The notes beneath the pieces were generated by a model, which saw only the letters and a list, made by a program, of their open reading frames with translations, did not search any database and had not been told where the DNA came from. Of a stretch of DNA of 64,000 nt, positions 1 through 64,000 are shown in pieces. The position numbers were made by a program, and so were the translations under genes. Source of the DNA: Patescibacteria group bacterium (GTDB lineage Bacteria; Patescibacteriota; Minisyncoccia; Phycocordibacterales; XYD1-FULL-46-19). The DNA is taken from positions 17,958 through 81,957 of the forward strand of contig JBMCHT010000003.1 of NCBI GenBank assembly GCA_048617235.1, in the 5' to 3' direction. The first letter of the stretch is position 1. Each line of letters opens with the position of its first letter.

Positions 1-65
1 CCAGGACTCGAACCTGGGACCACGGAGGTATAAGCTCCGCGCTCTACCAACTGAGCTACACGCGC
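1..65 (-). tRNA. tRNA-Ile (anticodon UAU), 3' end truncated by window edge
   Basis: Reverse complement folds as a cloverleaf: acceptor GCGCGTG, D-arm GCTC/GAGC, anticodon stem CGGAG/CTCCG with loop CTTATAC (anticodon TAT), T-arm CCAGG-TTCGAGT-CCTGG. The 3' acceptor strand runs off the window. Confidence 0.75.
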
Positions 66-130
66 TAAACTTAGCTAAATAGAGTGTACTATAAAAAAAC
101 AATTTTAAAAAGACTTGTCTAAAAATTAAA

Positions 131-895
131 TTAAGCTAATTTTAAAGCTTTATTAATTGAATAATCTCCGGCCTGTAGTCTAATTAATCGACTTAAAACA
201 ACCGGCGCTCCTGTTTTAATCTCCATAGACTGAGTTAAACCCCTAACATAAAATCCAGCCGAAGTATTTAAACGAACTTTAAGAAGCGGCCATAAACATT
301 GATTAAATTCTTTCTCTTTTTTTTGCCAAGACAATAATATTTCTGTTTGTCTAAATCCCGGTTTTACTAACTTAATAATCTGTTTTACTTGTTTAAATAA
401 TTCTAAACCACTAATTTGACTTTCTGTTAAAAAATCTAAACTATAAAGACTAACTTCTTTACCTTTTTTGTTACTGCCGGCTAAACGAGGGGAAGAATAT
501 TTTGGATATTCTTGGAAAAAAGAACCAATTAAAGATTTGAGTTTTTCTTTTTCATTTTCTAAAGCAACGGCAATAGTAGAAAAATTATTTAAACAACCCA
601 ATAAATCTCCGGTATCGGTTGAGCAACCAAAAATAAATTCTGCTTCATAAGTTTTATCCAAATTTAAAAACTGTTCCCGTTTTAGATTAGCTCGACCTAC
701 TAAAACCGGCATCACTCCTTCGGCTAAAGGATCCAAGCGACCGGCATAAGATAATTTTTCTTTTTCCAGTTCCGGTTTTAATCGGCGTAATCGTTCCAAA
801 GTCTCCAAAGGAGTTAAGCCTAAAGGTTTATAAACGGCAATTACTTCATCTTTATTACTCTGATAACTGAGAATCATCTGCTGGTGAGGTATCAT
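131..895 (-). CDS. truB: tRNA pseudouridine(55) synthase TruB
   Basis: Motif YAGRLDPLAEGVMPV matches the TruB catalytic-Asp motif. The ORF track gives 131..940, but the start was moved to an internal Met (MIPHQQ) to limit overlap with the ftsH 3' end, so the start is uncertain. Confidence 0.8.
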   Translation of the reverse strand: MIPHQQMILSYQSNKDEVIAVYKPLGLTPLETLERLRRLKPELEKEKLSYAGRLDPLAEGVMPVLVGRANLKREQFLNLDKTYEAEFIFGCSTDTGDLLGCLNNFSTIAVALENEKEKLKSLIGSFFQEYPKYSSPRLAGSNKKGKEVSLYSLDFLTESQISGLELFKQVKQIIKLVKPGFRQTEILLSWQKKEKEFNQCLWPLLKVRLNTSAGFYVRGLTQSMEIKTGAPVVLSRLIRLQAGDYSINKALKLA

Positions 896-2804
896 CTTTC
901 TCAATTTGGCTCTCGGGTCTTTTTTTAATGGGAATTTCATAATCGGTTAACAATTTTTCAAACTCTACTCTTTCTATGGTTTCTTTTTCTATTAAGAGAG
1001 AGGACAATTTAGCTAAAGCTTGTTTGTTTTCAATCAAAACTTTTTGAGCTCGTTTTAAGGCTTCTTGCATAATAACGGATACCTCTTCATCCACCAAAGC
1101 TCTGGTAGATTCAGCTGTTAATTTATCTGCCGACATCGCTCCAGTTACCGGATCAGAAACATGCCGAGCCAAATCTATCGGCCCCACTTTTTCACTCATA
1201 CCATAACGAGTTACCATACTACGAGCCAAATTAGTGGATACTTGGATATCATTAGAAGCGCCGGTGGTAATATCTCCGAATATCATTTGTTCGGTGGCAT
1301 AACCGGCCAAAGAAACAGCGATATCGTCCAAAAATTCTTTCTTGGAATTTAACTTTTTATCTTCAAACGGTAATTTTAAAGTATAACCGGCCGCATGACC
1401 GCGAGAAATAATAGATACTTTATGAACCGGATCGGCTGCTGGTAAAACCGAAGCCACCAAAGCATGCCCCATTTCATGGTAAGCGGTGATTTCCTTTTCT
1501 TTTTTGGATAAAATATGGCTTTTACGCTCCGGACCAAGCATTACCTTTTCCACACTGTGATAAAGATCATTTTGAGTAATTTCTTTCCGATTATTCCGAG
1601 CAGCCAAAATAGCAGCTTCATTCATTAAATTAGCCAAATCGGCTCCGGAAAAACCGGGAGTCCGTTCAGCCACTTGGCGTAAATCCACCCCAGCTGTCAA
1701 AGGTTTCTTCCCGGCATGAATCTTTAAAATTTCTTCTCGATCATTAATATCCGGTTGATCTAAAATTATTCGACGATCAAATCTACCCGGTCGCAACAGG
1801 GCCGGGTCTAAAACATCCGGTCGATTAGTGGCTGCCATCACAATCAACTTTTGATTAGGTTCAAACCCGTCCATTTCCACCAAAATCTGATTCAAAGTTT
1901 GTTCTCTTTCATCGTTACCACCACCCATGCCGGATCCTCGATGCCGACCAATGGCATCAATTTCATCTATAAAAATTATAGCCGGAGCCGCTTTTTTAGC
2001 CATTTTAAACAAATCTCTGGTTCGAGAGGCACCCACTCCAACAAACATTTCCACAAATTCCGAACCGGATAAATAAAAGAAAGGCACTCCGGCTTCTCCG
2101 GCTACCGCCCTGGCTAATAATGTTTTTCCGGTTCCCGGAGCCCCCATTAAAAGAACTCCTTTGGGAATTTTAGCTCCGATATCTAAAAACTTTTTCGGAT
2201 TACATAAAAAGTCCACCACTTCCTTCAATTCTTCTTTAGCTTCTTTGACTCCGGCCACATCTTTAAATAAAACTCTTTGATTTTTATCTTTAGGATCAAT
2301 AATTCGGGCTCGCGACTGGCCAAAAGTAAAAGCCTGCATACTGGATCCTTTAATTTGCCGAGTAATAAACCAAATCAAAAGAATTAAAAACAAAAGTGGC
2401 ACCAAAAAAGGTAAAATATTTAGAGCCCAAAAGGCAGCTCCGGTTTGGCCTTGAGGATTAATATTAACCGCCGATAAATCCTCCCCGCTTAAACCAAAGG
2501 CTGATAAACTCTGCAATAGTGATTGATCTGTTTCTTTACGACTAACCAGTTCTTCTTCCGCTGTTGTTGTTATCTCTAATTTATCTCCCCTGATAGTTAT
2601 AGCTTCTACTTGACCGGCAGAAACCAAACCGGCTAATTCGGATAAATTAATTTCTTCCGGCACCTCTCGCTCCATCCAAGAAATATAAATCATGGAGGCA
2701 GCCAACAAAAAAACAACAATCAATAAAATTTGACCACCAAACTGTTGCCATAATTGTTGACTATTGGTTGATTTAATAAATTTTGGTTTTTTCTTTTTTT
2801 TCAT
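855..2804 (-). CDS. ftsH: ATP-dependent zinc metalloprotease FtsH
   Basis: N-terminal TM helices, AAA+ Walker A ([23 protein letters not shown]), second region of homology, zinc motif HEMGHAL. 649 aa. Confidence 0.95.
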
Positions 2805-3066
2805 AATCTATAAAAGCTTGGTTTAATAAAAGATTTTGGCAAAATAGAAATCCGGCATTCGAGCCGGTTTTTGTTTAAATTAAACCGTAAACCGGTAAAA
2901 GTCAATTACTATTCTTCGATTTCTGTTTTTTCTTTATCTTGAGAACCAAAACGAAAAGAATGAACAACAAAAACCAAAGCGGTTATCAGTAAAACAAAAG
3001 AGATAATTATTAAAAGCCAAGTAATCAACATGAGGCTATTATAACAAAAAAAGAAACAAAAATTAA

Positions 3067-3104
3067 CCCCGTTGGTTGACTGAAAACAACCGACGGGGTT
3101 TTCC
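3067..3104 (-). terminator. Stem-loop (CCCCGTTGGTTG...CAACCGACGGGG) flanked by T-runs on both strands; likely terminator for the small GC-island ORF
   Basis: Inverted repeat with one G-U position, followed by TTTT on plus and a T-rich tract on minus. Confidence 0.45.
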
Positions 3105-3110
3105 GACTCC

Positions 3111-3377
3111 TTATTCTTCGAAAAGAATGGAGTCGGGAGAGTTTAACTGAAATACCTTAGCCCAAACGGAGCCAAGGACTTGAGTCTTGGCCGGTCCGAA
3201 AACCAACCGGCCGGAGACCTCTCTTTTCCACATCCCCCTACTAACCACAGCAAAGCCATGGTCAGTCAACCAGTTGACCACCTCCTCTTCTGAGGAGAAG
3301 AGGCCAACGATCAACCTTTTAACCGGTCTCTCACCAACCCCTCCGCCTACAAACCCCAGTAAAAAAACACCAAACAC
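3111..3377 (-). CDS. Hypothetical small protein with N-terminal TM helix, on GC-rich island
   Basis: ORF with GC-richer composition than the flanks. A perfect SD AAAGGAGGTGA sits 8 nt upstream of an internal GTG (the ORF track gives 3111..3386). No recognised domain. Confidence 0.35.
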   Translation of the reverse strand: MFGVFLLGFVGGGVGERPVKRLIVGLFSSEEEVVNWLTDHGFAVVSRGMWKREVSGRLVFGPAKTQVLGSVWAKVFQLNSPDSILFEE

Positions 3378-3544
3378 TATAATCACCTCCTTTCTGGATC
3401 AGTGTTAACTAATCAGATAATATAATAAAATAATGTTTTAGTCAAATTTGATGAAGACTACAGAACGATTTCAGAACGAGGAAGTGGGTGGAATGCTTTA
3501 AGTATCCAGCGTTTACGCTTAATCAAATTGAGGTATTTTTACTT

Positions 3545-3585
3545 AGAATATAAAAAGAGCCGCCATCTCAAGATGACGGCTCTGG
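3545..3585 (-). terminator. Intrinsic terminator after pyrE
   Basis: On the minus strand: AGAGCCGTCATC-TTGA-GATGGCGGCTCT hairpin followed by TTTTTATATT, immediately 3' of the pyrE stop. Confidence 0.6.
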
Positions 3586-3598
3586 GTAGAGTCGCTCT

Positions 3599-4228
3599 TT
3601 ACTTCCGCGCAAGGAACTCGCGCCCCTTGCCGACATCAATGTTGATCGGAACGTCTTGCTCGCAAAGCGGACAAGTTGCCTCGTCGTATGCGTCGAACTC
3701 CACGTTCACGAGAGCGGTGAGCTTCGAAACATCGGCCACGTCTTGTGGCCTAATTCCTCCACGGTTGCAGAGGACGCCGAGACCGATGACGTTGCCACCG
3801 ATTTCTCGCGTAGCTTCAATCACCTTTTTGGCGGAGCCACCGGTAGTGAGAACATCCTCTACAACCAGAACGTTCTTGCCGGCAACAATCTTGTCGTAGC
3901 CTCGTTTGATGATGAAGTCTCCTCTGCCCTCAGACTTCTCGGCGTAAACCCCAAGCACCTCGTGAGCCTTCATCTCTGAGAGATGATACGCCGTCCACTG
4001 GGAGAGAATCACGCCGCCGATTGCCGGAGCGATGACGACCTCCACATTGTCGTCCGTGAACCGTTCAGCAATTGAAAGGCAGAGGCGTGACGTTTCCGCG
4101 GTGTGCGGATAAACCGCATCCTTGTTGACATACGCCGTGCCATGTTTACCGGACGTGTAGACTATGTGGCTATCGGTGATGACTGCACCGACCTTGCCTA
4201 GGATTTGCAGGACATCTTGCTCGTTCAT
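3599..4228 (-). CDS. pyrE: Orotate phosphoribosyltransferase (type I PRTase)
   Basis: PRPP-binding motif VLVVEDVLTTGGS. Length 209 aa. Sits directly after pyrF. GGAGG SD 4-5 nt upstream. GC-rich codon usage. Confidence 0.75.
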   Translation of the reverse strand: MNEQDVLQILGKVGAVITDSHIVYTSGKHGTAYVNKDAVYPHTAETSRLCLSIAERFTDDNVEVVIAPAIGGVILSQWTAYHLSEMKAHEVLGVYAEKSEGRGDFIIKRGYDKIVAGKNVLVVEDVLTTGGSAKKVIEATREIGGNVIGLGVLCNRGGIRPQDVADVSKLTALVNVEFDAYDEATCPLCEQDVPINIDVGKGREFLARK

Positions 4229-4929
4229 ACCACCACCTCCATAGCGTTCGGAGAAATCTCCTCCTCGATCTGACAGAGCGCATCCACCGGATCAGTTGCC
4301 TGCGTGATTTGCCGTCCGACAACGAGATGAGTTGAGCCGGAAGCGATCGCGCCCGCCGGTGTATCCACTCGTTTTTGATCATCGGTTGCCTTGCCTGGAG
4401 AACGAACACCCGGCGTGATGAACTTCAGTCCCTGAAGTTCGGACCTCTTGGCGAGAATCCCGACCTCTTTGGGCGAACACACGATGCCGTGAACGCCCGC
4501 GAGTTTCGCGAGACGTGCGAGGTAAAGCACTTCTGCCTTGGACGGTTGTCCATGCAAAAGGTGCGCCTGTTCCTCGCCAAGCGAAGTGAGAACCGTGATT
4601 GCGTAGATCTCCGACGGTCCCGCTTCCACCGCAGCCATCATCATTTCGATCTCGCCAGAGGCGTGAACGGTGAGAATATCGGCTCCGGATTCGGCGATTG
4701 CCTTCGCACGGAGCTTAACGGTGTTCGGAATGTCGTGAAGCTTGGCGTCCACCCAGATGCGACGGGCGCCTGCGTCCCGAAGTCGTTGAACGACATCAGG
4801 TCCTTGCTGATCGAACACGTTGTGAATCTTGATGGCATAAACCCAATCACCAACCTTGGAGGCAAGCTCCAAGCACTGATCGAGGCTCAGCTCATCGACC
4901 GCCAGAACGATACGATTTGAGTCAGACAT
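4225..4929 (-). CDS. pyrF: Orotidine 5'-phosphate decarboxylase
   Basis: Catalytic motif VDAKLHDIPNTV (D-x-K-x-x-D-I-P-N-T). 234 aa. SD GAAAGGAG 9 nt upstream. GC-rich. Confidence 0.8.
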   Translation of the reverse strand: MSDSNRIVLAVDELSLDQCLELASKVGDWVYAIKIHNVFDQQGPDVVQRLRDAGARRIWVDAKLHDIPNTVKLRAKAIAESGADILTVHASGEIEMMMAAVEAGPSEIYAITVLTSLGEEQAHLLHGQPSKAEVLYLARLAKLAGVHGIVCSPKEVGILAKRSELQGLKFITPGVRSPGKATDDQKRVDTPAGAIASGSTHLVVGRQITQATDPVDALCQIEEEISPNAMEVVV

Positions 4930-5059
4930 AGTAGAGTCTCCTTTCTTGGTTGTGTCAATTTAAGCTCAACAATAAAGCTTAATCCAAGGTCACATTAACA
5001 CATCAGTTAAAAAAAACAATTCAATTCGATTCTTGTCATCTCTTGCAACCAAAACACAA

Positions 5060-5090
5060 AACAGCCCCAATGTTTACGGGCTGTTTTTTA
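5060..5090 (-). terminator. Hairpin CAGCCC-N10-GGGCTG with T-runs on both strands; terminator downstream of tmRNA
   Basis: Inverted repeat at 5062-5083 followed by TTTTTT (plus) and a T-rich tract (minus), immediately 3' of the ssrA 3' end. Confidence 0.5.
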
Positions 5091-5102
5091 GTAAATACGA
5101 TG

Positions 5103-5483
5103 TGGAGATGGCGGGAATCGAACCCGCGTCTGGTAAAGATTTAACAATTTCTCTACAGGTATAGTCTGTTTACAAGTTTTAAATCTAAACGGTTATTAAC
5201 AAACAAAATCCATTCAGATCGAGTTCCTTAATCTTAAACGTTAAGCAGAACCAATTAACGCTCCAGTTCGGTTTATATGACACCCATCAGATCCGGCCGA
5301 ACTCCTGATCAGATAGACGCCGGCTTAGGCTAAAGCGTAGGCCGGAGTAAAATACGGTGAAACCACCGATTTTACCTTTTGAGATAAGTTTGCACTTATA
5401 CAGTGTGTCGGAGTTTTTCGAGTTATCCGACATTCTCGACCTGCCAATTGCTAAAATCTACACCATCAAGGCCGATCATCCCC
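5103..5483 (-). ncRNA. ssrA: tmRNA (SsrA)
   Basis: Minus-strand transcript starts GGGGATGATCGGCC and ends GCGGGTTCGATTCCCGCCATCTCCA, the tRNA-like acceptor/T-arm halves. An internal reading frame ends ...P-A-Y-A-L-A-stop (GCC TAC GCT TTA GCC TAA), the classic tag ending. Located directly downstream of smpB. CCA not encoded. Confidence 0.8.
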
Positions 5484-5488
5484 ATTAA

Positions 5489-5935
5489 TTATTTATATCT
5501 ATTTTTCAAAGTTCGACTAATTTCTCTTTGGGCTTCGCGTTTTTTAATCACTTCTCGTTTATCATGTTCTTTTTTACCACGAGCCACCGCCAATTCCAAT
5601 TTCAACCACCTACCCGAATTATACAGCTTAAGTGGGATTGCTGTCAATCCCGGTCGAGATAAGTGTCCTATTAATTCTTTTATTTCCGCTTTTTGTAAAA
5701 GTAATTTCCGATCTCGAGCCGGATCATATTCTAAAGTATTATTATTCGGCTGGTAAGCCGGAACCTGAGCCCCGATTAAAAACGGTTGTCCGGCTTTAAT
5801 GGTAATATAAGAACCGGCTAGAGAACCATGTCCTTGGCGAATAGATTTAACCTCTTGACCGGTCAATTCCAAACCGGCCCGGTATTTCTCTAACGGTTCA
5901 TAATTAAACAAAGCCTTTTTATTAACAATTGCCAT
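5489..5935 (-). CDS. smpB: SsrA-binding protein SmpB
   Basis: Conserved SmpB core (LELTGQEVKSIRQG...SLAGSYI) and C-terminal basic tail. Start set at MAIVNKK. Sits next to tmRNA. Confidence 0.9.
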   Translation of the reverse strand: MAIVNKKALFNYEPLEKYRAGLELTGQEVKSIRQGHGSLAGSYITIKAGQPFLIGAQVPAYQPNNNTLEYDPARDRKLLLQKAEIKELIGHLSRPGLTAIPLKLYNSGRWLKLELAVARGKKEHDKREVIKKREAQREISRTLKNRYK

Positions 5936-6048
5936 AATGTTTAAGTGTAACAAAAGTCAGCTAAAACGGAAATCTAAATATTGGGGTTGACCTTTGAGTT
6001 GAAATCAGTTACCATTTAACCACTTGCCACTTTAGTGGCCGGTTTTAA

Positions 6049-6588
6049 TTGAACTTAATATATAACATATATTTGAAGCCTCAAATTCGTATAAACAATC
6101 AAATAAATTCACCGGAACTTAGGGTTATTGACGATAAAGCCGGCAATTTGGGAGTCTTATCTTTAACTCAAGCTTTGAAGTTAGCTGAGGATAAGGGTTT
6201 GGATTTAATCGAAATCTCTCCCACAGCCACTCCACCGGTAGCTAAAATAATGGATTTTGGCAAATGGCAATACGAAGAAAAAAGAAAACTCAAACAAAGT
6301 AAAGCCAAAAGCCAAACCACTGAAACCAAATCTTTACAAATAAAGATTGCTACCGGAGAAAACGATTTGAAGTTAAAAGCCAATAAAGCCGGTAAATTTT
6401 TACGAGCGGGGCATCGAGTAAAATTGGAATTGTTTTTACCCGGTCGCACCAAGTATATGGATAAAAACTTTCTACACGAACGTTTAAATAAGTTTTTGGA
6501 AATGGTTCCCGAAGAATATAAATTAGCCGAACCAATAAAAAAGAATCCCAAAGGACTTTACCTAATAATAGAAAAAGCTAAAAAATAA
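6049..6588 (+). CDS. infC: Translation initiation factor IF-3
   Basis: INNQINSPELRVIDDKAGNLGVL matches the IF-3 N-domain. Heads the infC-rpmI-rplT operon. The true start may be a non-AUG codon nearby. Confidence 0.85.
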   Translation: MNLIYNIYLKPQIRINNQINSPELRVIDDKAGNLGVLSLTQALKLAEDKGLDLIEISPTATPPVAKIMDFGKWQYEEKRKLKQSKAKSQTTETKSLQIKIATGENDLKLKANKAGKFLRAGHRVKLELFLPGRTKYMDKNFLHERLNKFLEMVPEEYKLAEPIKKNPKGLYLIIEKAKK

Positions 6589-6590
6589 TT

Positions 6591-6785
6591 ATGAAAACCA
6601 ATAAATCATATACCAAAAGATTGAAAGTAACCAAAAATGGTAAAGTTTTGGCTCGCCGACCGAACCAGAACCACTTTCGTGCCAAGAAAGATCGTCAAAC
6701 CAAGCTGGAATTAAAAAAACACCGAGTGCTTAGTTTGTCTCAGAAAATAATTAGACGCTTTTTACCCGGTCATAATGCTAAATAA
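6591..6785 (+). CDS. rpmI: 50S ribosomal protein L35
   Basis: 64-aa basic protein (MKTNKSYTKRLKVTKNGKV...) in infC-rpmI-rplT order. Confidence 0.9.
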   Translation: MKTNKSYTKRLKVTKNGKVLARRPNQNHFRAKKDRQTKLELKKHRVLSLSQKIIRRFLPGHNAK

Positions 6786-6796
6786 TAATAAATATC

Positions 6797-7144
6797 ATGC
6801 CTAGAGTAAAACGAGGAGTAATTTCCAACAAAAGAAGAAGAAACACCCTAGCCCAAGCCAAAGGTTACCGTTTTGGTCGCAGTAAAAAAGAACGCCCAGC
6901 CAAAGAAGCTATTTTACATGCCGGCTCACATGCTCTGGCTCATCGCCGAGACAAGAAAAACGACTTCCGTCGTCTATGGCAAATTCAAATCAATGCCGCT
7001 ATTCGACCTTTGGGCTTATCCTACAGTCGCTTTCTGGATCTTTTAACTAAAAAACAAATAGGCCTTAATCGAAAAATGTTGGCTAATTTAGCTCAAACAG
7101 ACAGCGATACTTTTGCTAAAGTGGTCAGTGAAGCTCAAAAATAG
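6797..7144 (+). CDS. rplT: 50S ribosomal protein L20
   Basis: MPRVKRGV... N-terminus typical of bL20. 115 aa. Confidence 0.92.
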   Translation: MPRVKRGVISNKRRRNTLAQAKGYRFGRSKKERPAKEAILHAGSHALAHRRDKKNDFRRLWQIQINAAIRPLGLSYSRFLDLLTKKQIGLNRKMLANLAQTDSDTFAKVVSEAQK

Positions 7145-7147
7145 TTT

Positions 7148-8518
7148 TTAATCTAAAATCACCTTTTGTCCCGGATCGGGAGCTATAGCCTTAATTCCGA
7201 GATAATCGTTAATTCTCTGAGCTAAAGCCCAAGAAGATTTTGGCTCCCCCATAACCGTAAAAACAGTTTGGAGACTTTCAGTGGCCTCAGCTACTAAATT
7301 TAATAAACCGGCCGAATCGGCATGGGCTGAATAACCTGAAATAGTTTCTATTCTAGCCGCTACCGGCACTTCAGTACCTAAAATTTTAACCACCTTGACT
7401 CCATCTTGTAAAACTCTCCCTAAACTGCCGGCCGCTTGGTAACCAACCAAAAGCAGGGTATTTTTTTTATCCGGTAAAAACATTTTTTCATGATGAATAA
7501 TCCGACCACCATTGGACATACCGGAGCCGGCAATAATAATTTTACGAGCCGGAGCCGAAGCAATCGCTTTAGATTCATCAGTAGTCTTAGTTAAATGTAA
7601 TTGCGGAAAATGAAAAATATTTCTTTCAGTGGCCAGATCCTCAACTGATTCTTTTAAATAATTTTTATAACGACGATAAACTTCAGTCACCGCTATGGCC
7701 AACGGTGAATCCAAAAAAACCGGCACCAAAGGAATCTCCGACCGAGCCATTAAGCCGGAGATTTCAAAAAGTAATTGTTGTGTTCTTTCAATTGAAAAAG
7801 CCGGAATCATTAAAGTCCCCCCTTGATTTAAAGTTTCTTTAATTATTCTTTGTAAATGCTCTCGTCTATGTTGACGATCTTCATGTTCCCTGTCTCCATA
7901 AACACTTTCCATTATTAGATAATCAGCACCAACAACTGAATCGACATCCCCCAATAAAGGCGCCGGTGAGCTACCTAAATCTCCGGTAAAAAATATTCGA
8001 CGCTCAAAGCCTTCTATGGCAAAAATACTAGAACCCAAGATATGCCCGGCATTTTTTTGCTCCACTTCCAAACTGCCAATGGTAAATTTTTCATAATAGT
8101 CTTTGGTTTGCCATAAAGACATAGTTTGTTCCACATCCGCCAAAGAATAAAAAGGATCTTGACCGGTTCGTTTGGCTTCTTTAGACATCACCCCAATACT
8201 GTCTGTCATTATTAATTCGGCAATATCCTTAGTTGGCGGAGTAGATATAATTTGTCCTCGAAAACCATCTTTAACCAATTTGGGAATTCGGCCAACATGA
8301 TCCAAATGACCATGAGTGATTAATAAAAAATCTATAGTGGACGGATCATAAGGAAAATCTGCTCGGTTATCTTCTTCACAAACCTTGCCCCCTTGAAACA
8401 AACCACAGTCCACCAAAACCCGTAGCCCCTCCGGGCTTTCCAATAAAAAATTAGCCCCGGTTACCGAACCGACTCCGCCGTGAAAAGTTAAGGAAAATTT
8501 TTGCTTAGTGTTTTTCAT
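7148..8518 (-). CDS. MBL-fold metallo-hydrolase, beta-CASP family ribonuclease (RNase J / CPSF-like)
   Basis: HxHxDH motif (ITHGHLDHVGRIP) and FTGDLG. Length and C-terminal region fit a beta-CASP RNA-processing nuclease. Start set at MKNTKQ. Confidence 0.7.
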   Translation of the reverse strand: MKNTKQKFSLTFHGGVGSVTGANFLLESPEGLRVLVDCGLFQGGKVCEEDNRADFPYDPSTIDFLLITHGHLDHVGRIPKLVKDGFRGQIISTPPTKDIAELIMTDSIGVMSKEAKRTGQDPFYSLADVEQTMSLWQTKDYYEKFTIGSLEVEQKNAGHILGSSIFAIEGFERRIFFTGDLGSSPAPLLGDVDSVVGADYLIMESVYGDREHEDRQHRREHLQRIIKETLNQGGTLMIPAFSIERTQQLLFEISGLMARSEIPLVPVFLDSPLAIAVTEVYRRYKNYLKESVEDLATERNIFHFPQLHLTKTTDESKAIASAPARKIIIAGSGMSNGGRIIHHEKMFLPDKKNTLLLVGYQAAGSLGRVLQDGVKVVKILGTEVPVAARIETISGYSAHADSAGLLNLVAEATESLQTVFTVMGEPKSSWALAQRINDYLGIKAIAPDPGQKVILD

Positions 8519-8957
8519 TTTTAGCCGGTTGTTTATAAATATTAAAAGGGGTATACCAAAAAGCCAAGCCAGCAACCAAACCACCAACCGTATCCATAAA
8601 AAGATCGGTCACGGTATCCAACCAGCCCACTTGCAAAGTTTCCAGGGTTTTAAAAACAGGATAACCGGGCCAGATCTTATAGGCTCCGAATTCAAATAAC
8701 TCCCACAAGCCACCGATAAAAAAAGAAAAACCAACGGCTATTAACATTACAATTAAAAATTTAGGATAAACTTTATGGATATCAAAATAAAAAGATAAAA
8801 CGGCTGTAGCTACAGTCGCTCCGGCTATTAAATGGACTATTAAATCAAACCACCACCAACGCCAATATAAATAATATTCAAAAGCAAAATAATTAAGACC
8901 GGCCACCAATACCAGACCTAATAACACTCCCCACCAAACCGGTCTTTTAAATGTCAT
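8505..8957 (-). CDS. Hypothetical integral membrane protein (4-5 TM helices, Trp-rich)
   Basis: Hydrophobic helices throughout. No recognisable motif. Confidence 0.5.
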   Translation of the reverse strand: MTFKRPVWWGVLLGLVLVAGLNYFAFEYYLYWRWWWFDLIVHLIAGATVATAVLSFYFDIHKVYPKFLIVMLIAVGFSFFIGGLWELFEFGAYKIWPGYPVFKTLETLQVGWLDTVTDLFMDTVGGLVAGLAFWYTPFNIYKQPAKNEKH

Positions 8958-9198
8958 TAAAAGTATTTTAGACTATTAAATTATCTATCGCAAACAAATA
9001 ATCACCCAAGATCCGGGTATTTCAAACCAAATCAAGGATGATCATTTAAAGACTGCTTGGGATACTACCCTAGGATAAATCCAAGTGGGTGTCCGCAACC
9101 TTAAACCACGGCTTAAAGTAATATAGGACTCCCTAAGGGTAAAAACGATCTAGATAATATCCAAGCAGTCCATCTCCATTATACACCAAAAAAAATAT

Positions 9199-9594
9199 CT
9201 ACTCAATTCTGATCTGATGCAAAATTTCCTTAATTTTAACCAAAGCTTGACCGGGCATAATCTCGGTTTTTAACCAGTAATCAATAGCTCCTTTTTTAAT
9301 ATACTTATCTTTAATTCCTTCTTCATATAAATTACTTAAAATAACCACCGGCACATCTTTGGTATCTTTGTCTTTTTTTAAAAACTTCAACACTTGACCG
9401 CCATCCATTTCGGCCATTACCAAATCCAAAAGGATAATATCCGGCTCTCCGGCTTTGGCAATAGCCAAACCGTCTTGACCATTGGTGGCTATCATTAAAT
9501 CCACCGAATCATCCAAATCAAAAAGAGTTTTATAAATATGAACTTGATCGGGATCATCTTCAATTAAAAGAACTCTATCTAATAGTTTTTGCAT
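9199..9594 (-). CDS. Single-domain response regulator (CheY-like receiver)
   Basis: LLIEDDPD...ILLDLVMAEMDG...VVILSNL receiver signature. 131 aa, no output domain. Confidence 0.85.
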   Translation of the reverse strand: MQKLLDRVLLIEDDPDQVHIYKTLFDLDDSVDLMIATNGQDGLAIAKAGEPDIILLDLVMAEMDGGQVLKFLKKDKDTKDVPVVILSNLYEEGIKDKYIKKGAIDYWLKTEIMPGQALVKIKEILHQIRIE

Positions 9595-9598
9595 AAAA

Positions 9599-11800
9599 TT
9601 ATTGTACCAAAGGAAAACTTAAAATGAAAATGGAGCCTTGACCGGCTTCGGATTCAAAACTAATTTGACCTCCCGGCTGGGCTTCGGTTATTTTTAAAAC
9701 TATAAACAAACCCAAACCCGAGCCATCGGTGTATAAATCAACCGCTTGGCGGCCACGAGCAAATTTTTTAAATATTTTATCTTGATCCTCAGCCGGAATC
9801 CCAATTCCGGTATCGCTAATTTTTATCATAACCCTACCCTTATCTTCTGTTAAATCAACCGTTACTTGACCGACCGGTGTGTAAATTAAGGCATTATCTA
9901 TAACATAAGCCAGGGCTTGTTTTAGATAATCGGCATGAGCTTTAATCTTTAACTCCTCAGACGGTTTATTAAATACCAATTCCAAATCCTTATCTTGAGC
10001 TTTAGTTGAGTTGGCTTTAACCACCTCGGCAACCAAATTAACTACATCAACTACTGCCAAGCGTTCCTCCCCCAAAGAAAAATGCCCGCTATCTATTTCT
10101 GAAGCTAATAAAATATCTCGAATTATCTGTTCCAATTTCCTGGATTTATAATAAATATTATCTATAAATTGTTTTTGTTTTTCCGGCGGTAGTTTGTCTA
10201 TACTACCTTCTTTAAACATAGAAATGGTTCCCAAGATAACCGAAACCGGGGTTCGTAATTGATGAGAAGCAATATTTAAAAATTCCGAACGCATTTTTAA
10301 CAATTTTTCCAGATGTTTTGTTTTAGCTCGTAATTCCGATGTTTGTTCATCCACCCTCTCCTGTAGGGTTTGATTAAACAATCTAATTTGCTCATATAAT
10401 AAGGAATTATCTATGGCAATACCGGCCGAAGCCGCCAAGGTTTGCAGCAACATAATATCTTCTTGAGAAAAAGGATTGCCGGAAGCTTTCTCACCCAAGA
10501 CCACCAAACCCACCAAGCGCGAACCGGAGATTAAAGGCATTAAACCGGCGGCGGGTATTTTCTCCAGATTATTTTTCCAAATTTCCGCAGATTGACTGCC
10601 GTCGGCTATATCTTGTTGGTAATTAATTAGCTCATCAGCTATCAATATTTGATTATGTTTTTCCAAAAATTCTCTTGCAACTTGAGTAAAAACCAATTGT
10701 TTAATATTTAAATCCTCAGCTTCAAAATTAAGTTGGAAAACTTGATGATCTTTATCCGCCTCTTTATTTAAAATTATTAAACCAGCTTTGGTTAAATCAA
10801 ATTCCCTATAAACAGTTTTAACGATTAAATCCGCTATTTGTTGTAAATCATTAAGATAATTTAATTCTCGAGCCAAACGATTAACGGATTCTTGAACCGA
10901 ATATAAAGAAACAAAAAAATATTTATTGGCCCAATCTTGAATCAGATTATAGAAATTATATAACAGGAAAACAAAAAACGGAGCCATTAACAAACCGGTT
11001 AAATAGGAAGCCGGAGTAAAAATTCCACCAAAAAAATAAATATAAAACCAAGCTATTAAATAAAAAAGGATATAAGTAAAAGCAGCCGCCAGAACATATA
11101 AATAAAGCCGTCTGAAGACGACTCTAATATCCATTAAACGGTAACGGAGGATGGCGTAGGCGACCGCCACAACATAAAAAGAAACCAAGATATTACCTAT
11201 AGGTAAAATTGGGATATCATACCAAAGAAAATAATTAGTCGAACCACCGGTAAAACCCACTATCATTCCCACTAATAAATATTTTATCTGACTTTTCACT
11301 ACTCCGGATAGCCGAGAATGATATTTGAATAAATAATAAGTGGCCAGCACGACATAGCCAAACCAAATAGGTAAAAAAATATTGAATAAGATCCCGGGCA
11401 CCGGCCAGAAATCAAACATTGCTCTGGAAGTAATTCCCGTAATAAAATGATTACTAAATAAATTTAAAACTAAAAACAGAAAAAATAAAAAATAACTACC
11501 CAATATAAAAAGTTTATAACTTTTGTTTATTTTTAATAAAACAAATACAAAATGTAAGTAAGCTACCGAGATAAAAATAGCCCAACTCATAAAAAATCTA
11601 GACCAAAACAAAGCAGTTTGAGCATCGGTTGACAATTGCCAGAAAAAATAACCCAGACTCCAACCGGCTATCAAAAAAGAAAACAAAGCAAAAGTTATAT
11701 ATAAAAGACGTTTAGGATTACGCAATAAAACAAAAAAACCCAAAACCAAACTGGTAATGAAATTTATTAAAGCTGATAAGGTGTAAAAAGTAAACAACAT
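9599..11800 (-). CDS. Sensor histidine kinase (multi-TM N-terminal sensor, GAF, HisKA, HATPase_c)
   Basis: About 9 TM helices, a GAF-like middle region, H-box ASHQLRTPVSVI, G-boxes DTGIGIP...GSGLGL. Confidence 0.88.
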   Translation of the reverse strand: MLFTFYTLSALINFITSLVLGFFVLLRNPKRLLYITFALFSFLIAGWSLGYFFWQLSTDAQTALFWSRFFMSWAIFISVAYLHFVFVLLKINKSYKLFILGSYFLFFLFLVLNLFSNHFITGITSRAMFDFWPVPGILFNIFLPIWFGYVVLATYYLFKYHSRLSGVVKSQIKYLLVGMIVGFTGGSTNYFLWYDIPILPIGNILVSFYVVAVAYAILRYRLMDIRVVFRRLYLYVLAAAFTYILFYLIAWFYIYFFGGIFTPASYLTGLLMAPFFVFLLYNFYNLIQDWANKYFFVSLYSVQESVNRLARELNYLNDLQQIADLIVKTVYREFDLTKAGLIILNKEADKDHQVFQLNFEAEDLNIKQLVFTQVAREFLEKHNQILIADELINYQQDIADGSQSAEIWKNNLEKIPAAGLMPLISGSRLVGLVVLGEKASGNPFSQEDIMLLQTLAASAGIAIDNSLLYEQIRLFNQTLQERVDEQTSELRAKTKHLEKLLKMRSEFLNIASHQLRTPVSVILGTISMFKEGSIDKLPPEKQKQFIDNIYYKSRKLEQIIRDILLASEIDSGHFSLGEERLAVVDVVNLVAEVVKANSTKAQDKDLELVFNKPSEELKIKAHADYLKQALAYVIDNALIYTPVGQVTVDLTEDKGRVMIKISDTGIGIPAEDQDKIFKKFARGRQAVDLYTDGSGLGLFIVLKITEAQPGGQISFESEAGQGSIFILSFPLVQ

Positions 11801-11850
11801 ACAAAACCGGTGGAATGTTATTATTATAACACGCCACCGGCTGATGAAAA

Positions 11851-12786
11851 CTATTCAACCTGCCCCACAGCTACGCCGTGAATTTTGTGCGGTTCGTAAA
11901 CCAGTCGAACCGACACAAAACCGGATCGAAGGAGGATTCTCGCCAAACGATCCGGCCAACGATAAATCATCGGCCAGTCAATCACTTGGTACAAGAACCA
12001 TCGCTCACTGTTGGGAGCAATGTTGCAGGTCAGGAAAACTCCCCCCGGCGGCAAGGCCGAGTGAATTTGACTCAGCAGTTTCTCCGCCTTGTCATCAGGC
12101 AGATAATCCAGCAACCCCATCATCTCTACGATGTGAGGAGCGAATTCCCGACTGATTTCCAAGACATTGGAAACCGTCTCCCGGCGAACCTCCACTTGAG
12201 AGGAAACACCGGAATCTTGAGCCAACCCTTGAGCAAAGTCCAGGGCTGTCTGGTCACGATCAACCAACAGCACTCGAACCGTTACCCCTTTGGCTTTGAA
12301 ATCTGCCACCGTCTTAATGACCGACTCCGCCGACCCGCAAGCTAGTGAGAGAATCCGAATTTCCGATTCCCGTCGAAATCGATTGACTGCCTCCGCCAGC
12401 TCGGCACAAGCAATTTTGTATCGATTGCGAACCGCCTGGGCGTTTCGCATACCGATCCAAAAATCGTCAACCAAATTTCCTGAGAAATCGTGGTTATAGA
12501 TCAAGTGAAGCGCCCTCCAAGAAGCCGCTCCTTGACGGATGGCTAAAGTCTTTCGACCCCAGCCATCAAACCACGAAGAATTATAGATCGGGGAACCCCA
12601 ACCCATAACCCTATAGACAGTCTTCTTGAAGAAAGTCACCAGCGCCAACACCATCATCACCGGAGCCACCAGATGAAACCAGAGACTCTGTTCAAACTCC
12701 AACCGATCGATTGGTCGAAGTTTTTCTCTTTTGACTTCCCTCACCGAACAATTCGGTAAGGAAGCCATTTCTAATTTATAAGACAT
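11851..12786 (-). CDS. Putative class I SAM-dependent methyltransferase with N-terminal TM helix, on GC-rich island
   Basis: Motif I-like ILSLACGSAE. GC-rich. SD GAGAGGAGG 6 nt before the internal ATG at 12786 (MSYKLEMASL); the ORF track begins at 12873. Confidence 0.5.
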   Translation of the reverse strand: MSYKLEMASLPNCSVREVKREKLRPIDRLEFEQSLWFHLVAPVMMVLALVTFFKKTVYRVMGWGSPIYNSSWFDGWGRKTLAIRQGAASWRALHLIYNHDFSGNLVDDFWIGMRNAQAVRNRYKIACAELAEAVNRFRRESEIRILSLACGSAESVIKTVADFKAKGVTVRVLLVDRDQTALDFAQGLAQDSGVSSQVEVRRETVSNVLEISREFAPHIVEMMGLLDYLPDDKAEKLLSQIHSALPPGGVFLTCNIAPNSERWFLYQVIDWPMIYRWPDRLARILLRSGFVSVRLVYEPHKIHGVAVGQVE

Positions 12787-12915
12787 AGGAGTCCTCCTCT
12801 CAAGGTTGGTTTTTTGTTGACAAACACCTAGACCACTTGAAGTATAACACATATTAAAAAATAAATCAAACAAAAGAAAAAGCGTCTATTGGTTACCCCA
12901 ACAAACGCTTTGAAA

Positions 12916-14067
12916 TCAAAAACTGAAAGACATGCCGACAGTCAAAATTTCCGAAGAAAATTTTACCCTCGGATGCCCGGCTCGAACCGAACCTTGGCCA
13001 TAAGCGACAAAAATTGACCGCTCAAGCTTTGATCCAATTTTTGTCAACTGAAAAGCCAAATTCCAACCGGACATATCGGGAATCAGGGTACTGACTCGAT
13101 TATCCGGCACCGCTTGAGTCATGTAATTCCAACCCAGACTCATTCGCCAGTTATCGTTCAGCTCTGCCTTCATTCCCAAGTGATATGTCCGATTGTCTTT
13201 CCAGCCCAAAGGTAAACCAATGGCCGGCAAACGATTAAAATCCAATCGCAATTCTCGATTACGACCGGAATAACCGTAATGAGCCCAATCAGCCAACAGG
13301 ATTATCCGAGGAGATATTCGGTATTCCAGTCCTACCTGGAGCCTATCAGGAAAAGTGTATTGGCTGTCAAACCGATCACTTATCCCTAAAGGTAGATTGG
13401 TCCGACCGGACAAGTTGGCAGTTTGAGTTGAAGTGTAAGAAAGCCCCAATCTCCATTGTGAAGACATTTGGTATTGCAATCCCACTTGCCAACCCAAACC
13501 AAAACCGATAGCCCCACTCTCGGCTTTTAACGGCCACCTAATGCCGGCTAACTCCAGCGGTGCTTCATAGACAAGCTCAGCTTGTCCGACATGAACAGTC
13601 AAACCCAAGGCCAAGCGTTGACTGGCTTGCCAACCAAAGCCGATTGAAGCATTTACCAGAGATAATTCAGACCTGGTATTCATGAACCACTGTTCGGGAT
13701 TTCTATCAAATTCCGCTCCCAAACCGTAAGGAACACAAATACCACCGGCCAAAACTAACCTATCCGTTAGTGGTAAAACCCCGGAAACAAAAGGTAGATC
13801 ATACGGTTCTCCCCCGGACCGACGATTACCCTTTTGACCTCGGTAATGAAAACGAGCATCAACTCGTTCCCATCCAACCATTAAAGCTTTTGATTGAGCT
13901 CCGGCCCAAGCAGCCGGATTGTAGTAGTGACCACCGAAAGGATCAGCAGTCGCCACATAAGCGCCACTGGTACCGATAGCCGGTCCCACTCCGCCTACTC
14001 GATTAAGCCCGCCGGCTTCAGCTATCATCGGGAAGATAGCCAAAACCAAAACTATCAAGAATCTCAC
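12916..14067 (-). CDS. Outer-membrane beta-barrel transporter, FadL/OmpP1/TodX family
   Basis: GTG start with SD AAGGAGAG. Signal peptide MRFLIVLVLAIFPMIAEA. N-terminal hatch with NPA motif (HYYNPAAWAG). Alternating amphipathic beta-strands. C-terminal ...GMSFSF aromatic terminus. GC-rich. Confidence 0.7.
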   Translation of the reverse strand: MRFLIVLVLAIFPMIAEAGGLNRVGGVGPAIGTSGAYVATADPFGGHYYNPAAWAGAQSKALMVGWERVDARFHYRGQKGNRRSGGEPYDLPFVSGVLPLTDRLVLAGGICVPYGLGAEFDRNPEQWFMNTRSELSLVNASIGFGWQASQRLALGLTVHVGQAELVYEAPLELAGIRWPLKAESGAIGFGLGWQVGLQYQMSSQWRLGLSYTSTQTANLSGRTNLPLGISDRFDSQYTFPDRLQVGLEYRISPRIILLADWAHYGYSGRNRELRLDFNRLPAIGLPLGWKDNRTYHLGMKAELNDNWRMSLGWNYMTQAVPDNRVSTLIPDMSGWNLAFQLTKIGSKLERSIFVAYGQGSVRAGHPRVKFSSEILTVGMSFSF

Positions 14068-14100
14068 CTGACTCTCCTTTTTTGTTAAGTACCTATACCT

Positions 14101-14137
14101 TTTTTGTTATACAAAAGATTTACACATTTCACAACCT
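14101..14137 (-). promoter_or_regulatory. Candidate sigma70-like promoter for the OMP gene (TTGTGA-17 nt-TATAAC, minus strand)
   Basis: Minus-strand sequence GGTTGTGAAATGTGTAAATCTTTTGTATAAC sits about 35 nt upstream of the SD/GTG of the OMP gene. Confidence 0.3.
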
Positions 14138-14144
14138 AAAAATC

Positions 14145-14741
14145 CTAGGCCTCATCCACCCCAAAACGTTTGTAGTTATAAATCGGGCTATCACCAAACC
14201 ATAATTTTATTTCATGTTCAGCTTCTTCCGGAGTTTCGGAAGCATGAACCAAATTCATAACCGCTCTTTTTTCTTTATTGGCCAACAAAGGTGAGTCAGC
14301 TGAAAAATCTCCGCGAATAGTTCCCATATCCGCCTGATAAGGCAAAGTCGGTCCAGCAATCTTTCGAACCATGTCTATGGCGTGAATACCTTGAATCACC
14401 ATTCTAACCATCGGAGCCGAGGTCATATAATCAACAATCCAAGTTCTAACCTCTTTACCTATTTCCGAAGGATCAGCGGTGCCAATTTCTTTTTCAGGAT
14501 CATAGCCGTATTTTTCGTAAGTACCCAAAGTTTTCTCTCCCAAACGAGCAATCCACTTTTCAGACTTAGGATAATGATTATCTATTTGTTCATAAGTCGG
14601 TTGAAACATTTCCAAAGCCACAATTTTTAAATCTCGCTGTTCTATTCTTTTTATTATCTCTCCCACCAAACCTTTACGAACACCATCGGGCTTAACCATT
14701 AAAAATGTTTTTTCTTCTTTAGGATTATATGACATAAGCAA
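14145..14741 (-). CDS. ndk: Nucleoside diphosphate kinase (long form, 198 aa)
   Basis: KTFLMVKPDGVRKGLVGEII N-terminal NDK motif. Extra inserts relative to the canonical ~140-aa enzyme. Confidence 0.8.
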   Translation of the reverse strand: MLMSYNPKEEKTFLMVKPDGVRKGLVGEIIKRIEQRDLKIVALEMFQPTYEQIDNHYPKSEKWIARLGEKTLGTYEKYGYDPEKEIGTADPSEIGKEVRTWIVDYMTSAPMVRMVIQGIHAIDMVRKIAGPTLPYQADMGTIRGDFSADSPLLANKEKRAVMNLVHASETPEEAEHEIKLWFGDSPIYNYKRFGVDEA

Positions 14742-14767
14742 TTAAAAACTTAAATAGTAATTTAAAA

Positions 14768-15538
14768 TTATTCTGGAGCAGTTAGAATTAAAGGACCGTC
14801 TTCGGTTATAGCGATTGTATGTTCAAAATGTGCGCTTATACTACCATCTGCCGTTAAAAAAGTAAAATCATCATCAGCTAATTTTATTTGATCGGTTCCT
14901 AAACTAATCATCGGCTCTAAAGCCAAAACCAAACCCGGTTTTAAAACAGGACCGGTGCCGGCTCGGCCGTAATTAGGGACTAAAGGTCCTTCATGAACTT
15001 CAAAACCGACTCCGTGACCGGCTAAATCTCTGATTAACCCATAACCCTTCGGTAAAACAAAATCGGCTATAGATTGTCCAATACTACCTATGGTAGCTCC
15101 GGCTACAGCTGAGTTTATGCCACGTTTAAGAGCCCCTTTGGTATCTTGCACCAATTGTTTAGTTTTGTTATCACAATCGGGCATACAAACGGTTATGGCA
15201 TGATCTGTATATAAATTTTCATAAACCAAACCCATATCCAAAGTGACCACATCATCAGAGGTAATCACTGTTTCGGTCGGTAAACCATGAACTATTTCTT
15301 CATTTAAAGAAATACAAACCGCTGCCGGATACGGTCGGGAAGCACCGGTTGGCTTATAACCCAAAAAAGCCGGCCGACCACCTTCAGCCTCCGCCCACTG
15401 TCTGGCCCAGATATCTAATTGTTTAGTCGGCAAACCCGGCTCCACTTTTTCAATCAATTTATTTAAAATGCGAGCCAGTTTTATCCCTCCTTGACGTAAT
15501 TTGACTATATCCGCTTCGGTTTTTAATCTAATAGACAT
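14768..15538 (-). CDS. map: Methionine aminopeptidase type I
   Basis: 256 aa with the characteristic metal-ligand pattern (D, D, H, E, E) of M24A. Located after adk-secY. Confidence 0.9.
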   Translation of the reverse strand: MSIRLKTEADIVKLRQGGIKLARILNKLIEKVEPGLPTKQLDIWARQWAEAEGGRPAFLGYKPTGASRPYPAAVCISLNEEIVHGLPTETVITSDDVVTLDMGLVYENLYTDHAITVCMPDCDNKTKQLVQDTKGALKRGINSAVAGATIGSIGQSIADFVLPKGYGLIRDLAGHGVGFEVHEGPLVPNYGRAGTGPVLKPGLVLALEPMISLGTDQIKLADDDFTFLTADGSISAHFEHTIAITEDGPLILTAPE

Positions 15539-15543
15539 TAAAA

Positions 15544-16179
15544 CTATCCCTGCTTATCTTCTCCCCTGATATAATCCCATAAAAGCTCATGAATGGCTTC
15601 CGGCGATAATTCTCCGTCAATTTCAATATAAGTATATAAATCTTCATCATAATATCTTTCAATTACCGGAGCCACATCAGAATCAAACCAATCCAAACGA
15701 CTATTAATTAATTCGGCTTGACGATCATCAGCTCGACCACGATCGGTTAAACGTTTAACCGATTCTTCCCGGGAAACTTGTAAATTTATTACCGCTACCC
15801 GAGTATGACCATAAAAAAGCAAAGCCGTTTCCAAGGCCAAAGCTTCCGGTAAAGATCGAGGCGTTCCATCAAATAATAACCAATCAGCTGAAGATTTAAC
15901 CTGATCTATTAAAAATTGAGCCCAAGTCCAAACAGCTAAAAAAGCCGGCAATCTTTTACCTTCGGCCATCAATTGCTTAGCCTGATTACCGGAAAAAGAA
16001 TCGTCTTCAATAAATTTTCTTAAACGTTGACCGGTTTCCACATACAAAATATCTTTATCAAAGGTTTTTTGGAGTCTTTGGCTCAACATTTTAGCCTGAG
16101 TTCCTTTACCGCAACCGGAACGGCCAATAAAAATATAAACAGTTGGTAAATTACTTGACTCGGATTCTGCTGACGACAT
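15544..16179 (-). CDS. adk: Adenylate kinase
   Basis: P-loop GRSGCGKGTQA. 211 aa. Canonical position after secY. Confidence 0.9.
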   Translation of the reverse strand: MSSAESESSNLPTVYIFIGRSGCGKGTQAKMLSQRLQKTFDKDILYVETGQRLRKFIEDDSFSGNQAKQLMAEGKRLPAFLAVWTWAQFLIDQVKSSADWLLFDGTPRSLPEALALETALLFYGHTRVAVINLQVSREESVKRLTDRGRADDRQAELINSRLDWFDSDVAPVIERYYDEDLYTYIEIDGELSPEAIHELLWDYIRGEDKQG

Positions 16180-16209
16180 AAATTTTTATTTTAAATTAAT
16201 TTTAAATTA

Positions 16210-16425
16210 CTACCAAAAGAAAACAGCAATCACAACAGCTAAACCAAAGGCCAAAAAAGAAAAGACAAACATCAATACATTAGCTTTATGTTCACCGTCT
16301 ATCAAACCACCGGATATTTTAACTAACCAACCGGCCAAACCGGTAGTAGATTTGGGTGGTCTAACTAATTTTTCTTCTTCTTCGGATTCAAAAATAACTT
16401 CATTGGACATAAAGTCATTATACAA
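16210..16425 (-). CDS. Small hypothetical membrane protein (C-terminal TM helix) between secY and adk
   Basis: 71-aa ORF: acidic N-terminus, single C-terminal hydrophobic helix. Confidence 0.35.
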   Translation of the reverse strand: MYNDFMSNEVIFESEEEEKLVRPPKSTTGLAGWLVKISGGLIDGEHKANVLMFVFSFLAFGLAVVIAVFFW

Positions 16426-16457
16426 ATTATCTAAACCAGCAACAAGTTAAATATATT

Positions 16458-17750
16458 TTAATACTCTCGCATGGTAATCTGAGCATCGATTTTTTTCACT
16501 AAATCCAAGGTTACAGACACCACAATCAATAATCCGGTTCCTCCTAAAGCCAAAGCGGTTTGACCGGTAACCGATTGCATAATAAATGGTAGAACGGCAA
16601 TAAAACCCAAAAAGACAGCCCCAATAAAAGTTAAACGAGCTACAATACCGGCTATATAGTTAGCAGTGGTTTGACCGGGACGGATTCCCGGTACATAAGC
16701 TCCGCTTTTTTGTAAATTGGTAGCCACTTTATTGGGCTCAAAAGTAATAGCCGAATAAAAGAAAGTAAAAGCAAAAACCAAAGCAAAATAGAAAGCCCCA
16801 TAAAGCCACATATTATTAACAAACATTTCCAGCCACATTACTACTGTTTGAGCCACAGAACTAGAGGCCTCCCCCAATAAATTAACCAACATTTGAGGAA
16901 ATAATAAAATAGATAAAGCGAAAATTATTGGCATTACTCCGGCATTATTAAGTCTAATCGGCAAATAAGTGGCAATACCGGCAGCTGATCTTTGCCCTCT
17001 GATACTTCTAGAATAAGTAATAGGGATAGGTCTTTCGGCTTCAGTTACAGCCACCACTCCGCCAACAATCGCCACCGCCGCTACCGTAAAGCCAAGATAT
17101 ATAGGTAATTGAGCCGGATCAAAAGTGATAATTACTTGATAAATAGTACTGGGTAAAGAAGCTACAATACCGGCAAAAATTAAAATAGAAACACCATTAC
17201 CTATACCGTATTGCGAAATTTGTTCTCCCAACCACATTAACAATATGGAGCCGGCGGCCACAATAATCACACTGGAGATTAATTGCCAACCGACTAAATC
17301 CGGTAAAAAACCTTCTCTCTGCAAAAGAACCAATAAACCGACCGCTTGCAATATAGCCAAGGGAACTGTTAATAACCTAGAATATTGATTAAATTTTTGG
17401 CGACCTGCTTCACCTTCTTCATGATACATCTCCTTCATTCGCGATGACACCACAGTCGATAGTTGCATAATAATGGCAGCGGTAATAAAAGGTCCCACCC
17501 CCAACATCATAATAGACAAATTGGATAAACCGCCACCGGAAAAAATATTCAACAAACCGAAGAATTGATTATCTAAAATATTAACCAAGACCGCCCTATC
17601 CACTCCCGGAATGGGAATAGTGGCTCCTACTCGAAATAAAGTTAAAATTCCAACAATAAACAATAAACGGTTACGCAAGCCGGAATCTCTTCCAATCATT
17701 TTTAATTTTAAAAACAAAGCTGACATAATTTTATAGTTTAATTTCTCCAC
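16458..17750 (-). CDS. secY: Preprotein translocase subunit SecY
   Basis: 10-TM SecY architecture. 430 aa. Follows rplO. Confidence 0.95.
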   Translation of the reverse strand: MEKLNYKIMSALFLKLKMIGRDSGLRNRLLFIVGILTLFRVGATIPIPGVDRAVLVNILDNQFFGLLNIFSGGGLSNLSIMMLGVGPFITAAIIMQLSTVVSSRMKEMYHEEGEAGRQKFNQYSRLLTVPLAILQAVGLLVLLQREGFLPDLVGWQLISSVIIVAAGSILLMWLGEQISQYGIGNGVSILIFAGIVASLPSTIYQVIITFDPAQLPIYLGFTVAAVAIVGGVVAVTEAERPIPITYSRSIRGQRSAAGIATYLPIRLNNAGVMPIIFALSILLFPQMLVNLLGEASSSVAQTVVMWLEMFVNNMWLYGAFYFALVFAFTFFYSAITFEPNKVATNLQKSGAYVPGIRPGQTTANYIAGIVARLTFIGAVFLGFIAVLPFIMQSVTGQTALALGGTGLLIVVSVTLDLVKKIDAQITMREY

Positions 17751-18165
17751 CGGCTTTTTCTATCACCTGACGAGCTGTATCCGATAATAAACAATTGGAA
17801 ACCACTACTGAATGACCCAGATGGCCTTTACCTAAGATTTTAACCACCGGTAAAACACCGGAACGCTTTCTAATTAAACCGGCTCGAAATAGGGTTTTAG
17901 GACTAACCTGTTCTCCAGCTTTAAAGGTTTTATTAATCTCCGATAAATTAATCGGAGTAGCAGTAAGTCGATGACTAGAAAATTTATAACCACGGTGTTT
18001 AGGTAATTTTTTAATCGTATCCCTCATTTCCGGTCTAATTTTTCGACCGGCTCTGGCTTTTTGTCCTTTCATTCCCTTACCGGATGTTTTACCACGAGTA
18101 CCACCTCGGCCTATTTGCCTGGAAACAGCTCTTTTAGTGTTACGTTTTATTTGATGAATTTGCAT
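17731..18165 (-). CDS. rplO: 50S ribosomal protein L15
   Basis: Gly/Arg-rich N-terminus (GRGGTRGKTSGKGMKGQKARAG). 144 aa. Confidence 0.92.
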   Translation of the reverse strand: MQIHQIKRNTKRAVSRQIGRGGTRGKTSGKGMKGQKARAGRKIRPEMRDTIKKLPKHRGYKFSSHRLTATPINLSEINKTFKAGEQVSPKTLFRAGLIRKRSGVLPVVKILGKGHLGHSVVVSNCLLSDTARQVIEKAGGEIKL

Positions 18166-18202
18166 AAGACTGAAATTTTATCTTTAAATAAGAATAATGA
18201 AT

Positions 18203-18730
18203 CTATTTCTCTACCACTTTATTATTTTCTTTAAATTCAGACAAGGCCAAAATTGCCACTTGAGCATTATTAAGTTTGTTTTTGGTTCGTGAAATAAACT
18301 TACCATTGACATCATTAATACCGGCCAAATGTAAAACCGTTCTCAAAGAACTACCGGCAATCAAACCCCGACCGGCTGCCGGCTGTAAATAAACTTTGGA
18401 AGATTTAAATTTAGCCGAGACTTCATGAGGAATAGAACGATCTTCTGTTAATTTAAGTTTGATCACATTTTTTTGAGCTTTGGTAATAGCTTTGGCAATA
18501 GCTGCCGCTGTATCTCCGGCTTTACCAACTCCCACTCCCACTCGGCCTCGTTTATCTCCCACTATAACGGTAGCTGAAAAACTAAAACGACGACCACCGG
18601 CCATCACTCTGGTGACTCGACGAATATCTACCACCTGATGATCAAATTCAGATTTTTCCATCTGGCGACGACCGGTCTGCCGACGTCCGGTTTTATTTAT
18701 TTTTGTTTTTTCAGCTGTTTGTGTAGACAT
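18203..18730 (-). CDS. rpsE: 30S ribosomal protein S5
   Basis: dsRBD plus S5 C-domain. 175 aa. No L30 gene lies between it and rplO. Confidence 0.93.
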   Translation of the reverse strand: MSTQTAEKTKINKTGRRQTGRRQMEKSEFDHQVVDIRRVTRVMAGGRRFSFSATVIVGDKRGRVGVGVGKAGDTAAAIAKAITKAQKNVIKLKLTEDRSIPHEVSAKFKSSKVYLQPAAGRGLIAGSSLRTVLHLAGINDVNGKFISRTKNKLNNAQVAILALSEFKENNKVVEK

Positions 18731-18745
18731 AAATATTTAAATTAT

Positions 18746-19111
18746 TTAAAATTTCAATCCGGCTTGACGAGCTCCATCGGCTACCGCTTTAACTTGACCG
18801 GCATAACGATAACCACTTCTATCAAAAACTACGGCAGTAATTTTTTTCTCTTTAGCTGCTTCAGCTAGAGATTGACCAACTATAAAAGCTTTCTCTACTC
18901 TGTTTTTTTTATTTTGATTATCTTCAAATATTTTCTTGCCGGAAATACCGACTAAAGTTTGACCGGTAACATCATCCACTAAAAAAGCATTGATATAACG
19001 ATTAGAACGAAAAACAGCCAAGCGGGGTTTAGTAATTACTCCTTTAACTTTAGCCCGCACTCGACGATGGCGTAGTTCTCTGATAGGAGTTTTGGAAATT
19101 GAAGTAGACAT
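18746..19111 (-). CDS. rplR: 50S ribosomal protein L18
   Basis: 121 aa. RHRRVR N-terminus. Conserved position. Confidence 0.92.
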   Translation of the reverse strand: MSTSISKTPIRELRHRRVRAKVKGVITKPRLAVFRSNRYINAFLVDDVTGQTLVGISGKKIFEDNQNKKNRVEKAFIVGQSLAEAAKEKKITAVVFDRSGYRYAGQVKAVADGARQAGLKF

Positions 19112-19125
19112 AGAAATAAAATTAA

Positions 19126-19662
19126 TTAAGCAACAGACTTCTTACCTTGTTTTCTTAAAACGACCTCATCAATATAACGAATTCCTTTTCCTTTATAAGG
19201 CTCGGTTTTCTTTTGGATTCTGATTAAAGAAGCAAAACCGCCAACCGATTCTTTATTATAACCGGAAACGGTAATGTTATTCTTTTCTACCGTTACTTCC
19301 AAATCTGCCGGAATTTTTAAACGCACCTGATGAGAAAAACCCACATCCAAAACCAAATGCCCGTCAGTAACATTTATTTTATAACCTATTCCTTCTATTA
19401 CTAATTTTTTAACGAAGCCTTCAGTTACACCAACAACCATATTTTTTAAATGTGAACCATAAGTACCCCACAAATTCTTCGCTAAAATAGAATCAGCAAC
19501 CGGCACTAAAGTGATTTGATTATCATTAATCTTAATATCTATCACATCTTTAAAAATACGACTGATTTTACCCCGAGGACCAGAAACAATAACTTCCCCT
19601 CCGTTTTTATCCACGGTTACTCCTTGAGGAATTTCTATAATTTGTTTACCAATTCTAGACAT
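19126..19662 (-). CDS. rplF: 50S ribosomal protein L6
   Basis: MSRIGKQIIEIPQGV... start. 178 aa. Confidence 0.93.
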   Translation of the reverse strand: MSRIGKQIIEIPQGVTVDKNGGEVIVSGPRGKISRIFKDVIDIKINDNQITLVPVADSILAKNLWGTYGSHLKNMVVGVTEGFVKKLVIEGIGYKINVTDGHLVLDVGFSHQVRLKIPADLEVTVEKNNITVSGYNKESVGGFASLIRIQKKTEPYKGKGIRYIDEVVLRKQGKKSVA

Positions 19663-19673
19663 AAAAATTTAAA

Positions 19674-20078
19674 TTACCAAATTTGAAATATTACTTCACC
19701 ACCCAATTTTTGTTTTCGAGCCTCTTCTTCAGCCATTAATCCTTTAGAAGTAGATACAACTACTAATCCATAACCCTGACGGGTCGGCCTTAGTTCAGAT
19801 ACTTTCTTGTAAATTCGACGGGAAGGTTTTGATATTTTCTTAATTTGACTTAATCTGGCTTGAGGTCGAGTTCCGGGTACAGCCGGTAAATAAGAAATAT
19901 AACAAGATAAATAAGGACGATTACGTCGCATTTTTTTAGTAATATTTTCCAAATAACCTTTAGAAGCCAAAACTTTGATTACCTCGTGTTTAAATTTAGA
20001 ATAAGGGAAAACCACTTCCTCCCGCCCGGTCAAAGCGGTATTCTTTATTTGAACTAACATGTCTGCTATTGGATCCAT
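19674..20078 (-). CDS. rpsH: 30S ribosomal protein S8
   Basis: MDPIADMLVQIKNT start typical of uS8. 134 aa. Confidence 0.93.
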   Translation of the reverse strand: MDPIADMLVQIKNTALTGREEVVFPYSKFKHEVIKVLASKGYLENITKKMRRNRPYLSCYISYLPAVPGTRPQARLSQIKKISKPSRRIYKKVSELRPTRQGYGLVVVSTSKGLMAEEEARKQKLGGEVIFQIW

Positions 20079-20088
20079 AATAATTTAA

Positions 20089-20274
20089 TTACCAAGAAGA
20101 TTTTCTAACACCGGGAATTTGGCCTTGGTTAGCAAATTCCCTAAAACAAATTCGACATAAACCAAAATCCCTCATATAACCATGTTTACGCCCACAATGA
20201 AAACAACGATTAATCGTCCGAGATTTAAATTTCGGATTTTTCTGAGCTCTGGCAATAACGGATTTTTTGGCCAT
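20089..20274 (-). CDS. rpsN: 30S ribosomal protein S14 type Z (zinc-binding)
   Basis: 61 aa with a CxxC...CxxC pattern ([20 protein letters not shown]). Confidence 0.93.
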
Positions 20275-20387
20275 ATTTTATATAAAAATAAAAATAATTA
20301 AAATAAAAGGCTTAGGTTAAGCCAGTGCTTATCCTATCAATTATACAGGATGATGTCAAACTATTGTCCTTACTTTAAAAACTTATT

Positions 20388-20945
20388 TTAAGCAACTTTT
20401 TTGGTTTCTTTAAATGGAAAATCCAAATGTTTAAACAAAACTTCTCCGGATTGCCTATCGGTGGCTGAAGTAATAACCGTCACCGCCAAACCAAAAACAT
20501 CTTTTAAATCTTCATCGGATGTCTCCGGAAAAACCACATGCTCTTTAACAGCTAAAGTTAAATTACCCATTTCGTCAATAGATTTTAAAGTATAACCCTT
20601 AAAATCCCGAGAACGAGGAATAGCCACATTTATTAACTTATCCAAAAAGGCATACATCCGATTTCCACGCAAAGTAACGGATTGACCAATGATATCTCCT
20701 TGTCTTAATTTAAAGGAAGCAATTGATTGTTTAGCCGGTCGAGGAGATGGCTTTTGGCCGGTTATTTTAGATAAACGATCAGCCACCAATTCATTCTTCT
20801 TTTTTTTATCAACCGCTTTGCCAGTACCGGAGCTGACTACCACTTTAACCAATCTCGGAACAGCCAAGCTGTTGGTTAAACCCAATTCTTTTTTTAAATC
20901 CGGTAAAACTCTTTGGTATTTATTTTTTAAATTTTCAATAGCCAT
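20388..20945 (-). CDS. rplE: 50S ribosomal protein L5
   Basis: 185 aa. Conserved uL5 core. Position between rpsN and rplX. Confidence 0.92.
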   Translation of the reverse strand: MAIENLKNKYQRVLPDLKKELGLTNSLAVPRLVKVVVSSGTGKAVDKKKKNELVADRLSKITGQKPSPRPAKQSIASFKLRQGDIIGQSVTLRGNRMYAFLDKLINVAIPRSRDFKGYTLKSIDEMGNLTLAVKEHVVFPETSDEDLKDVFGLAVTVITSATDRQSGEVLFKHLDFPFKETKKVA

Positions 20946-20953
20946 AATTTATT

Positions 20954-21271
20954 TTATTTAAAAACTTTTTCACATTTAACACAAGTTCTAATTTTATCTC
21001 CGTTTTTATCTTCAGTCTTTTTAATCCTAACTCCTCGATTACAATTTGAACAGAAAAGTAATACATTAGAATAGGCTACCGGTAAAGAAATGGATAAAAC
21101 TTGTCCGGCTTCTCCCTTTTGCCTGGATTTAACTCTTTTGGTTCTAACGTTAACACCCTCAATCACCAAGCGATTATTTTCTCTGTCCACTTTAGTCACT
21201 TGACCGGTTTTACCTTTATCTTTACCGGCAATAATATAAACTTTATCTTTGGTTTTAATATTCATTTTCAT
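20954..21271 (-). CDS. rplX: 50S ribosomal protein L24 with C-terminal zinc-ribbon extension
   Basis: KOW region (KVYIIAGKDKGKTGQV) followed by CSNCNRG...CVKCEK. Confidence 0.9.
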   Translation of the reverse strand: MKMNIKTKDKVYIIAGKDKGKTGQVTKVDRENNRLVIEGVNVRTKRVKSRQKGEAGQVLSISLPVAYSNVLLFCSNCNRGVRIKKTEDKNGDKIRTCVKCEKVFK

Positions 21272-21280
21272 AATATTTAT

Positions 21281-21652
21281 TTATAGGACTTCAGGAGCCA
21301 ATGAGATTATTTTTTGATAACCCGATTCCGCCAATTCTCTGGGAATAGGCCCGAAAATACGACCACCCCTCGGTTCTTTTTTACCTTTTTCCAAAATAAC
21401 TACCGCATTCTCATCAAAACTGATATAAGAACCGTCTTTTCGCCTATAAGGCTGTTTTTGCCTAACCACTATTGCCTGAACCACTTCTTTTTTCTTTAAA
21501 GCTTTACGCGGTTCAGCCACCTGAACGGCCAAAACCACCAAATCTCCGATGCGAGCATATCGACGCTTGGAACCGCCAAGTACCTTAAATACCCGACCGA
21601 TTTTAGCTCCGGTATTATCTGTTATTTTTACTATGGTTTGCGGTTGAATCAT
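21281..21652 (-). CDS. rplN: 50S ribosomal protein L14
   Basis: MIQPQTIVKITDNTGAK start. 123 aa. Confidence 0.95.
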   Translation of the reverse strand: MIQPQTIVKITDNTGAKIGRVFKVLGGSKRRYARIGDLVVLAVQVAEPRKALKKKEVVQAIVVRQKQPYRRKDGSYISFDENAVVILEKGKKEPRGGRIFGPIPRELAESGYQKIISLAPEVL

Positions 21653-21660
21653 AATCTTTA

Positions 21661-21942
21661 TTAAATAATCTGACCATTAACAGCTATAACTTTAAAACTC
21701 TTATCTTTGGAAAACGGTTTGGTTTCCATAATGGTTACTTTGTCCCCTAACTGACAAGCTCTATTTTCCAAATGAGCCTTGTAACGTTTATTTTTGTTAA
21801 TGAATTTACCATAACGAACATGTTTAATTCTTTTGGTTACTTCCACCACCACGGTTTTATCCATTTTATCTGAAACCACCACTCCGAATAATTTTCTCGG
21901 CTTAGCAATCTTTTGTTTAACTTGTGAATTATTTTCAGACAT
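21661..21942 (-). CDS. rpsQ: 30S ribosomal protein S17
   Basis: 93 aa, OB-fold. Position after rpmC. Confidence 0.92.
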   Translation of the reverse strand: MSENNSQVKQKIAKPRKLFGVVVSDKMDKTVVVEVTKRIKHVRYGKFINKNKRYKAHLENRACQLGDKVTIMETKPFSKDKSFKVIAVNGQII

Positions 21943-21964
21943 ATTAATTTTATATTTGATTTTT

Positions 21965-22162
21965 CTATTGATCTTTTGTTGTTAGATTTAATTTAGTCAA
22001 CAACCGAGCAATTTCTTTTTTTAAATCACGACCAGCCTTAGTGTTAGTTGTTTTTCCTCCGGCTAAAGCTCCTTTTAACTTAGCCAATTCTTTTCGTTTT
22101 TCTTCAATTGCTTTCTTTAAATCAATTGAAGTCATTTTTGAAATATCCTTTTTTTTAGCCAT
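21965..22162 (-). CDS. rpmC: 50S ribosomal protein L29
   Basis: 65-aa helical protein between rplP and rpsQ. Confidence 0.88.
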   Translation of the reverse strand: MAKKKDISKMTSIDLKKAIEEKRKELAKLKGALAGGKTTNTKAGRDLKKEIARLLTKLNLTTKDQ

Positions 22163-22205
22163 AGTCTTAATATCTTTATCACGAATTTAAAAATTTGTCC
22201 ATTAT

Positions 22206-22634
22206 TTAATTACCGGCTCGACTGACAATCTTGGTTTTAACCGGTAATTTAGCTCCGGCTTTACGCAAAGCTTCTCGAGACACTTCTTCACTTAAGCCGT
22301 CTAATTCAAATATAATTCGACCGGGCAAAACCTCAGCTTCATAACCCTGAAGATCGCCTTTGCCTTTACCCATACCCACCTCTGCCGGTTTAGTGGTAAA
22401 AGGTCGATCCGGGAATATCCTAATCCATAATTTTCCTTTCTTTTGCATTTGCCTGGCAATGGTTTTTCGCGCCGCTTCTATTTGATTAGAACGAATTCTG
22501 CCATGAGTCTGCGCTTTCAAACCAAAAGAACCGAAACCTAAACTAACCCCCCTAGATTCCACCCTTTTTTTATTGGGATTGGTTCTACCTGTTTGCCATT
22601 TACGATATTTTACTTTTTTGGGAAATAAAGCCAT
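22206..22634 (-). CDS. rplP: 50S ribosomal protein L16
   Basis: 142 aa. Conserved uL16 core. Confidence 0.93.
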   Translation of the reverse strand: MALFPKKVKYRKWQTGRTNPNKKRVESRGVSLGFGSFGLKAQTHGRIRSNQIEAARKTIARQMQKKGKLWIRIFPDRPFTTKPAEVGMGKGKGDLQGYEAEVLPGRIIFELDGLSEEVSREALRKAGAKLPVKTKIVSRAGN

Positions 22635-22640
22635 ATTATT

Positions 22641-23303
22641 TTATTTATCTTCTTTATCAAAAATTTCTCCTCGATAAATCCAAACTTTTACTCCAATTAC
22701 TCCATAAGTGGTAAAAGCTTTTTCACGAGCAAAATCTATATCTGCTCTTAGGGTTTGTAAAGGAATTCGTCCATCCTTAACCATTTCTTTCCGGCTCATA
22801 TCCGCCCCACCCAATCGACCGGAAACCGAAATTTTTACTCCTTCAACTCTGGATTGAGCCATAGATTTTTCCAAAACTTGTTTCATCACTCGTCTGAAAG
22901 GCATTCTTTTTTCCAAACCTTCAGCTACCATATAGGCTACAATAGCGGCATGGCTTTCCGGATCTTTAACTTCTTCTATATCTAATTTAACTGTTTTAGT
23001 AACATCATTATTTTTCTTTAATATTTTTTGAATATCACCTTTCAATTTAGTCACCCCGTCACCATTGCGTCCAATAACCATTCCCGGTCTGGAAGTTTTA
23101 ATTATCAACCTGATTTCATTTTCATCTCTTTCAATATCCACCGTAACTACATAAAACCCACGTAATTTTTTTCCTAAAAATTCTCTCAACGCAATATCAG
23201 CTTGTAAAAAATTTTGGTATTGACCTTTTTTACCAAACCAACGCGATTTCCAATCACGGATAATACCTAAACGATGCGAATAAGGATGAACTGTATGAGT
23301 CAT
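22641..23303 (-). CDS. rpsC: 30S ribosomal protein S3
   Basis: KH domain plus S3 C-domain. 220 aa. Confidence 0.95.
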   Translation of the reverse strand: MTHTVHPYSHRLGIIRDWKSRWFGKKGQYQNFLQADIALREFLGKKLRGFYVVTVDIERDENEIRLIIKTSRPGMVIGRNGDGVTKLKGDIQKILKKNNDVTKTVKLDIEEVKDPESHAAIVAYMVAEGLEKRMPFRRVMKQVLEKSMAQSRVEGVKISVSGRLGGADMSRKEMVKDGRIPLQTLRADIDFAREKAFTTYGVIGVKVWIYRGEIFDKEDK

Positions 23304-23320
23304 AATAATATTATTTAAAT

Positions 23321-23662
23321 TTACTTAGAATGATTAACCGTATCTAATTCAACCTGGATTCGACTGGCCCGTTTACGAATCAAAAAAGCTCGTCCTCTGG
23401 CTCTTGGTCTCATTCTTTTTAAAGTCAAACCTTTGTCTACCCTAATATTTTTCACTATCAAGTCATCTTTAGACAAACTGGCATCTTTATTTTTGGCATT
23501 AGCGGCCGCACTACTTATTAATTTACCTATAGAAAGACTGGCTCTTTTTGGTAAAAATTGCAATTCGGCCAAAGCTCGAGAAACAGTTTTACCCTTAACC
23601 AAATCCGTTACCAAACGAACTTTGCGAGGGGATTGTCTATATTGGTTAAGTTGAGCTTTCAT
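23321..23662 (-). CDS. rplV: 50S ribosomal protein L22
   Basis: 113 aa. Conserved position. Confidence 0.92.
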   Translation of the reverse strand: MKAQLNQYRQSPRKVRLVTDLVKGKTVSRALAELQFLPKRASLSIGKLISSAAANAKNKDASLSKDDLIVKNIRVDKGLTLKRMRPRARGRAFLIRKRASRIQVELDTVNHSK

Positions 23663-23667
23663 AATAG

Positions 23668-24003
23668 TTATTTTTTATCAGCAGTTTTAGCGGCTCGAGC
23701 AGCGGCAATTTCTGCTTCCTTTTTCTTCATCTCCAATTCTTTTTGCATTTTACCACCATGCCTGATAAATTTACGAGTCGGAGAAAATTCACCCAAACGA
23801 TGACCTACCATTTCTTCGGTAATTAGAACCTCTATATGGTGCCGACCATTATGGACACCAAAAGTAAAACCGACCATTTCCGGACTAATTTGACTGCTAC
23901 GAGCCCAAGTTTTAATCACTCCGGTATCATTTGGCTTCTTATCGGTTATTTTCTTCAATAATTTAGGATCTATATACGGTCCTTTTTTAAGTGAACGGGC
24001 CAT
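23668..24003 (-). CDS. rpsS: 30S ribosomal protein S19
   Basis: [12 protein letters not shown] start. 111 aa with a C-terminal Lys/Ala-rich tail. Confidence 0.93.
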
Positions 24004-24148
24004 GAAAATTTAATCAGATTAGTTATTGTACTAGTTATATAATTAAAAAGGCTCTAAATACAGCCAGAGCCAAGGCTAATGTTATCAGATAAAGACAAAA
24101 TGTCAACCAAAGTAACATTTTTTTAACTCTAAAAAACCAAGATTGACA

Positions 24149-24988
24149 TTATTTACGCTTCTTGGTCTTTCGTCTGGAGACAATTAACCGATTAGAATAT
24201 TTTTTAGCCGGACGAGTTTTGGAACCACCGGTAATTTTACCATGTTTGGTCTTAGGTCGTTTAGTTCCTCGACCTTGACGGCCTTCTCCGCCACCATAAG
24301 GATGATCTACCGGGTTCATGGCACTACCTCGAACTTTAGGTCTGATACCCAGCCATCGGGATCTTCCGGCTTTTCCTTTATTAACTTGTTTATATTCTTC
24401 ATTAGAGACCGCTCCAACAGTTACCCAAGCTTTTTCGTTTACTTTTCTAATCTCTCCCGAAGGCATCTTAATTAAAGAATAACCGGCGTCATTAGATAAA
24501 ACCTCAGCATAAGTACCGGCGGAGCGTACTAATTTAGCTCCTCCTTCCGGTTTTAATTCTATATTATAAATCATAGTACCAGCCACAGCTTTGTTTAAAG
24601 GGATACTATTACCGGGCTTTATTTTTGCTTTAGCCGAAACTATAATTTCATCTCCCATTTTAACAGTTTTAGGAGCTAAAATATAACGACGTTCTCCATC
24701 GGCATAACAAACTAAAGCAATAAAACCGGAACGATTAGGATCATACTCAATCGATTCCACTTTAGCCGGTATTTCTTTCTTATTATATGAAAAATCAACC
24801 AAACGATAACGACGTTTATGTCCCCCACCTCTATGATGAACAGTGATTCTTCCTCCACTGTTTCGTCCAACATGACGCTTACGTCCAAAAACCAAGGGTT
24901 TATGCGGTTTAGAAGTGGTTAAATTTTTTTTATATGAAACCGTAGACATTTGACGTCGAGACGGTGTTGTCGGCTTGTATTTTTTCAT
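24149..24988 (-). CDS. rplB: 50S ribosomal protein L2
   Basis: 279 aa. Conserved uL2 C-terminal region. A 145-bp gap separates it from rpsS. Confidence 0.95.
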   Translation of the reverse strand: MKKYKPTTPSRRQMSTVSYKKNLTTSKPHKPLVFGRKRHVGRNSGGRITVHHRGGGHKRRYRLVDFSYNKKEIPAKVESIEYDPNRSGFIALVCYADGERRYILAPKTVKMGDEIIVSAKAKIKPGNSIPLNKAVAGTMIYNIELKPEGGAKLVRSAGTYAEVLSNDAGYSLIKMPSGEIRKVNEKAWVTVGAVSNEEYKQVNKGKAGRSRWLGIRPKVRGSAMNPVDHPYGGGEGRQGRGTKRPKTKHGKITGGSKTRPAKKYSNRLIVSRRKTKKRK

Positions 24989-25005
24989 AAATCAATAATC
25001 TATTT

Positions 25006-25320
25006 TTAAATAAAATCTATTTTTTGACCAACCGGAACATAAATCATGGCCTTCTTATAACCCGAACGGCGTCCACGGCGTCCACGTATTTTTTCCCATC
25101 GAGGACTATTTTTTACAATATTAACCTTAGTTGGATTTATTTTATATTTTTTGAAAAAAGCCTCACTAATCTCAATTTTATTAACTTCCATAGGCACATC
25201 AAAAGTATAAATTGGAGCCGGGGCGGTAACCGACTCGGCTAAACCGACACTTTTCTCGGTAATTCGAGGTTTTATCAATCTCAATTCAGTTTTTATGGTT
25301 TGTTTACCTAATTTAGACAT
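25006..25320 (-). CDS. rplW: 50S ribosomal protein L23
   Basis: 104 aa. Position between rplD and rplB. Confidence 0.9.
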   Translation of the reverse strand: MSKLGKQTIKTELRLIKPRITEKSVGLAESVTAPAPIYTFDVPMEVNKIEISEAFFKKYKINPTKVNIVKNSPRWEKIRGRRGRRSGYKKAMIYVPVGQKIDFI

Positions 25321-25330
25321 AATATTAAAA

Positions 25331-26038
25331 CTATTTTACCTCTAATGGAAGAGGGGAATGACTATTACCTAGAATTTTTTGAAATCGCCCCCTAATTATT
25401 TCAAAAACAATTTCCGGATCAGTTATTATTAAATATTTGTAAGTAGCCACCAACAAAGGATCAATATTTCTGGCTTCTTCCACTTTAATTGTGGGTAAAC
25501 TTTTAACACTTTTTACTAAATTGTTATTTAAATCCGGAGTAATCACTAAAGCTCTTTTCCCTTTGTCATAAATTAACTCCGAAAAACCATCTACTACTGA
25601 CCAATTTTTAAAAGATTCTTTAACTGTTTTAATTGACGGAGATTCTAACTTCCAAGCTTCCACCAATAATAAATTATTAGTTTTAGCTTTAGTAGACATT
25701 AAAGCCAAAAGGGCTTTAAATTTCATCTTTCTATTTATTTTTTGACTATATTTTCTTTCCGGTCGAGGGCCATGAGTAACCCCTCCGCCAATCCAAATTG
25801 GAGACCGAATTGAACCATGACGAGCTCGACCGGTTCCTTTCTGCCTCCAAGGTTTACGGCCACCACCGGACACCTCACTTCTGTCTTTAACTGCAACTGT
25901 TTCTTGGCGTTGATTAGCTCTTTCAGCTGTTATTACTTGATGAACCAAATCTCCATTCCAATCAACATTAAATATTTCCCCCGGTAAATCCAACTGACCG
26001 ATTTCTTTACCTGAATGATTGTATAACGAAGATTGCAT
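25331..26038 (-). CDS. rplD: 50S ribosomal protein L4
   Basis: 235 aa. Conserved uL4 loop region. Confidence 0.92.
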   Translation of the reverse strand: MQSSLYNHSGKEIGQLDLPGEIFNVDWNGDLVHQVITAERANQRQETVAVKDRSEVSGGGRKPWRQKGTGRARHGSIRSPIWIGGGVTHGPRPERKYSQKINRKMKFKALLALMSTKAKTNNLLLVEAWKLESPSIKTVKESFKNWSVVDGFSELIYDKGKRALVITPDLNNNLVKSVKSLPTIKVEEARNIDPLLVATYKYLIITDPEIVFEIIRGRFQKILGNSHSPLPLEVK

Positions 26039-26120
26039 GTTTATTTTAATTTGGAAAAACCGCCTCGGCGGTCATCCTTAAATTATACTTTCAATTACTA
26101 ACATAAAAAAATCAGCCTGT

Positions 26121-26750
26121 CTAATTTGCTTTTATTTCCACTATTGAACCGCGACGACCGGGAACAGCTCCGGAGATATAGAGTAAATTATTACCCTCGT
26201 CTACCTGAACTACTCGCAAACCTTTAACGGTTTTGCGTTTTCCACCCATCCGACCGGCCATTTTAGTTCCTTTAAAAACTTTTTGAGGACCGGTAGCTCC
26301 AATAGATCCGGGCTCTCTTTCGGAATGTTTCTGACCATGAGTTCGTGGGCCACCGGCAAAATTATACCTCTTAACCACACCTTGAAAACCCTTACCTTTG
26401 GTTAAACCGGATATTTCCACTTCATCACCTGAATTAAAAACTGAAACACTAACTTCTTGACCCGGTTCCGCTTCCACCGCTTTAGCTTTGGTTCTAAATT
26501 CCTTTAAAACTTGAAATCCATTCTCAGCCGCCGGCCAATTCTTTTTAATTTGACCTTGGAGAGCCTTGGACATCTTAGCTAAAGGTTTTTGACCATAACC
26601 AACATAAACACCATCATAACCATCTTTAGCTACGTTTTTTACTTCCAAAACTCGAACCGGTCCGGCGGCTATTACCGTTACCGGTAAAACCCGACCATCT
26701 TGATCGAAAATTTGAGTCATCTCTTTTTTTTGTCCCAGAATATATTTCAT
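26121..26750 (-). CDS. rplC: 50S ribosomal protein L3
   Basis: 209 aa. Conserved uL3 core. Confidence 0.93.
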   Translation of the reverse strand: MKYILGQKKEMTQIFDQDGRVLPVTVIAAGPVRVLEVKNVAKDGYDGVYVGYGQKPLAKMSKALQGQIKKNWPAAENGFQVLKEFRTKAKAVEAEPGQEVSVSVFNSGDEVEISGLTKGKGFQGVVKRYNFAGGPRTHGQKHSEREPGSIGATGPQKVFKGTKMAGRMGGKRKTVKGLRVVQVDEGNNLLYISGAVPGRRGSIVEIKAN

Positions 26751-26771
26751 GTTTTTAAGTATTTGGTCTTC

Positions 26772-27107
26772 CTATACCATCTTAACATCTATATTAACCC
26801 CCGAAGGTAAGTTCAAATTAGTCAAACTGTCCACTATTTTAGGAGAAGGGGCTATAATATCTATTAAACGCTTATGAACTCTCATTTCAAACTGTTCGCG
26901 CGAATCTTTATCTACAAAAGAACTGCGATTGACTGTATATTTTTTTATTTCCGTTGGTAAAGGTACCGGACCATTCAATTGACCATCATAACGTAAAGCC
27001 GTATCCACTATTTGCTTAACGCTGGAATCCAAAACTTTATTTTCATAAGCCGATACCCTAATACGTAATTTGGGGATTTCTGTTTGTTCAACGGATTTTT
27101 TAGCCAT
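26772..27107 (-). CDS. rpsJ: 30S ribosomal protein S10
   Basis: 111 aa. Heads the S10 operon directly downstream of tuf. Confidence 0.93.
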
Positions 27108-27130
27108 AATATAATTGCTTCAAAGCCGAT

Positions 27131-28324
27131 TTAGGCCACTATTTTAGTTACCACTCCGGCTCCGACCGTTTTACCACCTTCACGAATAGCAAATCGCTGA
27201 CGATCTTCCAAAGCTACTGGAGCTACCAATTTAACTTTAAAAGTAACTGTATCTCCAGGCATAACCATCTTAACATCATCAGCTAAAGTTACTTCTCCGG
27301 TTACATCGGTCGTTCTAATATAAAACTGCGGTTTATAACCGGTAAAGAACGGAGTATGACGACCACCTTCTTCCTTAGTTAAAATATAAACCTCAGCTTC
27401 AAATTCAGTGTGCGGAGTAACCGAACCCGGTTTGGCTAAAACTTGACCACGAGTAATATCGTCTTTTTTCAAACCTCGAAGTAAAATTCCGGCATTGTCT
27501 CCAGCCATTCCTTCATCTAGAGACTTATTAAACATTTCAATTCCGGTAACGGTAGTTTTAGAAGTGTCTTTCATTCCGATGATATCCACTTCTTCTCCGA
27601 CCTTAACAGCTCCTCTTTCAATTCTACCGGTAACCACTGTTCCTCGACCCTCAATGGAGAAAACATCTTCCACCGGCATCAAGAAAGGCTTATCAGTATC
27701 TCTTTCCGGTTCAGGAATATATTCATCCATAGCCTCAGCTAATTCCAAAACTTTTTTAGCTTGCTCATCATCAGCCGAAGTTGCCTCTAAAGCTTTAAGG
27801 GCTGATCCACGAATAACCGGAGCATTTTTACCATCGTATTCATATTTATCTAACAGTTCTCTAACCTCTTCCTCTACCAAATCAATCAATTCCGGATCAT
27901 CCACCATATCCACTTTATTTAAGAAAACAATAATTTTAGGCACTCCTACTTGGCGAGCCAACAATATATGCTCTCTGGTTTGAGGCATTAAACCATCGGT
28001 AGCCGCTACCACAATTATGGCACCATCCATTTGAGCGGCTCCGGTAATCATATTTTTAATGTAATCGGCGTGTCCGGGAGCATCAACATGAGCATAATGC
28101 CTCTTTTCGGTCTCATACTCATTGTGAGACAAAGCAATAGTAATACCGCGATCTCGTTCTTCGGGAGCGTTGTCAATATCATTAACTGCCCTCATCTTCA
28201 CTTTATTACCGGCCAAATTCAAAACATGCAAAATAGCGGCGGTTAAAGTAGTTTTTCCATGATCCACATGTCCAATGGTTCCGACATTAACATGAGATTT
28301 GGAACGATCAAATTTATCTGCCAT
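27131..28324 (-). CDS. tuf: Elongation factor Tu
   Basis: [27 protein letters not shown]-domain motifs. 397 aa. Confidence 0.97.
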
Positions 28325-28515
28325 AATAATTTTTAAATTAGCTTTAATAATTTATAACCTTTTAATTAAATAAATATAAATAAAAATTTAAGGTTTACTA
28401 TTTACTAGAATTCAAACCCAATAGCCATCTCTAAAAAAGCAAGCCTTAAACCACTTCTATTATTTATAGTTAAAACATACCAATATTATACTTAAAAACA
28501 ATATTAGTCAAGATT

Positions 28516-29616
28516 TTAATTTAAAAATTGATCTCGGCAGACACTTTCTACCTGATTCAAACAAGTTTCTTGACGAGTACGACAATTTGAAAATTGCCCC
28601 TCATGATCATTCTCGGCCTGTTCCAAACAACGATCTAAACTCCTATCCAAACTATTTTGGCAATTATTCAATCTGATTCTTAAAATATAAGAACGGACAC
28701 CAGCCACCGTTTGACATAAAACAACTCTAGCTCGACAAGCTAAACGAGCTAAACCACGGCGATCTTCACACCTGGCAGCTATAGTCTGACAACGATTATA
28801 AATTGAATCAATCCGCTCGGCAAAAACTTGGCAACTTTCTTTATTTTGTTCAAAAACTTGCTGACACTGAGCTTTTCTATCCGGAATATTGTCAACACAA
28901 ATATTAAATTCTTGTAGACAATCTTCTTCTCTTTGAGTTAAACAATTTTCAAAACCTTCATCATCGGTCGATTCTTCTGCTTCTGTATCATCATCTGCCG
29001 GTTCTTCAATTTCTTCTTCGTCTTCGTCATCATCTGCCGGTTCTTCAATTTCTTCTTCGTCTTCGTCATCATTTACCGGTTCTTCAATTAATTCTTCATC
29101 TTCGTCATCATCTGCCGGTTCTTCAATTTCTTCTTCGTCGTCTTCACTACCACCTATAATTTCTTCAAGATCTTCAAGGTCTTCTTCAAAATCGGAACGA
29201 ATTCCTATCAACTTATCAATCCCCTCTTGTAATAATAAACCCACTAAACCCAAATCAGCCGCTTGTCCAATTAAAGCCTTCAAATATGAATCCAATAAAA
29301 GAGCATTTCTTTTAGAATGATTAGCAAAGACTACAGCCCAGCCATAATCTTCCGACTGATACTTTCTAACAGCCTCATTTAAACTATGACGAGAGACTTC
29401 AAATTTATCTGTAATTTCTCTGACAGACACTTCCATTAATTCTCCATTCTCATAAATATCACCAGAAGTTATTTCGTCCAACAAACCTTCTACTTCCACT
29501 AATTTACTTTCCGCCTCTCTAATAGCCTCCAGGGCTTCCTCTTTAGCTGAAACAGCCTCTGCCGTTCCAAATAAAAATAAAAAGACGAACAAAAAACCAA
29601 AAATGTTTTTAACCAT
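28516..29616 (-). CDS. Secreted hypothetical protein: signal peptide, helical N-domain, four 13-aa acidic repeats, C-terminal domain with 14 Cys
   Basis: Start set at MVKNIFGFLFVFLFLFGTAEAVSA (signal peptide). Repeats EEIEEPADDDEDE. Cys-rich tail CLTQREEDC...C. No family recognised. Sits between fusA and tuf. Confidence 0.6.
   Translation of the reverse strand: MVKNIFGFLFVFLFLFGTAEAVSAKEEALEAIREAESKLVEVEGLLDEITSGDIYENGELMEVSVREITDKFEVSRHSLNEAVRKYQSEDYGWAVVFANHSKRNALLLDSYLKALIGQAADLGLVGLLLQEGIDKLIGIRSDFEEDLEDLEEIIGGSEDDEEEIEEPADDDEDEELIEEPVNDDEDEEEIEEPADDDEDEEEIEEPADDDTEAEESTDDEGFENCLTQREEDCLQEFNICVDNIPDRKAQCQQVFEQNKESCQVFAERIDSIYNRCQTIAARCEDRRGLARLACRARVVLCQTVAGVRSYILRIRLNNCQNSLDRSLDRCLEQAENDHEGQFSNCRTRQETCLNQVESVCRDQFLN
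28988..29146. repeat. Four tandem copies of a 39-bp in-frame coding repeat (acidic 13-aa unit)
   Basis: TCATCATCTGCCGGTTCTTCAATTTCTTCTTCGTCTTCG repeated with minor variants. Confidence 0.85.
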
Positions 29617-29658
29617 CCCCTTATTATACATTATAATAATAAAATCAGGCAAATTATT

Positions 29659-31806
29659 TTACTGTCTAGATTCTATAATGGTCTGAGCCACATTTTGAGG
29701 AATAATAGCATATTCCAAAAACTCCATTGTGAAATTACCTCGACCTTCAGTTGTTGATCGCAAAGTAGTAACATAACCAAACATTTCGGACAAAGGCACT
29801 TTAGCAGTTATAACTTTCAAGTCACCTCTATCTTCCATTGCCTCTATTTGTCCTCTTTTAGAGCTTAAATAACCATTAACATCACCCATGAATTTTTCAG
29901 GCACTACCACCTCTACTTTCATAATCGGCTCCAACAATACCGGTTTGGCCAACTTAACTGCATCCTGAATGGCCAAAGAACCAGCCATTTTAAAGGCCAT
30001 CTCCGAGGAATCCACATCATGAAAAGAGCCGTCAAATAATTCACAAGAAATATCCTCTACTGTAAAACCGGCCAAAACTCCTCGTTCTAAACCTTCTCGA
30101 ATTCCTTTTTCTACTGCCGGAATATATTCTTGAGGAATAATTCCTCCTTTAATGGAATTAATAAATTCAAACCTATCTTCTCTTTTAACATTTTTAGCTT
30201 TAACTTCTTCCGGTTTAACGGTCTTGTCCAACGGAGCCACTCTGAGTTTAACATGGCCATACTGACCCCGACCGCCGGACTGTTTAATATATTTACTTTC
30301 AGCTTCTGCAGTAGAAGTAATAGTTTCTTTATAAGCCACTTGGGGATTACCGATATTAGCTTCCACATTAAATTCGCGCTTCATTCTATCAACCAAAATA
30401 TCCAAATGTAATTCTCCCATACCGGAAATAATAGTCTCCATGGTCTCCGGGTCCGACTGAACTTTAAAAGTTGGATCCTCGGCAGCTAATTTTCTTAAAG
30501 CCAAACCCATTTTTTCTTGATCAGCTTTGGTTTTCGGCTCTATCCTCAAAGAAACCACCGGTTCGGAAAATTCTATTTGATCCAAAACAATCGGATTATT
30601 TTCATCACATAAAGTATGCGAAGTAGCCACATTTTTTAATCCAACTACAGCGGCTATTTCTCCGGCATAGACCGTCTTAACCTCTTCTCGGTGATTGGCA
30701 TGCATCCGCACTATTCGGCCAACTCTTTCTTTAGAACCGGTAGTGGCGTTAAAGACATAACTACCAGCCTCCAACATCCCTGAATATACCCTGGTGTAAG
30801 CCAGCTGACCAACATAAGGATCGCTTTGCAGCTTAAAAACCAAAGCAGCCATTGGTTCATCATTACTATGACGACGCTCTATTACTTCTTCGGTTTTGGG
30901 ATTTTTACCCTTAACCGGCGCTAAATCCAAAGGTGAAGGCAAATAATCTACTACACCATCCAACAACAACTGCACTCCTTTGTTTTTTAAAGCTGAACCG
31001 CAAAAAACCGGAACCAATTCGTTATTAATAACCGCCTTTCTCAAAGCTATCTTTAACTCATCTATAGCCGGCTCATCTCCGGTTAAAAATCTATCCATTA
31101 AAGCTTCATCTGTTTCCACTATTCTTTCTATTAACTCCGCTCGGTATTTTTCAACCGTTTCTTTGTATTCAGCCGGGATTTCTTCTTCTATTATTTTATT
31201 TCCCATATCCCCTTCAAACTTATAAGCTTTATGATTCAATAAATCTATTACTCCTTCGTGTTTATCATCTTCACCTAAAGGAACTTGCATTCTAATAGCT
31301 TTTTTAGTCAAACGACTTAAAATAGTACCGAAAGAATGTTCAAAACTGGCTCCAATTCTATCCAATTTATTTATAAAACAAATGCGAGGCACCTGGTATT
31401 TATCCGCTTGTCGCCAAACGGTTTCCGATTGAGGCTCCACTCCGGCCACCCCGTCAAAAACCACCACTCCACCGTCTAAAACCTTCAAGGATCTTTCAAC
31501 TTCAGCGGTAAAATCTACATGACCTGGAGTATCAATAATATTTAATCGATACTTATTATCTTTATCGTCTTTATTATATTTAGTCGGCACCCAAAAAGCA
31601 GTAGTAGCCGCCGAAGTAATGGTAATTCCTCTCTCTTGTTCTTGTTCCATCCAATCCATAACCGCTTCTCCTTCATGAACCTCTCCAATTTTATGAGAAA
31701 TACCGGTATAATAAAGAACTCTTTCACTGGTAGTGGTTTTGCCGGCATCAATGTGGGCAATAATCCCAATATTACGCACTTTTTCCAGCGGATAATCTCT
31801 AGCCAT
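29659..31806 (-). CDS. fusA: Elongation factor G
   Basis: [18 protein letters not shown]-domain motifs. 715 aa. Confidence 0.97.
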
Positions 31807-31854
31807 AATATTTAATAAATATTAATTAATTATTAGTATTAATAAAAAACAAAA

Positions 31855-32343
31855 TTATTTTTTCTTTTTCTTACCGGTCCAAGCAAAATGGGCAAAAGCT
31901 CGGTTAGCCTCGGCCATCTTATGAACCATTTCTTTCTTTTTAACCGCTTCTCCTTCATTATTATAAGCGGACACTATTTCATCAGCCAACCTAATTTCCA
32001 TCTTAGTACCGGATTTGGCTCTGGCACTTTTTATTAGCCAACGTAAAGCCAATGATAGTTGCCTGGCCGGTCTAACCTCATGCGGTACTTGGTAATTAGC
32101 TCCACCAATTCGACGAGAACGGATTTCCATCTGGGGAGATATATTTTTAATGGTTTCTTTAAAAACCTCTAAAGGTTCTTGACCGGTTTTTTCCTTGACC
32201 AAACCAAAAGCGGAATAAACCACTCGTTGAGCCACGGTTTTTTTACCTCGCTCCATTACATAATTAATTAATTTGGAGACCTCTAAAGAGCCGTGTTGGG
32301 AATCGGCAGTTAAACGATTAGTCTTTTTTACCGGTCGACGCAT
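31855..32343 (-). CDS. rpsG: 30S ribosomal protein S7
   Basis: 162 aa. Conserved uS7 core. Position between rpsL and fusA. Confidence 0.93.
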   Translation of the reverse strand: MRRPVKKTNRLTADSQHGSLEVSKLINYVMERGKKTVAQRVVYSAFGLVKEKTGQEPLEVFKETIKNISPQMEIRSRRIGGANYQVPHEVRPARQLSLALRWLIKSARAKSGTKMEIRLADEIVSAYNNEGEAVKKKEMVHKMAEANRAFAHFAWTGKKKKK

Positions 32344-32367
32344 AAATATTACTGATATATATTAAAA

Positions 32368-32781
32368 TTAAGCCTTAGGCTTCTTAGCTCCATAAAGACT
32401 ACGACCTTGGCGACGCTTTTCCACTCCGGTAGTATCCAAAACTCCACGAACGACAGTATAACGAACTCCGGGTAAGTCTTTAACTCGACCTCCTCTCAAT
32501 AAAACCACTGAGTGTTCTTGTAAATTATGTCCCTCGCCCGGAATATAGGCAGTTACCTCCATACCATTAGTTAAACGCACTCTGGCAATTTTTCTCATAG
32601 CAGAGTTAGGTTTCTTGGGCGTAGTGGTTTTAACTTGAAGACAAACCCCTCGTTTAAACGGAGAAGGATAATGAGAAGGTTTATTCTTTTTATTATTAAA
32701 ACCCATAGCTAAAGCCACGGTCTTGGATTTTTTGACCACTTTTTTTCTTCCTTTTCGAACCAATTGATTAATTGTAGGCAT
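32368..32781 (-). CDS. rpsL: 30S ribosomal protein S12
   Basis: [12 protein letters not shown] start. 137 aa. Confidence 0.97.
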
Positions 32782-32846
32782 AAAATAACAACGGCCATAA
32801 AGGCCACTTGTTACTCTAATATATTAAGAACAAAAATGCAATACCT

Positions 32847-33476
32847 TTAACCGAAAAAAGCTTTAAAAGGTAAATCGGTTAGTAATTCAAATAAAAAACT
32901 TATAGCCGTAATAATAAAAACCCCACCGAAAAAGACTACGGCCAAGACTATAAGTATCCAGTAACGAGTCAGCCAAGTCTCTACCGAACGCCAACTGTAA
33001 GGCAATAAAGCAAATAAAATTTTAGAACCATCTAAAGGAGGAATTGGCAAGGAATTGAATATAGCCAAAACCAAATTAATTAAAACTATTTGAGACAAAA
33101 CCATTAGAGCCACCGGGGATAAATTTTCAACCGATAATCTAATAATAACCCCAAAAATAAAGGCTAAAAACAAATTAGAAACCGGTCCGGCAATAGCCAC
33201 CAAAGCCGGCCCCCAACGTCCAGCCTTTAAATTATATGGATTAAAAGGAACCGGCCTAGCCCAACCAAAGATAAAACCACCGGGTAAAATAGACAAAAAC
33301 AAAGGTACTATCACCGAACCGACCGGATCTAAATGAGCTATCGGATTTAAAGTTAAACGACCGGCCAATCGCGCTGTCGGATCTCCTAAAAAAGAAGCGA
33401 CATATCCATGAGATAATTCGTGAATAATGACGGACATCATTAAGATGGCAATAAAAAACAAAATTTCCATAAACAA
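32847..33476 (-). CDS. Site-2 protease family (M50) zinc metalloprotease, membrane
   Basis: HELSHG motif in a TM helix, followed by LDPVG. 209 aa. Confidence 0.75.
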   Translation of the reverse strand: MFMEILFFIAILMMSVIIHELSHGYVASFLGDPTARLAGRLTLNPIAHLDPVGSVIVPLFLSILPGGFIFGWARPVPFNPYNLKAGRWGPALVAIAGPVSNLFLAFIFGVIIRLSVENLSPVALMVLSQIVLINLVLAIFNSLPIPPLDGSKILFALLPYSWRSVETWLTRYWILIVLAVVFFGGVFIITAISFLFELLTDLPFKAFFG

Positions 33477-33556
33477 AAAATTTTTAACTAAAATTTAATA
33501 AATCTTGCAACTTTAATAATTTATGATAGCATAAACATGCTAAAGTAAAAAACGTT

Positions 33557-33772
33557 ATGAAAACTTGTCCTCTATGCAATAAAGGTCAACGCACGGTTGG
33601 AGGTTATTCAAACCGAGTGCGAGCCACTAAATACAACCCAACCGGCAAAAAAGTCAGTCGGCCTAATTTGCAATGGGCCAAATTACCGAAGGAAATAGGC
33701 GGTCGGATTAAAATATGTACTTCTTGTCTAAAAAAGAACAAACACCTGGATATCACAATAGAAGAAAAATAA
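33557..33772 (+). CDS. rpmB: 50S ribosomal protein L28
   Basis: 71-aa basic protein; CPLC...CTSC zinc-ribbon-like pairs; bL28-like N-terminus. Confidence 0.75.
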   Translation: MKTCPLCNKGQRTVGGYSNRVRATKYNPTGKKVSRPNLQWAKLPKEIGGRIKICTSCLKKNKHLDITIEEK

Positions 33773-33792
33773 AACCGACCGGAGTCGGTTTT

Positions 33793-34665
33793 TTAAATTA
33801 CTTTAATTTGATTACCATCACTTTTAAATAAAACGGTTCCGGCTTCATAAGTCTTTAGAATTTCCGCCCCCAAAGAACCATAAATTTCCAAAATTTCCGG
33901 GTGAGGGTGACCATAAGGGTTATCTAAGCCGGCGGAAATTACAATATAAGCCGGATTAACAAAACCGAGAAACAAAGGAGAATTAGAAGTCCGGGAACCA
34001 TGATGCCCGGCTTGAAAAACTTGGTTATCTAAACGAGGACCATCCAACCAAACTAAATATTCTTCTACCGGCCAAAAAGCATCTCCGGTAAAAATAAAAG
34101 AAGTTTGACCGTAAATTACCTGTAGAACCAAAGAAGCATTGTCAGGTTTTTCGTTTTGAACATTTTTATCCGGATACAAAACTCTAATTTCTGTTCCTTG
34201 TCCGGGGCCATCTAAATAAATTCTGGTACCCCGGCCAACCATTTTAGTTTCCAGATTATTATCAATTATTGTCGCCTTTACCGCCTCTGTTACTTCGGTA
34301 GTATAGTCGGAACCGGACTCCATATAAGCTCCCACTGAAAAACGATTCAGCACCGGTTCAAAACCGGCCAGATGATCAGCATGAGGATGAGTGGCCACCA
34401 ATAAATCTATTCTACGATCATAAAAAGGCAAGATCCGACCCAATTCCGAAATAACAGACATATCCGGCCCGGCATCAATCAAGACTTTATTGCCCGATGG
34501 CGAGACTACCAAAGTGGCATCACCTTGACCAACATCTAAATAATAAATTTTTAAAAAATTATCCGGAGTATAATAAAAAACAGCCGACCACACCAAGCCG
34601 GCTGTCATAATCAAGACCATTACCAACAACCACCTATAATTAAACCACCTTTTTATAAAAAACAT
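33793..34665 (-). CDS. Membrane-anchored MBL-fold protein: ComEC C-terminal beta-lactamase-like domain as a separate ORF
   Basis: N-terminal TM anchor. DVGQGDA and HPHADH motifs typical of the ComEC/Rec2 lactamase domain. Confidence 0.7.
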   Translation of the reverse strand: MFFIKRWFNYRWLLVMVLIMTAGLVWSAVFYYTPDNFLKIYYLDVGQGDATLVVSPSGNKVLIDAGPDMSVISELGRILPFYDRRIDLLVATHPHADHLAGFEPVLNRFSVGAYMESGSDYTTEVTEAVKATIIDNNLETKMVGRGTRIYLDGPGQGTEIRVLYPDKNVQNEKPDNASLVLQVIYGQTSFIFTGDAFWPVEEYLVWLDGPRLDNQVFQAGHHGSRTSNSPLFLGFVNPAYIVISAGLDNPYGHPHPEILEIYGSLGAEILKTYEAGTVLFKSDGNQIKVI

Positions 34666-34671
34666 TTTAAA

Positions 34672-34911
34672 TTATTCCTGAATATATTCTTCGGGCACCA
34701 AGCCGGCCTCCATCATTATTTGAGCCAACAACTCAGTTAACTGATTATTTTCCTTGAGGATATTGTTTTGTTGATTTAATTCTGTGGTCAAAAAAGCAAC
34801 ATCTGATCTAATTTGCCAGACGGTAAATGCTTGATAAACAAAAACCGCCAAGGCCAAACCGGCAATTAAACCAATAATAAATTCTTTAGTTAGATTAACT
34901 TTTTTCATCAT
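34672..34911 (-). CDS. Small hypothetical single-TM protein
   Basis: 79-aa ORF between the two ComEC-like genes. One TM helix. Confidence 0.35.
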   Translation of the reverse strand: MMKKVNLTKEFIIGLIAGLALAVFVYQAFTVWQIRSDVAFLTTELNQQNNILKENNQLTELLAQIMMEAGLVPEEYIQE

Positions 34912-34963
34912 AATTATATATTAAATAATAATTCTTAAATTAAATTTTAACATACCACTTTTT

Positions 34964-36442
34964 TTAATAAAACCACCAAGACCATTGAGGGTTATACTTA
35001 ACCGATAAATATCGACTAACAAACCATAAAAGCGGATAAAAAATAAAAACCGACCAGACCGGTAAACGCCAACTAACTTCCGGTGTTAAAATTCCCATCA
35101 TAGCCGATACTCGCAAAACCGCTTCCAACCATAACCAGGAAATGGTAGCCGGCAACAAAGCTAAACCGGTACCAATCATATTCAAAAAGGCCAACAAAGC
35201 CAGAGCCGGTAAAATAAATACCATCCAAGGAGATAATAAAATATTAGAAAATGGTGCCAACCAAGATAAATCTCCGGTCCAAATTAAAAGAAGAGGCATA
35301 ACTGCCACCTGAGCGGCTATAGAAACCGCCATTATTTCAAATATAATTTTAGTTTTTTGCCCTACCGAAAAAACAGCTAATAAACAATTAACAATTATTG
35401 GAGTTAAAACCAAAACTCCCCAAGTGGCCGCTACCGATAACTGAAAACCGATATCAAAAATAATTACCGGCTTAATCACCGTCATTAGAAAAACAGCATA
35501 AAATAAAGCTCGAAGACCGGCATAAGGCCGTCCCCACCAACCGGCCATCATAGCCAAAGATACCATTAAACCGGCTCGAATGGCCGAAGTGGCCGGACCG
35601 GTCATCAAAATAAAAAAACCGACAAGAATTAAAACAAAAAAAGGCCTCCAACCGGTTGTTATAAAATAAGAAGCTAAAACCGCCACCAAACCGGCCACCA
35701 AGCCCACATGGTAACCGGACACCACGGTTAAATGAATCAAGCCGGCTTGTTGTAAATGCTTTCTAATCTCTGAAGCAAAACCGGATCTATCTCCCATTAA
35801 AACCCCGGTCGCTAAAGAAGCATGGGGCTCAGGTAAACCGGCTTTCAAGCCACCGATTATTTTTTGTCGCCACCAAGCCAAAACACTAATTCTCTCCGTT
35901 TTTTTAATAATCTCTAAATTATAAGCATAAAGACGACCACTTAAATCTCTGGTTCTTAAATAAGAATAATCATTAAAATCATTATCGGCAAAAGGCCGAA
36001 CCGGTGGCTGATAATAACCAATTATCTTAACCTTATCTCCTAACCTAACCACCGGATATAAATCCGCTTTAACCCAAAAATTAAAATTACTTCTTTTTTC
36101 TTTAATAATAAAAGATTGACCGGTTAAACCACGATCCGGAAAACCAATCACCTCTCCCTCCCATTGTCCTTGACCGGCTACTTGATCAGAAACCGGTAAA
36201 TACCAACTTAAACCAAAGGGATAATAACCCCAACCGCAAAAACCAAAGAAAAGAATCACCGACATAGTCATCAACCGGTGACCGGTTTTAATAAATACAC
36301 TTAGTCCGGCCAATAAACCAACAAGAGCCAAAAAAAGAAAACCAACAACAGAAGACTCTTCTAAATAACCGGCTGTTACCAAACCTAAAAACCAACCGCT
36401 AACAATAATTCCCAAGACAAATCTGGCTTGGATTTTAGTCAT
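34964..36442 (-). CDS. comEC: ComEC/Rec2 competence protein, membrane channel part (DUF4131 plus competence domain)
   Basis: Polytopic membrane protein with the conserved LTVVSGYHVGLVAG region of the competence domain. 492 aa, no MBL domain. Confidence 0.7.
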   Translation of the reverse strand: MTKIQARFVLGIIVSGWFLGLVTAGYLEESSVVGFLFLALVGLLAGLSVFIKTGHRLMTMSVILFFGFCGWGYYPFGLSWYLPVSDQVAGQGQWEGEVIGFPDRGLTGQSFIIKEKRSNFNFWVKADLYPVVRLGDKVKIIGYYQPPVRPFADNDFNDYSYLRTRDLSGRLYAYNLEIIKKTERISVLAWWRQKIIGGLKAGLPEPHASLATGVLMGDRSGFASEIRKHLQQAGLIHLTVVSGYHVGLVAGLVAVLASYFITTGWRPFFVLILVGFFILMTGPATSAIRAGLMVSLAMMAGWWGRPYAGLRALFYAVFLMTVIKPVIIFDIGFQLSVAATWGVLVLTPIIVNCLLAVFSVGQKTKIIFEIMAVSIAAQVAVMPLLLIWTGDLSWLAPFSNILLSPWMVFILPALALLAFLNMIGTGLALLPATISWLWLEAVLRVSAMMGILTPEVSWRLPVWSVFIFYPLLWFVSRYLSVKYNPQWSWWFY

Positions 36443-36445
36443 AAA

Positions 36446-36874
36446 TTAAGAACCTTGATCCATAGCCTGATTAGCTAAAGCATCAGCTTGAGCATTTTCA
36501 GATCGTGGTATATGAACAATTTTCATTTGTTTAAAATCCGACACTCTTAAATTCCACACCGCCATAAACCACGGCCAAAATTCCGGATCTTTTACCTGGT
36601 AATCTCCATTTAATTGTTTAACTATTAACTCCGAATCTAAATGCACCTCTATTGGAGTAACCCGCGCCCGAGCTGTCCCTAAAACTTTCTTCAAAGCCTG
36701 CAAAGCCATAACCAATGCTTGATACTCCGCTTGGTTGTTAGTAGTCTTCCCTAAAAATTTAGACAAAGTTTTTACTACCTGACCATCGGAATCTAAAATC
36801 ACCGCCCCGGCTCCGGCCGGACCGGGATTACCACGAGCCCCACCATCTGCATAAACTATATATTTATCTGCCAT
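36446..36874 (-). CDS. rnhA: Ribonuclease HI
   Basis: YADGGARGNPGPAGAG N-terminus; DSELIVKQ; C-terminal H...D catalytic residues. 142 aa. Confidence 0.88.
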   Translation of the reverse strand: MADKYIVYADGGARGNPGPAGAGAVILDSDGQVVKTLSKFLGKTTNNQAEYQALVMALQALKKVLGTARARVTPIEVHLDSELIVKQLNGDYQVKDPEFWPWFMAVWNLRVSDFKQMKIVHIPRSENAQADALANQAMDQGS

Positions 36875-36900
36875 AATTATTAAATTAACTTACAAACATT

Positions 36901-38637
36901 TTAAACCGCTATTTGCCAATCGACAAGTCTTAATCTTAATTCCGGTCGCCCCCCACCAAAGACAGATTTTTCAATTGTTCCCAAACAATCTATCACCTCA
37001 CCAATAGCTGGTGCCACAGCAGTATAAAAAAAGGAAATAACCTTTATTTTTTTACCATTTTGTTCTAAAACCAATTCTAAGTGATTACCGGTTTGACCAA
37101 AACGCCTCTGACCTACTACAGTTACTTTTTTAAATTCAAAAACCGGTCTGGGATTTTCTTGACCGAAAGGCGCCAACTGATCCAATTTATCAAATAAAGA
37201 CCAGGTAATATCCGTTAAAAACAAGCAACCATCAATGGCTATTTTTTGACCATTATTAACATCAACTTTACATTTAGACATAGCTAAATTTAAATTCTCA
37301 GCTAACAAAGGAATTTCTTTCTCTGCTAAAGCGAAACCACCGGCTCCGGCATGACCACCAAAATCCAAAAAACTGTCAGAATCCATTCTAGACATCAAAT
37401 CCACCAAATTAACTCGTCCATCCGATCGACAAGAGCCCTTAACTTCTCCTTGGCCATTATAAGACCATAAAAATATCGGCCGGTCATACTCTTCCACCAA
37501 CTTGGAAGCAGCCAAACCCAAAACTCCCGGGTTCCAATCCGGCTTCCCGGCCACTAAAACTCCCGGTAAACTTTTATTTTTATTCTCTAGCAACCAAAGC
37601 TGACGCACTTGATCTAATATTTCTTCCACCTGTTTTTTTCTTTGTAAATTATTACTCTCTAAAGTACTAACCAAAACCAAAGCCAGGTCTTTATCTTGAG
37701 CCATTAATAAATCATAAGCCTGACGACCATGAGCCATTCGACTGGCTGAATTAATTCGCGGAGCTACCATAAAAGCAATATCCTCGGCTGTTAAATGACT
37801 AATCGGTAAAGACAAACGCTTTAATAATTGTTGTAAACCCGATCGTCTGGTTTTTTCCATAACCACCAAACCATATTTTACTAAAATTCTATTCTCATCC
37901 ACCAAAGGCATCATATCTCCAATCGTGGCTATAGCCACCAAATCTAATAACCACTTTTCCCAACCGGAAGGTAAACCATATCTATTCTCTTTTAATAAAG
38001 CAGTAATCAATTTAAAAGCCACTCCGGCTCCGGCTAAATGTTTAAAAGGGTAATTATCTCCCTCCCGATAGGGATCAACCACCGCCACCGCCGGCGGTAA
38101 TTTTTTAGGTGGCAAGTGGTGATCAGTAATAATTACATCCACTCCCAAATCACCGGCCAACTTCACTTCTTTAAAAGAAGTAATCCCGCAATCAACAGTC
38201 ACCACTAAAGAATGACCGGCCTCAGACATTTTTCGAACCCAAGCTTGGCTTAAACCATAAGCTTCCAAATAGCGATCGGGAATATAAACCGTGTAATTAT
38301 CAAAACCAATTTGTCGAAAAAAAGAAGCTAAAATAGCCGCTGCCGGTATTCCATCGGCATCATAATCGGCAAAAATAGCAATTGATTCATTATCAGTTAT
38401 GGCTTGCCGAAGCCGAGTCACCGCTTTCTCCATATCTTTTAATAAAAAAGGATCATGTAAACTATTATGATAGTCCGGTTCTAAAAATTGAGTCTGATCA
38501 GCCTCATTATCTATCCCCCGATTAACCAATATTTGCCTGACAAACTCTTCTCCGGAACCGTTAAAAACAGCCGGTTTTTCCGGCCACTGCCATTTATTAT
38601 TACCATTCATAAAAAAGATTATAACATAAACCGCCAA
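36901..38637 (-). CDS. recJ: Single-stranded-DNA-specific exonuclease RecJ
   Basis: DHH motifs (FADYDADGI, ITDHH) and DHHA1 region. 578 aa. Confidence 0.88.
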   Translation of the reverse strand: MAVYVIIFFMNGNNKWQWPEKPAVFNGSGEEFVRQILVNRGIDNEADQTQFLEPDYHNSLHDPFLLKDMEKAVTRLRQAITDNESIAIFADYDADGIPAAAILASFFRQIGFDNYTVYIPDRYLEAYGLSQAWVRKMSEAGHSLVVTVDCGITSFKEVKLAGDLGVDVIITDHHLPPKKLPPAVAVVDPYREGDNYPFKHLAGAGVAFKLITALLKENRYGLPSGWEKWLLDLVAIATIGDMMPLVDENRILVKYGLVVMEKTRRSGLQQLLKRLSLPISHLTAEDIAFMVAPRINSASRMAHGRQAYDLLMAQDKDLALVLVSTLESNNLQRKKQVEEILDQVRQLWLLENKNKSLPGVLVAGKPDWNPGVLGLAASKLVEEYDRPIFLWSYNGQGEVKGSCRSDGRVNLVDLMSRMDSDSFLDFGGHAGAGGFALAEKEIPLLAENLNLAMSKCKVDVNNGQKIAIDGCLFLTDITWSLFDKLDQLAPFGQENPRPVFEFKKVTVVGQRRFGQTGNHLELVLEQNGKKIKVISFFYTAVAPAIGEVIDCLGTIEKSVFGGGRPELRLRLVDWQIAV

Positions 38638-38680
38638 TTCTTTTGGATTGTCTGTAATTTAATGCTAAAATAGACCTATT

Positions 38681-39106
38681 ATGGATAAAAACCAAGAAGC
38701 AGACTGCTTATTTTGCAAAATAATCAGCCAAGAAGTCCCGGCTGAAATAGTTTGGTCTAATGATAACTGGCTGGCTTTTTTGGATATACACCCCATAAAC
38801 CCCGGCCATACTCTTTTAGTTCCCAAAAGTCATTTTAAAAACTTTTTCACTTTACCGGAAAACCTCTTGTCCGAAATAGGACCTTTGGCTTCCAATTTAG
38901 GTCAAACTATAACTAAAGCGGTTAAAGCCGACGGCTTTAACTTAGGCATTAACAATGACCCGGCCGCCGGTCAAATAATTTTTCACACCCATATTCATTT
39001 AATGCCCAGATTTGATAACGACAATCATAAACATTGGTCCGGCCAAGAACAAACTCCTGAAGAATTACAACAGACAGCCAAATTGATTAAACAACACTTG
39101 AGTTAA
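38681..39106 (+). CDS. HIT family (histidine triad) hydrolase
   Basis: HTHIHLMPR histidine triad. 141 aa. Confidence 0.88.
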   Translation: MDKNQEADCLFCKIISQEVPAEIVWSNDNWLAFLDIHPINPGHTLLVPKSHFKNFFTLPENLLSEIGPLASNLGQTITKAVKADGFNLGINNDPAAGQIIFHTHIHLMPRFDNDNHKHWSGQEQTPEELQQTAKLIKQHLS

Positions 39107-39109
39107 TTT

Positions 39110-40255
39110 TTAATCCATTAAAACCTCTAAACCCGGTAAATTACCCTGAGCCAAAAAGTCCAACATAGCTCCGCCACCGGTGGAAACAAAGCTAAATTTA
39201 TCCACCAAACCGTAATCCACCAAAGCCGCTACCGTATCTCCGCCACCAACTACCGTAAATATATCAGATTTAGCGGTTAATTTTTCAGCCAAAGTTAAAG
39301 TTCCCTTATTAAACCCGGATTCAAAATTACCCAAGGGTCCATTCCAAACCACCATCTCCGCCTGAGAAGCCAAAGTCGCCGCCTGAGCGGCCGCTTTCTG
39401 TCCAATATCTCCAATAACTTCATCGGCTAAGACTTCGGTAACCGCTTTAGTTATTCGCTGACCGGAGCCGGTTTCCACTTCCACCTCTTCCGGTAAAATA
39501 ATTTTGGTTTCATTTTTATAAGCATCTAATAAAGATAAATCTTCTTCTACTATTGAATGTCCCACCGGTAAACCTCTGGCTTTTAAAAAACTGTTAACCA
39601 AAGCACCCCCTATAAAAACGCCTTCCACTTTTGGTAAAAACTTATCCAAAACCGGCACTTTAGTGGCAAACTTTAAACCACCTAAAATTAAAAAGGTTTT
39701 AGCTTCAGTATTTAAAACTTTATTTAAATTTTCAATTTCAGCCAATAAGCGATAGCCCCCAAAAGCCGGTAAAGATTGAGGTATACCGACCATAGAAGCA
39801 TGTTCTCGATGACAGACCGAAAAAGCTTCATTAACATAATAATCCCCCCAACCGGCAAGCAACCGGCCAAATTCTTCAGTATTTCTTTTTTCACCTTCAT
39901 TAAAACGAAGATTTTCAATCACCATAACCGCTCCGGCCGGTTTTTGTTTTATTTCATCTCCGGCTGTATTTAAATCCGGAATCCAATCCGTCGCTAAAAA
40001 ATTCCGATTAAAATAAGAAGCTACCGGCTCTAAACTTTTATTATCTCCGGCATGGCTAATAATAACCACCTTGGCTCCGGCTTTGGCTAAAGCCGACACA
40101 GTCGGATAGGCCGTCTGTAAACGGTAATCATCAGTTACTTGTCCATTATGTACCGGGACATTGAAATCAACTCTCACTATCACCGTCTTGGTGGTTAAAT
40201 CTTCTTGTAATAAAAGATCTACCGATTTTATTTTTTTAAATTCCATATCCGTCAT
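39110..40255 (-). CDS. pgk: Phosphoglycerate kinase
   Basis: VRVDFNVP N-terminal motif. 381 aa. Confidence 0.95.
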   Translation of the reverse strand: MTDMEFKKIKSVDLLLQEDLTTKTVIVRVDFNVPVHNGQVTDDYRLQTAYPTVSALAKAGAKVVIISHAGDNKSLEPVASYFNRNFLATDWIPDLNTAGDEIKQKPAGAVMVIENLRFNEGEKRNTEEFGRLLAGWGDYYVNEAFSVCHREHASMVGIPQSLPAFGGYRLLAEIENLNKVLNTEAKTFLILGGLKFATKVPVLDKFLPKVEGVFIGGALVNSFLKARGLPVGHSIVEEDLSLLDAYKNETKIILPEEVEVETGSGQRITKAVTEVLADEVIGDIGQKAAAQAATLASQAEMVVWNGPLGNFESGFNKGTLTLAEKLTAKSDIFTVVGGGDTVAALVDYGLVDKFSFVSTGGGAMLDFLAQGNLPGLEVLMD

Positions 40256-40258
40256 AAA

Positions 40259-41020
40259 CTAAAAAGAATTCATTACTTGTCTAAACTGTGAAGACATCAA
40301 AGATACACGTCCAACCAATAAACCATCCGCTCGGCCGGCAGTTAAAAAACCACCGGCATTACCGGCATTAACCGATCCGCCATATAATACCGGTATAGTC
40401 ATTGCTTTTTCTTGACTAACAATACCAGCTAAAACTTTGCGAATAAATAAAGCATTTTGTAAAAATCCTTCAGGACTGTCTCCGCTTTTGGCTTTGGCTC
40501 CAATTGCCCAAACCGGCTCATAGGCCACCATAATTTTAGCCACATCGGCTTTTTTAACACCGGATAAGCCTTGTTTTAATTGATCTTCCAAAACCTTCAA
40601 ATATTGTCCGGCTTCATCTCTTTCGGTTTCTCCAATACATAAAACAGGTTGTAACCCAGCCTTCAAAACAGCTTTTAATTTTTTATTAACCGTTTGGTTA
40701 TCATCGGTAAAACTTCTCATTTCCGAATGACCCACTAAAACTTTACCGGCTCCAACTGAATAAGCCATAGTGGCAGCCACTCGACCGGTATAAGCTCCTC
40801 TTTCTTCCCAAAAAACATCCTGAATTCCGAAAGATAATTTACTTTTTTTAAATTCACTCGCCAATAAAGACAAAAAAACTGTCGGTGGGCAAACTACTAG
40901 CTCCACTTTTTTATTTTTCTTCAAATCTTCTTTATAGGCCTGAGCTAACCTTTTAGCCTCAACCAATGTTTGAGGATTCATTTTCCAATTGGCAATAATT
41001 ATTTTTTTATTCTGAGCCAT
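40259..41020 (-). CDS. tpiA: Triosephosphate isomerase
   Basis: IANWKMN and AYEPVWAIG motifs. 253 aa. Confidence 0.95.
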   Translation of the reverse strand: MAQNKKIIIANWKMNPQTLVEAKRLAQAYKEDLKKNKKVELVVCPPTVFLSLLASEFKKSKLSFGIQDVFWEERGAYTGRVAATMAYSVGAGKVLVGHSEMRSFTDDNQTVNKKLKAVLKAGLQPVLCIGETERDEAGQYLKVLEDQLKQGLSGVKKADVAKIMVAYEPVWAIGAKAKSGDSPEGFLQNALFIRKVLAGIVSQEKAMTIPVLYGGSVNAGNAGGFLTAGRADGLLVGRVSLMSSQFRQVMNSF

Positions 41021-41041
41021 ATTAAATGATTATATCATAAA

Positions 41042-42805
41042 CTATTCCACTTCTCGCCAACGGACAACCGCCGGCCCCCCGGAGGGTCCGCTGGTAAAAT
41101 TAATATTAGCCAAACCGGAATCATAAGTAACCGTAGTCGCTCCAGACATAGTAATCCGGTGGGCAGTAGCTTCATTGGCATGAGCGCTACCGGAAAAGTT
41201 TATGGTTCCTTTTTGAGCATTTAAAATAATAGCTCCGGAAGCACCGGTAATATTTACCGCCGAACCATTACCACAATCAAGCCCCAGCGGACACATACTG
41301 GTAGTTAGCAATAAAATATAACTATCACTATGACCGGAACCCTCAACCGGAGCCGAGCCTCCTAAGGTTACTCGCCCGTCGGCAATTACCACCCCGGAAT
41401 CCGACCCATACAAAGGATCTAATTTTAATTTAGCAGATCCGGTTAAGGAAATATCTCCGGTTACCCATAAAGTTCCGGTAACCGTTAAAACTCCGGAATT
41501 ATTAATAGACAAATTTCCTTCTATTTTAGCCGGTCCCAATTCCGTTTGATCCACTCCTCCGACACTAACATCACCGGCAATAACCTCCCCGGCCTCGGCT
41601 TGGCTTTTCCAAAAATCTATTTGACTTTGCTCTATAGGAAAAGGCTCCGGCTCCGGTAAAGTCTGAGAAGTATCGCAAGTTTTATTATTGCCACTACCTT
41701 CTTGGCAATACAAATTACCTTCCACTTCGGAATTATTAACGGTATAAGCGTGAGCATCCCCTTCACCGTCTGTACCGATTTTTGAATCACTAATCAAAGA
41801 ATTTTTACCTCCTAAATTTATACGGTAATAAGCCTCAACTTCGGAAATCACAATCCAGTCACCACCATATTGACCGGTCATCACTACGGAACCGGTACCA
41901 GCACCCCAATAATAAAAACGACTATGATGACTGCCACCATCTAAAACCAACCAATATGCCTCATCAGCAAATAGAGCCGGCTGATTATTAAATTCAACCG
42001 TAATCCAATCATAATCACTATTAACTTCACTTTGATTCAAATTAGCCTGAGCTATCACAGTAGTTCCCGGTTGATTATTCTCATCCAACACTATTTTAGC
42101 AGTTAAATCTGAAGGATTACCTTCTTGTTTTAAATAAACTTCTATTGAATTCAAAAAATCTGTTTCTGTTGTAGAAAATTTAATCGCCACATCTTCTGTT
42201 TCTTTAGCTTGTCCAAATTGTAAATCTGTTGTCAGTTCAGCCGACTCTTCATTGCCTGCTCCCAACCAAATTTCCGGACTACCGGCAGCTATAGCCGAAC
42301 CGGTAATAAAAGAAGCACCGGAACCTAAGATATCATTATTGGAATAAACATTACCAATTACTCCGGAGCTACCGGATAATTCAAAACCTCCCTGGCCGGC
42401 TTGAATACCGTAATTAAAAGCTACTCCTGTTCCAACTGTTAATTCTGCTTCCATGACTCTAATCCGATTATTTAAATCACCAATCGCTGTTACTCTGGTT
42501 AAACCACCGGCTAATTGCTCTGTAGTTATTTCAACTTCGGCCTCGGCTAAATCATAAGATTCTACTTGGTCTACTTCCCAACCGGAAGATAATCTATAGA
42601 CCACATCCCCCAATCCGGCCTCGGCTACATATAAACTTTGTTTAGAACGGTTTAAATCAGCTGTTCGTTGCAGTTGACTGGCAGCTACCGGTGCCACTGT
42701 AGCCAAAACAATGGCCGAAACCAACATTATTACCAAAGCGGCAATGATAATAGTTTGTCCTTGTTGTGAATTTTTAATCATATTATCTAAAAATACCGGC
42801 ACCAA
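41042..42805 (-). CDS. PilX-like minor pilin with large beta-rich C-terminal domain (putative pilus tip or adhesin component)
   Basis: N-terminus QQGQTIIIAALVIMLVSAIVLA resembles PilX/GspK-type minor pilins. About 530 aa of Gly/Ser/Thr-rich extracellular-type sequence. Alternative start MIKNSQQG at 42781. Confidence 0.55.
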   Translation of the reverse strand: MVPVFLDNMIKNSQQGQTIIIAALVIMLVSAIVLATVAPVAASQLQRTADLNRSKQSLYVAEAGLGDVVYRLSSGWEVDQVESYDLAEAEVEITTEQLAGGLTRVTAIGDLNNRIRVMEAELTVGTGVAFNYGIQAGQGGFELSGSSGVIGNVYSNNDILGSGASFITGSAIAAGSPEIWLGAGNEESAELTTDLQFGQAKETEDVAIKFSTTETDFLNSIEVYLKQEGNPSDLTAKIVLDENNQPGTTVIAQANLNQSEVNSDYDWITVEFNNQPALFADEAYWLVLDGGSHHSRFYYWGAGTGSVVMTGQYGGDWIVISEVEAYYRINLGGKNSLISDSKIGTDGEGDAHAYTVNNSEVEGNLYCQEGSGNNKTCDTSQTLPEPEPFPIEQSQIDFWKSQAEAGEVIAGDVSVGGVDQTELGPAKIEGNLSINNSGVLTVTGTLWVTGDISLTGSAKLKLDPLYGSDSGVVIADGRVTLGGSAPVEGSGHSDSYILLLTTSMCPLGLDCGNGSAVNITGASGAIILNAQKGTINFSGSAHANEATAHRITMSGATTVTYDSGLANINFTSGPSGGPAVVRWREVE

Positions 42806-43280
42806 CTATTTCCACCTCTTTTAAACCAGCTCGTTCATGCTCTAAAATAAGTCGCCAGCGTACCCCTTGATTATCCTCAACCGGCCAAAGATAAAATTCA
42901 TTCACTGTTATTTTGGACGATATGAGTGAATCGGAAACATCGGTGGAGGTTTGCCATAACAGGTCACCTTCGGCTGTAGCTTGAAATTCTTCTTGACCCT
43001 CTGAGGTTATTAAAGTTAAACGACCGAAATCGGTTTCCAAATCACTATTGGTTAAATCATAACTACCGGCTTGTTTAATTGTTCTGGTTAATTGCTCAGA
43101 AACGGCTATTACCGTATCATTTAACTCAGCTCGAGCTTTAAAATCTGCCGTTAAACGCCAAATTAAAAGAAAAACAGAAACAAAAACAACCATCAATAAT
43201 CCCAACAAAGCAACATAAACCATCATCTCTATTAAAGTAAAACCGTTGGTTCTTTTTTTATTAAATAAATATTTAAACAT
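42783..43280 (-). CDS. Type IV prepilin-like protein (minor pilin)
   Basis: Leader MFKYLFNKKRTNG, then FTLIEMM (F+1, E+5) and a hydrophobic helix. Start set at M32 of the ORF-track ORF. Confidence 0.7.
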   Translation of the reverse strand: MFKYLFNKKRTNGFTLIEMMVYVALLGLLMVVFVSVFLLIWRLTADFKARAELNDTVIAVSEQLTRTIKQAGSYDLTNSDLETDFGRLTLITSEGQEEFQATAEGDLLWQTSTDVSDSLISSKITVNEFYLWPVEDNQGVRWRLILEHERAGLKEVEIVGAGIFR

Positions 43281-43284
43281 AAAA

Positions 43285-43791
43285 CTAATCACTAGCTCCA
43301 AAATAATTATTAAAAAGATAAGCCTCCAATTCTTCAAATTGCTCTCCGGATCTATCTTGCCACCTGACTTCAATTACCACTTTTAAAGTATCCGGGTCAA
43401 TTGAACCGTCGGTTGTCAGACGACCATTGGCATCTCGTTCCACCTGACTAAAAATAATTTGCCGATCAAAACCAAAAACTGATTCAGTTTCGGCTTCGGC
43501 TAAAACCCAGGTATTATCTTCAGCCGACCAAAAAACATCATAAGCCAAACCGAAAGTTAAATCCTGAAAATTATCCGACCAATCATTAGCTAAATAAAAT
43601 AAAGCTTCAGCTGCTTCCTCAGTATAAAAAGAAGCCACCGACCGATTAAGAGCCAACTGTCCGGCTTGATTGGCTCGTGTTAGTCCACCAATTAAAACCA
43701 TAATTACTACCGAAGCCAAAGTCACCCCGATTAACACTTCCAACAAAGACCAACCGGATTTTCCAGAAACACTTTTATTTAAAAAATTCAT
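43285..43791 (-). CDS. Type IV prepilin-like protein (minor pilin)
   Basis: Leader ...SGKSG, then WSLLEVLIG (E+5) and a hydrophobic helix. 168 aa. Confidence 0.65.
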   Translation of the reverse strand: MNFLNKSVSGKSGWSLLEVLIGVTLASVVIMVLIGGLTRANQAGQLALNRSVASFYTEEAAEALFYLANDWSDNFQDLTFGLAYDVFWSAEDNTWVLAEAETESVFGFDRQIIFSQVERDANGRLTTDGSIDPDTLKVVIEVRWQDRSGEQFEELEAYLFNNYFGASD

Positions 43792-43816
43792 TATTAAAAA
43801 TATTTTACCATAATCT

Positions 43817-44281
43817 TTAAGAATCAGTCATCGTTCTAATCTGACCGGCGGCCGAGACTGAAATGATTCGCTTTTTATCCGGATTGGTTGCCGACCACAA
43901 AACAACCTCTCCCACCGCTAATGGCCGGCCGGTTAAACGCTTAAAAATTACTTGTGACTGACCATTAAAATCTGCATTTAAAACCAAACCGGCCGGTAAT
44001 AAATACTGTCGATTATTCTCTTTACCTTCCTCATATTCCAAGCCACTGAATAAAATTAAACGATTTTCTTCAAAATAAACCCCATAATTGGTTCGCTGAA
44101 CAGAAGATAAAGTTTTAGATTTAGCGGTTTCCAAAACCTCAACTACTAAAATTTCGGCTGTTTCCAATTGAGTTGTTTTTTGAAAACTCCCAATAGTCCA
44201 CAAAGCTATACCGGCTAAAATAGTTAAAATAACTATAACTATAATTAATTCCAATAAAGAAAAACCTGATTGTTTTATCAT
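43817..44281 (-). CDS. Type IV pilin (candidate major pilin)
   Basis: Leader MIKQSG, then FSLLELIIVIVILTILAGIAL (class III signal: G-1, F+1, E+5). 154 aa. Directly downstream of pilC. Confidence 0.75.
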   Translation of the reverse strand: MIKQSGFSLLELIIVIVILTILAGIALWTIGSFQKTTQLETAEILVVEVLETAKSKTLSSVQRTNYGVYFEENRLILFSGLEYEEGKENNRQYLLPAGLVLNADFNGQSQVIFKRLTGRPLAVGEVVLWSATNPDKKRIISVSAAGQIRTMTDS

Positions 44282-44285
44282 AAAA

Positions 44286-45494
44286 TTATATAGCTTCAGT
44301 TAAAGAATACATTGGACCAATCATTGATAATGCAAAAAATCCAACCGCCACTCCAATTACCACCATCAAAACCGGTTCAATCACAGTAGAAAGATTTTTA
44401 GTTACTTGATCCACTTCAGACTCAAACCAATCAGCTCCTCGAGTAAGCATGGCCGGCAGACGACCGGTTTCTTCTCCCACTTCTGTTAGCTCTGAAGCCA
44501 AGGGTAAAAATAAATGCTCGTAATCTCTAAAAACTCCGGATAGAGTTTCTCCGGTTTGAACTCTTTTTTTAGCTTCTTGTAAAGCCTCTTTATAATAATA
44601 ATTTTGAATTACTTGTTCGGTAATTTTTAAAGTTTCTATCATACTAACTCCGGAAGTAATCAGAGAGCCGGTAGTTCTTAAAACCACCGCCGAATTAACT
44701 TTACGAGTTAAACCGGAAATAAATGGTATATGCAACAATAACCAAGATAATATTTTTTTACCAACGGGTTGTCGTAAGCCAACAACCACTCCTAAAACCA
44801 AAATCAATAAAATTCCCAAAAGTGGTAACCAAAAAGCCGCCAACCAACTACTGATAGCCATTACTATTTGAGTGGAAATAGGCAATTCCGCTTCCAGTTC
44901 TTCAAACATCATAGTTAAATTGGGCACCAAGAAAATCATCATCAAAGCTCCTACAACTACAATGGCACAAATTATAATTGCCGGATAAATCATAGCCCCT
45001 TTAACTTGGCGTCTTAAATTATAATTTTTACTCAATTGATCAGCTATTGCTTGTAAAGATTCCGGTAAGCCACCAGATTCTTCACCCACAGCCACCATAG
45101 AAATAAATACCGGCGGAAAAGCCGAAGGGAAAGCTTTTAAAGCCTTAGATAGACTGTCTCCTGAATTAATTCTTTCAATTACTGCTTCCAAAATCCGAAC
45201 CAAAGTCTGGCTCTTAGATTGTCGCTTAATCACCTCCAATGACCGAGTTAAAGATAAGCCGGCACTTAACATGGCAGATAAGTTGCTGGCCAATAAAATT
45301 TGGTCTTTAATTCCTAAAGTAGGTTCCAACCATCTATCCCAAAATTTAACTCCGGCTCCCTTAGCTGGCCGAGCCGAAACTAAAATTTTACCTTCAGTTC
45401 TCAACTGTCGAGCCAATTCATATTTATCTTTAGCCTCAACTACGCCGGTATAATCCTGACCGGCTTCATCTTTGGCTTTGTAATCTAATTTCAT
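44286..45494 (-). CDS. pilC: Type IV pilus platform protein PilC (GspF family)
   Basis: Two T2SSF repeats with 3 TM helices. 402 aa. Adjacent to pilB. Confidence 0.85.
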   Translation of the reverse strand: MKLDYKAKDEAGQDYTGVVEAKDKYELARQLRTEGKILVSARPAKGAGVKFWDRWLEPTLGIKDQILLASNLSAMLSAGLSLTRSLEVIKRQSKSQTLVRILEAVIERINSGDSLSKALKAFPSAFPPVFISMVAVGEESGGLPESLQAIADQLSKNYNLRRQVKGAMIYPAIIICAIVVVGALMMIFLVPNLTMMFEELEAELPISTQIVMAISSWLAAFWLPLLGILLILVLGVVVGLRQPVGKKILSWLLLHIPFISGLTRKVNSAVVLRTTGSLITSGVSMIETLKITEQVIQNYYYKEALQEAKKRVQTGETLSGVFRDYEHLFLPLASELTEVGEETGRLPAMLTRGADWFESEVDQVTKNLSTVIEPVLMVVIGVAVGFFALSMIGPMYSLTEAI

Positions 45495-45499
45495 AAAAT

Positions 45500-47257
45500 T
45501 TATTCACTAATAACACGTAAAACTTCTTCAATGGCGGTTACTCCCATAGCCGATTTAACTAAACCATCTTCTAACATAGACAACATACCCTCTTTTCTGG
45601 CTTGTTCATCTATACTGGAAGTACTGGCTCCGGTTAAAATAAGCTCTCTAATAGCCGGTGAAAAAGTTAAGACTTCCTGAATTCCAATACGACCGGAATA
45701 GCCGTCAGATTCTTTACCGGTTGATTTTGGTTTATAAAATTCAAGCTGATGCCAATCAAAATTATCATTATTTTCAATCACTTCATTGTCTATCAATATT
45801 TGTTTTAATCTATCTTCTTTAATATGTCGAGACAAACTCTTAAATTCTTGTTCGGTTAAAGTTGTTTTTTGTCGGGATTGATCTAAACGCCTAACCAACC
45901 TCTGGCCAACCACCACTTTGACGGTAGAGGCCAATAAAAACGGCTCTACCCCCATATCCACCAATCGCGGTAAAGCCCCGGCAGCTGAGTTGGTATGTAG
46001 AGTAGATAATACCAAATGCCCGGTTAAAGCGGCATTTATAGCTAAAGAGGCCGTTTCCGAATCCCTAATCTCTCCTACCATAATAATATCCGGATCTTGA
46101 CGCACTAAAGATCTTAAACCGGCTGAGAAAGTTAAACCAATATCCGGTTTAACTTGAGTCTGATTAATCCGAGGCATTTGGTATTCTATGGGATCCTCAA
46201 TAGTAGAAATATTAACATCCGGTGTATTTAATAATTCCAATAAAGCATATAAGGTAGTAGATTTACCGGAACCGGTGGGACCGGTAACTAAAATTAAACC
46301 GGTCTTGTTTCTAATAGCCTCTTGCATTCTTTCCAAACTTAAATGATGAAAACCGACTTGTTCCAAAGATAAACCTTGACTGTTATCCGGCAACAATCTC
46401 ATAACTATTTTTTCACCATAATAAGTTGGTAAAATAGATACTCGAAAAGAAATATTTCCTCTGGCACTTTTAATTTTAAACCGGCCATCTTGTGGCAATC
46501 TTTTTTCATCCAAACGCAAATTAGACAAAACCTTTAAACGAGCGGTTAAACCAGGGCCCACCTCTTTAGGTAAAACCATGGCATCATGCAAAATTCCATC
46601 AATCCGGTAACGAATTATCACTTCTTGTTCAAAAGTTTCAATATGAATATCCGAAGCTTTTTGCATCACCGCATGAGACAATAAAGTATCAACAATTCGT
46701 ACCACCGGCAAATCTTCAGCTAACTCCTTCAATCCGCTTTCACTTATTTCCTCATCTGCTCCTATTTTTTTCAAGGATTTAACTTCCTCTTTAATTATAT
46801 CTCCAAATTCCGCCTTTAAACTTCTTTGGTATTGCAACAAAGCTTCTTTTATAGATTCTGTATCTGTTAATCGGGGTAAAATCCGTAAACCAACCGACTT
46901 TTTAATAAAATCAATCGCGGTTAAATCATCCGGATCCAACATAGCCACCTCTAGTTCTTTATCGTTTTTATTAAAAGCCACTATATTATGCTTGCGAGCC
47001 ACCGGTTCCGGAATTAAAGACAAAACCTCTTTATCTATTTTGGCTTTTTTTAAATTAACAAAAGGCACTCCCAAAACATAAGCTTTAACTTTTCTTAACT
47101 CATCTTTGGAAACATAACCATCAGATACCAAACGATCAAATAACTTTTTTTCATCTTCTCCAACTTCAGTTAATAAACGATCAAAGTCCCCGGCTTTAAT
47201 TAAACCGGTATCCAACAAAAACTTTTTAACTTCCAAGAGGCTGGTTTTCATTACCAT
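45500..47257 (-). CDS. pilB: Type IV pilus assembly ATPase PilB (GspE family)
   Basis: Walker A GPTGSGKSTT. GspE N-domain. Tetracysteine region absent or variant. 585 aa. Confidence 0.88.
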   Translation of the reverse strand: MVMKTSLLEVKKFLLDTGLIKAGDFDRLLTEVGEDEKKLFDRLVSDGYVSKDELRKVKAYVLGVPFVNLKKAKIDKEVLSLIPEPVARKHNIVAFNKNDKELEVAMLDPDDLTAIDFIKKSVGLRILPRLTDTESIKEALLQYQRSLKAEFGDIIKEEVKSLKKIGADEEISESGLKELAEDLPVVRIVDTLLSHAVMQKASDIHIETFEQEVIIRYRIDGILHDAMVLPKEVGPGLTARLKVLSNLRLDEKRLPQDGRFKIKSARGNISFRVSILPTYYGEKIVMRLLPDNSQGLSLEQVGFHHLSLERMQEAIRNKTGLILVTGPTGSGKSTTLYALLELLNTPDVNISTIEDPIEYQMPRINQTQVKPDIGLTFSAGLRSLVRQDPDIIMVGEIRDSETASLAINAALTGHLVLSTLHTNSAAGALPRLVDMGVEPFLLASTVKVVVGQRLVRRLDQSRQKTTLTEQEFKSLSRHIKEDRLKQILIDNEVIENNDNFDWHQLEFYKPKSTGKESDGYSGRIGIQEVLTFSPAIRELILTGASTSSIDEQARKEGMLSMLEDGLVKSAMGVTAIEEVLRVISE

Positions 47258-47292
47258 TATTATAACAATTTAAAACCAAGACAACAAAAAAT

Positions 47293-47595
47293 TTAATCGG
47301 AATAGTTTTTATCTTTTATATCTTGAGCCAAGCGATACATTTTTTCTTCCTCAGTAGTTACTCCCAAATTATGTTCTCTTTGGTTATCTACAGCTTGCAT
47401 AAAAACAATAGCCGCTTCCAAATATAAATCATAATCTTCCAAAGGGATATCTAAAGGTTCTCCCCGATAATCTTGATTGACTTTATTCAACCGATCCCAA
47501 GCCTTGTCTCTGCTCAACTCCGAACCGGTCTGCTCTTCCAATAAGTCTTGAGCTGTTTGTTTCATGAAGTTTTTATCTGAATTTTCATGAAACAT
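47293..47595 (-). CDS. Hypothetical acidic cytoplasmic protein (100 aa)
   Basis: ORF with no TM helix and no recognisable motif, between pilB and the large surface protein. Confidence 0.4.
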   Translation of the reverse strand: MFHENSDKNFMKQTAQDLLEEQTGSELSRDKAWDRLNKVNQDYRGEPLDIPLEDYDLYLEAAIVFMQAVDNQREHNLGVTTEEEKMYRLAQDIKDKNYSD

Positions 47596-47596
47596 A

Positions 47597-50095
47597 TTAC
47601 CAATTTATTAAAGGTTTCCATTGATAATAATTATTTTTATTAGCAGCACATATATATACCTGATCAGCGGTTTCTCGTTCACCACTAACTAAATTATCTA
47701 AATATTTTATTGCCCCCTTATTTGCGCCAGTACACCTTCCTAACTCGTTTATAAGACCGTTTGATAGTGAACTTCTTTCTATTATAGGTAAAACTAATCC
47801 GGAAGCATCAGCCATATTTACTTTACCACCAAAATAAGATGTACCTTTTACATTAAACATACTCGGCCTTTTATCATCATTACTCTGATATCCTATACTT
47901 ACTTTTTTTTCTTCTATCTTAAGAGCTTCTAAATGAGGCCCATTCCAACCTGTACCGACATCATTTTTGTCTTTCGAGATAAAAGAAAATGAACCATTAT
48001 AATCAATCCAGGTACCTGCACGACCGGAGTTTATTGCCATTGCTGATCGATTATTTCTTATTAAAACACCATCACTATCACCAGCGACCCCTGTGTTTAT
48101 ATCTAACTTTTTTCTAGGATCCGTAGTCCCCATTCCTACATTTCCTTCTTCAGTCAAACTCATAACGATATGATGTCCAGCCTCATCATGTCTTGTAAAA
48201 TCTAAATTATTCGTTTTTAACTCAAATTCCCCAGAATCAGTTCCGCCACTAGTTTTTTTACTAACAGACCAATAATTTCTTTCTTCCCCATCTGTGCCCA
48301 TATTTTCTGATAAAACTAAAGCAGCAGAATTACCTGCAAAAGTAGTGGGATTTTTTTGAATTAAAACAAGATTTGCTCCTGAATTAACACTATCGTCTTC
48401 CCTAATAGTAAATTTAGGGACTGAACCATTTTTAAAAACACCTCTATCTTCTGCGTCACCACCAACTACTACAGAGCTACTTGGTTCTCTTGTATATAAA
48501 ACATCTCCTTCGTCTGTTTCATCTAGATCCCAAAAACTTTCTATTTGAGCAGCATTAATAATACTTAAGAATGAAGCACAGCTTGCACTAACACCATCTA
48601 AAATATCTAAAGTACATAATTGACCATTAAAAGAAGTCATAGAATTTCTATCTGCAGAAAAACCATCTGAACTTCCAAACATTTCAGCTTCAAAAGACAT
48701 CTCATCTTTGGAATTAAAAGTAAAACTTTTAAAATTACTTCCAGATATAAAAGAGTTATTTCCTCCTGTCTTAATTACTTTTATATCGGCTTCTCCAGAT
48801 CTTATTTCTCCATCACCAACTGCTAAATCACCTGCCACATCAACATTATCAAATAATCTTACATGACGAACACCATCCTGACGGACAGCTCCTACTATAT
48901 CTAAAACTTTATTTGTTCCTGTTAAAGGACTAACTCTAATAACTGATTTATCGCTACTCTCAGTAGCCCTATCTTCGTGTTGTATAACATTAATATCTCC
49001 AGATCTTATTTCTCCATCACCAACTGCTAAATCACCTGCCACATCAACATTATCAAATAATCTTACATGACGAACACCATCCTGACGGACAGCTCCTACT
49101 ATATCTAAAACTTTATTTGTTCCTGTTAAAGGACTAACTCTAATAACTGATTTATCGCTACTCTCAGTAGCCCTATCTTCGTGTTGTATAACATTAATAT
49201 CTCCAGATCTTATTTCTCTATCTATATCTAAAGCAAATTCTGGATTATTAACACCTATCCCCACATTACCATTTTCACGATAAATGTTACCATCTTCTGT
49301 TTCTTCCCATAAAGAACCGCCTACACCTTCTATGTCTTTAGGGTCTGTCCAAAAACCAATACCATCAACATCTGAAGTTAAAATTTTATTCTCATCAGGA
49401 TCCCCCCCTCTTATTCTTATTTGACCATCTATATCTAACTCAGCTTGAGGATTATCTGTTCCTATTCCAATTCTAGAATTTTCATCTTCTCCAGAAATAG
49501 TCATTCTGGTAATTGGACTAAAGCCTGTAGAACTACTAGAATCAACTACCATTTCTTTAAAATTTAAACCATCTTTTATCGGTAATAATATTTCTCCTAT
49601 ATAAGCTAAATCTGTATTCAAACTATCAGCTTTCACACCGCCATCTACATGTAATTTACTCGCCGGATCATTTGTTCCAATTCCCACATTACCGTTTTCA
49701 CGGTAAATATTGTCACCATCTTTTTCCCACAAAGAACCACCTAAACCTGGTATATCTTGAGGATCAGTCCAAGTAGCTTTTCCTTCATCGTTTACAGAAG
49801 TTAAAATTTTACCAGAACCAGCATTGCCTTTTTCGGGAAAATAAAATAATTCCAAAAAGCGACCTTTTGTAATTAACAAACTATCTCCTATAAACAATGG
49901 AGCCGAAATATATTTATTTGATCGAATACGTCCTTCCTTTGTTTGACCTTGACTCCCCGTATGTATCGGCGGTTCCGGTTGATCATTCGGAGGTGATTCC
50001 GGCGCCGGAGTAAAACTATAAACAGTAATAGTCGAAGCACCTAAAACAGTTATTGTTACCAAAAGATATAATCCCCAGTTTTTATATTTATTCAT
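47597..50095 (-). CDS. Large secreted or surface protein with tail-fibre-like repeats (GNVGIGT..P..L.V motifs)
   Basis: N-terminal signal anchor. Repeated GGSLWE..G.NIYRENGNVGIGTNDP motifs. Internal exact 68-aa duplication. 832 aa. Confidence 0.6.
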   Translation of the reverse strand: MNKYKNWGLYLLVTITVLGASTITVYSFTPAPESPPNDQPEPPIHTGSQGQTKEGRIRSNKYISAPLFIGDSLLITKGRFLELFYFPEKGNAGSGKILTSVNDEGKATWTDPQDIPGLGGSLWEKDGDNIYRENGNVGIGTNDPASKLHVDGGVKADSLNTDLAYIGEILLPIKDGLNFKEMVVDSSSSTGFSPITRMTISGEDENSRIGIGTDNPQAELDIDGQIRIRGGDPDENKILTSDVDGIGFWTDPKDIEGVGGSLWEETEDGNIYRENGNVGIGVNNPEFALDIDREIRSGDINVIQHEDRATESSDKSVIRVSPLTGTNKVLDIVGAVRQDGVRHVRLFDNVDVAGDLAVGDGEIRSGDINVIQHEDRATESSDKSVIRVSPLTGTNKVLDIVGAVRQDGVRHVRLFDNVDVAGDLAVGDGEIRSGEADIKVIKTGGNNSFISGSNFKSFTFNSKDEMSFEAEMFGSSDGFSADRNSMTSFNGQLCTLDILDGVSASCASFLSIINAAQIESFWDLDETDEGDVLYTREPSSSVVVGGDAEDRGVFKNGSVPKFTIREDDSVNSGANLVLIQKNPTTFAGNSAALVLSENMGTDGEERNYWSVSKKTSGGTDSGEFELKTNNLDFTRHDEAGHHIVMSLTEEGNVGMGTTDPRKKLDINTGVAGDSDGVLIRNNRSAMAINSGRAGTWIDYNGSFSFISKDKNDVGTGWNGPHLEALKIEEKKVSIGYQSNDDKRPSMFNVKGTSYFGGKVNMADASGLVLPIIERSSLSNGLINELGRCTGANKGAIKYLDNLVSGERETADQVYICAANKNNYYQWKPLINW
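48792..49199. repeat. Perfect tandem duplication, 2 x 204 bp, in-frame within the 832-aa surface protein gene
   Basis: Identical 204-nt units encoding IRSGDINVIQHEDRATESSDKSVIRVSPLTGTNKVLDIVGAVRQDGVRHVRLFDNVDVAGDLAVGDGE twice. A third, diverged partial copy follows. Confidence 0.9.
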
Positions 50096-50135
50096 AATTT
50101 TTTTGCCGATACATATTAATTTTTAATAATTTTTA

Positions 50136-50552
50136 TTATTGAGCTGTTTGATGTAATACTTCTTCAATTTCTTCATCGGTCATCGTTTCTTCAGCTGAAG
50201 TAGTTTCAGCCATTTGGCGTAATATTTCTTCAATTTCTTCATCAGACATCATATCTTCAAGAGAAGTCGTTTCAGCCATTTGGCGTAAGGCTTCCTTAAT
50301 TTCTTCTTGTTCTTCTTCAGTCAATTCTTCATTTTCCTCGTACATTTGACTTAGAGCTTCATCGATTAAGGCCTCTTCAGTCATTTCATCAGTGGTATCT
50401 ACCGGAGCTTCAACTTGATCTCGGCTTACCCAGGCCAAAACAGCCAAAACAATAATGGCTAATAAAATTACTCCGACCACTAAAGATAAAACCTTGTTTG
50501 GTCCACCTTGGTTATCGGTGGAATTAACTGTTTGATTCATTTCATTATCCAT
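50136..50552 (-). CDS. Acidic single-pass membrane protein with two ~22-25 aa repeats (EEIEEILRQMAETTS)
   Basis: N-terminal TM helix VLSLVVGVILLAIIVLAVLAWV followed by an Asp/Glu-rich repeated tail. 138 aa. Confidence 0.45.
   Translation of the reverse strand: MDNEMNQTVNSTDNQGGPNKVLSLVVGVILLAIIVLAVLAWVSRDQVEAPVDTTDEMTEEALIDEALSQMYEENEELTEEEQEEIKEALRQMAETTSLEDMMSDEEIEEILRQMAETTSAEETMTDEEIEEVLHQTAQ
50160..50290. repeat. Two imperfect ~63-66 bp tandem coding repeats
   Basis: TTCTTCAATTTCTTCATC...GTTTCAGCCATTTGGCGTAA occurs twice. Confidence 0.6.
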
Positions 50553-50788
50553 AAAATTTAATTTAAATTAATTTTAATAATACTTTTAGTTGCCCGCTTA
50601 AACAGACATAATAATCTAGACTTTATTTTACCAAAAAAAAGACCAATAAACCAAACTTTTTAACCCTTTCTGTTGATAACTTCCCGGCTTGGCTTTTTTT
50701 TATCTTTATGTTATCGTTAAATTGTCTGTAAGATGTATCCGGAAGCTAAAGCTCTCCGGATTTTTATTTAAAAAATAACAATATTATT

Positions 50789-51949
50789 ATGATAGATCTT
50801 AAAATGTTAAAATCCGCTCTGGAGCAATTGGAAGAAGAAAAAAATATTCCCCGAGAGCGAATTGTAGGAGCGATTGAAGATTCTTTAGTGGCGGCCTATA
50901 AGAAAGATTACGGTAAAAAGGGACAAATCATTAAAGCTAAAATAGATTTAGATACCGGTCAAACTGAATTCTATAAAGTAAAACTGGTGGTTGATGAGTC
51001 TACGGTCAGATTTGATGAGGAAGAACCCCTCAATGAAGAAGATGACAGAATTAAATTCAATGAGGAATCCCATATTACTCTAGAAGATGCCAAAAGAATT
51101 AAAACCAACATCCAAGTAGGTGAAGAAATTGTTTTTCCTTTGGATACCGAAGAAGACTATGGCCGGATTGCCGCTCAAACAGCTAAGCAAGTTATAATTC
51201 AAAAAATCCGAGAAGCGGAAAAAGACTCCATTTGGGAAGAATATTCCGGTCGTGAGGGAGAAATTTTATCCGGTAAAGTTCAAAAATTGGAAAGAGGTAA
51301 TGTCTATGTGGATTTAGGCCGAACTCTGGCTATTTTACCTTATGAAGAGCAAATCCGTGGTGAATATTACCGTCAAGGTGAAAGAATTAGAGCTTATTTA
51401 TACGAAGTGGAAGAAAGTCCCAGAGGAGTGGTTTTACGTTTATCTCGTTCTCATCCTAAATTTGTGGAAAAACTATTTGAAATGGAAGCTCCGGAAATTG
51501 CCGCTGGCACAGTGGAAATTAAAGCTATTGCTCGGGAAGCCGGTGGTCGAACCAAGATGGCTGTTTGGTCAGAAGATCCCAATATTGATCCGATTGGTTC
51601 TTGTGTGGGACAAAAAGGATCCAGAGTCTCAACAGTTATTAATGAATTGGGAGGTGAAAAAATAGATATTATAGAATGGTCATCCGATCCGGATCAGTTT
51701 ATCACCAATGCCCTGTCTCCGGCTAAAATTTTATCTTTGAACTTGGATGAAAAAGACAAAACAGCTCAAATAGAAGTTACGCCCGATCAATTTTCTTTGG
51801 CTGTCGGTCGTGGTGGTCAAAATGCTCGTGTCGCCGCCAAATTAACCGGTTGGAAAATAAATATTTCCGTACCCCCGGAAATGGCCGAAACCGAAGAACA
51901 AACTGAAGCCGTTTCCGCTGATCCGGAAACTGAAACAAATAATAATTAA
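50789..51949 (+). CDS. nusA: Transcription termination/antitermination factor NusA
   Basis: NusA N-domain, S1 and two KH domains. Acidic C-terminal tail. 386 aa. Confidence 0.92.
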   Translation: MIDLKMLKSALEQLEEEKNIPRERIVGAIEDSLVAAYKKDYGKKGQIIKAKIDLDTGQTEFYKVKLVVDESTVRFDEEEPLNEEDDRIKFNEESHITLEDAKRIKTNIQVGEEIVFPLDTEEDYGRIAAQTAKQVIIQKIREAEKDSIWEEYSGREGEILSGKVQKLERGNVYVDLGRTLAILPYEEQIRGEYYRQGERIRAYLYEVEESPRGVVLRLSRSHPKFVEKLFEMEAPEIAAGTVEIKAIAREAGGRTKMAVWSEDPNIDPIGSCVGQKGSRVSTVINELGGEKIDIIEWSSDPDQFITNALSPAKILSLNLDEKDKTAQIEVTPDQFSLAVGRGGQNARVAAKLTGWKINISVPPEMAETEEQTEAVSADPETETNNN

Positions 51950-51968
51950 TAGTTTAATCATTTATATT

Positions 51969-52505
51969 ATGGAAAATACCAATAATTTATGGCATCAAAT
52001 TCCGGCCGGAACACCGGAAGAAATAAATGTTATTACCGAGTCTCCTAAATTATCTCGGGTTAAATATGAATTGGACAAAGAGACCGGTTTAATTATAGTT
52101 GACCGAGTTTTGTATTCTCCAATGCATTATCCAGCTAATTATGGTTTTGTTCCCCAAACTCTGTGGGATGATGGTGACCCTTTGGATGTTCTGGTTATTT
52201 CACATGAACCGTTTGTCCCGGCTTCTTTGGTTAAAGCCCGACCAATCGGAGTTTTGGAGATGATAGATGACGGTGATAGTGACGCCAAAATCTTGGCCAT
52301 ACCGGTTAAAGATCCTCGCTTTAAACAAACCAATAATTTAACAGATGTAGAACCTCATATTTTGGAAGAAATCCAGCATTTCTTCAAAGTCTACAAAGAT
52401 TTACAGAAAAAAGAAGTTCGAGTGGGAGAATGGTTAGACAAAGAAGAGGCTCTTAAAACAATAGAAAAATCCCTCACTCAATACCGAGAAAAATATTCGG
52501 CTTAA
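51969..52505 (+). CDS. ppa: Inorganic pyrophosphatase (family I)
   Basis: DGDPLDVLV metal-binding motif. 178 aa. Confidence 0.9.
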   Translation: MENTNNLWHQIPAGTPEEINVITESPKLSRVKYELDKETGLIIVDRVLYSPMHYPANYGFVPQTLWDDGDPLDVLVISHEPFVPASLVKARPIGVLEMIDDGDSDAKILAIPVKDPRFKQTNNLTDVEPHILEEIQHFFKVYKDLQKKEVRVGEWLDKEEALKTIEKSLTQYREKYSA

Positions 52506-52613
52506 ATTAAATTATATAATCTAATTTTAATCCCCCGATCTTATGATTGGGGGATTTTAAATTTTAAAAATGAGAGTATAATTGGAATTATTAACATTCT
52601 AATTATAAATATC

Positions 52614-53168
52614 ATGTTTAAAATCATTTCAAGTATCATATTTTTATTAATTTTAAGTACCGGTTCCGCTTATGCCAAAACAACAGATACGACGCCAAAT
52701 ATTAATTCTATCACTGAACAAAAAAGAGAGATGACCAGTGACAGAAGTCAGATGAGAGAAGAAATTAAAAATCGTTTAAATGAAACAACTTCAGCTAAAG
52801 ATAGACAAGAAATGGCTAATCGTTTTAGATTGGAAGCTTTAAATAAAAAACAAGAAGCTATATTTACCAATCTGGAGCAGATAATAAACCGTTTACAAGA
52901 AGTTAAAAACCGTTTGGCTATACTAGCTGAAAAAGCTGGCCAAGCGACTAAAGCTGAAGATAACTTAACCGCTGTCGATGATCTAATTCAAATGGCTGAA
53001 ACTAATAAAAATAAAAATCAAAAAGAAATTAAGATATATTTAGAAGAAGAAGACTGGGAAAACAGTTTAGAAGCTCTTAAATTGGGAATTAAAAATATTA
53101 GAATGGATTTAGTTGAAACTCGACGTCTCTTGTCTCAATCTATTGCCTCTATCCGTCAAAACCTTTAA
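52614..53168 (+). CDS. Secreted coiled-coil hypothetical protein
   Basis: Signal peptide MFKIISSIIFLLILSTGSAYA. Highly charged helical sequence. 184 aa. Confidence 0.45.
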   Translation: MFKIISSIIFLLILSTGSAYAKTTDTTPNINSITEQKREMTSDRSQMREEIKNRLNETTSAKDRQEMANRFRLEALNKKQEAIFTNLEQIINRLQEVKNRLAILAEKAGQATKAEDNLTAVDDLIQMAETNKNKNQKEIKIYLEEEDWENSLEALKLGIKNIRMDLVETRRLLSQSIASIRQNL

Positions 53169-53266
53169 AGATATAAATATTAACTATAATAAGTTGAAAT
53201 TATTGTTATTTAGTATTATCATTTAATCAGAAGAACTTCGTCCTTTGCCAACCAAAAAAAGACCTT

Positions 53267-53277
53267 GAAAGGAGGTC
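53267..53277 (+). promoter_or_regulatory. Strong Shine-Dalgarno (GAAAGGAGGTC) 5 nt upstream of the ATG of the GC-rich ORF
   Basis: Perfect AAAGGAGG core. Native neighbouring genes lack SDs. Confidence 0.6.
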
Positions 53278-53280
53278 AAA

Positions 53281-54342
53281 ATGCGACTGGTAACTGCAAC
53301 TTTCCTTTTTTGGGGGGTGATGATGGTGGCGCTGGGACAACCCGGGCAATACACCGAGTTTGCCCCGGAACTCCTCGAAGAGGGGCGCGATTTTGTCGTG
53401 CTCCGGACGGAAGACTCGTCAGTGAAAGTCTTTCGTGAAGTGGAGGATTACTTCGGACCCGACTCCCGACTGTCTAATGGTCTTTATGACCTGAAGACCA
53501 AGGGAGCCACGACCTCGCCCTGTTTCAACGGCGGGCCAGCTATGTACTACGAGCACATTTTCAACGGTGCAGCCGTTGATAACTGGCGCTCAGAGTACGC
53601 TCCTGAGTTGAATGATCAGATCTTCACCGATCTGACAAACAACTCGGTCAAGGTGGTCTGGCCGAGAGCAACCTCCTTGTGGAACCTCAGGTCCAGCATC
53701 ACCTATGAGTTAGGTGATGACGGGGTAGACTTCACCTTTGAAGTCAAAACTCCGGCCACAGAGGCAGAAGTGGCCGAGATTGCCCCGTTGGGATGGTTTG
53801 GGTGTATGTTCGCAAGCTACACCCGTTCCATTCATAGCTCCGACAGGAGCTTCCAATTCTATGGGGTGGAATCCCAGGTCATGGATTTCCGCTGGTTCCA
53901 AGTCTCCATTCCCAACTTCGGCTGGAAAAAGTTTGGAGACTCAAAGGAAAGAGGAACTATCGGGCCTTACAGGGTTGATCCCCTTCCGTACGAAGAAGAG
54001 GCTGGCGGCATAAACGCACATCAGAGGGAGGATCTACACAGTCTCTCCCCAATGTACTTCAGTGTCGTACAGCCCAACGAGGGCTCACCGCCGATGATAT
54101 TTGCCATGCTTTTCGACCAGACACAGTCTGTTCGATTTGCATTGTTCGGAGGAGATGAGTTAGGCGGTCCCACCGCCTACGACTGGCACTTCATCGTCCG
54201 GCAGCCCCAGCCAGATACGAAGTATCGACTGAGGGCGAAGCTCATCTATGAGCCTCTACCGGAAGAAGGGATGTCCGAGCGTAAATTACGTTCGTATATC
54301 CAACAAAAGTGGTTTTGGTGGTGGTGGTTTCTCCACCATTAA
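53281..54342 (+). CDS. Secreted hypothetical protein on GC-rich island (C-terminal aromatic tail KWFWWWWFLHH)
   Basis: Signal peptide MRLVTATFLFWGVMMVALG. 353 aa. GC-rich with strong SD and its own terminator. No family recognised. Confidence 0.55.
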   Translation: MRLVTATFLFWGVMMVALGQPGQYTEFAPELLEEGRDFVVLRTEDSSVKVFREVEDYFGPDSRLSNGLYDLKTKGATTSPCFNGGPAMYYEHIFNGAAVDNWRSEYAPELNDQIFTDLTNNSVKVVWPRATSLWNLRSSITYELGDDGVDFTFEVKTPATEAEVAEIAPLGWFGCMFASYTRSIHSSDRSFQFYGVESQVMDFRWFQVSIPNFGWKKFGDSKERGTIGPYRVDPLPYEEEAGGINAHQREDLHSLSPMYFSVVQPNEGSPPMIFAMLFDQTQSVRFALFGGDELGGPTAYDWHFIVRQPQPDTKYRLRAKLIYEPLPEEGMSERKLRSYIQQKWFWWWWFLHH

Positions 54343-54365
54343 ACCGTTTCTGTGTTTTTGTTCTC

Positions 54366-54395
54366 AACCCCGTACTTTCTAGGTACGGGGTTTTC
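54366..54395 (+). terminator. Intrinsic terminator (AACCCCGTAC-TTTCTA-GGTACGGGGTT + TTTT)
   Basis: Perfect 10-bp stem followed by a T-run, 24 nt after the stop of the GC-rich ORF. Confidence 0.7.
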
Positions 54396-54506
54396 TACTC
54401 TGTAAAAATTAAACGATGTAGATATTAACGGTCAAGCCTGGTCAAAAAAAACAAAATCAGGCATAATAGAAAAAGATTAAATTATTAGTTTAAGCTTTTA
54501 TAAATT

Positions 54507-54848
54507 ATGGAAGAAAAAGATTTCAATCAAAATGAAAATCCAACAAATACGGACATGGGGGTTCCCGAGCAATCGGCTTCCGTCGGTTCTCCGGAGGACA
54601 ACTCCAAAGGTCCGGTTGTTGGAATTGTTTTGATTATCATCATCCTCATTGTCGGAGGTATCTTCGTTTTCACCAACCGAGAAGAAATTTTGGAACCGGT
54701 GGAAGAAGATGTTGAAGATATAGCAAATGAGGAAGATATGGAGGAATTAGAAAATGATATTTCAGACTTGGAAGAAATCGATGAAAATATCGATACTCAA
54801 ACCCAAGAACTGGAAGATGAATTGGATATTATTTCCGAAGAGGAATAA
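54507..54848 (+). CDS. Acidic single-pass membrane protein
   Basis: TM helix VVGIVLIIIILIVGGIFVF followed by a Glu/Asp-rich tail. 113 aa. Confidence 0.45.
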   Translation: MEEKDFNQNENPTNTDMGVPEQSASVGSPEDNSKGPVVGIVLIIIILIVGGIFVFTNREEILEPVEEDVEDIANEEDMEELENDISDLEEIDENIDTQTQELEDELDIISEEE

Positions 54849-54950
54849 TTTTCCGATGTTTTCAACAAAAGCCGGCTTCAAAGCCGGTTTTTGTTTGTTT
54901 TATTTAAAAAAATTTGCCAAATTAAACAAATCCAGTTACCCTAATTCTAT

Positions 54951-55958
54951 ATGGATATACAAATAAAAAATATATCAGAAACGGAGATTGAAATTTCCGG
55001 TTCTGTACCTGAAGAAATTTGGGCTAAAAAAAGGCCGGCGGCTTTGAAAAAAATGGCCGGTGAAATTAAAGTTGATGGTTTTCGATCCGGCCAAATACCG
55101 GAAGCGGTTTTAATTAAAAAAGTAGGCGAAGAAGCTATTCTATGGGAACAAGCCGGTCAGACTTTATCAGATTTATACCCAACTATAGTTTTAGATAATA
55201 AATTGGATGTAATTGGCCGTCCGGAAATTACCATTACTAAAATTGTTGCCAATCAACCTTTAGAATTTAAAATAAAAACGGCAGTAGTACCGAAAATAGA
55301 ATTACCAAACTGGAAACAAGAAGTTAAACAAATAAATCAAGAGCCTTTACCGGAAATCGAAGTTACTGAAAAAGAAATAGAAGAAGCCGTTAAGACCGTC
55401 AAAAGTCAATCAGCCGGCTCACCGGAGGAAGCTAAAGAAGCCCCTACCGATACGTGGGCTCAAAAATTGGGACCGTGGAAAAACTTAACAGAAATGAAAG
55501 AAGCAGTAAAAGAAAAAATAAAAGAAGACAAAGCCGGAAAAGCCAAAGAAGCTCATAGGTTAAAATTATTGGAAGCAGTAGCCGATAAAATCACCCTTGA
55601 AATTCCATCCTTATTAATTGAATCGGAATTGGATAAAATGATTCAAGAATTAAAACACAATATTGAATCCGCCGGCTTGGTTTTTAATGAATACCTTAAT
55701 CATTTAAAAAAGACCGAGGAAGATTTAAGACAAGCTTGGCAAACAGATGCCGAGAAAAGAGTTCGCTTGGGCTTAGTCGCTCAAAAACTAATAGAAACCG
55801 AAAAAATACAACCAACGACTGAAGAAATTGAAAAAGAGATAGAACGCTTGACTAAAGCCTACGGTGACCAAAAACCGGAACCGACTAAATTAAAACAAGC
55901 GGTTATTAACTATCTAACTCATGAAAAATTATACCAACTGTTAGAAAACGAAAAATAA
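54951..55958 (+). CDS. tig: Trigger factor lacking the PPIase (FKBP) domain
   Basis: N-terminal ribosome-binding domain with GFRSGQIP (GFRxGxxP) motif joined directly to C-terminal chaperone-arm domain. 335 aa versus about 430 typical. Followed by clpP. Confidence 0.8.
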   Translation: MDIQIKNISETEIEISGSVPEEIWAKKRPAALKKMAGEIKVDGFRSGQIPEAVLIKKVGEEAILWEQAGQTLSDLYPTIVLDNKLDVIGRPEITITKIVANQPLEFKIKTAVVPKIELPNWKQEVKQINQEPLPEIEVTEKEIEEAVKTVKSQSAGSPEEAKEAPTDTWAQKLGPWKNLTEMKEAVKEKIKEDKAGKAKEAHRLKLLEAVADKITLEIPSLLIESELDKMIQELKHNIESAGLVFNEYLNHLKKTEEDLRQAWQTDAEKRVRLGLVAQKLIETEKIQPTTEEIEKEIERLTKAYGDQKPEPTKLKQAVINYLTHEKLYQLLENEK

Positions 55959-55988
55959 TATTAACAAAGTCTTTAATTTAAAATAATT

Positions 55989-56567
55989 ATGAATCTTATT
56001 CCCACTGTTATTGAAAAATCTCCTTTTGGTGAAAGGGCTTACGATATCTACTCTCGCCTCTTAAAAGAGCAAATTATTTTTTTAGGCGGTCCTATTACCG
56101 ACGATACGGCCAATATTGTTATTGCTCAATTACTCTTTTTAGAATCTGAAAACCAAACTAAAGATATAAAAATATACATCAACAGTCCCGGCGGATCGGT
56201 TACAGCCACCATGGCTATTCTAGATACCATGAATTATGTTAAACCGGATGTTTCCACTATTTGTGTCGGTTTGGCCGCTTCCGGTGGGGCTATAATTTTA
56301 TCGGCCGGAGCCAAAGGTAAAAGAATGGCTTTACCTAATTCAGAAATCATGATTCACCAACCATTGGGCGGAACCGAAGGTCAAGCCTCGGATATTGCCA
56401 TTACTGCCAAACATATTTTAAAAGTAAAAGAAAACTTGAATAAAATTTTATCTAAAAATACCGGCCAACCGATAAAACAAGTGGAAAAAGATTCGGATCG
56501 AGATTATTTTATGCTAGCCGAAGAGGCTAAAAAATACGGTTTAATTGACTCTATCATCAAAGCTTAA
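55989..56567 (+). CDS. clpP: ATP-dependent Clp protease proteolytic subunit ClpP
   Basis: Catalytic-triad context GGSVTA, MIHQP. 192 aa. Confidence 0.95.
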
Positions 56568-56855
56568 ATTTCTACAAAACATAGACATAGACAAAACCAC
56601 CAATGTTTGTTAAACTGAGATTCAAGTTCATTTTATTAGTTTACCTTCACGACAAATTTAAGCTTTTGCAGTCTAAGTTTCGGACAATAAGCTGTAGTGT
56701 TCAGTCAAAAATTGTTATTTTAAGCAGAATAATGACCATTTTTCAAAATTCCATATGAGAAAATATTTATCGCTTTAAAAATTCTTAAAAACAAAAGGCG
56801 GTTAATGTTGTCGCTCCAGTCTTAAAAAATCCGAAGGTTAGATTGCCATTTAACT

Positions 56856-58385
56856 ATGGAAACCTTAACCTTTCTAATTATCCTGGCTACCATTGGTCTA
56901 GCCGGAGCGGTTTTTGGCTATATTCTAAGGTGGTTGATAACCTTAGGTCAAAAAGGCTCAGTTGAGTTGACCATTAAACAAAAATTACTGGAAGCCAAGG
57001 ATCAAGCACAACAAATTATTGCTGAAGCCGAACATGAAGCGGCTGAGACTTTAAAAGAGTCTAAAACCAAGCAACAAGAAAAAGAATCCCAATTAAACAA
57101 ATTGGAAAATCGTTTATTGAAAAAAGACGAGCTTTTAGATCAAAGACAAGCAGAGATTTATAAAGAAACTGAAAATCTCAAAACCCAAAACCAAGAAATA
57201 GAAAAATTAAAAGAAGAAACCTTGGCTTTAAAAGAAAAAACGGAACAAGAATTATCCAGAATTGGAGAGTTAACTCCGGAAGAAGCCAAAGAAGAATTGT
57301 TTGCTGCTATAGAAAAACAATATGAAGAAGACTTATTGATTCGATCTCGAAAATTGGAAAATCAAGCCGGGGAAACCTTAGAAAGAAAGGCTAAAGACAT
57401 CCTATCTACTTCTATTCAAAGACTAGCCAGTTCCACTGCTCCGGAAATTATGTCCACCTCGGTTGATCTGCCATCTGAAGATGTTAAGGGAAAGATTATC
57501 GGGAAAGAAGGTAGAAATATAAGAGCCTTTGAACGAGCCACCGGAGTGGAAGTTATTATTGATGACACCCCTGGAGCCATTATTTTATCTTCATTTGACC
57601 CCATTAGACGCCAAGTAGCTAAGGTAGCCCTGAAAACCCTGCTTTTAGACGGTCGAGTTCAACCGGCCAAAATTGAAGAAGTAGTCAATAAAGCTAAAGA
57701 AGATATTTCCAAAATCATTAAAGAAAAAGGAGAACAAGCCGCTTTTGAAGTGGGAGTACTTAACTTAGACCCCCGAATTCTTTTAATTTTAGGAAGACTT
57801 CATTTCCGTACCAGTTATGGCCAAAATGTACTTCAACACTCAATTGAAATGGCTCACCTGGCCGGTATGCTGGCTGAGGAGTTGGAAGCGGATATCCAAG
57901 TAGCCAAAGCCGGGGCTTTGCTTCACGATATTGGTAAAGCGGTAGATCATGAAGTAACCGGCAGTCATGTAGAAATAGGCAGAAGAATATTGGAAAAATT
58001 TGGAGCCGGAGAAGCTATCATTAAAGCTATGCAATCACATCACGAAGAATATCCTTATGAAACCATTGAATCAATTATTGTCCAAACCGCCGATTCCATC
58101 TCCGGTGGCCGACCGGGAGCGCGTCGTGACAGTTTGGAAAATTATCTCAAACGCTTGAAAGACTTGGAAGATATTGCTAATTCTTTTTCGGGAATTGAAA
58201 AGAGCTTTGCTATTGCTGCCGGTCGCGAAATTAGAGTTTTTGTTCACCCGAAAGAAGTTTCCGATTTGGAAGCTAAAAAAATCGCTCGCCAAATCGCTGA
58301 TAAAATAGAAAAAGACTTGAAATACCCCGGAGAAATCAAAGTTAACATGATTAGAGAATCACGAGTGATAGAATATGCCCGTTAG
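56856..58385 (+). CDS. rny: Ribonuclease Y
   Basis: N-terminal TM helix, long coiled coil, KH domain (GKIIGKEGRNIRAFE), HD domain (LLHDIGK). 509 aa. Confidence 0.92.
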   Translation: METLTFLIILATIGLAGAVFGYILRWLITLGQKGSVELTIKQKLLEAKDQAQQIIAEAEHEAAETLKESKTKQQEKESQLNKLENRLLKKDELLDQRQAEIYKETENLKTQNQEIEKLKEETLALKEKTEQELSRIGELTPEEAKEELFAAIEKQYEEDLLIRSRKLENQAGETLERKAKDILSTSIQRLASSTAPEIMSTSVDLPSEDVKGKIIGKEGRNIRAFERATGVEVIIDDTPGAIILSSFDPIRRQVAKVALKTLLLDGRVQPAKIEEVVNKAKEDISKIIKEKGEQAAFEVGVLNLDPRILLILGRLHFRTSYGQNVLQHSIEMAHLAGMLAEELEADIQVAKAGALLHDIGKAVDHEVTGSHVEIGRRILEKFGAGEAIIKAMQSHHEEYPYETIESIIVQTADSISGGRPGARRDSLENYLKRLKDLEDIANSFSGIEKSFAIAAGREIRVFVHPKEVSDLEAKKIARQIADKIEKDLKYPGEIKVNMIRESRVIEYAR

Positions 58386-58496
58386 ACACCCCTGGTTTAA
58401 AACTATTGCTAGACTTGAATATTAAGGATATACTTTAAATAGAAACTAAAGGGTCGTTGATTATCAATATTATTATCATTTTAAGTTAAAAATAAT

Positions 58497-58769
58497 ATGA
58501 ATAAACAAGCTATTGTTGAAGCCGTTCACAACAATTTGGGCGGTAAGAAAGTAGATGCTGAAAAAGCCGTGGATACGGTTGTAGATTCCATTGTTTCCAC
58601 TTTAAAACAAGGTGGAGAAGTATCTATTGCCGGATTGGGTATTTTCTCTACTAAAGAAAGAGCAGCTCGAACTGCTCGTAATCCACGAACCGGCGAAACT
58701 GTTCAAGTGCCGGCTATGCGTGTTCCCAAATTCAGAGCTGCTAAAGCTCTGAAAGATGCTGTCAAATAA
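58497..58769 (+). CDS. hup: DNA-binding protein HU
   Basis: 90 aa. Conserved HU arm RNPRTGETVQVPA. Confidence 0.93.
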   Translation: MNKQAIVEAVHNNLGGKKVDAEKAVDTVVDSIVSTLKQGGEVSIAGLGIFSTKERAARTARNPRTGETVQVPAMRVPKFRAAKALKDAVK

Positions 58770-58791
58770 AAAAACAGTCACAACATTATAC

Positions 58792-58828
58792 AAAAACCGC
58801 CAAAGGAATAGGCGGTTTTTGTTTTTTA
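58792..58828. terminator. Bidirectional intrinsic terminator between hup (+) and the aminotransferase (-)
   Basis: AACCGCC-AAAGGAATA-GGCGGTT stem-loop with T-runs on both strands. Confidence 0.7.
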
Positions 58829-58836
58829 ATTTAAGT

Positions 58837-59664
58837 TTACAATTTTAAATAATTATCAAATTCAATCATTAAAGCTTGGGTTATGGAACCGGGGCAACCG
58901 TTGGCTATTGTTTGTTCATCTATTTTAACTATCGGCACTATTTTTTTATTGGTAGCGGTAATAAAAATCTCATCAGCTTGACTCAACTCCTTGGTTTTAA
59001 TTGGTTTTAAATCAACTTTCAAGCCCAAATTTTTAGCTAAAACCTTAATTACCACTTGTCGGGTAATACCATTTAAGATTCCCTCCGCTGGAGTTATTAA
59101 TTTTCCTTTTTTAACCAAAAAAATATTACTGGTAGAACACTCAAAAACTTGACCGTTAATTATATACAAAATTTCCACAGCTTTAGATTGTAAACGACGC
59201 TTCATTAAAGAAATAGCGGTTAAATAATTAGTATTTTTAGTCTCAGGTAAAAAACGGGAATATTCATAAGTAATTAATTTACCTCCCCGAATATATATTT
59301 GTTTAGGTAATTCATATAAATCTTCCACTAAAACAAAAAAGGAAGGTTGATCAGCTGTCATACCATCAACTGAAGCACCAGCTGTTAAAACCAGCCGAAA
59401 ACTGGCCTCCTTAAGTTTATTTTTCTTCAATAAAACAATAACCAATTCTTCCAATTCTTGAAAACTGATGGGAATTTTAAAACCCAAGGTTTTTACCGAT
59501 CGACAAAAACGATCATAATGATCTTTTAAATGAAAAGGGATTCCATTATAAGTCCGAAAAAAGTCAAACACTCCTACCCCTCTCAAAACCGCCAAATCAT
59601 TAACCGGAACTTGAGCTTCTTCCATTTTAACTATTTTCCCGTTGGCAAAACAATAATTTTTCAT
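58837..59664 (-). CDS. Class IV aminotransferase (branched-chain amino acid / D-amino acid aminotransferase family)
   Basis: Fold-type IV PLP enzyme length (275 aa) and conserved N-terminal region (ANGKIV...VLRGVGVFD). Confidence 0.7.
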   Translation of the reverse strand: MKNYCFANGKIVKMEEAQVPVNDLAVLRGVGVFDFFRTYNGIPFHLKDHYDRFCRSVKTLGFKIPISFQELEELVIVLLKKNKLKEASFRLVLTAGASVDGMTADQPSFFVLVEDLYELPKQIYIRGGKLITYEYSRFLPETKNTNYLTAISLMKRRLQSKAVEILYIINGQVFECSTSNIFLVKKGKLITPAEGILNGITRQVVIKVLAKNLGLKVDLKPIKTKELSQADEIFITATNKKIVPIVKIDEQTIANGCPGSITQALMIEFDNYLKL

Positions 59665-59668
59665 AAAG

Positions 59669-59739
59669 TGCGGGATGGGAGAATCGAACTCCCGTCTACT
59701 GCTTGGAAGGCAGTCATTCTACCACTAAACTAATCCCGC
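59669..59739 (-). tRNA. tRNA-Gly (anticodon UCC)
   Basis: Reverse complement GCGGGAT-TA-GTTTAGTGGTAGAAT-G-ACTGC-CTTCCAA-GCAGT-AGAC-GGGAG-TTCGATT-CTCCC-ATCCCGC-A forms a cloverleaf. Anticodon TCC. Confidence 0.85.
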
Positions 59740-59847
59740 CACACCTTTAAAAACACTTCATTCTAGCACAAAAAATCAATTAGCCAAGTTTTGGCTTAAA
59801 AGCTGAATTTTTAACTTTTTATTGTTTTTTATCATCGTTATCACTTT

Positions 59848-60246
59848 TCAAATCCAACCAACCACTAAACTCCCCGTTTTTTTATAAAGAGCTGCCCGAC
59901 CACCTGCCGGTAATTTAGCACCGGGCTCTAAAACCTTTCCTATAGCTTCCTCCTTCTCATTAACAGGTATAACCATATTATCTGTATCTCTTATCTGTTG
60001 ATTAACATAAATTGATGCACCGTCCAAAGGTCCGTCTTTTAACCCCACAATATCGGCTAAACCTAAAAAACTACCATCTTTTTGGTATTCGGCCGCCATT
60101 TTTTCAGATAACCCTATAAAAAAACTAATATCTTCAGTTAAAGGCTTTTCAATTACCATCCCATTTAAAGACCCCCCGTTTAATATTAAACCGGGTCTTT
60201 CTTTTGATTCTCCTTCTTCAAAAGGAGACCACTCATTTTCAAACAT
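59848..60246 (-). CDS. Hypothetical protein (132 aa)
   Basis: ORF between the tRNA genes. Gly-rich, no recognised motif. Confidence 0.35.
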   Translation of the reverse strand: MFENEWSPFEEGESKERPGLILNGGSLNGMVIEKPLTEDISFFIGLSEKMAAEYQKDGSFLGLADIVGLKDGPLDGASIYVNQQIRDTDNMVIPVNEKEEAIGKVLEPGAKLPAGGRAALYKKTGSLVVGWI

Positions 60247-60467
60247 AATTTAATTTCTTATTAAATATAATACTTTATTATAACAGTAAAAACTAAAAAT
60301 AAAAATTTAGTCTTTTTTATTCAAAAAAGTTATAGATAATTAAAAAATCTAGAAACAATCACAAGAAATTTAAAAAACTGAAACAATGTCCACATAAAGA
60401 CATTATTCAAGATCGTTTAGTAATAACTAAAAATGGTACCGAGATTGGGTTATATCTCAATATATTA

Positions 60468-60788
60468 TTATTTTTTGAATACAGCGACTGAAATTAATTC
60501 TTGCAATAAATCTAATAATTCCTTTGTTTCTTGGTTGATTTCTTTTTCAGGAGTATCACCTTCTTCTGCTATAGGAAATACTTTATTTACAATTTCCTTT
60601 CTAAATTCATCAAACTGCTTAATTTCATCATTGTTCATTTTTACAATTTCTCCACTATCTCTTAATTTAATTAAGGCAGAAGAAATAGCCGACCAGTTCT
60701 CTTGCTCAATTAAATCTCTGAATTGTTTTATATACTTATTATCTCCCTCCGACTCCTGGGATGAAAAAACATTGGATTCTCTTGTCAT
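60468..60788 (-). CDS. Hypothetical protein (106 aa, acidic, helical)
   Basis: AT-rich ORF only. No recognised motif. Confidence 0.3.
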   Translation of the reverse strand: MTRESNVFSSQESEGDNKYIKQFRDLIEQENWSAISSALIKLRDSGEIVKMNNDEIKQFDEFRKEIVNKVFPIAEEGDTPEKEINQETKELLDLLQELISVAVFKK

Positions 60789-60879
60789 AAATATTTTGTT
60801 AGTTAATTATTATTGATTCCTATTTAATTTATATCATCAATCAATAAATATTTCCAGTTTTGATAAAATCTTAATTCGG

Positions 60880-60952
60880 TCGGGCTGCCGGGATTCGAAC
60901 CCGGAATCACACGAACCCGAATCGTGTATGTTAGCCGTTACACTACAGCCCG
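60880..60952 (-). tRNA. tRNA-Pro (anticodon CGG)
   Basis: Cloverleaf with anticodon stem CACGA/TCGTG and loop TTCGGGT (G37). T-arm CCGGG-TTCGAAT-CCCGG. Confidence 0.8.
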
Positions 60953-60960
60953 AATAATTA

Positions 60961-61034
60961 ATGGTCGGGGTACCCGGAATCGAACCGAGGCCACACCCAC
61001 CCCATGGGCGCATACTACCACTGTACTATACCCC
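60961..61034 (-). tRNA. tRNA-Pro (anticodon GGG), CCA encoded
   Basis: Cloverleaf with anticodon stem CGCCC/GGGTG and loop ATGGGGT. T-loop TTCGATT. 3'-ACCA encoded. Confidence 0.7.
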
Positions 61035-61107
61035 GAATTCAACAATACCAAAATAGCACAAAAGATTTATTTGTGCATTCCAACAAAAACATATAAAATA
61101 AAAACTA

Positions 61108-61120
61108 GAAAGGAGGTGAT
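61108..61120 (+). promoter_or_regulatory. Strong Shine-Dalgarno GAAAGGAGGTGAT 4 nt before the ATG of a small ORF
   Basis: Perfect anti-SD complement, unlike the SD-less native genes. Confidence 0.55.
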
Positions 61121-61123
61121 CCT

Positions 61124-61387
61124 ATGCTTAAATATTTGCCGGTGCCGATCATTAAAAAAGTTGTTTTCGGCCCCCGTCATTGCAGAATTGAACATATGGG
61201 AAAATTGGGAAACAAAAAACGCATAAAAATCAGCCTGGATCCGGATATTTATAATGGCTTGGATCCTATATGGTTAATTTTGAGTATTGGTTCCCGAATT
61301 CGTTTAATTGACTCAATTGGTATTGATCAACAAACCATAAAAAAGGTTAAAAAAATCCTTACCAACTATAACCGCCAACAAACATAA
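61124..61387 (+). CDS. Small hypothetical protein (87 aa) with strong SD
   Basis: ORF MLKYLPVPIIKKVVFGPRHCRIEHMGKLGNKKRIKISLDPD... No family recognised. Confidence 0.4.
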   Translation: MLKYLPVPIIKKVVFGPRHCRIEHMGKLGNKKRIKISLDPDIYNGLDPIWLILSIGSRIRLIDSIGIDQQTIKKVKKILTNYNRQQT

Positions 61388-61445
61388 AAAACGACATCCT
61401 GTTCCACCTCCATAGCCACTTAATTTATCTTTAAATTGAGTGGCT

Positions 61446-62411
61446 TTAACCTCTGTATAAAATATAAAAAAGATAAACTAAATAAACAACTAAAAACAAA
61501 AATCCTTGCCAACGAGTCAAAATATAACGCCGCCCGACAAACATCGCTCCCAAAAGTAAAATAGCTGCCACAAAGGTTATTAAGATATCAAACTGTAAAT
61601 CAGTTGAAAAGGTAAGCGGGGTAAATAAAGCCGCTACTCCAAAAATGGCCAAGAAATCAAAAATAGCAGAACCAATAATATTTCCCACCGCAATACTCCC
61701 CTGTCGGCGATAAATAGCCGCTACCGATACTGTCAACTCCGGCAAAGAAGTTCCAATACCCACTATAGTTAAACCAACCAAGCCGGAACTCAAACCCAAG
61801 ACTCCGGCCAAAGCCAAACCACCGGTAACCACCCAATGACCACCGACAAAAACTCCGACAATTCCGGCAATTATCATTATTATAGATAAAGATAAAGTCA
61901 GAGTCCGATAACCGCTTTCTTCATCTTCATCCACCATATCTATTCCCCGTCGACGATAAAGCATATACCACAACCAAACTCCAAACATAATAAGTAATAA
62001 CACTCCCTCTTCCAAAGTAATACCCACAAAAGCCGGGTCTCCTAAAACCGGATAAAAAGCCAACCAAGTAGCTCCACCTAAAGTCAAAACATTAAAAACA
62101 AAATCTTGCTTAACCCAAACCTTTTTCATAACTACCGGACTAATTAAGGATACAATTCCTAAAATAACCAAAATATTAAAAGTATTTGAGCCAACTATTA
62201 CCCCTAAACCTAAATCAGCTTCCTGCCATAGAGAAGCCATAGTAATACTTAATTCCGGAATAGAGGTTCCTATACCCACTATCACCAAGCCAATAACCCA
62301 AGGTGAAACATTAAAAATTTTAGCCAAAGAAGCCGAGCCATTTATTAAAATATTGGCTCCTTTAATTAAAATATAAAAACCAATTATAAATAAAAAACTC
62401 TGAATTAGCAT
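61446..62411 (-). CDS. Ca2+/cation antiporter, CaCA (YrbG-like) family
   Basis: Two alpha-repeat signatures GTSIPELSIT and GTSLPELTVS. About 10 TM helices. 321 aa. Confidence 0.8.
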   Translation of the reverse strand: MLIQSFLFIIGFYILIKGANILINGSASLAKIFNVSPWVIGLVIVGIGTSIPELSITMASLWQEADLGLGVIVGSNTFNILVILGIVSLISPVVMKKVWVKQDFVFNVLTLGGATWLAFYPVLGDPAFVGITLEEGVLLLIMFGVWLWYMLYRRRGIDMVDEDEESGYRTLTLSLSIIMIIAGIVGVFVGGHWVVTGGLALAGVLGLSSGLVGLTIVGIGTSLPELTVSVAAIYRRQGSIAVGNIIGSAIFDFLAIFGVAALFTPLTFSTDLQFDILITFVAAILLLGAMFVGRRYILTRWQGFLFLVVYLVYLFYILYRG

Positions 62412-62420
62412 AATCTTAAA

Positions 62421-63992
62421 CTAATTGCTAAACATTTCATCTTCAACCGGCAAAGGCAAATTCTCATTATTGTCGGATAAATCACCAAACAACAATGAAC
62501 TGAGTTCTTTTATATTTACAGAATCAACCGGAACCCTAATTTCCTCCACTTGATTCCAGTCACTAAAATTCTGTTGATAATCAACATTAATTTCCGAATC
62601 TAAATCAGGTAAAATCAATTTTCCGGTCAAAGTCATTTGTTTAATTAACTTCTCTTCTTGATCTATCCAAACCGCATAACTAAAATCAGACAATGACTCC
62701 AAATTATCGGTAATTTCCAACTTTTTTCGTTTGAAGATCTCAACCTTCTCAGAAGTCAAATAACGTTCTGCCTCCTCTTCTAACCACGATAATAAATTAT
62801 CCTTATCTAAACCAACCTTAAAATGATACATTGGCTGACCGTCTATGTTAGCCACAGCGGTATTGGTTAAGTTTTCAATTATCAAAGATTCTGATGAAAT
62901 AAAAGACTCTTGACTGGATTGTAATTTATCAAGATTAATTTCAATTCCCAAAAAGGCTAATTCTTCAGAAATATTATCAATTAAATATTCTATCTGAGAA
63001 TTAATGTCCATTTCACGAACCCTGACAATATCTACCGGTATCTGATCTACTTCTATCCAAGAATTCAGTAAAACGTCAACCGTAGAGGTGGATAGACGAT
63101 CAGTTGCTAATGTTTCCACGGTCTCCGGCCATTCCAATAAGCGAAAATACATATCCTTGTCTGCCAACACTAATTCTATTTGCCAAGCAGTCATCAAACC
63201 GTTTAACCACTCCGCCGGTGATTGATTGTCTGAATCAAAACCGAGATCTACCAATTCTGCCTGAATCTTGGCTGCCAGTGATTCCGGTTCCGCTTCAGCT
63301 AATAATAAACTATCCACTAAATCATTATCTAAATTCCAATCGGGAGAAACAACTCCTTTCAACCTAACTCGGCCTTGATTAGTATCCGTATCCACCAGTA
63401 ATGTAAAACCTGAAAAATCATAAGCTGTTAATAAAGACCTTAGCCACTCCACATCATCATCTGTCAGATCAGATATCTCTAAATTACCTAAATTCATACT
63501 AAAACCGGCTCCTAACATATCTTGAACTTCTGTCAGCGATTCATCCAACATGGAATCAACATCTTGACTGTTCATTTTTATTTCCAAATAACTATTTGTT
63601 GACCAAGACTCCAGATTAGTTTGATTATCCCCGACCTCAGCCATCAAATCCCAAAAAGATAAAGAATCGTTCTGTTTCTGCCAATACCACCAACCGGCAG
63701 CCGAAACAACACCTATAAAAATCAATAAACCAAACCCAATAAACAACCATACCCACCACGGTTTAGAATGTTTATAATCCTCTTTCTCCATTTTAGCCCA
63801 AGTATCATTTCCAGGGTTGGAATAAGTTTTATTTTTCAAATCTGGTTCATCCAAACTCTCATCTTCATCACTTTGATTAACCACTCCCGTATCGGCTTTC
63901 ATTTTAGGTTCAGTAACAAAATTTTGAACACTATCAACATTATCTTCAGGTTTTTGTTCTTCACTTTTTATCTCCTGCCAAGCTGTCTCCAA
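62421..63992 (-). CDS. Large hypothetical acidic single-pass membrane protein
   Basis: Acidic N-terminus, TM helix WWVWLFIGFGLLIFIGVVSAAGWWYW, then a 400-aa Asp/Glu/Leu-rich domain. 523 aa. Confidence 0.45.
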   Translation of the reverse strand: METAWQEIKSEEQKPEDNVDSVQNFVTEPKMKADTGVVNQSDEDESLDEPDLKNKTYSNPGNDTWAKMEKEDYKHSKPWWVWLFIGFGLLIFIGVVSAAGWWYWQKQNDSLSFWDLMAEVGDNQTNLESWSTNSYLEIKMNSQDVDSMLDESLTEVQDMLGAGFSMNLGNLEISDLTDDDVEWLRSLLTAYDFSGFTLLVDTDTNQGRVRLKGVVSPDWNLDNDLVDSLLLAEAEPESLAAKIQAELVDLGFDSDNQSPAEWLNGLMTAWQIELVLADKDMYFRLLEWPETVETLATDRLSTSTVDVLLNSWIEVDQIPVDIVRVREMDINSQIEYLIDNISEELAFLGIEINLDKLQSSQESFISSESLIIENLTNTAVANIDGQPMYHFKVGLDKDNLLSWLEEEAERYLTSEKVEIFKRKKLEITDNLESLSDFSYAVWIDQEEKLIKQMTLTGKLILPDLDSEINVDYQQNFSDWNQVEEIRVPVDSVNIKELSSLLFGDLSDNNENLPLPVEDEMFSN

Positions 63993-64000
63993 CTCAGCTA

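What the first reader, a model, noticed from the sequence alone, without database searches (positions are those of the whole stretch)
47293..50560. Tail-fibre-like 832-aa surface protein with a perfect 204-bp in-frame tandem duplication, bracketed by small acidic proteins, immediately upstream of the pilus genes
The ORF has a signal anchor and repeated GNVGIGT-NP--L-V motifs that I recognise from phage tail-fibre and CPR surface proteins. Within it, 48792-49199 is two 100% identical 204-nt units (68 aa each), with a diverged third partial copy. Identity that perfect implies a very recent duplication, copy-number variation, or an assembly collapse or expansion. The gene is co-directional with, and directly upstream of, pilB-pilC-pilins. 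It is flanked by a 138-aa acidic TM protein with its own 25-aa repeats and a 100-aa acidic protein. It is a candidate pilus-associated adhesin or receptor-binding protein for host attachment.
Basis: partly seen in the sequence, partly recalled or inferred. Interest (0 to 1): 0.65.

Follow-up and report, generated by a model that had tools for sequence, protein, structure and literature searches.

The report
Fibre adhesin gene beside pilus operon
An uncultured ultrasmall (Patescibacteria) bacterium carries, at the head of its pilus operon, a surface fibre protein related to the prey-recognition fibres of Bdellovibrio and to phage tail fibres; it has a very recent in-frame duplication, and it is a plausible host-attachment protein of a known kind, not a new kind of system.

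Summary
An 832-aa ORF (47597-50095, minus strand) contains two identical 204-nt units (48792-49199). The 138-aa and 100-aa acidic ORFs flank it, and pilB-pilC-pilins follow directly on the same strand.

The duplication junction is not an assembly chimera. Two other assemblies of the same strain break or gap exactly where a de Bruijn loop predicts. The copy number is therefore at least 2 but is not proven to be exactly 2. Three 19-nt direct repeats bracket the units, which points to slippage or unequal recombination.

The protein is a member of the tail-fibre-like beta-helical fibre class. Its GNVGIGTxxPxxxL motifs are the "capping loops" of Bdellovibrio MAT (mosaic adhesive trimer) fibres: profile against PDB 8OND gives E=8e-22, the query alone gives 4e-4. 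A Thermus phage distal tail fibre also matches (1e-5). The protein lacks the S74 chaperone domain and the Bdellovibrio N-terminal domain. Its central region (aa 430-640) has no detectable relative, and only weak capping-loop matches occur beyond it.

Linkage to the pilus genes is not conserved for this gene: in relatives, nusA usually abuts pilB. In five relatives, however, the same slot holds other large secreted proteins, and two other Patescibacteria place MAT-like genes beside pilus genes.

Verdict: a new member of a known kind, of moderate interest.

The parts
47597..50095 (-). 832-aa fibre gene (MAT-like, without S74). Order of parts: N-terminal hydrophobic segment, beta-helix modules with capping loops, duplicated unit x2, orphan central region, last beta-helix module, small C-terminal tip.
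   Evidence: ORF. The homology map shows relatives only for aa ~90-300 and weakly 640-740. PDB profile hits to Bdellovibrio MAT fibres.
50015..50077 (-). N-terminal hydrophobic segment (aa ~7-27, after MNKYKNW). It is either a Sec signal peptide or a signal anchor.
   Evidence: It is the only strong Kyte-Doolittle peak in the protein. It has no N_methyl pilin motif. Whether it is cleaved was not determined.
49652..49693 (-). Capping-loop motif 1, GNVGIGTNDPASKL (aa 135-148).
   Evidence: Regex. It aligns to Bd2133 SGNLGLGTAAPTSALHV and GLVGINTAAPLQKLHV. PHROG tail and tail-fibre hits fall on this stretch.
49439..49477 (-). Capping-loop motif 2, RIGIGTDNPQAEL (aa 207-219), followed by IRIRGG..ENKILTSDVDGIGFW.
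   Evidence: It aligns to Bd2133 GNVGIGATAPTAKLEVAGTI...GSVQTTAASGAATW. This is the highest-pLDDT part of the model (aa 200-260, pLDDT 75-90).
49229..49270 (-). Capping-loop motif 3, GNVGIGVNNPEFAL (aa 276-289), immediately before the duplicated unit.
48792..49199 (-). Perfect tandem duplication, 2 x 204 nt (68 aa each; aa 294-429 in the EIRSG register).
   Evidence: The C-terminal part of the unit (LDIVGAV..G.R.VRLFDNVDV.G) weakly resembles a module that is single-copy in homologues (E 0.002-0.01).
49200..49218 (-). First of three 19-nt direct repeats GAGAAATAAGATCTGGAGA. The others are at 48996-49014 and 48792-48810. They are 204 nt apart and bracket both units.
   Evidence: This is the signature of slippage or unequal recombination between pre-existing short repeats.
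48176..48808 (-). Central region, aa 430-640, with no detectable relative anywhere. It contains Cys494 and Cys506.
   Evidence: The only hit is the same gene's fragment in GCA_964402165.1.
48104..48145 (-). Capping-loop motif 4, GNVGMGTTDPRKKL (aa 651-664). A degenerate fifth loop (KKVSIGYQSNDDKRPSMFNVKG) lies near aa 731-752.
   Evidence: PHROG hit on aa 632-678.
47600..47839 (-). C-terminal tip, about 80 aa (aa 753-832), with Cys788 and Cys816 and ending ...YYQWKPLINW. It is the presumed binding end. Its fold is unknown.
   Evidence: No significant homologue. Model pLDDT is about 50-69. No Peptidase_S74.
47293..47595 (-). 100-aa acidic, non-hydrophobic orphan protein. Its start codon is 1 nt after the fibre gene's stop codon.
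   Evidence: Searches found no family and no homologue other than itself. A role as a fibre-assembly helper is speculation from position alone.
50136..50552 (-). 138-aa protein with one TM segment and a very acidic tail. It has 22-aa repeats (66-nt period, 50153-50306) and lies 40 nt upstream of the fibre gene.
   Evidence: The same build occurs at window 54507-54848 and at L016 3187-3657. The similarity looks largely compositional.
41042..47257 (-). Type IV pilus genes directly downstream and co-directional: pilB 45500-47257, pilC 44286-45494, pilin-like 43817-44281, 43285-43791 and 42783-43373, and a conserved 587-aa protein at 41042-42805.
   Evidence: Pfam T2SSE, MshEN, T2SSF and N_methyl. 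The 587-aa protein is conserved at the pilus loci of relatives. No terminator-like site lies between the 100-aa gene and pilB.
50789..51949 (+). nusA, divergent. It marks the ancestral neighbour of pilB, so the three-gene block 47293-50552 is an insertion between nusA and pilB.
   Evidence: In L009, L012, L013, L015, L017, L023, L026, L032 and L072, nusA lies 0-440 bp from pilB.

Best explanation
The 832-aa gene most likely encodes a cell-surface fibre of the MAT / phage-tail-fibre class. An N-terminal signal or anchor would take it across the membrane and possibly tether it there.

The shaft is built from beta-helix modules bounded by GNVGIGTxxPxxxL capping loops. By analogy with solved relatives it assembles as an intertwined homotrimer. 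A lineage-specific distal part (aa 430-832, ending in a small Cys-containing tip) would bind an epitope on another cell, presumably the host of this ultrasmall bacterium.

The gene, together with two small ORFs, was inserted between nusA and pilB. From the spacing it is probably co-transcribed with the type IV pilus machinery, so the fibre and the pilus would be made together.

One shaft unit of 68 aa has very recently duplicated in frame through recombination or slippage between 19-nt direct repeats. Scaling from Bd3182 and Bd2133 dimensions, this adds roughly 3 nm of shaft per copy and makes the locus prone to further changes in copy number.

- **Shown:** the ORF, the repeat, the junction in independent assemblies, homology of the shaft modules, absence of S74, absence of orthologous synteny.
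- **Inferred:** trimer, surface display, adhesion, co-transcription, effect on length.
For: - **Structural relatives.** A profile of the modules hits solved Bdellovibrio MAT fibres: 8OND Bd2133 E=7.7e-22, 8OML 4.5e-12, 8OJN 1.6e-9, and also 8ON4 and 8OL4.
- **Query alone.** Residues 121-300 hit 8OND at E=4.2e-4 across a whole domain between two capping loops.
- **Phage relatives.** Thermus phage phiFa 'distal tail fiber protein' matches at E=1e-5. PHROG tail and tail-fibre families match at 3e-9 and 3e-7 on the motif.
- **Wider family.** More than 12,000 representative proteins share the module, often many times per protein, and many end in Peptidase_S74.
- **Known function of the family.** PMC10769870 shows that MAT fibres are surface-displayed trimers with conserved shafts and swapped adhesive tips, and that one binds prey glycans.
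- **Operon layout.** One N-terminal hydrophobic segment. Gaps of 40, 1, 35 and 5 nt, with no terminator-like site before pilB.
- **Duplication.** The two copies are identical, and 19-mers occur three times at 204-nt spacing. Logan contigs of SRR11308339 end exactly 30 nt (k-1) from the predicted branch points. GCA_964402165.1 has a 100-N gap whose edges fit a k=55 loop.
- **Length variation in a relative.** A related Parcubacteria fibre differs by an in-frame 42-aa repeat block between samples.
- **Positional support.** All 5 large proteins with an N-terminal hydrophobic segment in 31 related loci sit immediately upstream of pilB. MAT-like genes lie next to pilus genes in L055 and in L089/L090.
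Against: - No confident structure was obtained. Mean pLDDT was 45.8 for the full length and 56.8 for aa 600-832.
- The Foldseek hits to MAT fibres rank first but are not significant, with E>0.2.
- Trimerisation, surface exposure and binding are all untested.
- The central region (aa 430-640) has no homologue and the tip only non-significant matches, so nothing supports an adhesive fold there.
- The conserved N-terminal domain of Bdellovibrio MATs is absent, and the mode of anchoring is unknown.
- The gene is found in one strain only, so selection on it cannot be assessed.
- Two of the Patescibacteria-type fibre loci examined (P0106, P0086) are not near pilus genes.
Confidence: 0.6

Rival explanations
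1. The protein is a dedicated accessory of the type IV pilus, for example a pilus-tip or pilus-base adhesin or a pilus-dependent exported substrate. On this view its position in front of pilB reflects direct physical cooperation.
For: - It is co-directional with pilB and tightly spaced.
- Five relatives carry other large secreted proteins in exactly this slot, and those are the only such proteins in 31 loci.
- L055 has three MAT-like genes heading a pilM/N/O-pilB operon.
- P0047 lies directly after PilD and pilin genes.
- Caulton et al. raise possible interplay between MAT adhesion and type IV pili.
Against: - It has no pilin-type signal and no PilY1/PilC domain.
- No orthologue sits at any related pilus locus, and nusA abuts pilB in about 10 relatives, so the pilus works without it.
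- A different, conserved 587-aa protein follows the minor pilins and is a better candidate pilus partner.
- Other MAT-like genes are not near pilus genes.
Confidence: 0.2
2. The 'exactly two perfect copies' is an assembler's minimal traversal of a loop. On this view the real genome, or the real population, has a different or mixed copy number: three or more copies, or a mixture of one and two.
For: - The unit (204 nt) is longer than usual k-mers and longer than 150-nt reads.
- GCA_964402165.1 leaves a 100-N gap inside copy 2.
- The Logan contigs stop at both edges of the unit.
- A graph with one loop is conventionally resolved as two copies (my inference).
Against: - The junction itself must be present in the reads of two assemblies. 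At least two copies therefore exist in at least part of the population.
- Nothing found here argues for more than two copies.
Confidence: 0.3
3. The gene is a structural envelope or S-layer-type protein, or a general biofilm or surface-attachment fibre. On this view it has no role in recognising a specific host cell.
For: - The module family is very widespread, including in free-living Bacteroidota with T9SS neighbours.
- No ligand or fold is known for the tip.
Against: - The gene is present in only one lineage, and its distal half diverges fast or has been swapped in. That pattern fits recognition proteins rather than core envelope parts.
- The characterised relatives are recognition fibres (PMC10769870).
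Confidence: 0.12
4. The gene is a prophage or phage-remnant tail-fibre gene and has no cellular function.
For: PHROG tail families and a Thermus phage tail fibre match the module.
Against: - No phage genes are nearby. The neighbours are nusA, ppa, tig, clpP and the pilus genes.
- It has an N-terminal secretion or anchor segment.
- IMG/VR holds no relative.
- GC content is only slightly below that of the neighbours.
- The ORF is intact and translationally coupled to the next gene.
Confidence: 0.04

Closest known systems
Bdellovibrio bacteriovorus MAT (mosaic adhesive trimer) fibres, NS74 subgroup (Bd2133, Bd1334; PDB 8OND, 8OML; Caulton et al. 2024, PMC10769870)
   Same: - Beta-helix shaft domains are bounded by the capping-loop motif, with direct sequence matches.
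- An N-terminal export signal.
- Similar size: the short MATs are 627-843 aa.
- No S74 domain at the end.
- A conserved shaft with a non-conserved distal end.
- Found in a bacterium that lives on other bacteria.
   Different: - It lacks the ~130-aa N-terminal domain found in all 21 Bdellovibrio MATs.
- The host bacterium has no outer membrane, so anchoring must differ.
- The tip has no recognisable fold.
- Only one such gene occurs in the 64-kb window, against a repertoire of 21 in Bdellovibrio.
- It is encoded at the head of a type IV pilus operon.
- It carries a fresh tandem duplication in the shaft.
- Trimer formation and surface display are not shown here.
Phage tail fibres and tailspikes with a C-terminal S74 intramolecular chaperone (K1F endosialidase 3GW6, T5 pb1 4UW8); Thermus phage phiFa distal tail fibre
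   Same: The shaft module and capping-loop motif are shared. Many cellular homologues of the module end in Peptidase_S74.
   Different: - No S74 domain.
- No phage context.
- It has a cellular secretion signal.
'Tail fiber domain-containing protein' / YadA-head-containing giant surface proteins of Bacteroidota and Patescibacteria (e.g. P0103, P0109, P0106, P0047)
   Same: The same repeated module pair, GNVGIGT..P...L and GKVLTSDA.G.A.W, at 30-54% identity over aa 90-300.
   Different: - Those proteins are usually longer, with up to 40 modules.
- They often carry collagen, YadA_head or S74 parts that are absent here.
- Region aa 430-832 here has no significant counterpart.
Large secreted proteins upstream of pilB in related Paceibacteria (L006, L016, L018, L019, L021)
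   Same: - The same genomic slot, between nusA and pilB where nusA is in view (L006, L016, L018, L019).
- The same orientation.
- An N-terminal signal.
- In L016, the same small acidic TM protein in front.
   Different: - They are not homologous to the 832-aa protein.
- They share NHL, Ig-like, beta-helix, CARDB and TSP1-type modules with each other.

Membership tests
MAT (mosaic adhesive trimer) superfamily | Beta-helical fibre domains bounded by capping loops with the consensus V-G-G/N-pi-x-x-P-x-x-x-L | tested here: met
   There are 3 exact and 2 degenerate motifs. The profile hits 8OND at E=7.7e-22, 8OML at 4.5e-12 and 8OJN at 1.6e-9. The query alone hits 8OND at E=4.2e-4 over a whole domain between two loops.
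MAT (mosaic adhesive trimer) superfamily | Homotrimeric, intertwined fibre | not testable with these tools
   Only monomer AlphaFold2 was available. The low pLDDT (45.8) is what an obligate trimer modelled as a monomer might give, but that proves nothing.
MAT (mosaic adhesive trimer) superfamily | Conserved beta-rich N-terminal domain of ~130 aa directly after the signal peptide (present in all 21 B. bacteriovorus MATs) | tested here: not met
   Residues 1-88 match almost nothing in the 5.8-billion-protein search or the exhaustive 1.8-billion-protein search. I made no direct comparison with a Bdellovibrio N-terminal domain, because none is in the PDB.
MAT (mosaic adhesive trimer) superfamily | Export signal and display on the cell surface | tested here: inconclusive
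   An N-terminal hydrophobic segment is present. Cleavage, anchoring and surface exposure cannot be tested here.
MAT (mosaic adhesive trimer) superfamily | Variable C-terminal adhesive tip (S74 or another fold) | tested here: inconclusive
   No S74 domain, so it would be of the NS74 type. The tip has no homologue and no confident model.
S74-type phage tail fibre / tailspike | C-terminal Peptidase_S74 intramolecular chaperone | tested here: not met
   The Pfam scan of the whole protein finds no PF13884 even at E<=1.
S74-type phage tail fibre / tailspike | Encoded in a phage or prophage | tested here: not met
   The neighbours are housekeeping and pilus genes. No relative is present in IMG/VR.
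Type IV pilus adhesin (PilY1/PilC-type or pilin-fused) | PilY1/PilC domain or class III (N-methylation) pilin signal | tested here: not met
   Neither is found in the 832-aa protein. N_methyl is found in the neighbouring pilins.
Type IV pilus adhesin (PilY1/PilC-type or pilin-fused) | Conserved gene linkage with pilus genes across relatives | tested here: not met
   No homologue lies at about 30 related Paceibacteria pilB loci, and nusA abuts pilB in about 10 of them. Non-homologous proteins fill the slot in 5 loci.
Trimeric autotransporter adhesin (YadA family) | YadA head repeats and a C-terminal outer-membrane anchor | tested here: not met
   No YadA_head or anchor domain occurs in this protein. 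Some homologues do carry YadA_head.

The most novel reading that the evidence does not exclude
Paceibacteria may keep a swappable 'cargo slot' between nusA and pilB. Unrelated or mosaic giant secreted proteins, here a MAT-like fibre, would be exchanged in this slot and expressed together with the type IV pilus. The slot would then act like the receptor-binding-protein cassette of a phage and set which host the epibiont can attach to. Tandem duplication of shaft units would provide rapid tuning of fibre length.
Probability: 0.25. Interest if true: 0.65.

Novelty: new member of a known kind. Interest (0 to 1): 0.4.

Why it matters
How uncultured Patescibacteria find and hold their hosts is largely unknown. 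Type IV pili and unnamed 'adhesins' are the only handles so far (PMC10633639, PMC12206443).

This locus supplies a concrete candidate: a fibre homologous to the experimentally characterised prey-recognition fibres of Bdellovibrio, apparently co-expressed with the pilus. [quoted passage not shown]

The slot pattern upstream of pilB, if it holds up genome-wide, would give a simple rule for locating host-range determinants in these genomes.

The duplication is a small but clean example of microhomology-mediated growth of a fibre. It is also a reminder that copy numbers of repeats longer than the reads should not be trusted in MAGs.

Tried and rejected
- **Family scans.** Pfam, NCBIfam and PHROG scans of the three ORFs gave no curated family. 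The only PHROG matches were at motif level.
- **phmmer of the full protein against PDB.** Nothing at E<=1. Only the profile and a shorter query worked.
- **Exact-protein look-up of the 832-aa product.** Not on record.
- **Homology search of aa 430-832 and of the 100-aa ORF.** Only self hits.
- **IMG/VR and JGI metagenome scans with the protein.** No relatives, so population variation in copy number could not be examined.
- **AlphaFold2.** The full-length run with a 36-row alignment and the aa 600-832 run with a 20-row alignment both gave models too poor to use.
MAT fibres rank first, but E>0.2. I did not count this as evidence.
- **The listing of cluster members.** It was meant to obtain the taxonomy of homologues, but returned no names.
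- **Literature search for the motif string.** Nothing found.
- **Prophage tail fibre.** Rejected on context.
- **Trimeric autotransporter.** Rejected on domain content.
- **A true third diverged repeat copy.** Rejected.
- **Promoter and terminator scan.** Counts were no higher than in shuffled sequence. I used it only to note that no terminator-like site lies before pilB.

Full report
**1. The observation**

The minus strand carries a 138-aa ORF (50136-50552), an 832-aa ORF (47597-50095) and a 100-aa ORF (47293-47595). These are followed by pilB (45500-47257), pilC (44286-45494) and three pilin-like genes, all co-directional, with gaps of 40, 1, 35 and 5 nt. Pfam confirms T2SSE/MshEN, T2SSF and N_methyl for the pilus genes.

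Tandem Repeats Finder and the repeat finder both report two 100% identical 204-nt units at 48792-49199. The units are in frame and encode residues 294-361 and 362-429.

Two details of the finding need correction:
- The 'third diverged copy' is only a boundary repeat. The 19-mer GAGAAATAAGATCTGGAGA occurs three times at 204-nt spacing (49200-49218, 48996-49014, 48792-48810). Similarity beyond it extends about 13 residues and no further.
- The repeats in the 138-aa protein have a period of 66 nt, or 22 aa.

**2. Whether the duplication is real**

The same locus is present, 100% identical over more than 20 kb, in NCBI assembly GCA_964402165.1 and in Logan contigs of run SRR11308339.

- **NCBI assembly.** A 100-N gap replaces window 48847-48959, inside copy 2.
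  - The left contig runs through one full unit and then 36 nt past the unit-to-unit junction.
  - The right contig starts 55 nt before the end of the unit.
  - Since 36 nt plus the 19 shared nt equals 55, this is the geometry of a loop in a k=55 graph (my inference).
- **Logan assembly (k=31).** One contig ends at 49189. That is 30 nt after the single mismatch (49219) that distinguishes 'flank into unit' from 'unit into unit'. The other contig starts at 48821, which is 30 nt before the point (48791) where 'unit into unit' and 'unit into flank' diverge.

Both branch points therefore exist in reads, so the junction is genuine and at least two copies exist in at least part of the population. Neither of these assemblies resolves the number of copies. 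Two copies is simply the minimal path through such a loop, so '2' remains unproven.

The layout [19]-185-[19]-185-[19] is the expected product of slippage or unequal recombination between two pre-existing 19-nt direct repeats. The complete lack of differences between the copies means the event is very recent.

**3. What the protein is**

Curated family libraries give nothing except PHROG 'tail protein' and 'tail fiber' hits. Those are confined to residues 126-162 and 632-678.

Database searches gave the following:
- A word-seeded search of 5.8 billion proteins and an exhaustive phmmer run over 1.8 billion representatives find more than 12,000 relatives. All align only to residues ~90-300, with weak matches to 640-740.
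- In those relatives the module is repeated up to 40 times. It is often combined with Peptidase_S74, YadA_head or collagen segments.
- Residues 430-832 retrieve only the gene's own fragment.

A profile built from the query and 35 module fragments (alignment A1) hits solved structures of Bdellovibrio bacteriovorus fibres:

| PDB entry | Protein | E-value (profile) |
|---|---|---|
| 8OND | Bd2133 | 7.7e-22 |
| 8OML | Bd1334 | 4.5e-12 |
| 8OJN | Bd3182 | 1.6e-9 |
| 8ON4 | (fibre protein) | 2.6e-7 |
| 8OL4 | Bd2439 | 7.9e-5 |

Myelin regulatory factor matches weakly as well. Query residues 121-300 alone hit 8OND at E=4.2e-4, aligned from one capping loop to the next. A Thermus phage 'distal tail fiber protein' matches at 1e-5.

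These Bdellovibrio proteins are the MAT (mosaic adhesive trimer) superfamily of Caulton et al. 2024 (PMC10769870):
- They are surface-displayed, intertwined trimeric beta-helix fibres.
- Their domain edges carry capping loops with the consensus V-G-G/N-pi-x-x-P-x-x-x-L.
- Their N-terminal end is conserved.
- Their tips are swapped between members (S74, novel beta-sandwiches, TNF-like, C-type lectin). One tip binds Proteus glycans.

**4. Anatomy of this member**

- **Residues ~7-27:** the only hydrophobic segment. It may be a signal peptide or an anchor; I could not tell which.
- **Capping loops:** at residues 135, 207, 276 and 651, with a degenerate one near 731.
- **GKILTSxxDGxxxW motifs:** at residues 94 and 235.
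- **Duplicated 68-aa unit:** starts right after the third capping loop. Its C-terminal part (LDIVGAV..G.R.VRLFDNVDV.G) weakly resembles a module that is single-copy in homologues (E 0.002-0.01).
- **Residues 430-640:** an orphan region.
- **Last ~80 residues:** a small tip with Cys788 and Cys816 and no significant relative.
- **Absent features:** no S74 domain, and no counterpart of the ~130-aa N-terminal domain of the Bdellovibrio MATs.

Structure prediction did not help:
- AlphaFold2 monomer models were poor, with mean pLDDT 45.8 and 56.8. Only residues ~90-300 were confident.
- Foldseek ranked MAT fibres first, but without significance.

From the published dimensions (135 aa for 60 Å in Bd3182, 370 aa for about 150 Å in Bd2133), one extra 68-aa unit would add about 3 nm of shaft. 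This is an inference.

**5. Context and linkage**

A scan of species-representative genomes with PilB returned relatives at 56-63% identity. By their record titles most are Patescibacteria, including Paceibacteria groups such as Taylor-, Yonath-, Nomura- and Kaiserbacteria; several records carry only generic labels.

- None of these loci has a homologue of the 832-aa, 100-aa or 138-aa proteins.
- In about ten of them, nusA lies 0-440 bp from pilB in divergent orientation. The three-gene block 47293-50552 is therefore a lineage-specific insertion at that junction.

The slot is nevertheless not random:
- In five relatives (L006, L016, L018, L019, L021), a 1193-2296-aa protein with an N-terminal signal sits immediately upstream of pilB on the same strand.
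- These five are the only proteins of at least 800 aa with an N-terminal hydrophobic segment among 523 ORFs in 31 loci.
- They carry NHL, Ig-like, beta-helix, CARDB, TSP1 and InlB-B-type parts. They share mosaic segments with each other but none with the 832-aa protein.
- L016 also has a small acidic TM protein in front of its large protein.

MAT-like genes also lie next to pilus genes in two other Patescibacteria:
- In L055, three tandem short fibres precede a 734-aa gene, pilM/N/O-like genes and pilB.
- In L089/L090, a 1373-aa fibre follows PilD and pilin genes.

Two other fibre loci (P0106, P0086) have no pilus neighbours, and two more are Bacteroidota-type, with T9SS-signal neighbours. The sample is small and partly biased by how the loci were found, so the association is suggestive only.

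A conserved 587-aa protein after the minor pilins (41042-42805) is the better candidate for a constant pilus partner.

The small flanking ORFs add little:
- The 100-aa protein is an orphan. Its start codon is 1 nt after the fibre's stop codon, so a chaperone role like that of phage tail-fibre assembly proteins is conceivable, but nothing supports it.
- The 138-aa protein belongs to a type that is common here (TM segment plus acidic tail). Another example lies at 54507-54848, and the similarity looks largely compositional.

**6. Mechanism, rivals and novelty**

- **Best reading (about 0.6).** This is a surface MAT-like fibre made together with the pilus. Its divergent distal end would bind a host-cell epitope. 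A shaft unit has just duplicated through microhomology.
- **Rivals.**
  - A true pilus accessory (0.2).
  - A copy number other than exactly two (0.3; this concerns only the repeat).
  - A general envelope or attachment fibre (0.12).
  - A phage remnant (0.04).
- **Novelty.**
  - The family is known, and its wide distribution among predators and Bacteroidota is published.
  - Patescibacteria are not listed in that table, and no paper in the held library links the two.
  - I therefore class this as a new member of a known kind.
  - The placement in a pilus operon, the different N-terminus and the orphan distal region are its particular features.
- **Open lead.** The most interesting unresolved question is whether the nusA-pilB slot is a general cassette site for host-range proteins.

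Noticed in passing
window 53200-54400 (ORF 53281-54342, + strand, 353 aa): GC content is 0.51-0.53 against 0.30-0.40 in the surrounding sequence. The ORF has no Pfam hit on record. It may be a recently acquired foreign gene.
   Followed up: no
window 54507-54848 (+), and L016 3187-3657: Two further small proteins have the same build as the 138-aa ORF: a short N-terminus, one TM segment and a very acidic tail. The L016 example also sits directly in front of a giant secreted protein upstream of pilB.
   Followed up: partly
window 41042-42805 (-): A 587-aa protein after the minor pilins has no Pfam family but is conserved (30-46% identity) at the pilus loci of many related Paceibacteria. It is the constant large protein of this pilus operon.
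   Followed up: partly
L006 3645-8795, L016 3732-8873, L018 3066-9956, L019 6329-9910, L021 6068-9859: Giant (1193-2296 aa) signal-bearing proteins lie immediately upstream of pilB in five related genomes. They are mosaic with each other (up to 69% identity over ~90-aa segments) and carry NHL, Big_7, Beta_helix, CARDB, TSP1 and InlB-B parts. They are the only such proteins in 31 loci.
   Followed up: partly
L055 2-4067, then 4104-11728: In Parcubacteria MAG BM519, three tandem short capping-loop (MAT-like) genes are followed by a 734-aa gene, pilM/N/O-like genes and pilB, all on one strand.
   Followed up: partly
L086-L088 2547-3998 and 8001-13400: A bAvd plus reverse-transcriptase pair, typical of a diversity-generating retroelement, lies 4-5 kb upstream of two tandem MAT-like fibre genes in a Parcubacteria genome. 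The second fibre is 846 aa in one sample and 888 aa in two others. The difference is an in-frame 42-aa block of 14-aa YadA-head-like repeats.
   Followed up: partly
window 33793-36442 (-), and L089 729-3060: ComEC (Competence domain) and a metallo-beta-lactamase-fold gene lie within ~10 kb of the pilus genes, both here and at the P0047 fibre locus. The pilus may therefore serve DNA uptake as well as, or instead of, adhesion.
   Followed up: no
window 42783-43373 and 43285-43791 (-): The mechanical ORFs of two pilin-like genes overlap by 89 nt. The public annotations start the downstream gene later (165-169 aa), so the 196-aa ORF is probably over-extended at its 5' end.
   Followed up: no

Follow-up and report, generated by a model that had tools for sequence, protein, structure and literature searches.

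The locus studied here raises the question of how a GC-rich gene came to lie among the AT-rich genes of a Patescibacteria genome, and what its product might do there. We analyzed a stretch of 64,000 nucleotides, referred to as the window (GenBank assembly GCA_048617235.1, contig JBMCHT010000003.1), in which the gene in question occupies positions 53281..54342 of the forward strand and encodes 353 amino acids. The explanation that we favor, with a probability of roughly 0.6 for the reading as a whole, is horizontal transfer of a single gene encoding an exported supersandwich protein that binds or processes glycans. The identical 353-aa protein was called in assembly GCA_964402165.1 and in Logan SRR11308339. 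In contrast, the GenBank version starts at Met14 and comprises 340 aa; an exact look-up retrieved the 353-aa version and found no match for the shorter one. The GenBank start, which hides the signal peptide discussed below, is probably an annotation error, and its correction from 340 to 353 aa brings this peptide back into view.

In the initial annotation the gene formed the third of three GC-rich islands and was placed between AT-rich native genes, a description that holds. The GC content of the ORF is 0.529 as compared to 0.381 across the window, with values of 0.542/0.418/0.627 at the three codon positions. The median GC3 of 70 greedy ORFs of the window is 0.30 (MAD 0.026), so that the gene, with a GC3 of 0.63, is more than 12 MAD away; the only other GC3 outliers among these ORFs are located at 3111-4929 and 11851-14067. 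The dinucleotide distance δ* of the gene to its host amounts to 211 (95th percentile of the host: 153), and its codon usage (RSCU) is negatively correlated with that of the host (r = -0.20). Downstream, GC has returned to the native level by ~54400. The neighbors are likewise those named previously: upstream lies a secreted coiled-coil protein of 184 aa, while on the downstream side an acidic membrane protein of 113 aa precedes tig. Nearby, the window also contains genes of the type IV pilus type (T2SSE/T2SSF ATPase and platform, pilins).

A further peculiarity resides in the 5' leader (53246..53280, forward strand), which carries the Shine-Dalgarno (SD) site GAAAGGAGGT at 53267-53276, as judged from the sequence and from leader comparison. 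The SD 11-mer GAAAGGAGGTC (53267-53277) is separated from the ATG by 3 nt and its AGGAGG core by 5 nt, and AAGGAGGT, at a spacing of 4, represents the longest SD match of the window. Thus, the SD had rightly been called strong, while the reported spacing of 5 nt applies to the AGGAGG core but not to the 11-mer. The native genes of the window are essentially devoid of SD sites: matches of at least 5 nt precede 2 of 64 native ORFs, and GGAG or GAGG is found upstream of 1 of 61. In contrast, all six island genes possess an SD when the methyltransferase gene of island 2 is counted at its corrected ATG (12786), which substantiates the SD as part of the foreign signature. The scarcity in native genes fits the loss of the anti-SD motif reported for about half of the Parcubacteria (PMC9297842). 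A promoter-like site, TTGAAA-17-TATCAT (53194..53222, forward strand), is found 58 nt ahead of the ATG, within AT-rich intergenic DNA, and is, with 10/12 matches, joint-best of the region. As such matches are not enriched (8 observed versus 6.1 expected from shuffles), this site is a candidate only. Expression of the island-3 gene in its Patescibacteria host is presumed.

No match to the protein was obtained in Pfam, NCBIfam, PHROGs, PADLOC or among PDB sequences; in Pfam this held at E≤10 for the query and for 18 family members, Aldose_epim (PF01263) included, and in the PDB for single-sequence as well as profile searches. A word-indexed search of 5.8 billion proteins returned the query alone and, with a profile, five further unnamed proteins, and nothing relevant on a secreted supersandwich family whose function is unknown turned up in the full-text literature searched. 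An exhaustive search yielded ~70 representatives of clusters formed at 50% identity, the closest being 40% identical. When GTDB genomes were scanned with a 7-sequence family alignment, relatives were detected in 113 species, all at ≤33% identity and almost all non-CPR; they belong mainly to Latescibacterota, Hydrogenedentota, Gemmatimonadota, Planctomycetota and Verrucomicrobiota, and a single MAG among them is CPR-labelled. The conserved domain comprises residues ~65-330 (53473..54270, forward strand; delimited by alignment, AF2 and Foldseek) with the motifs YEHIFNG, MFASY and AYDWHFIVRQP. The residues W134, A178, Y180, G195, W215, P257 and F278 are invariant in the family and all retained in the query. 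The earlier statement that there is no recognisable domain is therefore correct for the Pfam, NCBIfam, PHROG, PADLOC and PDB sequence collections, but does not extend to the unannotated family, its supersandwich fold and its fusions to GH5 domains.

From its GC3 and dinucleotide signature, its SD and the phyletic spread of its homologs, we conclude that the gene is foreign to the AT-rich Patescibacteria genome, as proposed in the initial annotation. A sharp GC step and relatives in other phyla might also be produced by a chimeric join or by contaminating DNA, and the Logan contig, which spans window positions 49189-54562, ends in a break at 54534-54562, 140 nt downstream of the island. We consider an artefact of assembly or binning extremely improbable. 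The break falls within the native 113-aa gene, away from the junction, native genes flank the island on both sides within one contig, and the intergenic DNA on either side is native-like and AT-rich. Moreover, both junctions are identical, at 100% across each, in a 167-kb NCBI MAG contig, a 336-kb contig of GCA_964402165.1 and the Logan contig, three assemblies that may stem from the same or overlapping reads. The agreement of the three makes contamination, the caveat raised with the original claim, unlikely.

How might the gene have arrived? In a distant relative, whose tig product is 34% identical, nusA, the pyrophosphatase gene, tig and clpP follow each other in this order and the inserted genes are absent. 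A search by trigger factor gave a best relative of 34% identity, so that no closely related genome free of the island came to light, and the insertion is therefore deduced rather than observed. A fragment of ~1.15 kb (roughly 53240-54400) carrying a single gene would have entered a variable slot between ppa and tig, bringing along its own SD-bearing leader and probably a terminator as well. Neither integrase nor transposase families were detected among the genes called within ~10 kb, PHROG matches were absent, and island 3 is marked by neither a mobility gene nor a tRNA nor a flanking repeat of significance. The best pair of direct repeats, 53159-53184 and 54404-54429, shares 77% identity and was dismissed as an insertion scar; it is attributable to chance because its exact core measures only 8 nt in AT-rich DNA. 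Horizontal transfer into Patescibacteria, including that of individual genes, is documented; most events are old and originate from other Patescibacteria, recent gains across phyla are described as rare, and pili and competence genes have been proposed as the route of DNA uptake (PMC12455944). Our case resembles the single-gene transfers and islands described there in that a gene of foreign composition resides in a streamlined CPR genome unaccompanied by mobility genes. Unlike the mostly old transfers within Patescibacteria, however, its composition is unameliorated, its family is overwhelmingly non-CPR, and an SD-bearing gene has been imported into an SD-less host.

A terminator-like hairpin follows 23 nt past the stop codon (54366..54392, forward strand). 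Its arms, AACCCCGTAC (54366-54375) and GTACGGGGTT (54383-54392), are separated by 7 nt and complementary at 10/10 positions, RNAfold predicts a stem of 12 pairs, and TTCT comes next. The initial annotation had called this element a perfect terminator. This is accurate for the 10-bp stem but not for the T-run (GGGGTTTTCT), which is short and weak, with four U followed by C; moreover, the site is absent from the list produced by a consensus terminator scan. That scan also placed hairpin terminators at the ends of native genes of the window; a terminator of its own is therefore not supported as a mark of foreign origin. An integron cassette was considered and rejected: an integrase is missing, and the structure of attC sites differs from a perfect-stem hairpin such as this one, a judgement made by comparison of structures and not with a dedicated attC model.

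It had further been suggested that the three islands share a common donor. The codon usage of island 3 correlates with that of island 1 (0.47) but not with that of island 2 (-0.01), and GC3 amounts to 0.42-0.55 in island 2 as compared to 0.63 in island 3. The compositional comparison confirms island 3 as distinct from the host, whereas island 2 is not separable from it. As the island-2 methyltransferase is in addition a typical Patescibacteria gene, the proposal of one donor for all three islands is not supported. In 0.9 Mb of related loci, no genes of island 1 or island 2 were found alongside family members. A narrower scenario is that a GC-richer, SD-using Patescibacterium was the immediate donor of islands 2 and 3, the family having entered CPR earlier from diderms. 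Indeed, the leader of the island-3 gene resembles that of the island-2 methyltransferase: 21/30 positions upstream of the SD are identical (P ~1e-4, z = 5.6), both contain ACCTTGAAAGGAGG, and a 14-mer of the leader has exact copies only at 53262 and, on the reverse strand, at 12793-12806 in the window. The named relatives of the methyltransferase are nearly all from Patescibacteria, and Patescibacteria are the main source of genes transferred into this group (PMC12455944). In a rough NJ tree, a member from a Saccharibacteria-labelled MAG falls into the subclade of the query. However, this tree is crude and another member of the same subclade belongs to a clearly non-CPR genome, the contig of the closest homolog was assigned to neither CPR nor non-CPR by SD use, coding density and similarity to window proteins, and islands 2 and 3 differ in codon usage and GC3 as given above. 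We therefore regard such a donor as unlikely.

What does the imported gene encode? The AF2 model (pLDDT 86.3, pTM 0.85) contains 18 strands, and most of the conserved domain is modelled at pLDDT >90. Foldseek returned 37 matches to PDB structures at E≤1e-3; among the matches listed, mutarotases and supersandwich domains of CAZymes dominate, and GH36/GH97 N-domains, the YidC P1 domain and PL33/PL17 sandwiches are included. In a library of viral structures, the sole match at E≤1e-3 was a GH65 protein. Members of the mutarotase superfamily scored best (E 2e-7 to 1e-5), headed by the aldose-1-epimerase-like 3nre (E 2e-7). Probability was 1.0 for 3nre, 2cir, 1l7k, 3dcd and 3q1n, with TM-scores of only 0.36-0.52 and large rmsd. 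The fold is thus confidently predicted to be a galactose-mutarotase-like β-supersandwich. YphB of E. coli (3nre), GalM of L. lactis (1l7k) and Ymr099c of yeast (2cir) have this all-β architecture of ~270-300 residues in common with the query. However, sequence similarity to mutarotases is undetectable, the mutarotase catalytic residues were not identified in the query, and its family differs by apparently being exported and by an extra conserved C-terminal helix. The same fold class occurs in the N-domains of GH36, GH97, GH65 and GH94 and in the PL17 and PL33 sandwiches; unlike these CAZyme modules, the query and most of its relatives stand alone, accompanied by just a putative signal peptide, and no Pfam or NCBIfam model covers the domain. 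The periplasmic P1 domain of YidC (3bs6, 3blc) is, like the putatively exported query, a supersandwich of similar size with a C-terminal helix, and reaches TM-scores of up to 0.54 when normalised by target length. In contrast to the query, a soluble stand-alone protein without sequence similarity to it, P1 is inserted into a membrane protein.

The relatives suggest a role at the cell surface, in the binding or the processing of glycans. In 16 of 150 family members the domain is located directly C-terminal to a GH5 catalytic domain, in the manner of accessory or binding modules; these fusions occur in Hydrogenedentota and in Nitrospiraceae-labelled MAGs. Many other fusions involve TPR or InlB-type repeats rather than CAZymes, and most members are, like the query, stand-alone proteins of 300-350 aa. 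Their neighborhoods are heterogeneous, with 104 clusters among 145 neighbors and no conserved operon, and include sulfatases, a pectate-lyase-like protein, GH109 and GH101-like genes. Alternatively, the protein could itself be an enzyme, i.e. a stand-alone catalytic supersandwich of the epimerase/mutarotase or the lyase/hydrolase type. The aldose-1-epimerase family ranks first in Foldseek (3nre, 2cir, 1l7k), most members lack fusion partners, and polar and aromatic residues are strongly conserved (E/H in FEHIFNG, D301-W302, YRAR). One homolog is encoded immediately ahead of a galactokinase gene, reminiscent of gal operons, in which galM adjoins galK, but this is a single case. The catalytic constellation of GalM is His/His/Glu(Asp) in the sugar pocket; E90 and H91 of the query vary in the family, some members reading MERIFNG, FEFTLNG or FQHLLSG, and Pfam Aldose_epim gave no signal even at E≤10. 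Mutarotases are cytoplasmic as a rule, whereas this family appears to be exported, and a position C-terminal to GH5 is typical of accessory modules. We therefore consider a stand-alone enzyme a minor possibility.

Export is suggested by the N-terminus (residues 1-20; 53281..53340, forward strand), where MRLVTATFLFWGVMMVALG, followed by QPGQ, shows on inspection what look like the n-, h- and c-regions typical of Sec signal peptides, in agreement with the initial annotation. The protein begins with MR and LVTATFLFWGVMMVALG, the putative cleavage site reads A-L-G before Q, and the Kyte-Doolittle maximum of a 12-mer is 2.1. The closest homolog has MKRLVVMLVMSVGCACAEKASA followed by QP at the aligned place, i.e. 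A-S-A before Q. An N-terminal hydrophobic segment is present in 86 of 149 family members, and the AF2 model assigns low confidence to the N-terminus. Judged by these features, the 353-aa protein appears to be a Sec substrate. The product would accordingly be an exported single-domain protein of ~330 residues, belonging to an unannotated family mainly of glycan-degrading diderm phyla and folded as a galactose-mutarotase-like β-supersandwich capped by the conserved C-terminal helix. Most likely it would bind, or help to process, extracellular polysaccharides or glycans; since epibiotic CPR cells lack an outer membrane, it would act at the cell's own surface or on host-derived glycans.

The C-terminal helix (residues 333-353; 54277..54339, forward strand; AF2 and alignment) ends in an unusual Trp-rich tail. 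The sequence QQKWFWWWWFLHH is encoded at 54310-54339, the protein tail reads KWFWWWWFLHH, with W344-W349 at 54310-54327, and WWWW is found in none of 149 other family members examined. In the initial annotation this tail was a possible membrane or cell-wall anchor, and an interfacial membrane, cell-wall or glycan anchor tethering the exported protein to the surface does have arguments in its favor. An uninterrupted stretch of eight aromatic or hydrophobic residues (WFWWWWFL) has no parallel in the family and covers all faces of the helical wheel, so that some of them must be solvent-exposed, and Trp prefers membrane interfaces and stacks on sugars. However, the tail lies within a confidently packed helix (residues 333-352, pLDDT ~96). 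It is colinear with the tail of the closest homolog, RWAMWRISLRQ, which has equal length and a stop at the equal codon. W344, W347 and L351 occupy conserved helix positions, W344 and W347 being aligned with the family motif [EK][YW]xxW. Neither an LPXTG, PEP-CTERM or T9SS-type motif nor a hydrophobic span of at least 18 residues was found in KWFWWWWFLHH, whose 8 hydrophobic residues are too short for a transmembrane span, and the (TGG)4 run resembles codon-repeat slippage. An anchor function is thus quite improbable, and we conclude that the tail, rather than serving as a dedicated anchor, represents an aromatic, lineage-specific version of the C-terminal helix conserved in the family.

Whether the gene is of use to its host is a separate matter. 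It could be recently arrived passenger DNA, unexpressed or useless and awaiting decay, as its composition is unameliorated and it is known from one population only. If the host ribosome lacked the anti-SD, as in part of the Parcubacteria, the SD of the gene would be a non-functional, useless relic. Island 2 moreover encodes a FadL-type outer-membrane barrel, in a CPR lineage thought to lack an outer membrane into which it could insert. On the other hand, the ORF is complete and uninterrupted, has lost none of the family-invariant residues, stops at the same codon as the closest homolog and has a promoter-like site upstream, and useless DNA should soon disappear from streamlined CPR genomes. 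We therefore judge mere passage of useless DNA possible but rather doubtful, and favor a transferred gene whose exported product would bind or help to process glycans.

The locus exemplifies horizontal gene transfer, is not a new kind of system and does not overturn current understanding. It is, however, an unusually clean case in which a streamlined Patescibacteria genome has imported a single gene whose composition is still unameliorated. The juxtaposition of SD-less native genes and strong-SD imports bears on the expression of foreign genes by CPR ribosomes reported to lack the anti-SD. In addition, a family of at least 70 clusters at 50% identity from more than 110 GTDB species lacks coverage by Pfam, NCBIfam or PDB sequences; its confident fold and recurrent fusion to GH5 single it out as a concrete candidate for a new family of carbohydrate-binding or carbohydrate-active proteins. 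In a bolder and rather speculative version, which we hold to be unlikely, it would be an undescribed CBM-like or catalytic supersandwich family partnering GH5, and the copy captured by CPR would use its poly-Trp helix to grip or remodel host-surface glycans while being translated in an SD-less host. If this were true, the island-3 gene would allow SD-dependent and SD-independent initiation by CPR ribosomes to be compared in a natural setting.

A last observation concerns the RNA at the end of the coding region. The (TGG)n Trp codons pair with the CCACCA of the His-His codons in a hairpin of 11 pairs, which extends across the stop codon (54314..54343, forward strand) and belongs to the MFE structure; the whole 121-nt region has a z-score of -5.2. 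This hairpin may be incidental to the codon repeat.

The GC-rich ORF at 53281-54342 (+), the island-3 gene, which encodes 353 aa exactly as described in the initial annotation, is a real, well-delimited single-gene horizontal transfer into this Patescibacteria genome, and apparently a recent one. Its GC content is 0.529 (0.542, 0.418 and 0.627 at codon positions 1, 2 and 3), while the window has 0.381. The ORF is also an extreme outlier in third-codon-position GC (GC3; 0.63 vs. a median of 0.30 with a MAD of 0.026 across 70 non-overlapping ORFs), confirming the GC-rich body; beyond it, only the ORFs in 3111-4929 (island 1) and 11851-14067 (island 2) are outliers. GC content steps up at ~53240 and is back at the native level by ~54400, and in dinucleotide composition island 3 lies at a distance of 211 from the host, beyond the 95th percentile of the host itself (153). 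The fold class of the product and the phenomenon of horizontal transfer are known already. Of interest are an undescribed, GH5-associated protein family and imported genes carrying Shine-Dalgarno (SD) sites among native genes that lack them.

The start codon is preceded by the SD sequence GAAAGGAGGT (53267-53276, +; 4-5 nt upstream of the ATG). In GenBank, the protein starts at Met14 (53320; 340 aa), cutting off a signal-peptide-like N-terminus. As ATG 53281, which adds this N-terminus, is supported by the SD and the 353-aa form is called in another assembly (GCA_964402165.1), the longer start is the better one. Of the perfect terminator proposed downstream, the 10-bp perfect hairpin is present 23 nt past the stop codon (54366-54392, +; 12 pairs by RNAfold), but the T-run comprises four T only. 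In a second hairpin (54314-54343, +), TGG repeats pair with CCACCA of the His codons.

The window otherwise contains ftsH, tmRNA, a ribosomal protein operon, type IV pilus-type genes, nusA, ppa, tig, clpP and rny. An identical protein has been deposited from a "Patescibacteria group bacterium" MAG, where it is annotated as hypothetical. Both junctions of island 3 are 100% identical in three assemblies, namely the 167-kb NCBI MAG contig, a 336-kb contig of GCA_964402165.1 and a Logan contig of run SRR11308339 covering window positions 49189-54562. The Logan assembly breaks at 54534-54562, inside a native 113-aa gene and not at the island edge. A chimeric join is therefore unlikely. At the break, ~140 nt downstream of the island, two contigs overlap by 29 nt, which suggests a graph branch or a strain variant. 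The island is not associated with an integrase, a transposase, a tRNA or a significant flanking repeat. A distant relative (locus L086, 274-6379) carries nusA, pyrophosphatase, tig and clpP in that order but lacks the three small genes located here between ppa and tig, which suggests that this interval is a variable slot. By eye, the L086 pyrophosphatase is a 667-aa membrane-type enzyme, while a soluble 178-aa enzyme occupies the same position in the window. Type IV pilus-type genes lie ~6-10 kb upstream of island 3, and DNA uptake via pili and competence genes has been proposed (PMC12455944); the island-3 DNA could have entered by such a route. An 832-aa protein without Pfam match is encoded at 47597-50095 (-) by a gene with very low GC3 (0.16), which contains a 204-bp tandem repeat (48792-49222; 2.1 copies, 99% identity); GCA_964402165.1 has a 100-N gap at this repeat, splitting the gene.

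SD sites separate native from imported genes. With naive start calls, matches of at least 5 nt precede 2/64 native ORFs and 5/6 island ORFs. Correcting the start of the island-2 methyltransferase to ATG 12786, which has GAGGAGG ahead of it, raises the latter to six of six. When counted independently of start calls, SD-like hexamers before long non-island ORFs are nearly all internal to genes, and a looser GGAG/GAGG criterion scores 1/61 native ORFs. Native upstream regions are plain AT-rich (e.g. at 50789, 51969, 54951 and 55989). Thus, native genes in the window are essentially devoid of SD sites, and the SD holds as a mark of the donor. No 16S rRNA gene is present within the 64-kb window; SD-less native genes fit the reported loss of the 16S anti-SD motif, a motif that could not be detected in roughly half of the Parcubacteria (PMC9297842). 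The terminator, likewise taken as a foreign mark initially, does not serve as one, since strong hairpins follow native genes as well (52529-52556 and 54864-54895). An 87-aa ORF (61106-61387, +) beside tRNA-Pro genes (60878-61035, -) has the perfect extended SD AGAAAGGAGGTGATCC, a 14-nt sequence that also precedes the 91-aa ORF of island 1. Located next to tRNA genes, this ORF is a candidate for another small foreign gene, the fourth; by eye, its GC is low.

The idea that all three islands share one donor is not supported: the codon usage (RSCU) of island 3 correlates with that of island 1 at 0.47 and with that of island 2 at -0.01. Compositional comparison by dinucleotides and RSCU distinguishes island 3 from the host but fails to separate island 2 (dinucleotide distance delta* 121, RSCU r = 0.66). 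Island 1 (3111-4929, -), beside tmRNA (5100-5483), has GC3 values of 0.54-0.65 and comprises pyrF (OMP decarboxylase, 234 aa), an overlapping pyrE-like phosphoribosyltransferase gene (209 aa) and the 91-aa ORF, each with a strong SD, as well as two hairpin terminators; with the pyrF/pyrE-like pair, a CPR cell would be able to convert orotate to UMP. Island 2 (11851-14067, -) encodes a 383-aa outer-membrane beta-barrel of the FadL/TodX family (Pfam Toluene_X, E 5e-27) and a SAM methyltransferase (PF12147) with codon usage near the host's. Named relatives of the methyltransferase are almost only Patescibacteria (40-53% identity), which argues that island 2 is CPR-type DNA. An outer-membrane transporter is odd here, as the lineage is considered to have no outer membrane.

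The leaders of the island-3 gene (53246-53280, +) and of the island-2 methyltransferase (12787-12830, -) share TTG[CT]CAAC.AAAAA...ACCTTGA[AG]AGGAGG, and ACCTTGA[A/G]AGGAGG occurs exactly only at these two places. Upstream of the SD, 21/30 positions are identical (P ~1e-4; local alignment z = 5.6). The similarity may stem from a convention of a common donor or from copying of a regulatory region. Together with a rough NJ tree, which places the island-3 protein and its closest homolog P0002 in a small subclade also containing a Saccharibacteria-labelled MAG, the significant similarity of these promoter-leader regions makes transfer via another, SD-using and GC-richer Patescibacterium possible, though not likely. 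Against a single donor of the islands stand the RSCU correlations, the compositional inseparability of island 2 from the host and the Patescibacteria-type methyltransferase; moreover, across 0.9 Mb of related loci no island-1 or island-2 gene accompanies a family member.

The island-3 product itself, predicted to be exported, belongs to a supersandwich family that is unannotated and probably glycan-related. It had been described as lacking a recognisable domain. Indeed, curated libraries (Pfam, NCBIfam, PHROGs, PADLOC, PDB sequences) yielded no match, but phmmer, run exhaustively against 1.84 billion cluster representatives, retrieved 70 relatives (43 at E<=1e-10) with a common domain at residues ~65-330. 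P0002 shares 40% identity and the overall architecture with the island-3 protein. On its 9-kb contig (roughly 51% GC), the correct start codon is 15 nt further upstream and is served by an AAGGAG SD; the signal peptide ends in ASA|QP, the C-terminus equals that of the island-3 protein in length, and the gene has a terminator of its own. Among GTDB species genomes, 113 relatives were detected, all at <=33% identity, chiefly from Latescibacterota, Hydrogenedentota, Gemmatimonadota, Planctomycetota, Verrucomicrobiota, Nitrospirota-type MAGs, Poribacteria and Calditrichota; only one CPR-labelled MAG was among them. No source searched gave family members a functional name. W134, A178, Y180, G195, W215, P257 and F278 are invariant, and the motifs FEHIFNG, MWASY, PAWDWQ[FY]I[IV]R.P and YGYRAR are all recognisable in the island-3 protein.

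Structure prediction by AlphaFold2 from the family alignment gave a confident model (mean pLDDT 86.3, pTM 0.85), a beta-supersandwich of ~18 strands with a C-terminal helix (333-352, pLDDT ~96). Foldseek returned 37 PDB matches at E<=1e-3 (TM-scores 0.36-0.52). Those listed were dominated by aldose-1-epimerases/mutarotases (3nre, E 2e-7; 2cir, 1l7k, 3dcd, 3q1n), supersandwich domains of the CAZymes GH36, GH97 and GH94 and of PL17 and PL33 lyases, and the YidC P1 domain; the single match at this threshold in a viral library was a GH65 protein. Hence the fold class is clear from the model, but the relationship goes no deeper than superfamily or fold.

The Trp-rich tail KWFWWWWFLHH (54307-54339, +) belongs to a conserved C-terminal family helix with the motif [EK][YW]xxW (here K343-W344-x-x-W347). 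It is colinear codon for codon with the P0002 end, RWAMWRISLRQ, with W344, L351 and W347 conserved; it is thus neither a product of read-through or frameshifting nor an appended module. Compared with P0002, five residues are replaced by W or F, plausibly through TGG-repeat slippage, and WWWW occurs in no other family member. The suggested anchor function was not borne out: the tail has no sorting motif, its 8-residue hydrophobic stretch is too short for a membrane and it forms part of the family helix. An interfacial or sugar-stacking role of the exposed aromatics is conceivable, but nothing speaks for it.

Most relatives stand alone (~300-350 aa). In 16 of 150, the family domain immediately follows an N-terminal catalytic domain of GH5 (cellulase family); these fusions come from Hydrogenedentota and Nitrospiraceae-labelled MAGs. 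Fusion partners in other relatives are TPR, Ig-like and InlB-type repeats. Neighbouring genes are heterogeneous (145 in 104 clusters) and include sulfatases (4), pectate-lyase-like, GH109 and DUF5696/GH101-like proteins and GFO/IDH/MocA oxidoreductases. In a non-CPR genome (L094, 10001-12495), a galactokinase gene follows 66 nt downstream of a family member. Taken together, predicted fold, GH5 fusions and neighbour genes point to a putative extracytoplasmic role in carbohydrate binding or processing. Locus L095 carries two family copies (214-1245 and 8224-10176), one fused to an Ig-like surface domain. In Latescibacterota, Gemmatimonadota and Chloroflexota-labelled MAGs (L002, L004-L011, L014-L017, L022), a 302-aa member is accompanied by a conserved gene in convergent orientation (~628 aa, no Pfam match), a possible conserved module, and a TPR protein is often encoded upstream.
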